Assembly (NCBI GenBank): GCA_047495785.1
Contig: JBLDXI010000042.1
Coordinates: 3,658,001 to 3,722,000 of the forward strand
Direction: 5' to 3'
DNA: 64,000 bases
DNA from: Lepidodermella squamata
Taxonomy: Eukaryota; Animalia; Gastrotricha
Part shown: positions 1 through 64,000 of the stretch, one piece after another
Numbering within the stretch: position 1 is the first letter of the stretch
How the letters are laid out: the number at the start of each line of letters is the position of its first letter
Made by a program: the position numbers and the translations under genes
Notes under the pieces: model-generated
Database searches by the model: none
Told to the model about the DNA's origin: nothing
Seen by the model: the letters and a program-made list of their open reading frames with translations, nothing else

Positions 1-748
1 GTCTAATTCTAACTTCGACGAATTTCCCCAATGTCGCCCGCCTTAGCCTTGACCTACAAGTGCCCTTCATCATGGCGAACCGTTTCAATCAGGACGGACT
101 GGAGCAGCTGTTCTGCCAGTTTCGGCAATGTGGCGGCGGCAAAACTAACCCGTCCGTGTTCGACATTTTCGTATATGCGGCAAAGCGGTTGATTGCCAGC
201 CCAGTTTTCGGCATTCCCGGCGGATCGAATGTTCGCGTGAAAAAACACATCGGTGGAATTCGGTTTAATACTACGATGCGCAAGTTGAAGAAAGAGATGA
301 TTGGCAAAATTAACGCCGCGAAAGTGTTGAAAGTGGGTCTACCAGCCGATCTTGGTCGCAACCCGTTATCTCTGTCCTACATGCTGGTTTTATCACTCGC
401 CGCCTCGGTCTAAGCAGCGACTCTGCAAATATCGAGTGGGCCGAGTGGGTCGCGCAGTGTAGCCGCGGCGGTCTTGTTCACACTCACTACCGCGTCAAGA
501 CTATTTTGACGGCGATTTGCCATCCCGACAATGCGGGTCATCTACTCGACGACGATTTGCTGCTCTTTGACGGATCGCGCGTTCGAGGCGTATCGCAATA
601 CGCCCGTGTGTTGTTTTCGTCGCGAGCAGTTCGATACAATCGCGATCACGAGGCGCTGCCGTTGCGAATGCGGCTCTACAACGCGACCTGTAGTTCGCCA
701 GGTTCTTCGACTACAGCCACTGGCAAGAGGCGTGGCAAGAAGCAGTAG
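1..748 (+). pseudogene. C-terminal fragment of a P-element/THAP9-like DNA transposase, frameshifted
   Basis: RFNQDGLEQLFCQFRQCGGGKTNP resembles the P-element/THAP9 motif QDxLExFFxxxRxxGGxNxNP. After SLSY (~381) a frame change gives AGFITRRLG...W..QCSRGGL, matching the YIAGY and SRGGL motifs, and continues into ORF 506-748. The 5' part lies outside the window. Confidence 0.75.
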
Positions 749-1344
749 GTGGCTAGGTGTCTGTTTCGCGCAAAAATCGCGTGAAGAGACCTGCTCTTTT
801 CAAGGCCACAACGAATTGCAACAGTGTTGTTTCGTCCCGTGTTCCGTGTTGTCTTTTCAAAATAGAAATTCAACAATTTTTTGGCAACATTTTTCGATAA
901 AATTAGTCTCGGTCAATAGATCACATCCTGAATTTTACGGTTATGCAAAAATAATTTTGATGCCCACTTACAAATCACACGTTTTCTAGGGTAAATTCAC
1001 AGCAAAAGGAGAGTGTGCGCGCGCCACTGTTCGCCTCGTTTCCTTTGATGCGTAATCGCGTGTCGAGTCCATAGTGCATTAGTCTCAAGACGAGATGAAC
1101 CTAGAAATGCATTCATCTCGTTAACGAAAATGATGAGACATTAAAGTTTCGTGACAGTCCCATTAAACACGGCTAGCTCATAATGAATCGGATTAGATTT
1201 TCCCTTTTGGACACCCTGGGATCGTAGTCACCCTATTGAAATTTAAAAACATTAGGCTATAACAAGATTTATGAAGAATTATCACATCATCGTCGTTTTT
1301 ATTGCTCTTTTTCTTTATAAAAAGCTTCATAAAAAAAGTTCGCC

Positions 1345-2811
1345 TCAGGTGTCAAATTTGTCCGGCATTTTGATTCTAGCTCTAATCTCAGACGGAGGTT
1401 TAGTATCAACATTATCCGACGTCCTTAAATAATAATCAGGATCAAACCGGCAATCTTCGAAATAGCCAAGCGGCAACCGTTGCGTTGTAGCCGATCGGTT
1501 GTTGAACAGCGAGCCGAAAGTCGACGCCATTTCACTGTAGCCAGACCGCGTTATCACATAACGCGTCGGCTTCGTCGCCAGCACGTACCAGTCAAGCAGC
1601 GTCTCCAGCATCGCCCGGCGCCTAACCGTAGCGTTCGCATCGCCAAAGTCGTTATCAATATGCCGCGGCTGGAAATCTAGGGCAAAAGCCGGAATTTTGA
1701 CCTCGTTCTTCAACCGCTCGACAAACCAATTTTTCACCTCGAGCGAGTCGGACGCCACATAGACGACGCCTTTGCAGTTTTGACCAACTGTCATCTCGAC
1801 GATTCGAGGCAGAAAGCACATCTCGATTTGCTCCCTAGTCGCCCGCGGCCATTCGTTAGATCTCTGAAAGAAATGTTTCGATGAAACTCGAATTTGAACA
1901 CCGATTCGGCATTTCGGATTGAGATCTGCCTCCAATTCGTGCCAAGTCCTATCGACTAGATGTAACTCATTTAACAGCAATTTTTTCGGTCGCTGAAGAA
2001 TCGTCCGAAGGGCGAAAAATGCTAGCAGTTCATAGGTTAGCGGCATTTGAACGATTTCAACCATTTGAGCAGCGAGGAGTAGCATTCGATCTTGAATTAA
2101 TTTCCGATTGGAATTGAACGTTAAATCAACCATGTCCAGCATGTTGACCGTGTAACTTATCAAAGGCGATTTCGAGAGTAAAAGCGACATATCGTTAAGG
2201 TCGTAGTAAAAATGGTGCTTCTCCGAAATTCTACGCTTATTCGCCCGTAAAAGCGCGTTTAACAGCGACGTAGAATTCGTTTTAATCCTGTAAAATTCTT
2301 CGTTAATCGCGAAAAATTCGCCAAAATCCCACGGTTCGGTCCAGTTGATGAGGAAGACGCGATTTGAGGCATAGGCGGCGTAGAATAACGAAATCAGCCC
2401 CCGGAACCGGTCGCCCAGCCCGCCGCAGCTCTGCGTTTTCGCATCGATGCACTCGTAGACGAGAAGTCGAACTGGGCACCGGCCTTCGAGCTGGCAAATC
2501 GCATCTTGCCGCATTTTTTCAACATAATACCGGCCGACGTGGTCGAGAAGTTGTAGAATTCGAGAATTCGCATCGTTCGAGTAGCGAATTTTCGGCTCGG
2601 GTAGTGTAGTAGAAATCCGCAGGACGTCGTCGTAGAGGCGGTTGTTGATCGAAGCTTTAAGGTGGCTAACGCCGACGTAAGTTGTGATGATGAATAACAC
2701 GACTCCGAACCAATTTTTGCGTAAATTAAAACAGAAATCGTGTTGGAAAGCCCGGCAAAACGCGTCGATGGCTGAATACAGGTAATTTTCGCGAGACGTA
2801 TTAGGCTCCAT
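1345..2811 (-). CDS. Type II membrane GT-B fucosyltransferase-like protein (alpha-1,2/1,6/O-fucosyltransferase superfamily), intronless, 488 aa
   Basis: N-terminal TM (WFGVVLFIITTYVGV); CGGLGDRFRG; motif I IGVQIR, motif II VYVASDS, motif III LLDWYVLA..YVITRSGYSEMA. Confidence 0.8.
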   Translation of the reverse strand: MEPNTSRENYLYSAIDAFCRAFQHDFCFNLRKNWFGVVLFIITTYVGVSHLKASINNRLYDDVLRISTTLPEPKIRYSNDANSRILQLLDHVGRYYVEKMRQDAICQLEGRCPVRLLVYECIDAKTQSCGGLGDRFRGLISLFYAAYASNRVFLINWTEPWDFGEFFAINEEFYRIKTNSTSLLNALLRANKRRISEKHHFYYDLNDMSLLLSKSPLISYTVNMLDMVDLTFNSNRKLIQDRMLLLAAQMVEIVQMPLTYELLAFFALRTILQRPKKLLLNELHLVDRTWHELEADLNPKCRIGVQIRVSSKHFFQRSNEWPRATREQIEMCFLPRIVEMTVGQNCKGVVYVASDSLEVKNWFVERLKNEVKIPAFALDFQPRHIDNDFGDANATVRRRAMLETLLDWYVLATKPTRYVITRSGYSEMASTFGSLFNNRSATTQRLPLGYFEDCRFDPDYYLRTSDNVDTKPPSEIRARIKMPDKFDT

Positions 2812-3792
2812 AGTTATTTACCCTGGCGGACGTTTCCTGTATTACTGATAGGCGTTTCATGCAGGAATTAAGCTGGCCGTATAACCTTGATGTCATTCAT
2901 TGTTCCCAGGTAATGCTACTAGCAGGAATAAATATGCACCATACGTCTGTGCGTTGTTTGCGATTATTATGCGTCGTCGTAAAAATGAATGGCGGTATAT
3001 AGCATTATGTGCGCGCTTTTTGATGCGTGTCATCGTGGCGTGTACATACATATATACATGCGAAATACCGATATATATTTATTGTTGTGCCCTTTTGTCG
3101 TGTGTTGTGGAGACGTGTTTGCGGCTCTCGGTGCAATGCCTTGGTAATTAAAGCGCAATGTCAATAAAAACAATTGCTAATCGCTTGGGAAAATTCGATT
3201 GATAAATGGAAAAAATAGCTATGAACTCACTAATAAATAATTGGGTCAAGCTATTCATGATATAGCTTTTCACGATTTCTCGGCATGGCGTGGAAATTCG
3301 ACATTTAACTATAGCATGATGAAATTTCACAGGTTGACGCATTAAAGTGAGAGCTACTTGGTACTTGGTGGCTAAATTACGCTGAATCATCGCCAATATT
3401 ACAGCTCGAGACCAGGACATACCAGGACCCCCCGGGGAAGGCCTCTTGTCCTTCGCCTCTACTGTCTACGCTGATTTGGAACACATAAGTCAACCATTTC
3501 TTTGAGGTTACTCAGGCATAACAACAAAATTTTCCCGGAATTATTTTAGCTTTATATTTGTTATAACTTGTTCTATTTGTGATTATTTATTTCATTTAAC
3601 TTTTTTTTGCGAAAACACAAGAAAAAAACAGCTTTTTGGAACGAATTACGTAACGAAATGGCACAAAAATTAGGGACTCAAATCCGGCAGTTTCTAAAAG
3701 GAAATCACCATAGGTATGCATACATTCGTGCAGCATTTCTTGCTATAACTGCATTTTTGCCCCCATCCCTGTAAAAGAGGTAACAAGAGTTA

Positions 3793-3959
3793 CAGGGTGG
3801 CCAAGACAAAATGCTGCAGGGTGGCGAATTCGATGCGCATCAGCTCAATGAGGCGTTTCATGTGGCAAAAGAATTCTTGAAATTCTTCGACGTCTTAAAA
3901 CTCCTCATTAAATTTTTATCCACATCAAATTCGCCCGCTGCGGCTTTTTGGCCACCCTG
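3793..3959. mobile_element. Tc1/mariner-type MITE, ~165 bp, copy 1
   Basis: TA-CAGGGTGGCCA...TGGCCACCCTG terminal inverted repeats. The interior aligns in reverse complement with 29339-29502. Confidence 0.75.
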
Positions 3960-4238
3960 TTGTAGAGCTTCCACAAGAGCTACACCCTCAATCGGTCGAC
4001 CTCTACACGAAAAACAAGGTCGTGTAAGCCCTTTGATTCGACCGTCGCTTGATCGAGAGGAACATTCCATAGCACAAAAGCTCTAACATGTTTCTCATCC
4101 GTGTATATAACTACATTTAAATATGGAAAATGTCCAGCTAACAAATTGAATTGGGTTCTCAAGTACGTCGTAGTGTTGATCCGCTTCTTGTAGCTGAACT
4201 GCTGCTCATCTCGTAAAGTATAGGTCACTTGTAATTTC

Positions 4239-6569
4239 TCAAAACTTGCTCATTTTGAACAGCATGACAGCACAGCAGACAGTAGAGTAGATAATTTGTC
4301 CGATGGCAAGGACGCTGGCTTGAATGCACGGTACCTTGGAACTTGATACTATGAACACGATCAATATCATCCCAGCAAACATTGACGCTGCGTTAACGAC
4401 AGCGAGGCGCACTCGCTTACTGCCTGCTGCAAATTCTGATGGGATCATCAGGTTTCGCATTCCATAAACGCTACAACAACCGGCTAACAGAAGAAGCCCG
4501 TTAATGGCTAGTATAGGGGATAGCCAATAAACGGCGAAGGATGAAGAACATACGAGTTGTGTCTCATCGTAATACTCGTCTAGAACTTCATCATAGGCCA
4601 CAGCGGATTTGTCGAGCGAAATCGATGGCACATCGAAAATTAGCCATATCCCAGCTAATATAGTCGCAACCAGGGTTAGCAGTAGAATGCAGAGGATCAT
4701 TATGAACTTGCTTCGACTGACAGTGTTACTCTGGCTTATCGTCACAGCACCTTCAGTAGATGGCTTCGGAGAGGCTAAAGCGGTAATATTCGCCTGTGAC
4801 AATCTATTCGAACTTCTGGCAGTAACAGATTTTTTGCTGATGTCCACTTTAAGCGGCAGATTCATGAGTTTGAAATAACTCCAGGCGATTGCTGTAATCA
4901 CGCAATTGACAAGAGTGGTGCCTGCTGTTGGTAGCAGTGGCCTGAGAGCACATTCAACTTCCGGATAAAACAAAACCCCGGTTGTAAGAAGAACTGCTGA
5001 TATTTTCATAAAAAAGCTGCCGGTTACTAGCGCGGAGATGTGAAATTTACCGAAATACGAGCCACGGAGCTGAGGTTGTCGCAAAGCGATGACGAATATC
5101 ACAGCTTCAAACAAGAGACAGGCGATTGAAATAGCTGAAACAGCTCCTACGAAAGGCAGATTACACCTCAGATTTCGATGCGAGACTGAAGACAAATCTT
5201 TAGGGGGAGTTCCTAAAATAGTCGACCAGATGATATTGCGCAGAACATCGGGTTTATATCCGAAAAAGGCCGCTTCAGCCTTGTCCATCTTTTCCAACTT
5301 AGCGATGATTCTCGGACTGCCATTGATCATTTGAACAATCCACATGCTTTCGTTCAGTTCACCATCGCTAGAGTAATAGTAGCGGCCTGTTCTAAGGCCT
5401 GGGAAGTCCACCTTAACAGCAACTTTGTTTACCACGCTTTGAACCAACTCTCGATAGTTGCGGAAATCCCGGAGGCTTTTGTTGTAATCAGCCCTCAAAC
5501 GTTCTTCCGTCGCATTTAGCGTTAAAATCGACGCTGCAATGATGTCGAAGCAAATGAAACGAAAGTCATAATCGATAGGGGTCTGATTGCCCATGGCAGC
5601 GTTGAATTTGGCCTCAAACTCTTCGTAAGAGTACGCAAATTTTTGGTTCGTCGGCTCTACATCCAGGCGCTGCGAGGCTGTTCCAGCGAAGAAAGTGCTC
5701 TTTATTTGAAGCTGCAGCCACTCCCGCTTGCAGCCAATGGGGATTGGCAGGTCTGTAGCGTTCGGAGAGAATAAACAACTGAACCCTGAGAACAGGAAAA
5801 CATAGTAAGGCGCTCGAATTCCACCTCTGTAGGCGAGACAGAGAAGATTTAGACACATAGGTAACTGCCCCATGGATATAAAAATGACTCTAGTTCTTGT
5901 AGCCAGAAGTGTATTTATGGTCTCCATTGTGACGTCGTACTCGTTCGAGTAGAGAAGCACGTCAATGCCCAGTTTGCCAGAATACACCTGCATGATCTCT
6001 CCTGTCATTACTTCATTGGCGTTGTTTCCATTCGTCAAGATCGAAATTTCTTTCCACTTTCCCAGGGCTTTCACCAGGTACAGCCCAGCAAGAATAGGAA
6101 CAGATGCCGGGCCCAAACCAGGGTATAATGTCGAGTAAAGTTTCCGTCTCGCAATAATGTACGGCCCGTTACAACGCTGAGAGAACTGAGTCATGCCGAG
6201 AAATCTGACCGTAAGAGAAGAGACTTGACAAGCAGTTGTCGGGCCTAATAGCACAGGCGAGGGATATATCGATGGATCGTTGCTCTCGACGCGGTCGCGG
6301 TAGTACTTCATCAATGCGTTGTTAGACAGTATGGCATTTTGGCCTTCATTACCGATCTCAAGCTGCAGTTGGTATCCTGGCAGGATATCATCGCGAACAT
6401 TGGCGTAGTCAGTCATAATGCGAGCGGTAGCTTCGCATGCTGGCCATGTGTTTTGCCCTTTGTTATCCATCGGGAATAGAGCTAGAATCGACAGGTTCGC
6501 CTTACTGCCTGCTACTCCGTTATTCGCTATCGTCAGTATAACTGTGATGAACCGCAAAAATAAGGACAT
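4239..6569 (-). CDS. Class C GPCR, GABA-B-receptor-like (Venus flytrap plus 7TM), intronless; probable start MSLFLRF at 6569
   Basis: Signal peptide; ILALFPM...W; N.RDDILPGYQLQL; TRVIFI; DFPGLRTG; seven hydrophobic helices with the ECL2 VCSS cysteine; almost no C-terminal tail. Confidence 0.85.
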   Translation of the reverse strand: MSLFLRFITVILTIANNGVAGSKANLSILALFPMDNKGQNTWPACEATARIMTDYANVRDDILPGYQLQLEIGNEGQNAILSNNALMKYYRDRVESNDPSIYPSPVLLGPTTACQVSSLTVRFLGMTQFSQRCNGPYIIARRKLYSTLYPGLGPASVPILAGLYLVKALGKWKEISILTNGNNANEVMTGEIMQVYSGKLGIDVLLYSNEYDVTMETINTLLATRTRVIFISMGQLPMCLNLLCLAYRGGIRAPYYVFLFSGFSCLFSPNATDLPIPIGCKREWLQLQIKSTFFAGTASQRLDVEPTNQKFAYSYEEFEAKFNAAMGNQTPIDYDFRFICFDIIAASILTLNATEERLRADYNKSLRDFRNYRELVQSVVNKVAVKVDFPGLRTGRYYYSSDGELNESMWIVQMINGSPRIIAKLEKMDKAEAAFFGYKPDVLRNIIWSTILGTPPKDLSSVSHRNLRCNLPFVGAVSAISIACLLFEAVIFVIALRQPQLRGSYFGKFHISALVTGSFFMKISAVLLTTGVLFYPEVECALRPLLPTAGTTLVNCVITAIAWSYFKLMNLPLKVDISKKSVTARSSNRLSQANITALASPKPSTEGAVTISQSNTVSRSKFIMILCILLLTLVATILAGIWLIFDVPSISLDKSAVAYDEVLDEYYDETQLVCSSSFAVYWLSPILAINGLLLLAGCCSVYGMRNLMIPSEFAAGSKRVRLAVVNAASMFAGMILIVFIVSSSKVPCIQASVLAIGQIIYSTVCCAVMLFKMSKF

Positions 6570-7133
6570 TTCTCGTGTTGCCAGTTCTAGAGATTCTAGG
6601 TTCACTCGGGATATTCTTTCACGCTGTCAGTCGGACTAATCTTTCGCAGCTTTCGGGACCGTACGTCCTGCTACTCTAATAGCACATAAAACCTGATAGC
6701 CCCAATTACATTTTGTCTTACTACCTATAAATCACGCAGCAACTGGCGTGTCTGGCCGTAACGGAAGCGAGCGAGAAAATGTGCAGCTACTAATAACTAT
6801 CGTCGTCGTCAACAGCAATGAAAAATTGATTTCGCAGATGTGGAATTTAAGGAAACTAATTTTACTCCATCTAGAAACTCGGTGAATTTTCAAAAAGAAT
6901 CTAACATTATGTTTACATTACTTCCGAAAGTTCCGCGCATAAATCGCGATGAATTTTTAGCTTATTTACAACATTTCAGACTTTCATGAAATTTGATTAA
7001 AAAATGAGTAAAAATTTTAAAATCTTAAAATCATTTGTATTTTTTCATTCATTCCTTCATTTCATTCACCGATTCAGCTTAAAGTTTCTACTCTTATTAC
7101 CAGCTGTAACGCGCTACACGTGTGCTCGAAAAG

Positions 7134-7209
7134 TGTCGTACCCGGGGGTTGAACCCGGGCTGCCTTTCTGAGAAGGCACGGCTCTAACCTTTGAGCCACC
7201 AAGGCCGAC
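7134..7209 (-). ncRNA. tRNA-derived SINE head or tRNA pseudogene
   Basis: Minus strand shows A box TGGCTCAAAGG, D stem GCTC/GAGC and T arm CCGGG-TTCAACC-CCCGG (B box). The acceptor stem does not pair in register and the anticodon arm (TGCCTT-CTCAGA-AAGGCA) has a 6-nt loop. Confidence 0.6.
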
Positions 7210-7404
7210 ACACACTCCGTGTTCGCTTACGCGGTAGTAAGGGGACCAGGAGGAGAGATGGGAGGTGGACTCGCTCCCTATACCAGCTATTACCAAATTT
7301 AAAAATTAAAATAACCGAAGATGCGAATAATCTTTTTTATTTTCATTATACAAATTTTCAAATTGATTTGAACTTTTCCGAAAATTGCAGGTCCAAGCCT
7401 AAAA

Positions 7405-8631
7405 TTATACATTGTAATATTTCCTGAAGTTAATGTATCGCTCGTTGAATAGTTCATCAGTATTATTCGGCGCAATTTCCAAGCCAGCAGTCGATAACAT
7501 TTCTGAAACCGGAAGCTTCCGCTCCTTGTAAAACGCCGTCGGGCTCAAATTATCAGTCAACAGGTTGTATCTAACCGACCGCATTATCTCAGCTTTGTGC
7601 AGCCCACTTTCACTCGAGCATGACCCAACCGTGAAATTTGTCGCCGAACAAATGTAGTCGTAAAGCACAAAGGGCGTGATCTTTGTCCCAACATGCCCAG
7701 CATTTTTCATCACGCCAATTTTCGGCCTCGAAAGCGCCATAACCTCGCCGTCGTCAGTCATCCTACCCTTCGTGTACCTAGGATGTCTAGCCTCGGCATT
7801 GTCCCGAACATGCCAGCTATACTCGTCACGGTGGTGTTGGAACAGGTAATACGCAAGCAGATCAAACTGGCTGTAATGCATGTGAAATTTCGAGCAAATC
7901 ACGTGGAAAGCTTCCTCAAAGGTTGTTGTGTTGAAAAATTGCCGAACGTGCTCCCGAAACGGGGCGAAGTGCCGGCGTCGAACGATGAATGGAAATCCGA
8001 GGACAATCATATATTCACCGAATTTTTTCCCACCAGCGATGTTGTTGGCAGACTGTTGGTAGCCGTTACAACAGGCGTTGTAGCCGATAATTCTTGGCTT
8101 GCCATTTTCGAACAAATCTTCCGGGATGACCTTTGTCGCGAAAAATGAGTCTGCATCGGCGATTCCGATGAATTCCGACTCCGTGTATTGATCGCAGAAG
8201 AAGTTGGAATACATTTGCCTCGAGTAGCCCTTGCTCCGCCATTTCGAGCATAAAGTTCCAGCTCTAGGCTCTTTTTCGAATTTAACGATAGGATAAGGCG
8301 GTAGTAATGACAGTGTAGTGGCAACAGCGTGATCACTGGTTGACTCCTCGTCGAAAATTAGCATTAGCTTCGAGTTTTTCCATAATTCCCAGGGCCAAAA
8401 GAGCAGGTAGGATGGAGCGAAAATTTGCCAGTATTCAGCTGCTGATCCAGAGTACATCCTGACGACCAGCGTAAAATCTTGGGAATTTCGCCAAGGATCG
8501 TGGATTTCATTGAACAGCAGGCTATCAAAATTAGTTTGCGGTGCGGAGCGGAGTTTGAATAGTATCAAACCGGCGAAAGAGCAGATACAAAATAATAGCA
8601 TCCCCTTCTCGAAGGACTTGAGGGATGTCAT
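7405..8631 (-). CDS. GT-A-fold glycosyltransferase-like type II membrane protein, copy 1 (408 aa, intronless)
   Basis: N-terminal TM; GYSRQMYSNFFCDQYTESEFIGIADADSFF with DxD after a hydrophobic strand; FPF and YSQFDLL motifs; two tandem paralogues. Confidence 0.75.
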   Translation of the reverse strand: MTSLKSFEKGMLLFCICSFAGLILFKLRSAPQTNFDSLLFNEIHDPWRNSQDFTLVVRMYSGSAAEYWQIFAPSYLLFWPWELWKNSKLMLIFDEESTSDHAVATTLSLLPPYPIVKFEKEPRAGTLCSKWRSKGYSRQMYSNFFCDQYTESEFIGIADADSFFATKVIPEDLFENGKPRIIGYNACCNGYQQSANNIAGGKKFGEYMIVLGFPFIVRRRHFAPFREHVRQFFNTTTFEEAFHVICSKFHMHYSQFDLLAYYLFQHHRDEYSWHVRDNAEARHPRYTKGRMTDDGEVMALSRPKIGVMKNAGHVGTKITPFVLYDYICSATNFTVGSCSSESGLHKAEIMRSVRYNLLTDNLSPTAFYKERKLPVSEMLSTAGLEIAPNNTDELFNERYINFRKYYNV

Positions 8632-9282
8632 TTTTAATAATATATCCTAAAAAATCAACAAATACTTTAATCTTCACACAACATAAAAGCAGAAATAAAT
8701 GAAGAATCAAAAGAGAAAAAGTCCTAATTCTAAAATTTACCCTAATGGCATATTCGAAACTAAAAATAACCAGAAACTAGGCATTTTAGATCCAGCAAAT
8801 ATGACGAACAACGAGACATTCAAAAATTCGGGATTTTCAAATTCAAGCTATTTTCGATTACGATTTCGAACTGATGCTGAGGATCAGTCTTGTAAAAATA
8901 TCAGATGAATAGAATAAGATAAATTATTTAAAGCTAGTCGATTCACATTTTGACACAGTTTCATAAAACAGGTAAATTAGAAGTTAAAAAATAAATTGAC
9001 CACAATAAGTGAAATTTGATAGATTGGATTAACGAAATTTTAACAGGGAAGGCCCAAAATATAGGTTTATTAAGCGGATATTCAACAGCACTACAGACTA
9101 CAGATACCGAATTTGTTCCTATAGAAGCCCTGGCTACTAAAATTTCAACCTCGAAATTGTGAATATTTCGAAAAATAATTTTTGGTGAATCGTTCATTTT
9201 TGATGTTTTCGAGCCCTCAACCCTGGGCTACTATTAGTGGATGGGCTACTATTGGAACAAATACGGTATACAAGATTCATCA

Positions 9283-10521
9283 TCACCAGTGCCAAGATCC
9301 AACATATTTCATCATATCATTATTCCGCTTCTGCAACAACTCTCTCGCATTACTTGGCACTTTTTCCTCAGACTTGTGAAACATTGCAGAGTCCGGAAAG
9401 CTCCGCTCTTGCCAAAACGCTGTAGGAACTAGATGATCAGTCAATAGATTCCGCTCAACAGACTCCGAAATAGGTCTGCGGTAGTTCTCATGCTCTTTTC
9501 GACACGATCCATACGTGAAATTCGTCTCCCAACACACGTAATCGTACAGAATAAACGGCGTTGCTTCGTGGCCTGTATGCCCAGCATGTTTCATCAGGCC
9601 GATTTTCTGTACCTTGCTAAAAGCCAAAACCTCAGCATTTTTCGTCATTCGACCTCGATTTAAATGAGGATGACCTGCTTCGTCATTATCGCGAATGTGC
9701 CAGCTGTACTCATCGCGGTGATTCAGAAACAAATAATACGCAAGTAGGTCAAATTGGCTGTAGCCATTGTAGGTCGAGCAGATTTTATGGAAAGCCTCTT
9801 CGAAATTCGTCGTATTCATTGAGGTTGTCAGGAAATCGCGGAACATTCTGAAGTGCTTTCGACGGACGATAAATGGGAACCCCTGGACAACCATAAATTC
9901 ACCCAATCGTCGCCCTTTTGATACATACTTTACCGCAGACATTTGCCAACCAGAACAGCAGGCGTTGTAGCCAACAATTCGCGGCTTTCCATTTTCGAAC
10001 AAGTGCTCCGGGATGACTTTCACAGCGAAAAATGAGTCGGTATCGGCGATGCCGATGAATTCCGAATCCGAGTATTGATCGCAGAAGAAGTTGGAGTATA
10101 TTTGCCTCGAGTAGCCCTTGCTCCGCCATTTCGCGCATAAAGTTCCAGCTCTAGGCACTTTTTCGAACTTGATGATTGGATAAGGCGGTAGTAATGACAG
10201 TGTCGTTGCAACAGCGTGGTCACTGCTGGACTCTTCGTCAAAAATTAGCATTAGTTTCGAATTTTTCCATGATTTCCATGGCCAAAATAGCAGGTAGGAT
10301 GGAGCGAAGACTTGCCAGTATTCAACTGCTGATCCAGAGTACATCCTGACGACTAGCGTAAAATCTTGGGAATTTCGCCAAGGATCTTGGCTTCCATTGG
10401 ATAACAGGCTTTGAAGAGCAGTAATTGATGGGGCGGGGCGGAGATTGAACAAGTATAAACCGGCGGCAAAACAGATAAAAAATAGTAACACAAATTCCTT
10501 GGAGGACTTGGAAGAAGTCAT
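9283..10521 (-). CDS. GT-A-fold glycosyltransferase-like protein, copy 2 (412 aa); chimera of copies 1 and 3
   Basis: Same motifs (IADTDSFF). N-half closely matches copy 1 and C-half closely matches copy 3. Confidence 0.75.
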   Translation of the reverse strand: MTSSKSSKEFVLLFFICFAAGLYLFNLRPAPSITALQSLLSNGSQDPWRNSQDFTLVVRMYSGSAVEYWQVFAPSYLLFWPWKSWKNSKLMLIFDEESSSDHAVATTLSLLPPYPIIKFEKVPRAGTLCAKWRSKGYSRQIYSNFFCDQYSDSEFIGIADTDSFFAVKVIPEHLFENGKPRIVGYNACCSGWQMSAVKYVSKGRRLGEFMVVQGFPFIVRRKHFRMFRDFLTTSMNTTNFEEAFHKICSTYNGYSQFDLLAYYLFLNHRDEYSWHIRDNDEAGHPHLNRGRMTKNAEVLAFSKVQKIGLMKHAGHTGHEATPFILYDYVCWETNFTYGSCRKEHENYRRPISESVERNLLTDHLVPTAFWQERSFPDSAMFHKSEEKVPSNARELLQKRNNDMMKYVGSWHW

Positions 10522-11281
10522 TCCTACGAAAATAAATTCAACATAAATTTAGTCGATGCAACAAAAATACAACAAAAAGATGTTCAGAAACATTTGAAAC
10601 ATTTGAAAGGGGTTGGCCCGTTTTATCCCGTTTTACCCGGTCTTGATGTCCTCGAACACTACAGCGTGTCCCAGAATTTGCGCGAAGATTTTCCAAAATA
10701 GTATCTTGTTTTAAGAAATTCAAAAAATATTTTTTAGGTGACCCTACCGAGAGAAAATTCCATCTTTTATCCGCGATTTAACCGGAGGAATGAACAATTT
10801 AGTAGAAAAAACCCGGATACCTCCCATGGTAACTGGATCGGAAATTTCGGTATTTTACCAGGGCTGGACTTCATTTGTTTGGCCATGATATGTGACGTCG
10901 TCTCTCATTTTAGCGTTTTTGAACAATTTTCCGTGTTACTTATGGAACCCATTTTTAATTTATGCTTAACTTTGACCTTTGAAATTTGAATTTGAAAATG
11001 GAGAGCCTCGATATTAAACATCCCGATAGGTAAAGAATATCAAAACTTTCACTATTTAATTTTTAATAAATTTAGAGCCGATTCGAATTAAATCCTGAAT
11101 TTAAAAAGATAATTAAAATCCCAAAAAATATTTCCTGAATTAGTTGAGAACTAATGAAATATCAAAGCTGTTTGATTTTTTCATTTTAGATACTTATTCG
11201 CTTGAGTAAAAATTGTAAAAGTTGCAGAAATATATATTTTAATTTCACGAAATTTTAATTTCAGATATAAAAGCTTCATCA

Positions 11282-12508
11282 TCACCAATGCCAAGATCCA
11301 ACATATTTAATCATTACATCAGTCCGTTTCCGCAACAAGTCTTTCGCATTGCTAGGCACTTTTTCCTCAGATTTGCGCAGCATTGCAGATTCCGGAAAGT
11401 TCCGCTCTTGCCAAAAAGCCGTCGGAACTAGAAAATCAGTCAACAAATTTCGCTCAACAGACTTGGCAATGGGTTGCCGGTATTTCTCAGGCTCCCTTCG
11501 ACACGATCCAAACGTGAAATTCGTCTCCCAACACACGTAATCGTACAGAATAAATGGCGTTGCTTCGTGACCTTTGTGGCCAGCATGTTTCATCAGGCCA
11601 ATTTTCTGTACCTTACTAAGCGCCAATATCTCAGCATTTTTCGTCATTCGACTTCGATTTAAATGGGGATGACCTGCTTCATCATTATCACGAATGTGCC
11701 AACTGTACTCATCGCGGTGATTCAGAAACAAATAATACGCAAGTAGGTCAAATTGGCTGTAGACAATGTAGGTCGAGCAGATTTTATGGAAAGCCTCTTC
11801 GAAATTCGTCGCATTCATCGTAGTTGTCAGGAAATCACGGAACATGCTGAAGTGCTTTCGTCGGACGATGAATGGGAACCCCTGGACAACCATGAATTCA
11901 CCCAATCGGCGGCCTTTCGACACATACTTTACCGCTGCCATTTGCCAACCAGCACAGCAGGCGTTGTAGCCAACAATTCGCGGCTTGCCGTTTTCGAATA
12001 AATGCTCCGGTATGACTTTCACGGCGAAAAATGAGTCGGTATCGGCGATTCCGATGAATTCTGACTCCGTGTATTGATCGCAGAAGAAGTTGGAGTACAT
12101 TTGCCGGCAATAGCCTACCCTATTGTGAGTTCGGCATAACGTTCCTTTCGGCGGGAATTTCTCGAATTTGACGATCGGATAGGGCGGGAGTTGCTCGAAA
12201 ACTGTAGAAACCGCATGGTCGCTATAGACCTCGTCGTCGAAGATAAGCATTAACTTCGAATTTTTCCAATGTTTCACCGGCCAGAACAACATGTAAGAAG
12301 GCGCGAAGACTTGCCAGTATTCGGCTGCTGAACCCGAGTACATGCGGATAATCAGAGTGAAGTCCGGGACAGTTAGCCATGGATTGGAGTGTTGGACTCT
12401 GAGCCCGTCATAATAATTCCAAACTCGACTGCGATTGAAATATAGGACGATGACACAGCAAATTGCAACAAGTAAAATGAATTTTCTCAATATCGTCAAT
12501 GTTAGCAT
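11282..12508 (-). CDS. GT-A-fold glycosyltransferase-like protein, copy 3 (408 aa)
   Basis: Same motifs (GYCRQMYSNFFCDQY...IADTDSFF) and N-terminal TM. Confidence 0.75.
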   Translation of the reverse strand: MLTLTILRKFILLVAICCVIVLYFNRSRVWNYYDGLRVQHSNPWLTVPDFTLIIRMYSGSAAEYWQVFAPSYMLFWPVKHWKNSKLMLIFDDEVYSDHAVSTVFEQLPPYPIVKFEKFPPKGTLCRTHNRVGYCRQMYSNFFCDQYTESEFIGIADTDSFFAVKVIPEHLFENGKPRIVGYNACCAGWQMAAVKYVSKGRRLGEFMVVQGFPFIVRRKHFSMFRDFLTTTMNATNFEEAFHKICSTYIVYSQFDLLAYYLFLNHRDEYSWHIRDNDEAGHPHLNRSRMTKNAEILALSKVQKIGLMKHAGHKGHEATPFILYDYVCWETNFTFGSCRREPEKYRQPIAKSVERNLLTDFLVPTAFWQERNFPESAMLRKSEEKVPSNAKDLLRKRTDVMIKYVGSWHW

Positions 12509-13306
12509 GGTTTACTGCGAGTTAAATATAGGAGAATCTAACATCAAAAGCTCAATTTTGAGTCGAGAAGGTGAATTTCTCTTGTTTTTATCGATACATT
12601 TTCATTCGCAAAAAATTAGTTGGCACGAGTTTGATCAATGCTCGCGTGATGAATGAATGAGTTCGGGTTTTTGCTCGGAAAATTCGCAAATCTCAGTCTT
12701 TGTTGCTTTTCATCATGGATTTTTCGATTACAAATTTCATTTCGCTAACCTTTTTCGAAATTAGCCGATTTTTGTGGAAATGTTTTCTCATCTTGATCTT
12801 ATCGCAACCTTGTACCTAGTCATCTTGAAAAGGGTCCAGGCAATTAGCAGAAATAGATTTTCCACCTGTGCTTGGTGGACAATAATAAAAATCACGGACT
12901 CAACCGCATGTGTCATTTCGAGCTCGAGACTCAATCAAATTCCGATCCGATCCGATGCTCTCAAATGCCTTTCTTGTCTGGTCCTTTGCGCCTCTAGCGT
13001 TGGCAATAATACTTGCGATAATGTTTAATTAACATGAATGTCTGTTTTTATATAGGAGCAAAATCCTGATTGTTTTAGAGATTTGAACTGTTTTTCCGGC
13101 AAATCAAGCCAGACATATTAGACTACATTATTTGAATCCCATTTTACTCTGACGATAAAACATCGCCATTATTAGCTATATCAGGTTTGTTTTCTTATAC
13201 ACCCGCCTCCCCAAGGTTGGACATCACGCAACGAATCTTGTCTGTTGAAATTGCTCCTCTTTCGTCAAATAAAAATATACTACCTCATATCGAGATTTGT
13301 TGAAGG

Positions 13307-16193
13307 ATGTTTAAAGTTATCTTAACTGTTTCAATTCTCGCATCGAAACTATGCGAGGGGGTTCGCCTTTCGATGAAATCCCCGATGCCGGTTTTAGTAA
13401 CCGCAGCAGCGAATCTCACTAAGCCGCAAATTCGTCTTCTTGCTTCAGTCAGATACGGTTTGTCCTAATGTGAAATCAATGGTCTAATTTCGGCTTCCAA
13501 TTTGTTTATAGGCGGAAACGTTCAACCTGTCGGACCTCTAAGCACTGAAGCAACTCGAATAGCCCTGGAGAATGTTGAAAAACTTGGCATTCTGAAGAAC
13601 TACGATTTGGCCGTTGAGTTTATTGACAATCAGGTTAACATTTTCCTATTAACTAAGTGTATTACTCACGCAAACCTTCTAGTGCGTCCGTCAAGTTGGA
13701 ATCAACCAATTCTTAAATGCAATGCAACTTAATGGCGAAGCTCAAAACCGGGTTCCACTTTTCATTGGCCTGAAATGCGCAGATCAAAGAGATATCGCGG
13801 TCATAGCCGACCATTTCTCCTTTGTTGGGGTGAGCCAACTCACTTGACCTAACAACGCTACTTCAACTTCTCATCTATAGATGACCTCAGTGACCACGTA
13901 CCCGGCAATGTATCGGGACCGAAGCATGTTTCGATCTTACTACATCATGTCGCCATCACCTGAAATTTTCTACGCAGCTGTTCCGCCGTTTCTGAAAGCT
14001 ATGGGTTGGAATAGGGTGCACTTGTTGTCGGAAACTTCACCGGTTATGGATTTACTAGACGCGATTCTGCTGAAGAATCTTATCAGCCTTATCATAACCC
14101 TCACTGGGACAACGAAAAACTTCTACACCACTGGATCGACCCCGTCGTCCGAAAGTACTGAATCAGCTGTACTTGAGTTGGTAGCGGCTGGGAGACCGAG
14201 AATTGTCATCATGAGTGTTCAATTCGGTAGTCAACTAGCTTGTTGGCTGCATCGCTACGGCATGTACGGCCCAGCATACGTCTTTTTCATTTTCCCGTAC
14301 GCTAAATTTCTCTCAGACGCTCCTTTCCGATATCAATGGTGCACCGATCGCATGCTTTTCGATGTCCTGCAAAGCGTGATAAATTTCAACCATGAAGCTG
14401 TAGTGAATGGGGCTTCGAGGCTCTCTGATTCCCTCGGAGTTACTTCTCAATCAATCAATGAAAGTTTGATTGAGAAGATAGACCCGAATGATAACAGTGT
14501 GTACTACGGATGCTGCAGGAACTACATGTATGAGCAAGTTATCGGAGCTGCTCTAGCCCTGAATTCTACAGAAGCAGCTCTGAACAAGAACAATCAGACG
14601 CTTCTAGACTGGGTTACATCTGCGCAGAATTTCCAGCATAATGGTTCATTTATCCAATCACTGATAAGGAAGAGTTTGGAGGATTTAGTTTACTCTGGCT
14701 TCACATTAGACCTGAACAAGTCGATCAACGGATTGGTCGGGGCTACAGCTTTCGCCCAGGTTCAAATCGTCAGTAAGCCAGACGCGAAATTGACGAAAAA
14801 TCTGAATTCATACCTCCGAGAAAGTGTTGTAGCATCTTACGACAACCGTGGCTCGAAAACAGAGTTGAAATTAATGAAAACTCAGTTTGTATGGCAAACC
14901 TACGACGGCCAACCACCTCCAGATTCCACAATAGTCCTTCCGATGAAAATTGCGTTGATTCCGTTAACGGCACAGATAATTCTCATGACCCTGGCTAGTT
15001 TGCTGCTATTTGCCAATATAGCATGTTATTTGATAGGCTGGCGGCTGATCAAGCCTAGCCTCTCATCCATTCCTTCTTCATTTCTCAAGATTCATCAAAT
15101 AGGTTGCGGATTGATGATGATTGGAGTTCTTGTTACTCCATTCGGAGGCCATCATCAAGCCGGTATCTTTTGCATGTCGCGGTCATTCCTACTTCTTTCA
15201 GGATTCGCTCTGTTGAAAAGCGCTATTCTAGGGAAACTTATAACCATCCAATCTTTATCAGCTGGAAGCGATAGAACTAGGTTCACTCAAAGACTGCCGA
15301 CTCTAAGTCAAATGCCTGTAACTATTAAAACAGTCAAAACACGGAAAGCGCCGATTAGAAAGTTCCTCGTTCCAGCTATTATAGCTTTTGTTGCGATTTT
15401 GGTAACAATCATGATCATCTGGTTCTCAATTTCCCCGATCAAATCTCGGCGTATTGATTACGCGATTGATACATCAGCTTTCAGCTTGAGCTTAGCTTAC
15501 CAACCGTATACTTATGCTTGCTTCCTAGGAGATGCTGACATTTTTATCGGACTGATTTCAGCTCTGTTCATTGCGCCAATCATTGCACTAGCTTACCTGG
15601 CATTTGCACTCAACAAGGTATGCCATAATTTCGGAACAAACTCAGAAAGCATTTGTCCATAACTACGTACTGCGTTGATATTTTGAAGTTCGACTGAAGA
15701 CTTATACTGCCATTTAAGAGTGGCCTTAAGGATTAACATGAGAACAGACGACTTAAGAGTTACGAATTAGGAATGATGAGGCTTACGGAAGAAGTGGAAT
15801 ACTTACGAGTATGGTAAGCTCATGACTCATGGGGCAATAAGGATATCAGGGAACTTCGAATTATCAGCGAAGAATAAGGGTTCGGGTATCATGGGAACTT
15901 ATCCTTTCATAAGATGATTTGAATTTCAGTCTTTCCATTATTGCTTATTGCCCTCAATTCTCTAGACTGTTGTTGACGAGGTTCCAGAGTTAACTGCAGT
16001 TCGATCAGCTGCATACAGCACAATCCTGATACTTCTGGCTGGAACAGGTGTTATTGCAGCTTTTTTCAATTCTGAACCCGGAACCCTGGAGATTGCGATC
16101 AATATTTTGGCCTTACTGCTGGCTGGAACTTCAACCGGAACTATGGTCATCCCTAAGTTGTTCAAGTTACTCTTCGTAAGCACTGCCGCATAA
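13307..16193 (+). CDS. Class C GPCR, GABA-B-receptor-like, 5 exons (13307-13457, 13512-13633, 13683-13829, 13881-15617, 15966-16193)
   Basis: All junctions are GT-AG and keep frame: signal MFKVILTVSILASKLCEG; GILKNYDLAVEFIDNQ|C; YPAMYRDRSMFRSYY; MGWNRV; GQPPPDST; TM3 ..KSAILGK; last exon supplies TM6-7 ending VIPKLF. Confidence 0.85.
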
Positions 16194-16529
16194 TCGTGGA
16201 TAATATCAGCGTTCAACGTAAATTGAGAGGTTGAATGATTGATATGGGTAATTTTGTTATGACAAAACAAACTGTCAAAAGCGCCTCATTAGAAGAGCCG
16301 GCTTTTTAGGGAATACTTCACGCTTCGCACTCACCCAGACTGAAAAGGTCCGAGTAGTGAATGTCACCGTTTTTTCAATTTGACGGATTTCAATATTTGT
16401 ATCGCTTTATTTTCACAAAAATCGCTACGAAATAGACTGTGGCTACCACAAATAAAAGAGCATCATAATCACCAACTGATTGAATTTCTCGAGCTTTTAG
16501 GATAGGGCGACCACGTTAACATTCTAAAG

Positions 16530-16977
16530 TTGAGGTTCCAGCACCAAAATGCCCCTACTCCGAATTGGATCTTACTCGAATCGAACCAGGCGAATTATAA
16601 GTTCATCAATTAAAAAGAATCAGCCTAAGTTATTGGAAACACTTAGTGAGCTTAGTTGGTCACGTGGCCTCAGCCAACTGTTCTGACTCGTGGGCGATTA
16701 TCTCAAAAACGATGGCAGCTTGGAAGCCGCTCCCAGAGAAAAATTGCCTCATAGGTTGTCGCAGTGTGCGAAGTACATTGAGGGGGTACGGGGGGTATCC
16801 GTAACCTCCCCCCCCCCCCCCCCTCCTTCCTTCCTCGAGAGGTCTCACATAGAGGGGGAATTCGGGGCTGAAAATAGCAAAGCGAACCCCGCCCAACCTC
16901 GAGGATCCTACTTCATCCACTAAGTCCCGGGATTCCATCTTATAATATGCCAGGGAATTTGGTGCTGGTTACTCAAT
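16530..16977. repeat. Non-autonomous TIR element (TGAGGTTCCAGCACCAAA ends) containing a GC-rich interspersed repeat
   Basis: Inverted ends at 16531 and ~16958-16976. The same end pair bounds 50358-50488. Internal blocks GAGGATCCTACTTCAT and GGGGGTACGGGGGGTA recur inverted at 33516-33655. Confidence 0.55.
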
Positions 16978-17025
16978 TTCAGAACTGTGATTTCAAAGAC
17001 CTTCTCAAATTTCATTATGTACCAT

Positions 17026-20000
17026 TTACAAAACTTCCTCCTCAGTGTTCGCTTTTGTCAGAACAGCTGTTTTGATCTCGTTAAATTGCGGCGGTCTTAA
17101 ATCAGTCGGAATTTTCAATTTATTCGCCATGCTGTTATTCGGCAGCCGACTCGGGCCGAATAACGACGTAGTTTGCTGTTGACTGCCGCCATTTGCCTGA
17201 TTCTGGTTGTTGTTGTTGTTGTTGTTGTTGCTGTTTTGCATTGGCGGCATGCGGAAACTTCGCGGCCGAATACCAGCGGCCCCCATGACCATGGTGAGGC
17301 TTTTGAAGGCCGAAGCTAGGCGCTCGCGGTCTTTCGCCTCGAGTTCCTCGCGGCGGATGCGGTTTTCTAGTATCGCGTAGCACAGCACGGATAGCAGGAG
17401 GTTGACAACCAGTACCAACACTTTGAGCCCGAGACCGGCGACAAACGACAACAGACACGATGTGGCGATGCCGAGCGATTGCAGAATTCGAAAGTTCGAA
17501 AACGCCAATTGATGCTCAGAGCCGGCGACTTTGGTTATTAAAACTAAAAAAATATAAAAAAAGCCTTTTAATAAAACAAAATTTGACTGAAGTTGAACTA
17601 AATTTCAAAAAACACCTCAAAAATTAACACTAAAAATAGGAATAAGTGCCATTTTCCGGATAATTTGTTGAACCATACGTGTTGGCCGGGTTCTTGAGAA
17701 GTTCGAAAGGTCGTTCATAAAAATATTTGCTGGGTAATAAATTTCTGAATTTTTGAACTTGTTCGAATGCTCTTAATTGGACTGATTAGGCAAACATTCG
17801 AAATTTGGGCCAAAAACCGGCATACCTATCTCCAAATTAACCTCCAATAGTCAGTAAGATTGAATTGATTTAAAGCGAATCCTGATTTCAAAAACATTCG
17901 TGAAAAGATATTTTAAAAATATCTTAATTTGTTCGCTCATTGAAAACTTATTGCCTGAATTTTTCGCTTTCTTAGGTCGAAATATTTCCACCAAAACAAC
18001 TCAAGTTCCAGGTACCAGCTTCCTTATAGGTTCCTCGGCTACTTATGTGGAAAAATCACATCGATTTTGGTTTCCAAGGCTGATTCAGGAAATTCAATGC
18101 TGGAACCCTAACTTATTTGCAAATTCAACTATTTTCAGAAAATTAAATTGCAAAAGGGGTGAAATCGAACAATTGAAACAATATGAAATTTCCAAATATT
18201 TGCTGATTTTCAAACATTAAATCGCAGTTTATGACTCTTTTTCCTGTTTTAATTCCAAGAAAATTACCGTAGCAGCTAGTTTGCCAAACGGCATCGCAGA
18301 AGCCGTAAATGACAGGTATGATGAAAATAAGGATAGGTATGGACGGGTACGCTTGCCATTGGTACAAGAAGGCGGCCAGCGCCAAATGTACAATGGCAGT
18401 TATGCTGATGACGATTTCACGGCTGACAGATCGTTTGGCGGCGAATGACGCGGCTGCGGAGAACACGCACGACATGACGCCAGCAACCATGACGGCTACG
18501 CCGACTGAACTCAGGCCGAACATGCACGATAAATAAATCTACGGGATATTTTGAAAATTAATATTAAACAAATTGAAATTTTGCAATACCTTTGTGTAAT
18601 CAGTGTACAAAAATCCTTGTTCAAGGCCGTTGAAGAAAAGCAGCGGGATGAGTAGTCGAAAATGGGGTCCATCGAACAATTGAAAGAGATGTGCGACGAC
18701 GAACTGAAATTTGATTAAAAAAGCTTCATTGCCCAGAAATAGTGAAAAATAAACTAACCTTTTGAAGCCGCATTGATAGATTGAATTCCAGAGGGTCTGT
18801 TTCCTCTTCTTCATCGTCCAAGCCCGAGTGATCCTTCTGATCTTCGTGAGGGTGGAAGAAAAGAGCCGCTAGGACGAGAGCGATGAAGCCAAGCGCAATT
18901 AGCCACGCAACTGAGAATAAAATCAGAAATATAAGGTATAGGAATCAAAGGGAATAAATTCCTTCCATTTGTACAAAAATAGCCCATACCAACTATGAAC
19001 TTCATATCAAAGTTCGAACCTTCGTAACAAGATCTCAATTTTGCATTAACAACATGCATAATTTTCTATTTTATTTCTCAGGCCATCCCAAAACATGGCC
19101 TATATAAAGGATATTATTGCTTGGAATCTTTAGACCAGCTTTGAAAAAATAAGGCCTTTCTTCCTATTTTGAAATTACTTTTTAAGGGCCATTATATTTG
19201 TACTTAAACGGCTTTCCGGTCACGTAAATTTGTCGCTCATAGTATTCAGCATTTAAAACTGAGTAAGAATCCTATCTCATCTAAAAATTTGAGACACTTG
19301 GCTAAAACATGAAATTAGGGTTAGAAAGCTCAGGAAACCTAAAAGGTCCCGAACCTTAGATCGAACTTCATGAAATTAGGGAAAGACTCCTTATTTTGTC
19401 TGCAAATTTGATAAGGCAGATTCGATATCGAATCCAAGTTCCAAGTATCGATTTTACAAATCAGCGATTTTTCCGATATCAGAAGCCTAAGACTCCAACA
19501 TATAGCTAATATTGAAAACCTAGCGTAATATGCGGGGCACCAATATCGATCAAAAAAATGAAAATTTTTAATCGCAAAGTATCGGGAAAATTCTTGCTGG
19601 AACCTGGAACCTAAATTTCAATTAATAGTGCAAATATTTAGAGGTAAAATAAAAATGATAATAATAAATATTGTATTTTTTACCTGCCCATGTAGCCGGC
19701 AATGGAACTAGGTCAAACGCTGAAAAACTGCTGATATTCGCCCAGGCGCGATACGAAGGCAGCGTGTCGACGCTGTCGCGGCAATGCGCCCACAAATCGT
19801 CGTATTGACTCGCCAGATTCGGCATCAAATCGACATCGAAGAGGGGCGGGAAGAAGTACCAACCCGGCCCTAAGGTCATATTATACTCGTAGGTCCTATT
19901 CGTCGCCGGGACGATTCTAACCGTTCGAGTCGACGACGGCTGATCGTCGCCAGTTTCCGATAGCAAAATCGCGGCTACGCTCAAATTGCCCCAGATATGG

Positions 20001-22123
20001 GACGATTGAAATAGCGCGAATAACGTGTTGTTTGTCAACAAAATTTTGCGAAGCGACAACTTTTTCTCCTCGTCGCTATTCAAGCTTTTGTTATTCGGAT
20101 GATTTGACGTGAAATACGACGAAAACGCGTTCATTTGCGCCGTCCAAGCCAGGGTTAGCCCGGTTCCGCCGAAAAAAGCTGCCGGCAACAATATCAGCGG
20201 ATGTGGCACTATATTGGCTAGCAGCCAAATGAAAAGTAGGAAAATTCCAAGGCACAGTGATGTTCGGTCGGCCATTCGATTTTGGCAAACGGGTGGAATT
20301 ATTACGACAGTTATTGCCAGGGCTAGGTAGAACACGCTCAGGGCCAGGGTGCCTAATTTGCCGCGATCGTTCACGGATGACTGGATGACTTGAACGGCTC
20401 GAACTGCGGAGAAGGCGAATATGAACACGAGGCAGAGTAGGACAATGTCGCGGCTGAGATAAGCCGGCCTCGACTCGGCCTCACTGTTAGCCTCTTCTTC
20501 GTCGCTTGTTTTCCACTTGGGCAGTTCCGGCTGTTTGGCTAGGCCGTTAGTTGTCGGCGCATTTTTGCCGCGCTTAGTCGCCTCGTCCTCGCTTGGTTCA
20601 TGCTCGGTCGATGCTCCAGCATCAGTATCCGTATTCAATAGGTCTTTTTCTTTGGGAGAAAAATGAAAAATATTACGTCGATTTCCAGTAATAGGGGAAA
20701 AGGAAAAATTTTGTTTCAGAAAAGTTGACCCAATTTAGGACGCATTGTTTAGGTCAGACTTTTCTGCTAATAATCTGTCAGGTCAACGCTAATCAGGACA
20801 AATCACCAGTAACGTTTATCAGTGACATATCGACAATAATAAAATTCAAAATAATAATTTTCGATTTATATTTTAATTGAGGCTCAATATAATTCATATA
20901 TGACATGTAGCAGTGACAATTAAGAAATGATTCGGCAATTATTTTACTATTATCGCTTGTTAATTTTTAATTTCAATCATTAATTCTTCGTTAAGCCTAG
21001 CCGATAGATCTCACTTTTACACGCGTTTTGAGATATCGGTAGCCAGTTTATGAGCTATGTAGAGCCAATATCGATTTCAATTATCGATTTTAAAATCAGT
21101 GAATATTTTTCCGATATCAGCATTCTAGTGAGCCCACGTTGAAAACTCAGTAACATATACATGAGAAAGAACTGACGTAAATAATCTTAGGATCGTAGAG
21201 GACGTCATAGGGAGCGGGCCCTTAAACTTTAGCGAAATTTCAAATTCTCAAAAAATTGATTAAAATAGCAATTAAGTGGCATATTTTTCCAATATTTCTT
21301 TACCAGAATGTCTTTTAGCGGAACCAAATGGCAAACTTATGATGAATACCATTTTCAAATAATTTGTTAGACCATGAATGAAAATCAAGACAAGGCCTTA
21401 TACTAAAGATCACTTTCATTGTAATTTAATTGAATTCTTTTGGATTTTATTGTGATTCAGAGTTCAGAAAACGGTTAATACATTTTTGGAGAATTAATTA
21501 TGTAAAATTCCCCTAAATATTTGAACCTAATTTTACCCGGTATCCATATTTTGCAAGATTTAAGCTCTGAATTTGCATTGAAATTTCAGGAATAATTAAG
21601 AAAATAGGTCGAACTCACTTGTGTCAACATTTTGAGTCATATCGATAGTGGCCTTTGATGTTAGTGTTAGGGGCCGGGTCAATGAATCAGCCCCTCCAGC
21701 CGAATCTCGTGTCAGTGTCCCGCTCGCTAGGTTACTCGTCGAATGGTCCGTGATGACGAGTGAAACCTCCCCGGAGGGCGTTTGAAAAATCTCCGAAACC
21801 GGCTGGTCACGCTCGAGTGATTTTGCCTCGTCCGCAAATTTTAACTTGCTATTTTTCACCGGACTTTTTGCCGCCGCTGCAATGGGCGGTTTAGCGTGAA
21901 CTGGCGTTTGACTGATACGCAGCGGCGTTGGCATACCGCCGGTAGTCGCCTGACTGCTGAGTCGCATCGAATCGGCTCGGTCGAGTGCGCAGCCCGAGTT
22001 TGGGGTTCGCGTTGCTCTCAAATACGACTCTCGCCGTACGCCGGCGCTATTCAACGGCTCGCATAAACTGCCCGTATCGGACAAACTCTGCCAACTGCCC
22101 AAATCCCACGGAGCTAATGCCAT
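17026..22123 (-). CDS. unc93a: UNC-93-like MFS membrane protein, 6 exons (22123-21619, 20649-19684, 18910-18759, 18703-18590, 18538-18268, 17543-17026)
   Basis: In-frame GT-AG splicing joins LQ/IQSSVN-type TM1 (FSAVRAVQVIQSSVN), FQSSHIWGNL, LLIPLLFFNGLEQGFLYTDYTK, YGFCDAVWQT and AFSNFRILQSLG, all UNC-93 family signatures. Long disordered N-terminus; poly-Asn (AAC)n tract at ~17207-17232. Confidence 0.85.
19423..19615. repeat. Intronic interspersed repeat; related segments at ~21069-21158, ~59333-59393 and inverted at ~40880-40920
   Basis: Shared core ATATCGATTT.....ATCGATTTT.AAATCAG...TTTTCCGATATCAG, seen by eye. Confidence 0.5.
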
Positions 22124-23306
22124 AATAGGCCGGCGGTTATTAACAAAAAAATTATAATTTTATTACGTCGAAAAATATAATTTATCCGATAGTAATAAAA
22201 TAGTAGACAAATTTCGATGCCGTTTTTAAACTGAAATATCGAAGCATTATTCGCGTATAAAAAATATTGGTATGTAGGAAGTTGATATTATTTTTATTAT
22301 TATTACTATTGGTCGCTTATTCGTCTTAGAATAGTGATGATGAAAAAGTCCTCAGAGACAAGTGAGCGCGCACATCGTCTCGCGCCGACTACAAATTCAG
22401 CGCGCACAATTGGCCTATGCGCGCGCGTGCGAAAAAATGTAAGAAAAGTCCATTTTTTTGAGACATGATATACACCCTGAAATATGCTAATTTCTTGGCC
22501 TGGACGCGTTCAATGTCATGTGACTTTCAATCCGAAACTATTTCGCATAAATTGGGCCATTAATCAAGTTGGCAAAAAAATCTTAATTGATGATGAAAAA
22601 AATTCCAAGTATTATTTTTATTATTATAATATAACGAAAATTAATGCAATGAAATATTAATCTATATTTTATCTTTTCAAACAAATTTTCATCCTTATTT
22701 CCTTCCGATGGTCAATTATAATAGCCGAGCTTGTATACAGCTGCAATTAGATCAGCGCAGGAAAGCATTTTTGCCATTTTCTGCTTCCGCGCTCTTCTGC
22801 TTCGGCGCAGCCGCAGGGGATCTGCAACATGGGGCCATTCGTCTATTGTTTAAATTTACATGGTCTCGAAAAGAATTATCAAATCAACATCAATAATATA
22901 TAAATTCGTCGATTTCCGGGATAACACATGAAAAAATGCATAAAAATATATTTCAATTTTGATTTTTCCCGACATATTTAATTATATGCTACAACAACAG
23001 GAAAAAAATACTTGAATGAATCCGCGAGTGAAATGTCCAGTATATGGCGATGATGACCTGCGATATTATTGAATGAACGAAAGAAACTCGCGCGTTTTTA
23101 CAACACCTATACTACGCGTCCTTGGCAACGGCGTTTTCCGCTATTAAAAAAGCGAGGCGTGTATAGTAGTGCACTTTGTACCGCCACCGTTTTATTGACT
23201 ACCTACCCTCTCACACACGCAGCAGAGGTTTATCGAACCTGGTCGTTTAAGACGAAAAAAACGCATAGTATTAATCGGTTTTTTTTAATGTGACAAAGTT
23301 GTCGTA

Positions 23307-24561
23307 ATGCCTACAACAAAAGCAGTCGCTGGCACGTCGAGGATAGGCGATTTTACGACGCCTGAGAAAAGTCGAACGGCGATGAGCAAAAGTGCGCCGA
23401 TGACGGAGAATGCGACACGGAGCTCGCGCCGAAGCGAGACGGTTGCGTCACGGTCGAATAAAGATGGCGCCGTTAAAGAGGAGCGACCCGTTGATTTGCC
23501 ACTGAACAGCTTCATCCCGCCCAAAGTTTTGCGACAGAGCAACAAATTTAGGCAGTCTTGTATATTGGCCAATTTACACTTGGATGTAAGCTCTTAAAAT
23601 TTAAAAAAATTTATTTTCATTCATTAATCATCATTTTAATGATTTTAATGATTTTTCTTAATTTAAAATTTTTGATAAATTAAATTGAATCGAAATAAAT
23701 ATATTTTATTCATTAAACATATTAAATTAAATTATTTACTATTTATTAAATTTTATTACATTTTTTCAAGGTTTTTTTTCTCGACATGTAACCCACATTT
23801 TTTATATATTTTTTATTTTTCTAGCGTGGCCTCGAAACCAAAAAAGCTGCCATAGAACGCCAGCTCGTTACGCAATTAATGGCCCTGGAAAATCGTGTCG
23901 GTCGAACGAATCAGTTTTACAACGACGTGAGATGGAAATCGACCTCACCCCTGCCTCCGTCTCGTGGCCCACCTGTACCAGTTATCGAGACAGACCCAGA
24001 TTCGCTGCCTCGATTTTTCGACTCGCCTAGCATTCGAAGCAGCCCTGAGAAGAATCATTTTCAAATCGATCACGACCATCATAAAGCAGCTCGAAGCCCT
24101 TCGCCTCGGAAGTCGCGCGCCTCAGTCTCTTTCGGCCAATTGCCTCATGAGTCGACGTACTTCTCAGCACTATCAACGGGCGATAGTCACCACCAAATTG
24201 TTACAGGTCCGATAGCGGATCAACCTCCTGGGCGGTTATTGACCCGGGGTGACTACAGCGGGTATATCCCAGGCGAGGCCGCTCTCATGGAACTCGGCCA
24301 CGATTTGGTTTTCAAATCAATTTTACGGCCAAAGGCCAACTTCCAAGAACACATTAAGGTAATAATAGAAATATTTAACAAATAAAAAAATTAAGGTGGG
24401 TTTTTTAATTTCAGAGTCGAGTAAAGGCAGTTGAGCAATCGGTAGCTTCACTTCGCTACGACCTCGAAGTTAACGATAAACCACCAGATTGGAACATCAA
24501 TTACGGCAAGCCGACGTCAAAGAAGCGATTCTGCTCAAAACTCGGACTTTTTCCCGGCTGA
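23307..24561 (+). CDS. Uncharacterised Ser/Pro/Arg-rich protein, 3 exons (23307-23585, 23825-24358, 24415-24561)
   Basis: GC-rich exons separated by AT-rich introns with GTAAGC/GTAATA donors and phase-0 in-frame joins (...LHLD|RGLETK...EHIK|SRVKAV...GLFPG*); AATAAA at ~24648. Confidence 0.65.
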
Positions 24562-24964
24562 AATTTCGTTATCAAAATAACTTCGACACATCCCGTTTAA
24601 TCAAAAATCAAATTGCGCGAATCGAATTTTATTTTCGTATGAATAGCAATAAAATTTGAATGGCCGTGTTGGTTTTTTTGAGCTCGTTCCTGAAAATAAA
24701 TACCTACGCGTTTTTGTAGGTTGAAAATGTTTTATCACTACCACGAGACACGTGGATTACGCGAGGCATGGCAAAAGAAAGAACCGCTTCATTTGATCCG
24801 ATTATCCTTTCATTGTATAAAATGGCGTAATATTACGTTTGTTTTTGTTTTGTACACGGGTTGTTGCTCGCTCAGTGCTATACCTAAAAAAAGGCTAAAC
24901 AAAAATATTCCAGCCAAAAATCGATATTTTTCAATTTTTTTTTATTAAAGCCACCTTAATTTTA

Positions 24965-25449
24965 ATGAATATTCCGAAAATTACGTCATGCGTGACGGCG
25001 TTGGTAGCCTTGTTGCTGATCGGCGAATCTTCGGCCTTGCTGAACTGCTACACTTATTCTTCGAATAAAGACAGCTATGACGGGTCTCGAACTTTCGGCG
25101 ACTGCACCACGTGCCAAAAAATGGTGGTCACGTGGTGGTCAGGTGACAAAACGTATATTCGGTGGTGCGGATCGGGGTCTTGCTCTGCCGGCGTTTCAAC
25201 ATCAACGTTAGTCCTTAGCAATATTAAATTTTTTTTCAAATTTTCATCTAAATATAGGTCAGCCTCGTATTATTCCAGCGATTGGACAATCTACACCTGC
25301 TGCAGGTAATTCTTTATGATTAAATTTGTGCGTGATTTTACCACATTTTTGTTAGTTCTTTGTGTAACGGTGGAAATGTTGCCAGAACGTCGACGGCGGT
25401 CGGAGTGATTTTAACGGCCATTTCAATGTTGCTGTCTAGACTTTGTTAG
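24965..25449 (+). CDS. Ly6/uPAR three-finger (quiver/sleepless-like) GPI-anchored protein, 3 exons (24965-25206, 25258-25305, 25356-25449)
   Basis: Signal peptide then LNCY; CTTCQK; IRWC..SC; spliced CCSSLCN (LU-domain CCxxxCN signature) followed by a hydrophobic GPI signal. Confidence 0.85.
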
Positions 25450-26107
25450 AATTGATCACTTCTCGGAAAATAATACCCAAAAAATATATAACAAATACTC
25501 GAAAATGTTACGTTTTGGCTATTGGACAAGTAAAACACATTATCAACTTCTTTATTTACCACTTTTCTTTGCGTTGTTCCGGTATAATTCAATTTAGCTG
25601 ATTGCTGACACTGACCAATATCGATTTTGAATGAAAACAATATAATAGAGAGAAGACAGATAGCCGGAAAATTTAGCAGTCGCAATTTCACATACACGGC
25701 ATTGTTTTATCGGCGAGAAAAACAACGACGACGCCGATTAGTAACAAAAACATCAGCAACAACTTATTATTATGATAGCCCGATCATGTATGCGCGAAAT
25801 AAATTGGCTGAGGTCGCAATGAAGAGTTTACGTAGATGAAGAGGACGATGACGCGCTCATTCAAACTCCAAATGAATTTACGCGCGCGTGGGCCGTAAAA
25901 CATGATATAAGACACGATTTTTATCGCTGATTTCATGGCTTCATTCCGAGTGTAGAAAATTCGAGAAAATTCGAAAATATTCTATCCGATATTTCTTCAT
26001 TTTTTAATATTTTTTTACAAGTGTCAGGGTTGGTGTTTTCGGGTTATTTATGAATAATTTATTCACAAATGAGCGCCCTTAATATTTTAAATTTTATAGG
26101 TCATAAT

Positions 26108-26626
26108 ATGGTCATAAAAAGTGTTGCTTTATTATTCGTTGTCGTCGCTTTGTGCGTGACCTGGAAAGAGGCTTCTTGTGACCTAATTCCTCTTATTTCA
26201 GCCGTCGATATTGCAGACAAAGCCGGGAGTCAAATAACGTAAGCTTTAATGCCTATTATTATCGGCTGTTTTTCATCACAAAATTTCGTACCTCAGGAGT
26301 TGCATGAAGAGTATCTGCTTCAAATCTGGCAACACTCAGACCGAAATGTTCGCAAGGTGCATGGATTCTTGCGCCTGTCACTCGTGAGTTTTTGCTCCAG
26401 TTTGAATGAAAAAAAATCATAATTTGAAAAATCACAAGATATTGCCGATATATGGAGCAAGTGAATTCATGGGCTTTTCGAGATTGCTTTCCAAAAATCT
26501 GCCTCAAAAGTGAGTGATGAATTTGAATAAACAGCTTCGGATATTACAATTTTTTTTATTAATTTTTAAGGAAACTTGTATCAAGAAGACCCTGACGTAT
26601 GGTGGGCTCTACTTGATCTCCAATGA
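26108..26626 (+). CDS. Secreted 8-Cys peptide family, paralogue A, 114 aa (exons 26108-26238, 26297-26383, 26439-26509, 26571-26626)
   Basis: MVIKSVALLFVVVALCVTWKEASCDLIPLISAVDIADKAGSQITSCMKSICFKSGNTQTEMFARCMDSCACHSYCRYMEQVNSWAFRDCFPKICLKRNLYQEDPDVWWALLDLQ. Canonical splice sites; homologous to B-D. Confidence 0.85.
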
Positions 26627-27334
26627 GTGATATAGCAATTAAAAATGACTCGAGATGATAAGCAAAACAAGAACATCGACTGGCAAAATCAGCGCGCACA
26701 CACTTCACTTCGCTGAGAATTTTCTCAGTTCAACACGCCGTTGTCCCTGGACAATTTTATACATCAGTTTCTATGTTTGTATTTGTTCGCCAGCATTTTT
26801 CACTCTCTATGATTGTCCCTACTGTACTGGTTTTCTTTATAACTTAATATAAGCCTCTTCTGGCCAAATAAAATGAAACTTATCTTTGATTTTTACGCAT
26901 TTTTTCTACTTATTTATTTGGGAGAGAAAATGTCGAAGATCAATGTCGAAAAAATCCGTGCAATATTCACAGAGTCAATATTATGAGTAATATTTGTTAT
27001 ATATACCCTAATAATTAAAAAAGCGTGTTAAAAAATTGCGATAAAAATTTACACACACCCACCCACCTACGCTTCGAATTCTTACCCACGTTGACTCGGT
27101 GTCGGGTTATTCGAACTTACACTACGAATGATTATTACTGTCCGATATCGCAATTTTTGGAAATTTTCAGGTTCGACGTAAAAATGCATTTCGTTGTAGT
27201 TAAGCTCGCACTGGATTTCCGCCGTTGGGCATTCTTTAGAGCTCATCGGACTTGTGGTCGCTGGTCAGCCAGCCACAATATCATATTTTCATTGAAAAAT
27301 TGTCCTAAATAGATAACACTTTAATTCATCATTG

Positions 27335-27821
27335 ATGCGATTTTTGCAATTTTGTCTCATTTTTGCGCTTTTTCCTCTCGCGACCTGCCACAAAAGAATA
27401 AGAGGATCAGAATATCTCAGGTAATTTTAGAGTTTCGGGCTGAAAATTTAAATTAATTGACTTCCTTATACAGCAAATGCGTACATAGCGTTTGCAGTTT
27501 GGCTAAGGATAGCAAATCCGAAATGTTTAAACGTTGCATGGACAGCTGCATTTGCCATTCGTAATTTTCGTAATTAATTAAAATTTCTTACTATAATTTC
27601 GAATATTTCAGCTATTGCAATCATGTCGACTCAGAAGCTGACTGGGACTTTAGAGATTGCTTCCCGGTTTGCACTGAAGGTAAAATTGAATTATTCTGAT
27701 TTTTTCTGGTTTTATGTGTTTTTTTTGCGTTTTAGGCAGGCCGTATGAGCAAGATCCAGACTATTGGTGGCGAAACCTGGAAGCACCGAAAAACGTCGCA
27801 ATAGAACATCGCCTAGCATGA
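27335..27821 (+). CDS. Secreted 8-Cys peptide family, paralogue B, 108 aa (exons 27335-27420, 27474-27560, 27612-27679, 27736-27821)
   Basis: MRFLQFCLIFALFPLATCHKRIRGSEYLSKCVHSVCSLAKDSKSEMFKRCMDSCICHSYCNHVDSEADWDFRDCFPVCTEGRPYEQDPDYWWRNLEAPKNVAIEHRLA; AATAAA at ~27886. Confidence 0.85.
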
Positions 27822-28117
27822 ACGCGCAATTCTACAAAAAATACTCATCGTTTTTTATCTCTAATCTGTTGACATATCTGGGCCAAATAAATTACCACTT
27901 TTTTCTAAATTTATGATAATTTGATAAAAAAATAACAAGGCCATTTTTTCGGTGACCATTGCCGATTCCTCGAGAGAAGGCGTTCTAATGGCTTTGTTTT
28001 GCGAAGATGACTCATGAATCAACTCTCAAGGGAATTGCGCCAGTAGACAGAAGAGATGCTAATGTCATGAGTGATAGCTCAATTTCTTGTTCCGTTTTTT
28101 TTCATAACTTTCTGGAA

Positions 28118-28935
28118 ATGTTACACCATTTTTTCTTTCTGATTGCGATTTTTACCTTCGCCAATTCAGCAACAGTTATCAAGTCCCAGGATATTTCAAA
28201 AGCTTCGTTACCTCTAATTAAGTAAGCAAGTTCATTTTAGTTGTGTTCGAAACAAATTTTTGCACAATTTAACAGTCGATGCTTGGATAGCATATGCTTG
28301 GTGGCGAAAAATCCCAAACCGGACATGTTTTCAAAATGCGTCGATTCTTGCATTTGCCATTCGTAATTTGAAAATTCCAGCTTAAAAATATAATTAATTT
28401 CCTAATATATTTCAGCTATTGTCGAACTGTTAGCAAAAGAAATGAGTACGATTTCGGAATTTGCTTACCAGCTTGTTTAAAGGGTAAAACTTGATGAGTC
28501 CTTCTGCTCGTACATAGTTTTATGGTGATTTTCTTCTTGACGTCATCCACCAGTTATTTTTTCTGATGAAAATTTACAGGCAGATGCAGGGGAATGATTC
28601 ATCGTAATTGTAGGTCAAATATCTTTTTCTCAACCTTTACCGATGGGAAGGCCCGAAGAGTGATTTTCGTTTTGCTGTCCGACTGTACAAAATCGAAACT
28701 TCAAGGATGATTCTTTCAGGGAAGGTCAGCTATTTGCCTGCAAAAAATTGACCAATTGGGCGGAAAATGACAAATATGACCGATTTAACATAAAACTATG
28801 TACCAGCAGGCACTCCAAAAATTAATTTGAAAATAATACTTTTTTATTATTTCCACATCAGGAGCACCTTACGAGAAAGACAGGTCATACTGGAACAGTC
28901 AGTTGGTGATTTCGAAGTATCTAACCTTTGGATAA
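28118..28935 (+). CDS. Secreted 8-Cys peptide family, paralogue C, 110 aa (exons 28118-28221, 28276-28362, 28416-28483, 28862-28935)
   Basis: MLHHFFFLIAIFTFANSATVIKSQDISKASLPLINRCLDSICLVAKNPKPDMFSKCVDSCICHSYCRTVSKRNEYDFGICLPACLKGAPYEKDRSYWNSQLVISKYLTFG. Last exon chosen by homology (GxPYExD..YW). Confidence 0.8.
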
Positions 28936-29338
28936 TAAACAATAAACACAATTATTGCAACAATAATATTCGGGAAAGGAAGAGTCGAATAATTATTTAT
29001 TATTCTCATACGATTTTTTGTTAATAAAACATTCAGATATAGGTATTACTATTTTTTTGATATTTTATTTAGCAGACAATGCATTTTTGCTTGGGAGGAT
29101 AAATTAGAACTAAATGCCCACGGCATCAATGGTCCAAAATCGATGATCATAGTGTAAAAAAATTCGCACTTTACGACGGCGGCGGACACGCGCAGAATAT
29201 ATACGAACCGGGTCCCACGTGACAAGATTCCGCTAAAGTAGATTCCTCGTATCTTAAGAAATAGCCATGCGGTATTTCATTCGGATTGCTGATGGTGACG
29301 TTTGTTTTCATTTTTTATTAGGAGTTTATAGGTACCTA

Positions 29339-29502
29339 CAGGGTAGCCGATAAAATTCCGCAGAAGGAAAATTCGATGTGTATCAATTTAATGAGGAGTT
29401 TTAAGAAGTTGAAGAATTTCAAGCATTATTTTGTCAATGGAAACTCCGCATTAAATTGATGCGCATCGAATTCGCCTTATGCGGAATTTTTTTGCCACCC
29501 TG
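29339..29502. mobile_element. Tc1/mariner-type MITE, copy 2, with TA target-site duplication
   Basis: TA-CAGGGTAGCC...GCCACCCTG-TA; reverse-complement homologue of 3793-3959. Confidence 0.8.
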
Positions 29503-30561
29503 TAAACTTTTCAGGAGATGAATTAGGTCACAAATTTAGTTCCTTATTGTGAGGTCAAACTCAAAGCTTGAGATTTATTATTCAATGAATAATTATTAAA
29601 AATTAAATTGCCAATCAGTTGAAAGCGCAGCCGGTATTTTTTCAAGCAAGACTTTTTATTTAATACAAGAGTGGGCGCTTTCTATTAATGATAATTCCGA
29701 TTATTTTAGAGTCAATATTTTTATTAAGCGATTCATTTTTTTTATGATGATGAATTTAGTCTCGGCAAACATTTGATCCGAAAAGCCACCCAACGATAAG
29801 CCTATTTATTTCTGGCGTTCGTTTTTCGTTGCCAAAGGACAATAATTCATTCACAGCTGATTTCATCTATAGAATTTCAAGTCTGAAATGAGAGATAAAA
29901 GCTATATCTCTCACCGAATCGCACTGACTTCGTTTCCAAGGCGCTCATAATACCAATGACGCAGAGTTGTCTACAACTTCCTACGCTAAAAGCTATTTGC
30001 TCAAACTTGTGAGCAGTTAACAATTCAGGATATTGTTTTTTTTACACTGAAATTGCAATATTTTACTCATCCTCCTCAACCTTCGCATAGATGAAATGAG
30101 AATATTAGCAGGAAGTGGGGTAGGCTGAGTTTGTTGGCAACCGTTCGAGGGAATGTTTTCATTTTTCCATGAGGTTTAGATTTCACTTCTAGGCACCCAG
30201 ACCGCGTTCGAGCTCCCAAATCATTTCCTTTGCATTTTCATTATATAAGCATATCTATGAGGTTTTTTGATAATTTATAGTAAAGTTGTATTTAGAAATT
30301 GAGATAAAAAAATCGGGACAGTTTAGGGATTTTTTTTCCGGCTCGCCCACCTGTGGCAATATTGGTATTTGAAATAATTAGACCTCCTTGTGCTTGTCTC
30401 GCTTTCCGTCTATAGAGACAATCGAATTGCCGGCGGCTTGGGATTTCGCGCTATTTAATCCATATTACTTTAGCAAAATAACTAATGGCAAATATTGTCG
30501 CTCACTAGTCCTGATTTGCTACTCTGATTAGTCCTAATTTTCATTTCATTTCAAGAAAAAC

Positions 30562-31041
30562 ATGGGCAATTTTTATAAATTTGCTGCGATTTTCGGACTC
30601 GTCGCTTTGGCTCAAGCGATGCCTCGGCAAATGAGCGATACGGAAGTTTCTGCTGCCGATTACACCAAGTAACGAGAAAACGGGTCAAATAATATAATTT
30701 TATCTCATTTTCTATTACAGGTCATGCATTCAGGACGTGTGTGCAATGGCGAAAGATCGAACTTCGGAAATTTTCACTCGCTGCATGGATGGCTGTATTT
30801 GCCGATCGTAAGAAAAATCCGCCTTTTAGTTCGAATTTGCCTATAAAACCCCTATTTTTTTAGGTATTGTAAGGGCGTCGAGGCTGAGGAAGAGTGGACT
30901 TTCAATGAATGTTTCCCTGTTTGCACAGATGGTAAAAATAAGCTATTACTCCTTTTTGTCAAATTTTCGTTGATTTTTCAAGGTCATCCTTACGAGCAGG
31001 ACCCGAAATTCTGGCAGAGCTATCTACCCTCAAACGAATAG
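30562..31041 (+). CDS. Secreted 8-Cys peptide family, paralogue D, 106 aa (exons 30562-30668, 30721-30807, 30864-30931, 30983-31041)
   Basis: MGNFYKFAAIFGLVALAQAMPRQMSDTEVSAADYTKSCIQDVCAMAKDRTSEIFTRCMDGCICRSYCKGVEAEEEWTFNECFPVCTDGHPYEQDPKFWQSYLPSNE; same intron phases as A-C. Confidence 0.85.
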
Positions 31042-31815
31042 ATACGAAAGCATTCCGAATTTTATTAATTTTTTTTGTTAAACCGGCGATCTCAAAAAAC
31101 TCAACCATCATAATGTTTATAAATTAATCAATTTCGACAAATAATTAATTTCGATTTCAAGAATAGTAAAATGTGGACATTGCTAAAAAAGACGTATTTC
31201 CGTAAATCTCGTTCTTTCCTATATATTCTTCGTAGAGAGATCTAGTGATTTTGACGTTAAAATACCTGTCCTGTCCTTTGATTTCGCCCGCGAAGTTGAA
31301 ACATTTGCGGAGATAGGACTTGCGCATTGTTATTATTTCGAGTACTCGTATAATGGCAAAATAGAAGTCGCGCAAAATCATCTTTATACGATATACGAGC
31401 ACTGAAGCTAGAGCGCTTAAAGCGAGCGCTTAAATAGTCAGGTAAAATCATCAAAGGCGGTACAATCTAGGTCAGGTCGCCTTTATGCGTAAGTACTACA
31501 GTAGGTAAAATTACATTCTATTTCAAACATCAAAACTCAATCTTTACAGCATTTTACCTCATTTCAAAAATGCCCCACGCTACAGCGTGTAGTCAGTTTT
31601 ATCCTATTCACGAATTCTGCGGTCAACAATTGATAAGATAAGTAAGTATCAGAAAATTGAGGAACAGCGGACACAAGTAATTGACTGCTACAGCCTTTAT
31701 CGCCAGGCTCAAGATAATATGGTCTGCCCATCATTATATGGTCTGCCCACCTCAGTCCGGAATCAGTGAGTGTAATGAACTACTTTGAATTGTCTCTTCT
31801 TCTACTTCATACACA

Positions 31816-33141
31816 ATGAAAACAGCAGTCATCTACCTGCTTTCTACGATTATTATTTCTTCGGCCCAGGCTGATCAATGGTGGACGAATGCGGGTGGTG
31901 ATTCATCCCATTCAGGTTACAGGCCTGACGTTCTTGGCGAGGCCTCGCCAAGCATGGAATTCGGTAAAAGGTGGGAAGAAGCTCTGGATCTTTCCGATAA
32001 TAGTTACCTAATCCCTAACCAGCCTTTGGTCTTCCAAGGCATGATCTACCTTCAAAGCAGCAGAGGCACTTTCTATGTGGTACGCGAAGCAGACGGCGAA
32101 TTGGAGGCAAAAATCAGTGTTGAACTTCCTAATAGAGACTTCCAAACGTTAGCCCAACCTTTGATCTGCTACGGAAGCGATGGAAGGCCGTATTTAATTT
32201 CTCGCATTAATAAGGAAAACCCCCTAAGGTCAGTGTTTTTCGCAATCGATATTGAGACAAAGGCAATAACAAGTAAATCGTACGACCTGCTGCAAGTAGC
32301 ACTTTACGTTGACGATTTCCGCATGTCCTGCAGTCGGAGGCACGGAACACTTTACGCAACTGGAACTCAGGATAATAAAATAGTTAAGGCTCTGTCAATA
32401 CCAGACTTCCGGGAGCTGTTCGACGTCGGGGTAAATGATGACGATGTTTACTCGTCAGCCATGTATAACGAGGAACGTTTGTTCATCGCGGCTTACAGCC
32501 GGCTATATGAGTTGAATCCTCTCACCGGAGCTATTTTGAACGACATTTCCTTCGATTCGATCTTTGGCGGCTTTTGGACGCCAATTGTCGTTAATGATAT
32601 GCTTATTGCTGTTAGTTTTTCGTATTCTAACGTTCTCCAGGCGGATTTGCATGGTATAGACCTTACAACCACTGTGCCCTCAGTCAAATGGACCGCCCAG
32701 GATGTGAGCACAACTAGCAAACTGCCAATGATGGCTAGTGATGGAAATTTTACCTACATCGTTAGACCTAAGGACAAAACGTCGATCGCAGTTATCAGCA
32801 ACACCGATGGAGAGATGGTGAGAAGCCTGCAATGCGAAACCTTAGACGAGCCGTCCGGTTTCAGCCTGATTGCGACGGAAGATTTCATCTTCACCGACGC
32901 ATGCTCGTATCTAACAGCCTTCAATAAAACAAGTGGTGCAATTGTACTGCAGACCAAGTTTCACGCCAACTCAGTGGCGTATCACGATGGCTCGGTATAT
33001 GCTATTCAACTCATTGATGATGGGTACAAGCCGACTATGGGATCTTACAGGGTCAGTTCAAGCTCGGATCTTTCTGGTTCTTCACAGTATTTCTCCTTAT
33101 TAATATTGACTTTGCTTGCTGTGAAATTTGCCAGTCAGTGA
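31816..33141 (+). CDS. Secreted, probably GPI-anchored PQQ-like (BamB-type) beta-propeller protein, intronless, 441 aa
   Basis: Signal peptide; WTNAGGDSSHSGY N-terminal motif; repeated blade motifs (YVVREADGE, FAIDIETK, YELNPLTGAIL, GIDLTT..VKW, AFNKTSGAIV); Ser-rich omega region plus hydrophobic C-terminus. Confidence 0.8.
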   Translation: MKTAVIYLLSTIIISSAQADQWWTNAGGDSSHSGYRPDVLGEASPSMEFGKRWEEALDLSDNSYLIPNQPLVFQGMIYLQSSRGTFYVVREADGELEAKISVELPNRDFQTLAQPLICYGSDGRPYLISRINKENPLRSVFFAIDIETKAITSKSYDLLQVALYVDDFRMSCSRRHGTLYATGTQDNKIVKALSIPDFRELFDVGVNDDDVYSSAMYNEERLFIAAYSRLYELNPLTGAILNDISFDSIFGGFWTPIVVNDMLIAVSFSYSNVLQADLHGIDLTTTVPSVKWTAQDVSTTSKLPMMASDGNFTYIVRPKDKTSIAVISNTDGEMVRSLQCETLDEPSGFSLIATEDFIFTDACSYLTAFNKTSGAIVLQTKFHANSVAYHDGSVYAIQLIDDGYKPTMGSYRVSSSSDLSGSSQYFSLLILTLLAVKFASQ

Positions 33142-33514
33142 CGCATCACGATGTTCATCTATGGTGTTCAACTATTAGCGATTCTTTAAGAATCAGCGAT
33201 GATGATTATAACTCGGATAACTCGGCTCTGCTTGCTGTGATATCAATATACTTGAATTAAGTAAAATACCGGGAAAATATCCATTATCTGCCCTTCGCTC
33301 TCTTCGCGTCCAACTCTCAGTCTTTGATACCCGAAAAATAGCTCTCGATAGCTTAGTAGCTTCAGGGAAGAGTATGGGTTCATATTTCATATTCATATCT
33401 TTGTTATGATATCTTCATAATTTAAAATCCAAGGTTAACCTGCTAATACAATAAGCTTCGCCCAATCATGGGTCCAGGGTCCATCGCAATGTAAGAAGTG
33501 CACGGAGCACGGAG

Positions 33515-33720
33515 CGTGAATGAAGTAGGATCCTCGGGTTGGGGGTACGCGTGGGGTTAAATCAGCCACGAATGACCAAAGGACACCCCGTGGTTTGGGT
33601 TTTCCTGATTGGAGCTCTCGAGGTACCCCCCGTACCCCCGGTACTTTGCACACTGGTACGGGGAATGAGGGGTACCCCTTCCCCCATTCTCCTCCCCTCC
33701 CTCTTTCGAGAGGTCCAGAC
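33515..33720. repeat. GC-rich interspersed repeat homologous to ~16760-16920
   Basis: Shared GTGAATGAAGTAGGATCCTCG and TACCCCCCGTACCCCC..GTACTT.GCACACTG blocks; spurious ORFs at both loci contain RGSYFIH. Confidence 0.6.
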
Positions 33721-33932
33721 AAGCCTGCAAAAAAATAGAGGTCTGAAAATATGGGTCGGGAGCTCCACGAATGTTCATTTAGGCATTGTCGCTTATTCCA
33801 AATTTTCTTCGCAGAAGTGCTACTTGTGAAACAGTGTGCACAAGACAAAAATCACTGAAATCAGGAAATTTCATTTATTTTTCCAGCTTTTCATCGCTTC
33901 CCACAACTTTTCATATCTCAGTAAGCTATTTG

Positions 33933-35062
33933 TTATTGCCACTCATTATCGATTGACTGATTGGAAATATTGAGCTGCTGATTGCCAGGCTGAAGATCCC
34001 GGCTTGAAAAGAACAGAAAAGGCGAATTCGTGCCAACTTCGTCGTAAGTCGAAGCTACTGTAACTATTTCACACTGATTTTTGCGATCACCACTCGACGA
34101 CATTAAGCATCTCGCGCATCGATGGTATAGCAGCATAGCAGGCCAAATGATGCCGATGAAAGTGAGCGTGACGAGGCCGATGCTGGCCAATATGTAGGCC
34201 AGAATGGGCGTTACATAATCAGGCTCGAGTAGCTGGCGAATGCAGATAGGCGGCGGCTTTACCCAATTTCCGAAAGGGCAATCAATTTCACTCGGTCCCT
34301 GAGATTGATTATAAGACACAGACAAACTTAAAAAAGAGCAATAGAAGATTCAAGCATACAGTAATATCCCATGGGCTGGAAACTTTACTTTTTAACATGT
34401 TTTAGATAACTGTATAGCTTCTACAAATCGTTGCGGCCTTTTCTACGATTTCAACGAAGAAAACCTGAAAAGCCCGATGAATGGTTCGGCATTCAACCCG
34501 AACTGGATTTGTTCGTTCTGTTTCTCAGGAAGTGGTTCGCTTTTCCATGAGAAGTGTGAAACTAATCCCGATAGGTTTGGTCCTACCAGGTCCGAACCAG
34601 CTACCATCTGGCTTTCTTCGGTAAACTTAAATTTCTCCCGGTAGGTTCAATTTCAAAAATATCTCAACGGTAAAATCGGAAACAGGTTTCGAAACTTATG
34701 GGACACGCTGTCTATCATTTGTATTAGTGATAGGAAGCGCTACGTTGTCCTTACAGGGTTCTACAAGGGTTTTGAGCGAAATGCAGAATATTATGTCGTT
34801 AGAAACCTACGTTAAGGTCATAGCCTGGCAGACAGGAGAATTTCGCTATCACCCCGCGATGCGTGTCGTTTTCCAGGATTATCGAGCCATTTTGAGGCGG
34901 CAATAACTCGGCACAACTCACGACCTCGTTGAACGCGATTTCAATGAATGTATCGTTATTGTTTTCAACCAAGATCAACGTGTTTCCATACGTCTGCGTT
35001 TCAGTTGCCGAAATTAAAAGAAAAAGCAGGGCTAAGATGTGAAATGCAAACATTTCTGCCAT
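33933..35062 (-). CDS. Single Sushi/CCP-domain type I membrane protein (exons 35062-34811 and 34298-33933; optional microexon 34760-34755)
   Basis: Signal peptide; SCAELLPPQNG...AKFSCLPGYDLN|GPSEIDCPFGNWVKPPPIC is a complete 4-Cys CCP module; TM follows; cytoplasmic STYDEV. Confidence 0.8.
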
Positions 35063-36500
35063 ATAATGGCTAAAACTAGAACTTTCGTTTTCGGGTGGCG
35101 ATGTGGGACCTGAGCTACTACATAATCGTCAGAAATAAATGCTTTGCACTGAATGCTGACAGGCGCGCATGATGAGCAAACATATTACCGATATACATAC
35201 CGGCACATCGCAATAATTACACGCACTCAAAATTCTTGCCATATATTTGATATCGATTTCGGATGCAGTGTAAATGATGGCCGCCGTCCGCCGTGTTCGT
35301 CCGAGAGGGTATTTAGTTGAAAATACGTGCCATATTGCAGCCGGACGGAGTTGTGCGTAGAGAGTGGTAAGATTACCATTTTCTAGGACATTCTCGACTC
35401 AAGTAGCTATATAGTTAATCGAAAATCCCAAAAATCCCACGGCTATTATTTCATAGCATGATATTGTATATCCTAAAGCATCCTAAATTTAAGGTTTCAG
35501 CACTAAATTATACTGATAGTTTCGCAATTTCGACTTGTTATTACTTTCAAGATCGATAACCGAGCCTTGATTACAAATAGCTTAACTAATCGGTGATTTT
35601 TCCGATCAGTAGGCCAACATACTGGTTTACTTGGTACCGATCTATTTATAATCTGGAGTTTGTAATGGATGGGAAAAATGACAATTGAGATTTTCCGTAC
35701 TGAAAAGGCGTCAAAAACCGAACAGTCGATACCGCGCCACTATGACTCGAACTTGACATGTTTATGGATCAGTCTGGGGTCTAGTTATAGCAAAGATGAT
35801 ATCAAAGAGGATCAAAGAGGATAACAAAGAGGATGATGAAATACCGATTCATTTGTCTCACCTTGCGCGCACTATTGTCGCCTTTAACGTTCGACTGCGG
35901 TCATGGCTTAGGCCCAGAGCCAACGTACAATCGCGCCATGGCGCACTTCTGCATGACATGCACGGCACCATAGCATGGAGCTTTGTCGTCCTAAAATTAA
36001 GGATCCTGACCTTCGGAATTGCTTTACTTTTTCATGCTTTTAACCTTAGTGAATTCTTGGTGAACTCGTGATTATGTCTTCTCTTGCTTGATTAAAAATG
36101 TCTTTATTGACGATGATACAATATTTAGAAGATAGATAGCTATACGGCTATAGCACTGAAAGAATGCGATCGAAATGCATCAAGTAATAATGTTACAAAA
36201 ATGAGACACGCCCATTGGCATAATCGACTATAAACTGCGGGTGCGCCATTGGATGGTCAGCTGATTCATCAAGGAACCTTCTCACCCTCCAAGTTAGAGA
36301 ACAAGATGCAACAAATTCCGAACTAATATAAGTAGTATAAAGTATAAGTAACACAAATTTAAGATAATTATTTCAACAACTAACAGGATTATGAGAAATC
36401 ACAATTTCTAGTATGTGATATTGAGTATTCCGAAAGGTGCCGTTCAGAGAGATGAAGGATTATCGAATCACGTAGAATAATAAAATGATTTTTCAGTATA

Positions 36501-37068
36501 TCAACTAGAAGAATCGCACGGCTTGTTAAGCATTTGTCGGGCGATGCGCTGCGCCCACATATAGAACACGCCCGTTCCCGAACAGATGGCATGCGATAGT
36601 TCGAAAACAGCCATACAGGCATCGAATCGGCACTTCTTCTCGGCAGCGTGTATTTCGACAACCGGCGCATTTCTGCCACGTCATTGTTCAAGAATGATCG
36701 AACAACTTGATCTTTAAGTTGGAGGTAAGATATACAATTAAACTTGTGATCCCAGCTATCCCAGCCGGCAAATGGAATTATATTGTTGAAATTATTGAAA
36801 AATGTATGAAAATTAAGCCATACGCCAGACCTCTAACGGCATTCTCAGAGCTTCTCCTCGACAACGGGTTGCTCTTCTCGGCAAGTCGTTTATTCCAAGA
36901 ATTCAGAATCAGCAGGATGTTTTCCGGAAGCTTATCCCCTCCGCTTCTGAAGTCGCTACCATGCTGAATAGCTGGTACTAATCCAGTGTTCATCCCCTCG
37001 GAGAAACTTATCAACAAAAGAAATGGAAAAAACACTCCCAAATGAGTGTATTTCGCTACATGAACCAT
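36501..37068 (-). pseudogene. 4-Cys prepropeptide family, copy 1; 4-nt deletion frameshift at ~36654 (exons 37068-36831, 36711-36501)
   Basis: Aligns to copies 2 and 3. TCG AA|ATA lacks GCAA relative to TCG AAG CAA ATG. The ancestral frame reads KKCRFDACMAVFELSHAICSGTGVFYMWAQRIARQMLNKPCDSSS*; the current frame runs to a stop at 36389. Confidence 0.7.
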
Positions 37069-38268
37069 ATTAGTTATGTTGAGTGGACAATTTCGCCTTT
37101 ATGTCTCTCCTTTATAAACCTGTAGGTAATTTTGAACTCGTCAATCAAATACAAACTGATAACCGCTCTAGCGGTAAATTGTCAAGTCAGCTGACAGCAA
37201 ATGTCAATGATTCAGAATTTCTAGGCATTTTCTTTAGTTAACAATGCGACCTCATTCAACCTCATGCGACAATCTGAAGTGGTCCCATGCTTTTGTTCAT
37301 CGTTTCACCTGTAACATTCATTTTTACCCAATTGCGATAGCGGTCCGAACATTACCATGCATTAGATACCTTACAATCGAGTGAAATGATGAGTGCTTTC
37401 CTAATTTTTCATTTAAAGTGACATTTCCAATAGTCATCACATATCACGGGATGGGCCCCAAAACGACTAGCCTAGAATAGAGACCCGAGAAAACTAACGA
37501 TAACGCACGCGACTTCATAGGCGGAGAAGCAAAACGTTGGTTTTACGTCATTGGTTTCTAATATAGGCGAGTCGTTATATGGCACCCACCCCGCGATATA
37601 TTAACTGAAGATGTTCCGCCTGCATTATATTTTCACCTGTGTCATTCTTTTTACTCAATTGCGATTGCAGCATGGATAACTGGCCAATCGTTAGCTCTTT
37701 ACTGAGATGCCGCCGCGCATTTCTTTTGTGAATAAGGGATAGAAATCGGGGAAAAGCGCCCAGTTTCAGTTTAGGACTCATTAAAAGCTATCATGAGTAA
37801 TCGTAGCCGCCGTTAAAATGAGTCGCTATTAGTCTGTTAGCAATTCGGATCGCACGATCAATGCACGTGAATCAAGAAATGCGCCATATACTGACCAATC
37901 AGCGTGAGGCATTTTCTCTCTACCTTATAATTCGCACCAATAGCAAATCAGAGTATTTAATGCGGTCAACATTTGCAGACTAGCTCCTACAGGAAGTGTG
38001 CTTACTGATGCAAGTGGCTACTCCAAGGGTTGCCGGGTTCATGTCGCAGAAGAACTCGCACTTCGGAAAAAGTCAGACTGTACACCGAGTACAGTAAGTG
38101 TAAGAATAATGGAAAAAGATGAGATATAAGCTCCTCCTATGGTGAAATGTTACATCAAGATCTGCGATCTTCAAACGTTTGGTCCGTTTATTTCGGCCGC
38201 GTCCATTCCACCGCGGGGTTGCTCCAGGCCCGATAAGTTATTCCCTGGGCGGATAAGAGGCCGTGGTT

Positions 38269-39849
38269 GGGTCCACATCTTTTCATCGGAACATTAAATA
38301 CTTTTATCGTGCCACTTTCATCTTAAACCATCGGAAATGCATTATTTCATGAAAAGCTATCTTAAACCGTCGGAATATGAAAGAAGCATTATCTATCGGA
38401 ACACGCGAATTATTTCATCGGAACACGCGAATTATTTCATCGGAACACGTGTTATTTTTCCACCTTAAAAATTGAAAACCGTATTGGAATCATTCCTCGA
38501 TTTTTAACCGAGTAGCTTTTTCAATTATGGAGTTTCTCCAACAGTTTTATGCATCTGACGATGAGGCTGTTTTGATGAACAAGAAGACCATTATGAAGAA
38601 ATTTCCCGTGATGAGCCTACTTACGACGAAGATGACGACCCTGACATCGTGCCAGACGACCAGGACTTTGTTGTACAAGAGAAGCCATTCGAGTTCGACA
38701 CCTTCGAAACTCTGCCACCTGGTTGGCCCTTCGAAAAGGTCCAAGACAGATGATGTGATCGATCACTGGGTCTTTGACTCGTCTAAAAACGAGTTTGCTA
38801 TCACTCCGGCTATTTCTGACCGACTTCACAAAGAGGCCTATCAGCTGCATACGAAGTTCAGCTCCTGCTACGAGAAAATCTCCGACTTTTCGTGGCTTTC
38901 GGTGAAGCCTGGCTGGCGTGTCGACGACTCAGTTACCTTGGCAAGGGCGTCGGGTAATTGGGCAAGTTTGGCGCAGTTCGAGTGCTCTCTTGATTTCTGT
39001 TGCTTGACCACCAGCAACGGCGCCACAATCACCTGTACATGTCGGGTAGGGTCAAAAAAGATTCCCTGCATTCACGCCATCGCCTTGGGTCATGAGTTGG
39101 AGCTGAAGCTGATTCCTGACAATCTTCAGTCGATACCTCTTGTTCTGAGAGGTAACCCGGGTCGACCCCCTCGACATGGTCCAGCTCTTGCTTTAGCCGA
39201 GCCAGTTGATCAAGCAGGCGGTGTTAACCGTGGCCGTGGCTCTTCTAGTCGTGGGCGGGGTGGCCGCTCTGGAGCTCGTTGTACCGGGCGTGGTCGGGGT
39301 CGAGGTGCCTCAGTTGCTGCTGCTCAGTTGACACCAGCTCCAAGCCGTGGAGGCCGGGGTAAAGGTGGCCGTGGTGCTGTTGTAGCTCCTGTTCAGCCGG
39401 CTTCGGGTGTTGCTGTAGCCCGTGGTGGCCGCGGACGTGGCTTAGCTGTGGCTCCCGTTCAAGAACCAGCTACTCGTGGCAAGCGGGGTAGGGGCGGTGC
39501 TGCTATTGCTCGAGTTCAGTCGGAGGAACCTGCTTCTTCTCAATCTAATGAACCGGCCACTGTTGTAGCTAGTATTGAGCCGAGGCGTGGCCGCAGTCGC
39601 GGACTTGTGGCTACATCTATTTCGGTTGACGAATCCTCAAGTCGTCGAGGCCGTGGCAACAGCCGCAACGTAGAATAACGTATCACTGTGTTTCCGATGA
39701 GAAAATGTGTTTTTCCGATGAATAAATGTGTTATTCCGATGAATTAATTGGTTTCAATGGGTAAAATAAATATTCCGATGGTTCCGATGGTTTAAGACAA
39801 AACTAGCACGATAAAAGTATTTAATGTTCCGATGATTTGATATTACTTC
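38269..39849 (+). mobile_element. Non-autonomous Mutator-like (MULE) element, 1581 bp, 8-bp TSD CCGTGGTT, carrying ORF 38527-39678
   Basis: CCGTGGTT at 38261-38268 and 39850-39857; TIR core TCATCGGAACATTAAATACTTTTATCGTGC placed 14 nt inside each end; subterminal CATCGGAA repeats. The ORF has a SWIM finger CTCRVGSKKIPCIH, PGRP and an RGG-rich tail, but no DDE core. Confidence 0.85.
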
Positions 39850-41276
39850 CCGTGGTTCTTCCGCTTTACGATCGTTTGAGTTCACATTTTCTTGGGAATT
39901 CGAAATGGGCATTCTAGTTTCTGAGCCTTGAGCCGTCGCTTAAACGTCGCGAGACAAATTGCAACAATAAATCAGTGTATCAGTGTATCAGTGTACTATC
40001 AACTTTGAGTTCATCTTCTCCGAAAAGCATGATGCGATGATCATAACAAACACAGATAACATCATCTTGAGTTTGCCTAAGTTTCTCCTCGATTTCTGAC
40101 TGCTAGAATTGTACTCTTCTTTTTATATCCAAAATGTCGCCTAATTGGAATTTCAACAATGTACGCTATTCAAACATTCAAAGCAGATATCACGTGCCAT
40201 TTTTCTTCGAAAAAACGATTCGTTTTTCTTGACTTAATCGGGACAACTTGTTATTGCCCGTTTTCGAATGTTTATTGCTTGAATGCCGATAATACTATTT
40301 CAAGCCCTTAAAGCCGTATAAATCTCCGAAAATGATTCGATTAAAACCTTCTGTTGCATTAACCTGAGATAGCGTAGGTTCACTGGAGCAATTTCATTTG
40401 TTCTCAAAATATAATTACGCCCTTCTTGTCATGACTCCGTGACTCCGTGACATTAAGATGGGCAGCTCATCAATTCAGAGAGCTCGGTGAATTTATTATT
40501 AGCTGTCGTTTGCGTTTTTTCACCCTGCAAGTTAGAAAGTGCAAAACGTGTTATTAATGTAACCTCGCAAATCAGTCAACCTCACGGATGAAACTAATTT
40601 CTTGTTTGGGATTATGACCCTGTGATTCTGTCTTTAAGCTATAGTCACTAGGAAGGTGTTATTAACTACAGTGGTTTTTGCCGATGAAGCTCAGACATGA
40701 AATCCCAGGGTCCAATATTCGATTCCAAGTTCGAAATCGCCATAAATCTGAAAGTTTTAGTGTTAGAAAATGTACAAGCTATCAGGCGTCATCTTCCCAA
40801 ACTTGGTGCAACTCTCAGACTTTTCATAACTTCGAGAAGCGTTGTTTAGTCTATAGTTGCCCCTCTTATGCTAATAATGGAAAAATCACTGATCTGTAAT
40901 ATGTTGGAAATCGATATCGGCTCTCCAGGCTGACGTATATAATTAACTTGTTAACTGACAGTCGATATCGAAATATACTCCTACTACATCAGTCTATTCC
41001 GGAAAATGGATATTTCTGATAAAAACAACCGATGTGAACGAAATGAAAATTATTAGCAATTCAGAATTAATTCGAAATGACTTAAAAGGCGAGCAGTCGA
41101 TATCGCATTCGAAAGAGATAAAAAATGTTTTGAGAGAACATTTGCTGATATCAAAAGAAAAAGTATCACCTGCTACTACTGCTACTTCAAGTCTTCTACT
41201 GAAAAAGAGCTTATCTAAAATATATTGTAGTGATGCGTATTGAGTATCCCAAAGGTGCCGGAAAAGCCATGTTTTT

Positions 41277-41969
41277 TTAATGTTTCAGTGCAAGTTTAGC
41301 TTCGCAAGGCTTATTGCGAATCCGACGTGCGATGCGCTGGGCCCACATGTAAAACGCGCCCCTGCCCGAGCAGATGGCACGTGATTGCTCGAAAACAGCC
41401 ATACAAGCATCGTATCGGCATTTCCTCTCGGCGGTTCGCATTTGCTTCGACAACCGGCGCATTTCAGCAGCGTCATTTCTCAAGAACGATCGAACAACCT
41501 GGTCTAATTAATAAAAAATTTATGAAAAACAAACTGAAATGAATTGGTATAAAAATGTCCCATCCCAGTATTTTCACCAAAATTCGTAGCTTAAACCATC
41601 TTTTTGAGTTCACATGCCAATGGGAAAATTTAACAGTCAATTATTGAGGTATGATGAGTATGATATGAGGTATGATTTTTCAGTATTGTTAGTTGGGGGT
41701 GTATAAACATTCTAAAATGTTTTAAATACTTGACCTGTCAGTAGCTGATGTTCACGATTTGTTCTCGACTCCGATTTGTTTTTATCGGAGAATTGCTGTT
41801 GCCACGCGTTAAGCATGAGAAGGACTTTAGCTGGTAATTTACACTCGGCCTGCCCTTCATCGCATTTGTCCTCAAGCGGAATCGTTGTATTGACATTCGC
41901 CGAAAGGCTTGTCGTAGCCTTCATAAGAAAAACGCACAAAAAGCATCTGAAACCTGCGATCTTAATCAT
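41277..41969 (-). CDS. 4-Cys secreted prepropeptide family, copy 2, 153 aa (exons 41969-41735, 41503-41277)
   Basis: Signal MIKIAGFRCFLCVFLMKATTS; pro-region KLPAKVLLMLNAW; spliced DQVVRSFLRNDAAEMRRLSKQMRTAERKCRYDACMAVFEQSRAICSGRGAFYMWAQRIARRIRNKPCEAKLALKH. Confidence 0.8.
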
Positions 41970-43516
41970 GATTACTATTTATCGAAAAGTTATTTAGAAT
42001 TTCACCTCATCGGCTTTCTTTAATACCCGATGCTCTAGGGGTAAGGATATTTTAACCGCTAATCAAAGCAAATTGACCCTGTCGTCTGCCCCCCCGCATC
42101 ATCGTACATCTGCGTCAGTAGGTCATGCTAGACATTTTGTTTTGTGTTTACTTCACAAAGGGCCTTGTCGTCTATTTTTGTACATTCAGGCCGCAGTGTT
42201 ACTACGCAGTTTACCCTGGGAGAGTAATCAAGGTGCAGCAAATAGCAGTTTCTTGTGATATCAGAAGATTCATGCCGATTTGCTTAAGATCCATATTTCC
42301 ATGATCTCATCTATAGATTTCAAACCAGCCTGTCATTTCAAGGGTTATTATTTGGTCTACTTATGTTGTAGTTAATCCCACGCCTAAAAGTATGACATGC
42401 TTCGAGATATTGTCGGCTTTGCGTTCAAATTAGACTCGAAATCGGATTTGAAGGGTTTGATATGCGGAGAGTTTATGCCCCCGCTCCCCATTACCACGGA
42501 TTGTTATTTTTTCCACAACGGAGGATATACTCTAAGTAATGCACCCAATAAGATAATGCCCGCGGAGTTAATCTCCAAAATGGAACGAGTTAATAAACCA
42601 GGCTCGAATAACGTTGACGTCAGGTGTAAATATAGGTAAGGATAAATATAAATAGGGTGGAACGCTATTTTGAGATGTTGACATGGTTTTCGAACGAAAA
42701 ATTGACCTTTATATTATGAGATTTTGAAAAGTAAAATTATTTCGAAAAGTAAAATTATTCACGGGTCACCAAGTCTTTTCAACATTTTTTCTGTAAGGTT
42801 TTGATGACGAATAACGACTAGTCATGGTGGTGAATTTATACAATCCCAGCAGCATATGGGAGGGGCGGGCCCATTTAATGCTTCTGGAACAATTTGCCGC
42901 GCAAAAGCGGGGCTTGGCATCGTGAGATTTTGATGCTGCTTTCAAGATCAATGAACGAGGAGTTGAACGATATCAAGAAACTGGTTGATAGCCGTCAGGG
43001 TTGCAGAGAAAATGTGCTTCAAAGTTTGCCAATGAAAAATTCTGATTTCGCTTAAATTTAGTTGTGTGCCGCAGGGGGGGCGGGGGTAATTTCGGACAAA
43101 ACCATGTTTTTCGATAATTCAGAAATCGATGATTTTTGGTACGAAAAAGTGTAATGTGAGCCCCGATTTATCGGTAAAATTTTTTGACGAATTTTACCGG
43201 ATTTTCAGCGTTCGAAAACAGTTTTAGCTCAAGTTTGACAATTATATTGGCGCGCAATTCTGGATACGCTCATTAGCATATGAAATGGCATTGTGAGTGT
43301 TAACTTTTCTGAGCTTTAGGTCAATTTTGGAAAGAAATTATGAACGGATGTGAGGAGGGGGAGGGGGTGGAGTGAGGAATGACCCCTCCTAACTACTGGC
43401 GCATCATCTGATTTCCAAAAAATTGAGAAAAATAATTTTCCGCTCAGCTGCATCATTATTTAGTTCAAAATTACCCGATTTGCACCTGAACTTCAGGTGA
43501 ATGCTTTGCAAAAAAG

Positions 43517-44617
43517 GGTGTCTTCAACTTTCCCAATGCAAGTTTACCAATTTGTAAAACTCACTCCAAAATACAATTGAGCCGTTACGTACTAATTTCC
43601 TTCTAATCCGCTTCCCAATCTGCAGATTTTATTCAAGTTTACCCAGAACCATTAGTAGCAAAATTGCATATTATTGGGGAAGCTTGCATCGTGTCATTTT
43701 ATTGCGCTATTCATTAACCTTATTATGGCGATTATACTTGGCGATTCATGTCATGAAAATAGTACTCAAAACGAATAAGCGTATTCAATGCTAATTTTTT
43801 AACAGCCATCATCGTTGTTAATAAGAGCCGCGCGCTTCTTCGAGTATTTCGCCGTAATTTTCTTGATAGCGGCGTCGATTCGGCGGTATCTCGCCGCATG
43901 CTTCTTGGTCTGCTGACCGGCCTCTTGCAGTAGCAAATCGCTATCTGTATGGTCTTCGATGGTGATGATAAGGTGGCAAAACCGCCAAAAGGCAATGTGA
44001 CAACAACGCGCGGCACGGTTGTAGCGGCTGTTCGTGTGTTGGGCTATGCCGCGGCCATCGCCGAATTCACGCTCGCACTTCGCGCAGTAATTCTGTTCAA
44101 CTCCCGATTTGCTATAAGATGCCCTAAGTCGGCAACGTCCTATGTTCGGCCGCTGCGACCCAACTCCGGCATTTCTGGGTTCTTATTCGACACATCTAAA
44201 ATGTTTCCTGGGCAAATTTGGTATAAAAAATCGCCAGTTTCTCAGTCTAACAATGACCCAGAGGTCAATTCGATAGCCCAAAACTACTCTATAATTCTGT
44301 ATTTTTGCCGAATATTTTCTAAAGTTTCACGTGGTTGGCAAAGTAGGAAAAACCCAAAAATAGTCGAATTCAGAGCGGGATGCTCTACGTCAGGGTCATA
44401 AGTATGAGGTGTTAACTGTTTTCAAGTTTTATAGGGCGATGATAAGCAACAAGTGGTTAATCAGCTTTACGACCTCCCGCGCGCCCTTTTTGTCTCGTGT
44501 TGTTTTCTTTAAGACGTGAGCGCGCTTGTTTACGCGTAATAATAGCTCACCTGGATTGAGTTTTGCACATTGGTAAACTTGCATTGGGAAACTTGCATTG
44601 GGAAAGTTGAATGAATC
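43517..44617 (-). mobile_element. Second non-autonomous MULE, ~1.1 kb, 8-bp TSD CAAAAAAG, with fused transposase remnants
   Basis: TIR core TTCAACTTTCCCAATGCAAGTTT 6 nt inside each end; CAAAAAAG at 43509-43516 and 44618-44625. A minus-strand frame (~44180-43799) reads YCAKCEREFGDGRGIAQH (zinc-finger start) joined to NSRYNR..CHIAFWRF...QEAG...RYRRIDAAIKKITAKY, resembling MULE transposase C-termini. Confidence 0.7.
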
Positions 44618-45168
44618 CAAAAAAGCAACCGTTGGATCTTCATATTTCTTTCGATACCTGAAAGAGCAGCACTCTTAGGATACCCCTGTCAATTTTCGTC
44701 CCGAAACGATGTTTCATTGGCGAGATAAGAGGGGTCCCAAATCGACATTTGAGTTGCCTTGTGTATATAACATTTCTTAAAAATTAAGTATTGCTCCAAT
44801 CACCTTGGGACTTGCGCCATTCGAAAGCTCAAGCGACTGGCAACAAACTCTGTGTTTTCATCGTACGGCGTTACAAAGCTATTCACCTGCAAAGCCGAAA
44901 GTGTCCAAAACTGAGAATGAGAATATCAAGTGATCTTAATTTATTTATGAATTGGGAATTCCACAAAGTATTGAGAGCAAGCACCCGCTATCACTTTCAT
45001 CTTCATGTGGAAAAAGTATCGTTAAAAATAGTTTTTAGCAATCGCAATATTGTTGCTGTAATCTGTAATACATGATGAGTATTCCGAAGGTGCCGGAATA
45101 TAGGAATATATTCGTAGATTATATGAAATCGCGCATTAAAAATCGTTTTTTTTCTGTTCCAATAATTT

Positions 45169-45978
45169 TCACTGCAAATTCGAAGATTCGCGTTGTGTTT
45201 CGCACGGCTTGTTTAGCATTTGTCGGGCGATGCGCTGCGCCCACATGTAAAACGCGCCCCTGCTCGAGCAGATGGCACGTGATTGCTCGAAAACAGCCAT
45301 ACAAGCATCGTATCGGCATTTCCTTTCGTTGGCATGCATTTGCTTCGACAGCCGGCGCATTTCTGCAGCGTCATTTTTCAGAAATGATCGAACAACCTGG
45401 TCTTATGTTTGAAAAATTGGAATGATAACAGAATTGAAAGACTTTAAAGACTCAGCGGGTCAAACCAGGGTACGATCTTCGATCACCGAGCTCCCAGGGA
45501 TGGAAAAACTTTTTTTGCAGTATTTGCCAAAATGAGTCTTTTGGGCTAATAACCGAGCGAAGCAAGAAAATTGTGGAAATTTTCCACTAAAGCACGCCCC
45601 AGAACCTTCCAAAATTAACAAAACAGTGGGATAAATTCTCATTTTGTTGTCTGGACCGGCCGAGCTGGGGGGAGGGGGGAAGGGGGGAAGATCCCCCCCC
45701 CCCGCCCCCCAGCTCGGCTAATTAATAAATAGCTCACCTCTCAGTGGATTTTCTCGATTTGTTCTTGAGGCCGGGTTGCTTTTTTCGGAAAATCGCTGAT
45801 ACCACAAGTTCAACATCGGTAGTAACTTTTCGGGTAGTTTATTCTCGCTATGCCCTCCATAGCTCTCCACAAGTGGGATTGGCTGATCCAGTGCCAACGG
45901 GGTGTTATTCAGCTCCGCTGTTGTTATATTCGTTAGAAAAACACAAATGAAACATTTGAAACCTGCGATTTTAACCAT
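45169..45978 (-). CDS. 4-Cys secreted prepropeptide family, copy 3, 157 aa (exons 45978-45738, 45401-45169)
   Basis: Signal MVKIAGFKCFICVFLTNITTA; KLPEKLLPMLNLW; spliced DQVVRSFLKNDAAEMRRLSKQMHANERKCRYDACMAVFEQSRAICSSRGAFYMWAQRIARQMLNKPCETQRESSNLQ; TATAAAA ~40 nt upstream of the ATG. Confidence 0.8.
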
Positions 45979-48975
45979 GATTATTTATCGCGGAAGTTTT
46001 GCCCCGGCGACATCCTTTTTATACCTGATGCTTGGATATTTGAACTTGCCAATAAACATCGTTAATTGGTCATACCTGTCTCATCCGGCAAAACAAGCGC
46101 TCAGCCGTGACAGGCTATACGTCTTACTTTTTAGCTTCACTGTAGACATTGCCACCTATTTTTTGCATACTTATATTCACGGCATTTACTTCGCAATTGT
46201 ACTAGATGCAAAACAAAGGAGATGCAGGTGATAATAGAAAATGACATTGATATTAGGTCGAGTCGATTCTGTCTTCGGAAAAATTCTAAATATTGAATAG
46301 TCGACTGGACTTCGCTAATAATAGGGCAAATTTTCGTGTTACCGAGTTGCCTTTAAAGTCAAACGGGAATCACACTCAGTTTTGATTGATATAATTGCTG
46401 GTCTCGGCTAATTTATGTCTTCGCTTCGCAAACTCTGACTCATAATATATACGACGAATTCAGGCATTTTTTTATTCTAATATATCACGTGGTCATATAA
46501 AACACGTCTCATTAGCAACTAAAGCCCAATAAAAAATGTGTGACAAGTTTGCCTATAAACCTAGCGAAACTGGGTGAAACATTTTGAAAGTGAAGTACTA
46601 AAGGCCGGATCATCCATTAGGCACTGGAAATACTTTATATAAAGCCTAATAGGTAGCATGTCTTCACTCTTAGCGATGAAATGATACTAATTAGACTAAG
46701 CACAGTCGAGTTATAAACTGCCTCATTTCCTGGAACTTCCGTATGCTGTGGGTTTGATGTTTGTCCACTCCTTATCCCGGTGAAACTTCCTACTTTTATG
46801 GGGCAATCCAATTAGGACAAATACTCACATGAGCTAATTAAATTTCAAATATCTTTATTTGGTCAGACATGTATGGTGTTCCAAAATACTTTCATTCTAC
46901 CGTAATTATAAATTAAAATTAAACGCCAGAATTACGGCGTATCCCATAAGTTGCGAAGGCAATTTCTAATTTTGCATATTTTACTTCACAATTAAAATTT
47001 GATTTTCAAAAAAAATTAAATAACAAATACAAAACGAATTAGTAATTCTTATTCGCGATTTTGCATAATAGAAAAACGAATTTACCGGAGAAAATCCAGA
47101 AAAACCCGACGGTAACTGGTTTGGTAACTTTCGTGATTTTACCCGGATGGGTCGAATTCCTTCAGACTTATTTATTCAAAATGAAACTTCTAATTCCGAA
47201 TTTTTCTGTCAGAAGGCAAGACTTTGCCTCTCATTTTAGGCCTCTGGTCTTTCAACTGTGAATTTTTTTCGAAACACGCTTTCACGTGGTAATAACATGA
47301 ATTTGAAACAAACGGCTGTAAAATTCTGTCATTATTGTTTTATTCCTCATCAACATTATTCAAACCGCACTTTTCATCTATACCCCGGTACTCTAAATAG
47401 TAAATGGTGTTTTAATCGAAACTAGTGCAAAAATGCGACCCGAACCCTAGGCCAACACGCTAGAAAACCGGCCGATTGCCGATTCCCCGATTAGCTGCTG
47501 CAATTGCGGTGGCAAACATGCCGCGAGCTCGAGGGAATGCCCTCTGCGCCTGCCTTCGGCGGGCTGAAACGAACATGCACATGGGAAATTGTGATTTCGA
47601 AAGAAATTGCAATTTCAAGACGGGTCGAGTGGTTACTGGGATTTCTAACGAAATCCTAGTTGCCACTGCTCAAAATTTGGGAAAAATTAAGGATGGGATA
47701 GTTGGGATTCCCTGCATGGCGGGGTTGCCCTGGTTGGGTGGAGACGGGGGTTGGTTAAGCTGGTCCCGCCCGGCAGTGATGACCCACGCCTGATCCGTCG
47801 TCTGTGATCTCACGATTGCAGTGGCGCTGTCGGGACCGCACTTGATTGGTCCGGTCGGCGCGGCTCTCTGAGCCAAATGCCCCAGTAGGTTAGGGGGCCC
47901 CGAACTTATGACGCAACACAAAAAACTACCAAGACTGGCTCGCATGGTAATGGGGTCGCATGGTATTGTCAGTGTGGGTGTGACTGTCAGTATGCCTCTC
48001 AGCTATCAGCTAAATTCTCTGACTTGTTTATTTTTTCTCGAAATTAAAATCCATAATTATTTTATAATATTAATTGAATATTCAACATTTTCCCCGTTAA
48101 CCGCTACGGCCGTTTGCGGGAACTTGAAGAAGGCACGCTGACCGTGGACGAGGCTGAAAAGATCGACAAAGCTCATTAGATAAAAAGCCATCACTTCAAC
48201 ACCGGTGTTGGCATACGAAGAATTTGAACCAGTAGACTGTCTAAATTATTCAAAAAATACTGAAAGTCTAAATTGAGATCTGCGCCTGTTATAAATCTGT
48301 GCAATTTTTAGCAAGACGAATTTTTTGAAGTGAATTTCATTGTGCAATTAATTTGAATTTCCAATCTCACCTTAAACTCAGTTTCCTTGCCTTCCATGAC
48401 AAATCTTATTGAATGAATTTGACGAAAATAATGCTGTATTTATTGCGAAAATTAATGACTCGCCTTTTCAATTTTATAGATGAAGATTTTTCTCTGATGT
48501 TTTTGGAATAACACTTCTTCTCGTCAAAACGCGATTCACCCGACTTTCGAAGACTTCAACGATCGGCCTCAAGTACGGCTGTCTGCCCTACTGCGCACCC
48601 AGCCCGTCAAGGTCGAAAACGGGACATCAAAAGCCCATTTCAACTAATTATCTGTCATTAACAAATCATCGAACTATAGCGGAATGAAATATTGGAACAA
48701 AAATTTCATCGGAATGTTATCTTGCTGCCTTAATTTATAATTACCGGCCTAGTTATGATTAATAAAAGGATTCGGCAATTCATTTTCGGCAATGAGAATC
48801 TATGTTAGTGGCGATGAAAGGGCTTTTCATGCTTATGAATGGCTATCGCTTCCAAAGGCTTGGCAAGAATGCGTGGGCCTCTTCAAAGGCTAGCCACGCC
48901 GTTCTTCATTTGACGCAATAAAATTTCAAGCGAAATTAAAATAAATATCAAATTTTTCTGAATTTTCGCAAAATT

Positions 48976-50158
48976 ATGCCACCGCCATCTATGAGGCCTT
49001 ACGATATGGTCGGCTATGAGGGTGGCCAAGGTTATTGGGGCCCTGTAACAGCAAATATTGACTGGTGCGAGGCGAATTACGAAATGACTATTTACGTTGC
49101 TGAATTTTGTAAAATCAATCTGATTTTCAGAGTTATTTTTAAAGGTTTTTAATAATTTTTAGGGAACGCTTTATCGAGTTTGGCCATCGTTTTTCTTCCG
49201 ATAATTGGCAGCTATGAGTCCTATAAAACTAAACGTATTGAATTTCGTTACATCGCGCCCTCGGTTGCAATGTCCAGTATGATTTTTCACTAATTATTCA
49301 ATCAATAATCTTGAAATTTTAACTTTATAGTCGTGGGAATCGGTTCAGTTTTGTTTCACATGACCCTATTAAAGCATTTCCAACTCGCCGATGAGCTGCC
49401 GATGATTTTTGGCGTCGTCGCTTATTTTTATGCTGTTTATGAACTGCCGACCAAGAAACCGCGACGGAATTATTTACTAATGCTCGCCCTGGCTGCTACA
49501 ACATTTTGCTCAGTTTATGTATGGAAATTCATTTTTGAATTTTTTTACCTCACATTTTTTCTTATTTTTTTGAATTCTCTCAATGTTTTCTAATAATTTT
49601 AAATTTTCATTGAAATTTCTTAATTTTTTTATGAAATGTATTCAACAGCTCTACATATTCTACGGCAATCGGGTGGTTTTTGAAGCTAGCTATATTCTAA
49701 TTTTAATTGCTGGCTCTGTGAATCTGGGTCGAATTTCAAAGCAATTAGATACGAGTTTGGTCCGGCTTCTCAGCATTGCAGTAGGTCTATGCCTAGCAGC
49801 CGGCCTTGTTTGGGCAATCGACCGAATTTCCTGCGATAATTTGACGTGAGTGGATTTATTTTCGAAAACGACGTGATTACCTAATCGAATTTTTCAAGGT
49901 TTTTGAGGCGAAATGTTTTGCCGCCAAGTTTGAGGCCTTTTAGCCAACTGCACGCCGCTTGGCACTTGATGTCATCATTAGCGACTCATCTGCTAATTGT
50001 AACCACCTTGAAAGCCAGACTGTTCATTCTTGCGAAGCAAAACAATTTGAAGGTAAAACAGTTGAAGAATTAATCATATATTTTTGAAAAATGCCTCGTG
50101 TTTGTCGTAGCTCTGGCTTGGAATCATCCCGACATATAAAAAGGAGGCTGAAAGCTAA
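48976..50158 (+). CDS. ACER3: Alkaline ceramidase (ACER3/YPC1-like), 6 exons (48976-49108, 49163-49276, 49331-49518, 49649-49845, 49899-50052, 50111-50158)
   Basis: GYWGPVTANIDWCEANY..IYVAEF|WNALSS; GIGSVLFHMTL..FQLADELPMI; WAIDRISC; QLHAAWH. These are the CREST-family zinc-binding motifs; all junctions keep frame. Confidence 0.92.
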
Positions 50159-50357
50159 GTCAGACCAATCGGAACCTTTTGGATTTGTCTTTTCATTGAG
50201 ATGAATAAAAGAAAAAAGATAATGCGCAATCCATTTATTTTTACTTTCATATCGACAATAATAGAAAACACCAAAGACAACTCAATACCATGGCGGAAAA
50301 CACAACACAAAGATTTGCCTTTTTGTAAATTTGGTCCAAAACGTGCCATCTTAAAAA

Positions 50358-50488
50358 TTGAGGTTCCAGCAGCTCTTCAACCCTTTCAATTTTCCTTCCT
50401 TGATCGATAATGAAACTGGCCCCCTGCTATGTGCTAATTGCTATATCAATTCATCGAATACATCGCGAATTTGGTGCTGGAACGTCAA
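50358..50488. repeat. Short MITE-like element with TGAGGTTCCAGCA ends
   Basis: TTGAGGTTCCAGCA...TGCTGGAACGTCAA inverted ends; same family as 16530-16977. Confidence 0.55.
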
Positions 50489-50799
50489 ATTAAATGGTAT
50501 ATGCCTTTTAGCCCACCCTTTTAAATTGTGATAATAAATTCTAATTTTAGCTTCTAGTTTTATTTGAAAGAGCTCGCCGTCAAGACGGGAAGAATAAACG
50601 AAAAGACTTACAATTTATAGCTGTATAACGGGTTCTTTGTAGGAAAAGTCAACCTAACGGTGAACGCTGTTAATGACTATATAATGACCTGCCGTTTGCT
50701 GTGGAAATCAGTCTTGGATTCGTACATTGATACTGTTTGTGAGCTGTTTCTAATGAGCTGCTACTGTGGCATATGGTTGACGTTTGTTGTAAAGAACCT

Positions 50800-53550
50800 G
50801 CTTGCATAGTGTCACAAAATGTAGGAAATTTTCAAAGAAACTGAAAATGACCCCCGGTCAGCGTATCCCACTTCATCGCAACTTCATCGATTGGGACGAC
50901 GACTGGGACGAAGAAGAAATAAGGGACGATGAGCACGAAGACTCGCCACCCTTAGCTGAGTGGGAAATAGCGGAGATGCAGCGATTTCTCATCGAGCTAG
51001 CCCAAGACCCCCTGTTGCTAAGGATGCGCCAAGTACAAAACCCCGTGCGCGAAGGAGCGATCCTACGAAGCTCCGATATGTTCGACGTCTTCATAGTAAA
51101 CGTCATTCTAGAAGACATTAGAAACCTATTCGTAGGCTAGAATAATCGTTCAAATCATACAAATAAACTAGCAAATAGAAAATAAGCTAGCTGCGAGAGG
51201 CTTCATGTTCTTTTGTTGTTTAGAAAGTTATAAAGCTAAAAGAAACAGCTTGAACTTTATCAATGGCAAGCAAAAGACAGCTAGAAGAAGAAGCCGACCG
51301 CATCCGCATTGCCTTAGCGCAATCAGCATACGGACAAATAAAACCAGAAAATATAAACTATTCACGTATCTGTTACTCGAGTTACTCAAACTACAGGTTT
51401 GATATAACTCTGTCACGGGAACAAGGATTCACGCTTTTTGGTAACTGAAGAAAGTAGAAGAAATAAAGCTTCGAGAAGAACCCGGTTTTATTGAGTTAGC
51501 GATCTGGGTATTTACAGTGTTAACGGAAGCCCGCATATATTGGTGGCAGGCGGTATTCTCGAAAATAAGTCAGTACTTGGTTCTTGAGCTATCTCACACG
51601 GAGGCATGACAGCAGACATCACGGTAGCCAAATACATTTCACACACCGAGATTATCTCGGACGAAACGCTTGAAAATGTTGATGGGACTTGGGGGGAATT
51701 TGAGGCTTGGGCAGTCGCAGCCGGGGCTAAGGACTCAGTAATTAACGAGTATAAATCCGCAGTTGCGAGGGCTATAGCTATTCTGCGACGGCTGAGTTTA
51801 AGGCGGCAGATATGAACGCGGAGCAGAAAGCGGCGGCCAAGGCCATTGAAGGGGCTTTGGGGCTCTTGCCTGCATAATTGTCCTCGAGCAGGTTGAGGGA
51901 CATTTGGAAGGCAAGAATAACGACGCCCGATACTCTGCAACCAGCCAAGTCGTGGCTGCTTGCTATCTCCGTAGGACTTGACATTAAAGAAACTTAATTT
52001 CATGGTTGAACTGCTACCTTGTGCATGCGCCATTTTGCTAAATAGTGATTCAGGTAAGACTCGGTATGACAGTCGGACGTGATAAGAAAGCCAGACAACA
52101 CGTTGCGAAGACGAGGCGATTTCGAGAGGCAGCAAACCGGCCAGTCAATAATCCAAAATTAGTCATTCTCTGGACGGGTTGATGACGAAGAATCACCCGT
52201 GGAGACTCGCATCGTAACAACACCGCACAATTACGGATTGCTGAAAAAGGAGAGCAGTCTTAGTTTGAGTAAGCCGGGAAATGCTCGGTCTTACCGGGCT
52301 GAAGGATAGGTGATCGCCGATGAGGGTGCCTGGTTAGCGGCAGAGGCAGCTGCACTATCGGTAGCCGAGCGGGAAGCGAGCAAATAAGGCTTCCAGAGGC
52401 GAAGTTCATCACTGGATAGCAAACCAATGGTCAGCAAAGCAAACGCATACAGTGACTGCGGCGGCAATCGGAAGGTGCTAGCAAAAGGCCAGCTATAGCC
52501 CCTCTAGGGTTGTTACATTTTCAATGTTGCGCGCTTTTGTTAGCTAATACATTGTTGTCAGGCGTTGTATTACGTGATGTCGCGCCGGCCAGGGAGGCAG
52601 TAGCCACAGCTCTCACTTCGAAATTACAGGAGTAATTTGTTATTGAGAGGGATGCTGTAACCCATAGGTAGTCTGAGCGGTAGCGTGAGCAGTACTAGCT
52701 TGATTGGTCCCAGATGTGACACTGCGGAAAGCTATGTTCACCGGAGACTGTCACTTTGCATGTCGCGCCAACTACCGACGCTGCAGGTCGGACGGCACGC
52801 CAAACTGCCAAACAACTAAACGCGTAGCGAATATGCGCGCCTACGCACCGCATTCATAGATACGCGGCAGAAATTAGCGCATGCGCGCGCTCGTCAGAAA
52901 CAATCAGGGTACAAGATCGTTGCTTGTACGTGTCAGATCGTTGCTACAATCAGGGTAGCAAAAACAGCGAACCCTTCCAAGAAAGCGAGTTGGTATGGCT
53001 ACATAATCCCGTGGCAAAGAAAGGGCAGTCAGCTAAGTTTCACTGCGCGTGGAGCGGACCATACACACCGTTGTGGCGCACCATGTTGTGGCGCATACGG
53101 TTGTTCCAAGCAAAAAGTAGTCCATCTGTAGCGCTAGCATATTTGGCGCGACACCAGAGCCGCACGTAGTCGAACCCGTCTACTGGAGCCAAGTGACCAC
53201 CGACGAAGTCGCGTACCCTTCAGGCCATACGTCTCTGACATCGTTGGAGGACGATAGCAACCAATGGCCGGAGCTTATAACGACTTGGAGCGAGCACTCC
53301 GGGATCGATGGTGGTACGAGCTTGAAGCGGAGTCCCGTAGCAACGTAATCGAGACGAGGCTGTGGAATCCCGCACCGCCGCAGCCAGCAGAGCCAATACC
53401 ACTCGATAAGCTTGAGGAAGAACGCCATTCGGGGTGCCCGTGGCAGCAGTCGGACAGAAAAATAGATATTGATGAGACAGAGAATCTTAGATTTTGTATA
53501 GGTAGTCGTTGGCGTAATCATGCAAGTCAGAAACTTGTCCTCTAAGAAGA
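50800..53550 (+). mobile_element. Degraded Ty3/Gypsy LTR-retrotransposon remnant (boundaries uncertain)
   Basis: FQESELVWLHNPVAKKGQSAKFHCAWSGPY (~52975-53065) matches the Gypsy integrase C-terminal GPY/F module. Broken coding-like frames at 51550-52050 may be gag. No LTR pair identified. Confidence 0.55.
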
Positions 53551-56500
53551 GCAAAGAGCAGAACCCAGTTCCAATAAGATTGAACGTGCCAGCTCGGTTC
53601 TTGCCCTTAATTTCCTCGCGTGAGCAGGGCATGTGGAAGTAAACCTCGACAGCACAGTCAAATTTGAGATCCGACACCTCATTATTACATTAAACCCGCC
53701 TAGAACTCTGTTCCTGCCAGACTGATCAATTCCCGCTTACTTTGTTCTAAAGATATGTTACATATTATTACGGGTAGTAATTTTCAATTCTCCGCCCTCT
53801 ACTTCTATGCAACATGGTATGGGACTTCTAATGCCCGAAGATAAAAAAAGAACATCAGCATGGCGCCATTCATTTCGCTCGAGCTGCGATCATGTCCCCG
53901 AATAGCCAATCGACATCATTAATTGCCCCTACAAAAGATATTGATTATTGATTATTGATTATTAAATATTATGAAATCATGAACCTTCTCGATGCTAAAA
54001 TGATCTTGCCTTTTTCTTGCTTTGGTCGTGGTATCATTCGTGCAGCAATGACGACGTAGGATTTAATTTGCACTAAAAATAAGAAGCCAATTTCAAGTTG
54101 AACGAAAGGACAAGGTTGTCGGAATATTTGTTAGATGCTATAAGCTATAAAGCGTTGGGCTAGGCTAAGAACTAAGGAGTAACTGTGCAGGAGTATCTTT
54201 AGTAAAATTATATGACCGGTTATTGAAACTTAAAGTCAATGCCCTGGACTGGTGTTGTATTGCAATTGCAAAGTAACAACTTATTCATGTAACAAAGGAA
54301 TGATAAAAACATACTGGCCCATCGCTCATACCGATGGGTGCATTCCTCTCGCAGAGTTCTGGTTATTTTCAATCCGCATCACTCGAACGATTTGCAGCGT
54401 GTCTGTAATATCGAATTAACACATCTGGGTTAATTACATATCGGTGGACCCATGCATTGCATGTTATTCTTTTTCCGCTTCTGCGGTCTCGCTATATTTC
54501 TGCCAGCAACCGTGGTGTAAACCGTTGTGTTCCGCGGTAGTCATTTATATGGCTCGCGTATATGTCAAAATTGGTTTTGCTTTAATCACTGAACCAAATT
54601 TGTTATTACTGTTCCGATATCCCATCTTGAAGCACCATCTTGGCGGCTAAAATAATTTCCGCGGAAACAATTCATCCAGGCCGTTTTTATTTTCTATGCA
54701 TTTGGAAGATGAAATGGAAATAAAACAAAGGTTAATGAAAAGTGCGTATGCCGGATGAAAAGATCGGATTAAGCTATCCAAACGGTACAACAACCAAATT
54801 TTGGCGTTAAATGAAAATATGTACTTGGGTAATCAAAGAATAGCACGTCAAAGCGAAATGCACGATCAGGTCGATGAATTTCTGATTTAAGACTTAAGGA
54901 AAGGACTCGAGGAGCATTTTTAAAGACTTGAATTCAACGGAAAAGAGTAGTATATTTTCCAGATTCAAGTTCAAAAAATGCGGCAAGTCTTCAATATAAG
55001 GCCATAAAATCGAATACTCATCGATTATCGCTCAATTCGTGCAGTGACTATCGGTATTTCAACGATCCGCAGATCATTAAGTCGAAAGCCTTTGAAAATC
55101 GAGAATTCGAGAAATCGATAACTCTATTGGCTAGAATAATGCCTATTTGGACATTGATGACTGCATAGTCAAAAATAGAGCTTTTTTAATTGTGAATTTT
55201 GCATAAATCAAAATTAGTTTTATCTGAAACTTTCCCAACATTTTAAATTCTTTAGATTCGTGAGATTTTATTAGTATTTCATTCTTGGATAACAAGTAAT
55301 ATCTTCAGCGAAAATGCAGTTTCAAGTATCAGCTGCTTTATTGCACCGCCAATTTCAGGGGATTTTGAATGGAAAATTTACTCCGATTTGCTTAGATTTT
55401 ACTTCAGAATTTTATATAGCTTGGTTATTTACGGCCTCCTTTGATCAATTGAACAATATACTTCAGTGCTGCGCCCAACTATTGCTATCCCTGCTTTTTG
55501 CGTGAATATAAATGATACAATCAATTTGGCATTCAAGCCCTCCAAGGATCTTATAGGAAATTAGCTATTCCCTATGCTAAATAAACTCATTAATTAGTCA
55601 CCCAGGATTTTCTCATTCGCAATAATAGAAAAAATAGGGCACGAATTTCGCTCATCATCAGAAAACTGGGCATTTCTTCTTCTGCGGCATTTTTCATCAT
55701 AGTATGACATAAAAGAGAGATGACCAGCCACGTGAATCAATCGATAATTAGGTCGAAAATTCTGAAAAATTGGTCAAATCCCCATTTTCACTTGTCATCA
55801 CCAGATTTGTCGCCATACCTGTGCGCGTTTGTTGTGTGCGCCGGCGCCGCTTTTTCGGTCAATATACATAACACGAAATATTGCAGCAACACGGCAGTGC
55901 CTACCACAGACTATATCACATGCCGTGGCAAAACAGCAACCCACCTGCGTGTTGCTCTATATTGATTTTGCCCCGCCAGCGCCGCGCGCCGCTCTACACA
56001 CGATACTTCCTCCACCCAAGTGAGCGCGTAGTATTTCGCAGTTTGCCCGCCGCCTTAATAAGCTACAGAAGCTTATGCGCACAGACATGATGATGTCCAG
56101 TGATGAGTGGTCTCATACTTCCGCTCTTCCCCGTATAATCAGTGTCACATTAGCGTCTGGTGGGGATGAATACCGCCATTAGTTTATATCATTGACCGCA
56201 AACTTGTTCCGGGTCTGTGGCACTGAGAAGTTTGCACTTGATTAGGGGATTAGTTTTGCCTTATTCGGACAATCGAGATCTGAATAAGGTCATCGATTCC
56301 TATACTTTTGCTAACTTTCATTTTATTATCGGACAGAATTATAGAAACCACTGTCGCCTTAAACCTTGGTTGATGATAATGCGGATTAGTACCTTTATTA
56401 TTTATTCATCCTAGGACGCACGTTATTATTCACCTTGCGCATATCACTCATTTTTAGTTAATTTTTTTAATAACTATTTTATTTAAAGTAACGAAGGCTA

Positions 56501-56592
56501 ACTTGGAAGAAAAAGGGATATGGTGAAATCATTACAAAATTATTGAATTCTGTACCGAATTATCCACATCCCCGATTTTAAGACCCAGCCTT

Positions 56593-56648
56593 CAACCCAA
56601 ACCTAACCCAAACCTAATCCTAACCCTAACCCTAACCTAACCATAACC
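56593..56648. repeat. Degenerate telomere-like (CCCTAA)n patch; a similar (TTAGGG)n patch at ~61185-61210
   Basis: CAACCCAAACCTAACCCAAACCTAATCCTAACCCTAACCCTAACCTAACC seen directly. Confidence 0.6.
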
Positions 56649-57665
56649 AGCTAAATGACGAGTAAAATGGTTACGTATTAAATAAAATGAAATTTGGTAC
56701 CGGCGTAAGATTTTCCCTATAAAAAACAGTGTTTACGAGTTCAGAAAAAGCCATTTGTTAAAATTTGTTAAACATTTGATATCCTTAGAGCACGAGGGGT
56801 GCCGATTTCCGATGATTGTAAAAAATTTGGGAATTTTCGCATTTTACCTCGATTTAAAAAAAAAACAATTAGCGAATGTACCACAAGAGCTCTTATTTTA
56901 ATGAACCCCAGTTTTTCTGTTTTAAATAATCAGAAAAAATATTAAATTTGTTTGAAATTTTCAGGACACATAGGGGTGCCTTTTTTCAAGCTTTGCAATT
57001 TTTAAATTTTACCTAATATTCACCTTCAAGTTTTCCCAGAAAATGTAGTGTCCCAAGGAATCCCAAGACGGCGCTTAGAGATAAATTGCTTGATTAATTT
57101 GTGAAAATCAGGTAAAAGTCAGGTTGAAAATCACATTTCACATTTCACAATGCTTTGTATTGCTTAGTTGTAGATGTTAACAGAAGTTTAGCCCGGGGAA
57201 ACTTACCTATGGACGGCTGAAAACGCCCCCTTTTTAACACGTTCAAGGTTAAATAATAAATTTGAAAAGGCGCAAATTTCGCAAATTTAACCACCTTATT
57301 GTCTTTTTTGTCTCATGCCGTTCCCTCAATTCGGACCAGAGAATTTGCTCTATCCGTATTATGGCCTTCCGGTTTGGACGAAGATTACGGAGAAGCGTGT
57401 CATTTGACTGATATAAATCCCGTGCGCACATGCGGCACGCGCCAATACGCCAGTTGTGACCTAGGCCACGCCTGAAAAACCACAAACACATTTGAATTTT
57501 CAATTGCACAATTTTTCAAAAATTTACATTTTTCATAAATTATTTAGCATTTTTGTCTCGATCGATTTCTATTTTAAACCCAACCCTACTCGAAAATTTG
57601 TCTATTTTAGCCTGAATCATTTTACCCTTTTAATCGTTATTTTTAGGTTTTTTTTATGAGCGACG

Positions 57666-59899
57666 ATGGCTAAATTACCGACCTGGTACAATCAGTGCGA
57701 GAATTTGCGCATCGTCGACGGCCTCAATGAGACTTGGAACCCTATCCAAGCATCGCTCGACATTGCACACGGCACCTACCTCACGCTGAAATGCTACGGC
57801 CAAGTTCGAGCGAAAACAGGCAAAAGCTTCGTATCGTCATGGGTCGATGACTTTCCTAACGATGTTCGATACTTCTGGTCATTCAGCATGGTAGATGCGC
57901 AAGTCATTTTCGCCCTAACAGTTATTTGGACCCTGGCACGGATGTACCTCGTTAAAAGCGTTTTTGAGGTTAATTTAAATATTTTTTTTTAAATTTTAAA
58001 AAAATTTCAAATTCTTCAAATCGTTCAAATTATTATTTTCAATATTTTCAAAACAGTTTTTAAAATTTTAAAATTTCTGAATATTTGTTGAATATTTTTC
58101 AAATTTTTCAAATTTTTTAGCGCTTTGCGAGGAACACTGGCGTTATGGAGCATAACATAGCGAAATTTGGCGAATCGATGTGGAAATTTGTCGCTTACGG
58201 ATTTATGTGGACAGCGGCTGTTTACGTGACGTTTTTCCGCGGCTACGACTACTTCGAACGCCCGCTTCAACTATGGCGAGACCACGTGCCGAATTCGAAC
58301 CCGTTAGACCTCAGCATTATCTACGCCATCGAAACCAGTTTCTACGTCCACTCAATCTACGCAACGCTGTACATGGACGCGTGGCGCAAGGATAGTATAG
58401 TAATGATGGTTCATCATTTAGTCACCTTGTCGCTTATTGTCGTGTCGTACGCTGTTGGTTTCCTCAAAATTGGCGTCATCATTTTCGTCCTCGATGATAT
58501 CAGTGATGTTGTACTTGAATCGGGCAAGTGCGCGACTTATATGCGGCATCGCAAGTGCGGATTTTCGCGGTTTTACGACGCGCTTTCCAACGTCATGGGT
58601 GTGATATTCGCCGTGCAATGGTAAGCGTAAAAGCTTCAATTTAATTTTGACCATAATTCAAGTTAATTTTCGAAATTTATTTCCCTAATTTTGATTCAAA
58701 CTTCATCGTTCCGAAGTAGGATTTTTTGGGAGAAAAAATCGACGAGCCGACAAAATGCTGAATTTTTTTTTAATTATTTTTGCCTCGGAAATTGATCTCA
58801 GACTTCGGCAGATACCTCGGAAATTCATAGTAAAATATTAGAATCCTCAATCAAGGTTTGAACCCTTATCAGGATCCTCAATGAGTTATTAAATAGTTAG
58901 TTAGGATAAATTGGCTCCTTAATTAATTGGGATCCTCAAGTTTTTAGGAAAATGTTTTAATTTTTTTCAGAATAGCTTTCAGCCCAGCTTAAACGGAACC
59001 GATTATTTTCAAACTTTAGGGTTCCAGCTTACAATTTTGCCAATTTTAACGTTTTCCTTAGAATCTTGCCTAACTGATAGGTCGTCGAACAAAAATTTCA
59101 CCGTATGATTTAGCCATTTGCGAATTGAGCAAAGTTTTCCTACAATGTCAGCAATTTGCATAAAACTAATTGAAAAAATCCCTTTATTACACACTGATTA
59201 GAAAAAATTCGATAACTTTCGGGGTTTTGAAATGTTTTTATATATAATATCCAACATAGCATTTGGACATTTCCAAAAAATGGCCCAATGATTTTTGCGC
59301 TATGATTGGTTTTGAGTTCAATCTCTAGGACTGATATCGATTTCCAGTATTGATTTAACAAATCAGTAATTTTCCTGAAAGCAGCATTATAGGACGGCAA
59401 CAATTACTGGCCATAAATAACAGATAACTGAAATATAAAATCCCATATTTTTAGGGTACAGGGTGCATCATTATCGACCACGAAAGGATAAAATCGTAAA
59501 TATCGAAAAAATTGCTAAATTTATTGCGGTGATCTCAATTTTGGTATTGCTCCATTTTATCGGTTTTTCACAAAAAATTTTTCGTATTTTAGGGCGGTTC
59601 TTCGGCTAATCATGCATACCACTAAAGTATGGCGGTCAGCGTCAATAGGAGTCTGGGTATCCTGCCCGGCTCTACCCGTGCCATTCCACATATTTTTCAT
59701 CACATTCCTCGGCAGTCTCTTCCTATTCTACGCGTACTGGTTCGTGTTCATCGCCATGTTCGTCGTGCGAATTCTCAGCGGCACCCAGGGCTCGGCTGAG
59801 GACCCGCGAGAGGACGAGGACAAAAATCGGCTGAAACCCCGTGACGACGGCACCCCGCTCGCTAAAAGGCCTGCTCAGTACAACGCGAAAGAAGAGTGA
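57666..59899 (+). CDS. CERS1: Ceramide synthase (CerS1/LAG1-like, TLC domain, no Hox domain), 3 exons (57666-57968, 58121-58620, 59593-59899)
   Basis: KFGESMWKFVAY; FYVHSIYATLYMDAWRKDSIVMMVHHLVTLSLIVVSY..IGVIIFVLDDISDVVLESGK (Lag1p motif); W|AVLRL; YWFVFI; EDPRE tail. Confidence 0.92.
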
Positions 59900-62800
59900 T
59901 AGGAACGCTAAAAATCCACGACTGCTGCTGTATCTACCTTACATCATGATAAATAGGCCTCTATCGTTTTAATTTATAAAGTTTTATTATTTCAAATTTT
60001 TGGAACCTTCAAAGTGTTTTATATTATACTGATATTGTCAACGGGCGAGATGAGAATGTTCTATATTGAGTGAGCGAGGATTGCAACTCAATTTTTTCTC
60101 TGTGCTGTCGAAACAGTTATCGGTTCCTAAATCATCTGTTTTTTGCTGAATGAATTTCCTATCTGGACGGACATTTCAATGTTTTGATGAGGCTTCGAAT
60201 GATTTTATCATTATTGCACGTATTCTTGGTCTTATTAAACTAATTTATAAAATTTATCTGGAGTAAACTCGCTGTTCAATCTATGACTGAGATAATCTAC
60301 AGGACATTTCAATAATGGCAAAACGTGAAAGTCAAATAAAACTGCTCCCATTTTTAATCAGGTCTTCATTGTCTTAGAAAAAGGGGACCTGTAACACCTT
60401 GCATAGCTCCGGAGCGGTATAATGAGGCTTTTGATATAACGCCCGACTTGGGCAGCTTTTCCGCACGCATCTTGATTATCGATTATCGATTATTGGTTTG
60501 AGCGAATCAATCAATAAATAGGCGCAGTGGTGCTGTAAAGAACCTTTTGGACCTTTCATGCTTTTTGGTGAAACTATATTCATCACGAGGGCAAGAATGC
60601 TTCAAGACTGAAAAATTTCGCGATATTATCGAAGCCTATACAGGAAATCGATTTATCAAATATCGATAGTTTCCGATGCCTTCATGAGTTAGGCCCTAGC
60701 TGAAAAATTAGGGCTTTGTTAATCAGCGGTAATTAGGGCAGACCGTCATAACAGCAAATTCCCAAAACAGCAAACGAGACAAAACAGCAACTTTTTCAAC
60801 TTGCGACATAACAGCAGATGCACGATGCATCATTTGCATTGAAAGTTTTCGCTGTTTTGTCGCGAAATAAAAAAATTGCTGTTGCATTCGCTGTTTCGCG
60901 ATGTTGCCGGATTAGATCCTCAGAGGGATCTTAGAGAGGAACTTTTCTGTTAGTCCGACTGTTTCCTATAGAAATTATTTTCTGTGTCAGCGGATAGGAA
61001 ACCAAGGACTGGAGCGAAGTGACATAAATTTGAACCCATGAAGGCGAAAGAATTCCATGAAAAAATGCAGGTAAATCTTGATTTTTGGTCAATTCGTCGA
61101 ATAATTTATTAGTCAACTTTTCAGTTTTCCGATTAATTTTTTACTGGTTGGCTGCTCGTGCATATATATTTTGGATTTTAGGCTTTAGGGTTAGGGTTAA
61201 GGTTAGGGTTGGTTTGGAAGTCTGAATATACCAACCAATACAGTATATTTTAATTTCTTCAATTCCACCTTATTCGTTTCATTCCTTACTAAGAATGTCA
61301 ATCAATCTAAAAACACAATTAGAATCAATCAAAAAATTAAAATTAAGACCGAAAAATTTCGCAAAATCACCGAAATTCCCGAAAAATACGGCATTTTCTA
61401 TTCAAACAGCCGATTTCGGGCTTCCTAATAAATTTCACTATGGCGGCGGTCAAAAGCTCATAAATTGTCCATTCTTTGCATAAGTAATAATTTTCAAATG
61501 TCACCGCATATTTTTTCTAATTTAACCTCAGATTTTTAATGAGAATTAGCATCAAGCGCTCGCCGAATGAGTGCGCTTTTTAGCAACAAGCGCTTTTGTA
61601 CCGCGTCCAGCAAATAAGTGTCCGCATAGGTAAAACACAGAGAATTACATATTCCTAGTTCCAGTATCAAGTATAAGATGTTAAAAACTTCCTCAACTAC
61701 GCATTTTTGTGCATTTTCAGGTGCCGCTTTTATGGCGCTTTGTTGCCATTGTTTTTCGCTCATTTTCATTCATTACTTTATAGATGTTGCGTGGTATATA
61801 ACCAATTCACAGAGACCAGTATAGTACAACGCTTTGTTTACCTAAAAATGCTAGTTTTCACGGACGGCTGGCTGGAATTGTTTGGCCATCATAAGGCTAC
61901 TGTACAGAGTGGATTTGTGCTGCTGCTGCAGGGTCACAGGTCTTATATTATTATCTTAGAATGGAACCGGCATTTTACGCCGAAAAAATTTCATCCACGA
62001 TTTTTATTGTTTTAATGATAAATTTATGAGCGTAGGTAGAATTTGGACTTTGGACTAAAAATTTCACTAATAAACTTTTTTCTGAATTAATTTCCTTAGG
62101 ATGCGAAACTGCCTTAATCAACAAATTAAATCCAAGTTTTATGTATAGCATCAAATAGCCGTAATTAGATGCCCCGCCTCGGAAATTTGAGAGGCCGCGG
62201 CCGGCAAGGTGGGTGACCTAACTATCCACCTTATTATTATTATTATCTAGACACGCTCCCTCGATCGATGATGTGTGATGCTTGCTTGTCAACTTTTGTT
62301 TCAAAACGCGTGACGTGTGATTTTTGTTTACGCGCGCGCGCACGTGAAATTGCTTCGTTTGTCTACGCTCTAATTCACACGAGCAGCCATTATTGCAACT
62401 TGAAATAATCTCGGCTCGGTGTGCTTGTAGCCATATCGCTTATAGTACTTCTGGTATTCGTTAGTCCATCATTAACTGGGTTAGAAAAGTGGCAGATAAA
62501 AGAATCATCCGGCCTCTTAATCTTGGCCTAATCGTTATCGTGTGTGCGAATAGTAAAAATTGCATACGAGTACTACTATAAAATAGTGTAAAAGATTTAC
62601 TGAATAACGTTCACTCCGATCTTTTTCGTTCATTAAATAGGTTAAACTTATAAGGCTAAAACCACGTTTTTCCTAAACATCTCGACAGGCCCTTTCTGCT
62701 GGTTTTTGATGTATCTCAGCTGTCGATAGAATTTCCCAACATAATTTCAAATAAATTATGGAAATAGGAAAAATAAGGCCCTAGTCATCTCCAATGAGAC

Positions 62801-63714
62801 ATTTCAGTAGATTTCACAAAGTAGCAATTTTGAAATTTTTGAAAAATTAGCATTACTTTTAATTAGAATAAATAGTTGACTATTTTATTTTATTTTATTG
62901 GGGTTGAAAATTAAAAAAGGGTCTTCCTTTTACCGGAACCTAATTTACGGTAAGCGGAACCAAATTTTTGAATTTTCTAGTGGCCTGAAATAACTTTACG
63001 GATATTTCTTGCGGGTCAAGATCTTGCGGGTAAAATCAGCGTCACATTTTCTACAAGATCGAGTGTTCAATGCAGAACTCATGTTTCGCCTCGAATGCGT
63101 AGAATTATTCAAAAAATGACCCATAGCATACTTGGGTTCCGCAAAATGCAAATTTAGCTCCGCTACAGAATATTTGGTTCCGCTCTAAGATATTTCGTAT
63201 AATTTCCAAAAATTTGAATTTAGGATCAATTCCAACTTATTTTAATTGGTTGACGACGATCCCAATTTTAGGAGGTCCGGGATAAAAATAGATTTTTCCA
63301 ATATTTAATGGCTATCACGTTTTTGGAATTTCTCAAAATTTCACCATTGATAAAACAATATTGAGAAAAATTGCGAAATAATTTCAGTTCCAACCGACAT
63401 CACCTCGGAAACCGCTTACCCGCGTTACCCGCGAAATTAGCCGGGATTTAATTGTATAAATATTTTGCGAGTTCAAAGATAATTCTGAGTCCAAAAAGTT
63501 GTATGCGCCTAAATTTCAATTTTAATTGGAAAAATCTTGTTTTAATAATTTTTCAGTAATAAGGCTTATAAGGCTTATTGTCGATGTCCAAATAGTTTCA
63601 GTTGGACTCAAGACCTAACATGCGTGATAAGCGTCCGAATTTCAGCAGAAATTTTAAGCTTTATCGTTTTATTTAAAATTTTTACTTCGCGATTTAGGAT
63701 TATTTTTGATAATC

Positions 63715-64000
63715 ATGTCTAGCAGTTACGAGCCGATATGGCACGCGAAATGCGAGCACATGCGAGTGCCGCGCGATTCGGTCGGCGAAACGTCGAACAT
63801 GATCGAAGCGTTCAGCGACATTTACCGCGGCGCCAAGCTGACAATCGACTGCTACCGCAACCAGGTGGCAAATAGCGACAAATCAATCACCGGCGAGTTA
63901 TGGAAAGAAACCCTGTACCACACCAGCATCAGCCCGTTCGACCTGGCTGTTCTAACTGTCATGACAATAGCCTGGACCTTTCTACGATCTTTCATGGTTA
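63715..64000 (+). CDS. Second ceramide synthase paralogue, 5' part only (runs off the window)
   Basis: Open frame MSSSYEPIWHAKCEHMRV...ETSNMIEAFSDIYRGAKLTIDCY...IAWTFLRSFMV aligns with exon 1 of the 57666 gene (PTWYNQCENLRI...ETWNPIQASLDIAHGTYLTLKCY...IWTLARMYLV). Confidence 0.8.
   Translation, partial: MSSSYEPIWHAKCEHMRVPRDSVGETSNMIEAFSDIYRGAKLTIDCYRNQVANSDKSITGELWKETLYHTSISPFDLAVLTVMTIAWTFLRSFMV

What the first reader, a model, noticed from the sequence alone, without database searches (positions are those of the whole stretch)
26108..31041. Hidden tandem family of four secreted 8-cysteine peptides with a doubled helical-hairpin-like scaffold
Seen: four genes whose Cys-bearing exons are absent from the ORF track because exons are only 56-131 nt. 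All share four coding exons, intron phases 2/2/1, an 87-nt exon 2 and a 68-nt exon 3 (71 in A). Each has a signal peptide, the spacing C-x4-C-x13-C-x3-C-x-C-x3-C-x13-C-x3/4-C and a conserved tail (P/L)Y(E/Q)xDxxxW. The core is an internal repeat of C-x3/4-C-x13-C-x3/4-C with Phe three residues before the third Cys (EMFKRC / WDFRDC). Known: twin CX3C motifs staple helix-loop-helix folds in plant alpha-hairpinins and Tim9/10. Inference: a disulfide-stapled double hairpin. Loop charge differs strongly between paralogues (VEAEEEW in D versus VSKRNEY in C), as expected for diversifying toxins, antimicrobial peptides or pheromones. I do not recognise the family.
Basis: partly seen in the sequence, partly recalled or inferred. 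Interest (0 to 1): 0.85.

Follow-up and report, generated by a model that had tools for sequence, protein, structure and literature searches.

The report
Four tandem secreted eight-cysteine peptide genes
Four neighbouring small genes, each split into four tiny exons, encode secreted mini-proteins with the same eight-cysteine framework; no relatives turned up in any database I could search, so this looks like a lineage-restricted orphan peptide family of unknown role.

Summary
Four + strand gene models (A 26108-26626, B 27335-27821, C 28118-28935, D 30562-31041) each have four exons, GT..AG at all 12 introns and phases 2/2/1. Exon 2 is 87 nt and exon 3 is 68 nt (71 nt in A). All share the core C-x4-C-x13-C-x3-C-x-C-x3-C-x13-C-x3/4-C and the tail (P/L)Y(E/Q)xDxxxW. 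They are under protein-level constraint: pN is 0.23-0.42 against saturated pS, codon-position identity is 0.57/0.71/0.38, and exons are 44% GC against 26% for introns. All four have hydrophobic N-termini. Exon-by-exon searches (Pfam, PDB, 1.84 billion protein representatives, three DNA collections) found no relative. A leave-one-out test shows that annotated kin as diverged as the paralogues would have been detected. AlphaFold on the exon-2 alignment gives helix-loop-helix (pLDDT 79.5), which supports the first hairpin. The "doubled" repeat is only weakly supported (hhalign P=0.011), and the fold may instead be three helices around one long central helix. Diversifying selection cannot be tested because dS is saturated. 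Searches and folds of the joined proteins were left out because joined letters have no reference. My verdict is a real orphan family of secreted, disulfide-stapled helical peptides of unknown function, most plausibly extracellular ligands.

The parts
26108..26238 (+). Gene A exon 1 (ATG, hydrophobic N-terminus, pro-region; 131 nt)
   Evidence: model; max 10-residue hydropathy 3.53
26297..26383 (+). Gene A exon 2 (87 nt; Cys1-Cys5)
26439..26509 (+). Gene A exon 3 (71 nt; Cys6-Cys8, one extra codon before Cys8)
26571..26626 (+). Gene A exon 4 (56 nt; LYQEDPDVW tail, stop TGA)
26867..26872 (+). AATAAA 241 nt after the stop of A, inside the motif GGCCAAATAAA shared with gene B (an ATTAAA also lies at 26638-26643)
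   Evidence: D1
27335..27420 (+). Gene B exon 1 (86 nt)
27474..27560 (+). Gene B exon 2 (87 nt; Cys1-Cys5)
27612..27679 (+). Gene B exon 3 (68 nt; Cys6-Cys8)
27736..27821 (+). Gene B exon 4 (86 nt; PYEQDPDYW tail, stop)
27886..27891 (+). AATAAA 65 nt after the stop of B (in GGCCAAATAAA)
   Evidence: D1
28118..28221 (+). Gene C exon 1 (104 nt)
28276..28362 (+). Gene C exon 2 (87 nt; Cys1-Cys5)
28416..28483 (+). Gene C exon 3 (68 nt; Cys6-Cys8)
28504..28809 (.). Insert of ~306 bp with 21-nt terminal inverted repeats inside intron 3 of gene C; it explains the 378-nt intron (72 nt without it)
   Evidence: (I4)
28862..28935 (+). Gene C exon 4 (74 nt; PYEKDRSYW tail, stop); AATAAA follows at +6 and +88
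30562..30668 (+). Gene D exon 1 (107 nt)
   Evidence: signal-peptide coding similarity to gene A (D2)
30721..30807 (+). Gene D exon 2 (87 nt; Cys1-Cys5)
30864..30931 (+). Gene D exon 3 (68 nt; Cys6-Cys8)
30983..31041 (+). Gene D exon 4 (59 nt; PYEQDPKFW tail, stop)

Best explanation
This is a tandem array of four old paralogous protein-coding genes, all on the + strand and each with four exons. Each encodes a 106-114-residue precursor made of an N-terminal signal peptide, a variable pro- or spacer region of about 10-25 residues, a 53-54-residue eight-Cys core and a conserved acidic/aromatic tail, (P/L)Y(E/Q)xDxxxW. I infer that the product enters the secretory pathway, the eight core Cys form four disulfides, and these staple a small all-helical domain. 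Helix 1 carries C1 and C2. A long second helix carries C3 and C4 and probably also C5 and C6. A last segment carries C7 and C8. The scaffold and tail are conserved while the two 13-residue loops and the termini vary. My preferred reading is therefore a family of extracellular binding ligands (signal, recognition or pheromone-like peptides). Each would have a shared docking or processing surface in the tail and a paralogue-specific surface in the loops. Shown: gene structure, coding constraint, hydrophobic N-termini, the Cys framework, a predicted helix-loop-helix for the first half, and absence of detectable relatives. Inferred: secretion, disulfide pairing, the fold of the second half, and the ligand role. 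Sub-confidences: real coding genes 0.9, secreted 0.75, disulfide-stapled helical fold 0.6, ligand role 0.35-0.4.
For: All four models share GT..AG introns, phases 2/2/1 and identical intron positions relative to the Cys framework. In six pairwise comparisons pN is 0.23-0.42 against pS 0.62-1.06. Identity at codon positions 1/2/3 is 0.57/0.71/0.38, and 17 of 63 core columns are invariant: the 8 Cys plus F, D, S, Y, F, P, Y, D and W. Exons are 44% GC and introns 26% GC. Hydrophobic N-terminal segments have 10-residue hydropathy of 2.7-3.5. AATAAA or ATTAAA follows genes A, B and C, and A and B share GGCCAAATAAA. AlphaFold2 on the exon-2 alignment gives helix 2-8, a loop and helix 17-29, with mean pLDDT 79.5. 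Net charges of 0, -4, +4 and -7 and an invariant Y..D...W tail fit partner binding better than membrane attack. No relative was found in Pfam, PDB, 1.84 billion representative proteins or three DNA collections. Leave-one-out power of the exon-2 profile is 41-54 bits, E 1e-9 to 1e-5.
Against: I had no transcript or protein evidence. No orthologue was found, so conservation rests on the four paralogues alone. Gene D has no canonical poly(A) signal within 400 nt. There is no shared upstream motif. The structure prediction covers only a 30-residue fragment with a 4-sequence alignment (pTM 0.40), and Foldseek found nothing at that size. The signal peptide was judged by hydropathy only, not with a trained predictor. 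Nothing tested here discriminates the ligand role from a defence, inhibitor or matrix role. The joined proteins were neither searched nor folded.
Confidence: 0.4

Rival explanations
1. The peptides are defence molecules, meaning antimicrobial peptides or toxins. They would be animal analogues of plant alpha-hairpinins or of Cys-stabilised alpha/alpha hairpin toxins. The stapled helices would give a stable scaffold and the variable loops would carry the activity.
For: They are small, secreted, Cys-rich and tandemly duplicated. Half 2 fits the alpha-hairpinin motif C-X3-C-X4-20-C-X3-C (PMC11591084). A weak Cys-driven match (E=0.23) exists to the 26-residue chain 2plx_B 'Peptide Inhibitor'. Loop charge differs between paralogues.
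Against: Net charge is 0, -4, +4 and -7, so the peptides are mostly not cationic. The paralogues are old and constrained, with pN well below pS and saturated dS, rather than recently and rapidly diversifying. The invariant acidic/aromatic tail is unlike known hairpin toxins or antimicrobial peptides. There is no significant sequence match.
Confidence: 0.25
2. The peptides are secreted protease inhibitors of the helical-hairpin type, and one of the inter-helix loops is the reactive loop.
For: The only PDB sequence with any resemblance to exon 2 is a 26-residue 'Peptide Inhibitor' chain (2plx_B, E=0.23). Loops with Lys/Arg occur in A, B and C.
Against: The match is not significant and is driven by Cys spacing. 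The loops of D are acidic, and no reactive-site motif is conserved across paralogues.
Confidence: 0.07
3. The peptides are structural or matrix components, for example of eggshell, cuticle, an adhesive or a secreted house, cross-linked through disulfides.
For: The neighbourhood is rich in lineage-specific secreted-looking families, such as three tandem 410-aa ORFs with hydrophobic N-termini. Precursor A has an odd ninth Cys outside the core that could form an intermolecular bond.
Against: The proteins are small and single-domain, with no repeats, no low-complexity or Gly/Pro/Tyr-rich regions, and an even, fully conserved 8-Cys core that suggests intramolecular bonds.
Confidence: 0.08
4. [quoted passage not shown]
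For: C-x3-C ... C-x3-C spacing with 13 residues between is in the range of small Tim proteins (established knowledge; PMC3848088 listed).
Against: All four have N-terminal hydrophobic segments typical of signal peptides, which small Tims lack. There are eight Cys rather than four. No Pfam match of any exon to any family at E<=10 is meaningful.
Confidence: 0.02
5. These are not functional genes. They would be chance open frames, or decayed copies that are no longer expressed.
For: I had no transcript evidence. No annotated protein of this kind exists in 1.84 billion representatives. D lacks a canonical poly(A) signal.
Against: There are four intact frames with identical exon architecture after divergence that saturated synonymous sites. 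pN is well below pS, the codon-position identity gradient is as expected for coding sequence, and exon and intron GC differ. Decay over that time span would have broken frames and splice sites.
Confidence: 0.04

Closest known systems
Plant alpha-hairpinins (for example the Veronica trypsin inhibitor type and EcAMP type; motif as defined in PMC11591084)
   Same: Both are small secreted peptides. The motif is C-X3-C-X4-20-C-X3-C in a helix-loop-helix stapled by two disulfides, and the Cys are almost the only conserved residues. Half 2 of B, C and D fits the motif exactly (X3, X13, X3). Half 1 is predicted to be helix-loop-helix.
   Different: That family is from plants, and its members are released from vicilin-type or multi-module precursors by proteolysis. 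Here two units are fused with a single residue between C4 and C5. Half 1 is C-X4-C, several non-Cys residues and a C-terminal tail are invariant, and there are eight Cys in one domain. There is no significant sequence similarity (best E=0.23).
Small Tim proteins (Tim9/Tim10 family, twin CX3C) of the mitochondrial intermembrane space
   Same: Both have twin C-x3-C motifs separated by a loop of similar length, stapling an antiparallel helical hairpin.
   Different: Small Tims have four Cys and no signal peptide, are imported through the Mia40 relay and form hexameric chaperones. Here there are N-terminal signal-like segments and eight Cys, and no Pfam match.
Cys-stabilised alpha/alpha hairpin toxins of animals (scorpion kappa-KTx type; from my own knowledge, not tested by name)
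   Same: Both are animal, secreted, two-disulfide helical hairpins with C-x3-C ... C-x3-C.
   Different: Those toxins are 20-30-residue single hairpins. No such chain was returned by the PDB sequence or fold searches.
Other 8-Cys helical secreted domains (fungal CFEM; plant nsLTP-type 8-Cys motif; from my own knowledge)
   Same: Both have eight Cys, four disulfides and a small helical extracellular domain, and CFEM also has a C-x-C in the middle.
   Different: The Cys spacings do not match, since there is no CC pair and the spacing after C-x-C is 3 rather than 9-14. No Pfam hit was found for any exon.

Membership tests
alpha-hairpinin | Cys motif C-X3-C-X4-20-C-X3-C (PMC11591084) | tested here: inconclusive
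   Half 2 (C5-C8) fits in B, C and D (3,13,3), while A has 3,13,4. Half 1 (C1-C4) is 4,13,3 in all four and fails the strict motif.
alpha-hairpinin | Helix-loop-helix fold | tested here: inconclusive
   AF2 on the exon-2 alignment gives helix 2-8 / loop / helix 17-29, pLDDT 79.5 and pTM 0.40, but for half 1 only. Half 2 was not foldable by reference.
alpha-hairpinin | Two disulfides C1-C4 and C2-C3 per hairpin | not testable with these tools
   This needs disulfide mapping or a solved structure.
alpha-hairpinin | Plant origin; vicilin-type or multi-module precursor processed into separate ~30-40-residue peptides | tested here: not met
   The genome context is animal-type (class C GPCR, UNC-93-like, TNP-like). 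The two halves are separated by one residue, with no inter-module linker.
alpha-hairpinin | Detectable sequence relationship to a solved member | tested here: not met
   The best match is 2plx_B 'Peptide Inhibitor' at E=0.23 and 14.7 bits, which is Cys-driven.
small Tim (zf-Tim10_DDP) | Match to the family profile | tested here: not met
   No Pfam family at E<=10 for exon 2 or exon 3 of any gene, apart from one chance hit (HPIP_like, E=0.028). Exon-wise queries have reduced power.
small Tim (zf-Tim10_DDP) | No cleavable signal peptide; four Cys only | tested here: not met
   Hydrophobic N-termini in all four; eight core Cys.
CFEM | Eight-Cys spacing of the CFEM consensus and a Pfam match | tested here: not met
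   The spacing 4,13,3,1,3,13,3 differs from my recollection of the consensus, and there is no Pfam hit.

The most novel reading that the evidence does not exclude
The eight-Cys core is a disulfide-rich fold not yet described in animals. In it, one long central helix is stapled on two faces by a flanking helix on each side, like a fused double alpha-hairpin. The four paralogues are peptide ligands (pheromone- or cytokine-like) of lineage-specific receptors, possibly the divergent class C GPCR-like genes that lie 10-22 kb upstream in the same window.
Probability: 0.1. Interest if true: 0.75.

Novelty: new variant of a known kind. Interest (0 to 1): 0.45.

Why it matters
Genes with exons of 56-131 nt escape ORF-based and many automated annotations, so families like this one are systematically missing from protein databases. 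If expression is confirmed, this would add an orphan family of secreted, disulfide-stapled helical mini-proteins from a poorly sampled animal-type lineage. It could also add a new way of fusing two Cys-stapled hairpins into one compact domain. That is of interest for peptide-fold catalogues and for understanding lineage-specific extracellular signalling or defence. It does not bear on a long-standing open question, and orphan Cys-rich secreted families are common in invertebrate genomes, so I rate the interest as moderate.

Tried and rejected
(1) I queried search for homologous proteins with the only by-reference frame long enough to admit ~110-aa targets. That frame is gene D exon 3 plus its stop-free 51-nt intron plus exon 4, 30847-31038, 64 aa. 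No candidate came back.

(2) The exhaustive profile search with exon 2 (A1) gave two hits, P0001 and P0002. Both are translated repeats matched in 5-12 short stretches, so I rejected them.

(3) The search for related loci with A1 in metagenome, prokaryote-genome and viral contigs confirmed nothing. With A2 it returned L003, a 58% GC bacterial-type contig whose match lacks the Cys framework and lies inside a 401-aa ORF, so I rejected it.

(4) Foldseek of the 30-residue model found no match, as the model is too short.

(5) Taxon placement did not succeed. The GPCR ORF had no homologue and the 441-aa ORF is not on record. The TLC exon's best relative is an unnamed ENA metagenome protein at 63% identity. 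There are no tRNA or Rfam matches. The organism stays unidentified. It is an animal-type eukaryote and not human-like (about 55-nt introns, no close protein matches).

(6) A search for a shared upstream motif found none (the control part of that script crashed through my own error and was not repeated).

(7) Global exon-versus-intron identity was uninformative in AT-rich sequence. I replaced it with codon-position and pN/pS tests.

(8) dN/dS proper could not be computed because dS is saturated in five of six pairs.

Slips: one search used a wrong frame and was corrected. To reach the 30-residue minimum, the first column of A1 is read from the intron's terminal AG plus the first exon base, so it is not the true residue in A, C and D.

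Left out: every search or fold of the joined (spliced) proteins in the public-database tools, because joined letters have no reference. The exons were joined only inside scripts to describe the splice models.


Full report
WHAT IS THERE

- Gene A: exons 26108-26238, 26297-26383, 26439-26509, 26571-26626 (114 aa).
- Gene B: exons 27335-27420, 27474-27560, 27612-27679, 27736-27821 (108 aa).
- Gene C: exons 28118-28221, 28276-28362, 28416-28483, 28862-28935 (110 aa).
- Gene D: exons 30562-30668, 30721-30807, 30864-30931, 30983-31041 (106 aa).

All 12 introns are GT..AG and the phases are 2/2/1 in every gene. Exon 2 is 87 nt in all four. Exon 3 is 68 nt, or 71 nt in A. Introns are 51-61 nt, with one exception. 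Intron 3 of C is 378 nt and contains a ~306-bp insert bounded by 21-nt inverted repeats (28504-28524 and 28789-28809, one mismatch). Without that insert the intron would be 72 nt.

The last eight Cys of each product are spaced 4,13,3,1,3,13,3, with a final spacing of 4 in A. A Phe lies three residues before the third Cys of each half. The tail (P/L)Y(E/Q)xDxxxW is present in all four.

Precursors A and B carry two further N-terminal Cys, at residues 16 and 24 in A and 7 and 18 in B. Those of B lie in the presumed signal peptide. Residue 24 of A may survive in the mature protein. No fifth copy exists in the window (tblastn; Cys-density scan).

ARE THEY GENES?

Several independent signatures say yes.
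- In the 62-63-codon core, pN is 0.23-0.42 while pS is 0.62-1.06. Synonymous sites are saturated and replacement sites are held back.
- Identity at codon positions 1/2/3 over the six pairs is 0.57/0.71/0.38, against 0.25 expected from composition. The gradient persists without the Cys codons.
- 17 of 63 core columns are invariant: the 8 Cys plus F, D, S, Y, F, P, Y, D and W.
- Exons are 44% GC and introns 26% GC.
- Only the coding frame of exon 2 is open with five Cys in all four genes.
- Each product begins with a strongly hydrophobic segment, with best 10-residue hydropathy of 2.7-3.5. The signal-peptide coding parts of A and D are still recognisably similar at the DNA level (D2).
- AATAAA or ATTAAA follows the stops of A, B and C. 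A and B share GGCCAAATAAA. D has no canonical signal within 400 nt.

No shared upstream motif was found. I had no transcript data, so expression remains unshown. Four frames and 24 splice sites that stay intact after divergence saturating synonymous sites are hard to reconcile with pseudogenes or chance.

CONTEXT AND SOURCE

The window has no tRNA or Rfam match. Its long ORFs include class C GPCR-like genes (ANF_receptor, 7tm_3), an UNC-93/MFS-like piece, a TNP-like (P-element/THAP9-type) fragment, a SWIM ORF and a TLC-domain exon. Together with ~55-nt spliceosomal introns and AATAAA signals, this indicates an animal-type genome.

It is not human-like. The GPCR ORF has no homologue at E<=1e-5. 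A 441-aa neighbour is not on record. The TLC exon's nearest protein is an unnamed metagenome product at 63% identity. The lineage is therefore poorly represented in public protein sets, and I could not name it.

RELATIVES

The joined proteins were neither searched nor folded in the database tools, because joined letters have no reference. That step is left out.

- Pfam on exons 2, 3 and 4 at E<=10 gave only one chance hit, HPIP_like at E=0.028.
- PDB sequence profiles of exon 2 (A1) and exon 3 (A2) gave nothing significant. The best small-peptide match was 2plx_B 'Peptide Inhibitor' (26 aa, E=0.23), a Cys-driven resemblance.
- Gene D has a stop-free 64-aa frame across exon 3, its 51-nt intron and exon 4, which admits targets of 35-112 aa. 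It found no candidate.
- The exhaustive HMMER search of 1.84 billion representatives with the exon-2 profile gave two hits, both translated tandem repeats.
- A leave-one-out test shows that a paralogue left out of the profile still scores 41-54 bits (E 1e-9 to 1e-5 at that database size). Any annotated relative as diverged as these paralogues would have been seen.
- DNA-level scans of metagenome, prokaryote-genome and viral contigs confirmed nothing. The single candidate, L003, is a GC-rich bacterial contig lacking the Cys framework.

The caveat is plain. Genes with such small exons are likely to be unannotated elsewhere too, and no eukaryotic genome collection was available for translated search.

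STRUCTURE

AlphaFold2 on the exon-2 alignment (30 residues, 4 sequences) predicts helix 2-8, a loop, and helix 17-29, with mean pLDDT 79.5 and pTM 0.40. This supports a helix-loop-helix for C1-C4. Foldseek finds nothing at this size.

The second helix runs to the end of the fragment and carries C3, C4 and C5 (i, i+4, i+6), and C6 follows at i+10. One long central helix stapled on two faces is therefore at least as likely as two separate hairpins. That part is inference.

The internal-repeat idea is weakly supported. hhalign aligns F-x2-C-x3-C of the two halves in register, with P=0.011 and probability 3.8%. Against a simple duplication, half 1 has C-x4-C where half 2 has C-x3-C, half 2 has an invariant Pro inside its last C-x3-C, and intron 2 cuts inside C5-x3-C6 rather than between the halves.

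HOW IT MOST LIKELY WORKS

The products most likely enter the secretory pathway, lose the signal peptide and possibly a short pro-region, and fold into a four-disulfide helical mini-domain. The scaffold and the acidic/aromatic tail are conserved. The two 13-residue loops and the termini vary, and loop 2 has net charge 0, -4, +1 and -4 in A-D.

Net charges of 0, -4, +4 and -7 argue against classical cationic antimicrobial peptides. Old, constrained paralogues argue against rapidly diversifying toxins, although saturation prevents a proper dN/dS test. I therefore prefer extracellular ligands with a common docking or processing surface and paralogue-specific loops, at about 0.35-0.4. Defence peptides come next at about 0.25, and inhibitor, matrix or other roles trail behind. 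None of these roles was tested.

COMPARISON WITH KNOWN KINDS

The family works like Cys-stapled helical hairpins. These include plant alpha-hairpinins (motif C-X3-C-X4-20-C-X3-C, helix-loop-helix, two disulfides; PMC11591084), small Tims, and animal alpha/alpha hairpin toxins.

Membership in any of these is not supported. The strict motif is met only by half 2. The precursor organisation and taxon differ. There is no significant sequence match, and signal-like N-termini exclude small Tims. I file it as a new variant of a known kind: a fused, eight-Cys version of the stapled helical hairpin, in an orphan family.

VERDICT

These are real-looking genes and the family is probably new, but the function is unknown and there is no expression evidence. 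Interest is moderate (0.45), because orphan secreted Cys-rich families are common in invertebrate genomes. The possible new fold and the hidden-by-small-exons aspect are the notable points.

No virus, toxin of concern or broken gene is involved.

Noticed in passing
window 28504-28809: A ~306-bp insert with 21-nt terminal inverted repeats (one mismatch) sits inside intron 3 of gene C. It looks MITE-like and is the only copy in the window.
   Followed up: partly
window 29352-29490: A near-perfect palindrome (50-nt arms, 88% complementary, 39-nt spacer) lies in the 1.6-kb spacer between genes C and D. It is single-copy in the window and its nature is unknown.
   Followed up: partly
window 7405-8631, 9283-10521, 11282-12508 (all - strand): Three tandem single-exon ORFs of ~410 aa are 59-78% identical to one another. 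Each has an N-terminal hydrophobic segment and 8-10 Cys. None has a Pfam or PDB sequence match, so this is a second orphan, secreted-looking family in the window.
   Followed up: partly
window 4239-6605 (-) and 13881-15662 (+): These are divergent class C GPCR-like single-exon ORFs: a weak ANF_receptor match with 7 TM-like segments, and a 7tm_3 match. The second found no homologue at E<=1e-5 among word-sharing candidates.
   Followed up: partly
window 3-410 (+) and 38527-39678 (+): Transposase-related pieces: a TNP-like RNase H C-terminal domain fragment at the window edge, and a 383-aa ORF with a SWIM zinc finger.
   Followed up: no
window 58145-58624 (+); loci L001, L002: This TLC-domain exon has its nearest protein (P0003, 63% identity, 265 aa) only in two ENA metagenome assemblies, where it lies next to ceramidase-like fragments. 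That indicates a thinly sampled lineage.
   Followed up: partly
window 30932-30982: Intron 3 of gene D is 51 nt, in frame and free of stops, so retaining it would keep the reading frame (64-aa open frame 30847-31038).
   Followed up: no
window 26862-26893 and 27881-27912: A shared GGCCAAATAAA motif lies 3' of genes A and B. It is probably a conserved poly(A) signal context left from the duplication.
   Followed up: no
window 17172-17261 (+ frame): A run of nine consecutive Cys codons (a simple trinucleotide repeat) overlaps ORFs on the opposite strand. It is probably a microsatellite rather than coding sequence.
   Followed up: no
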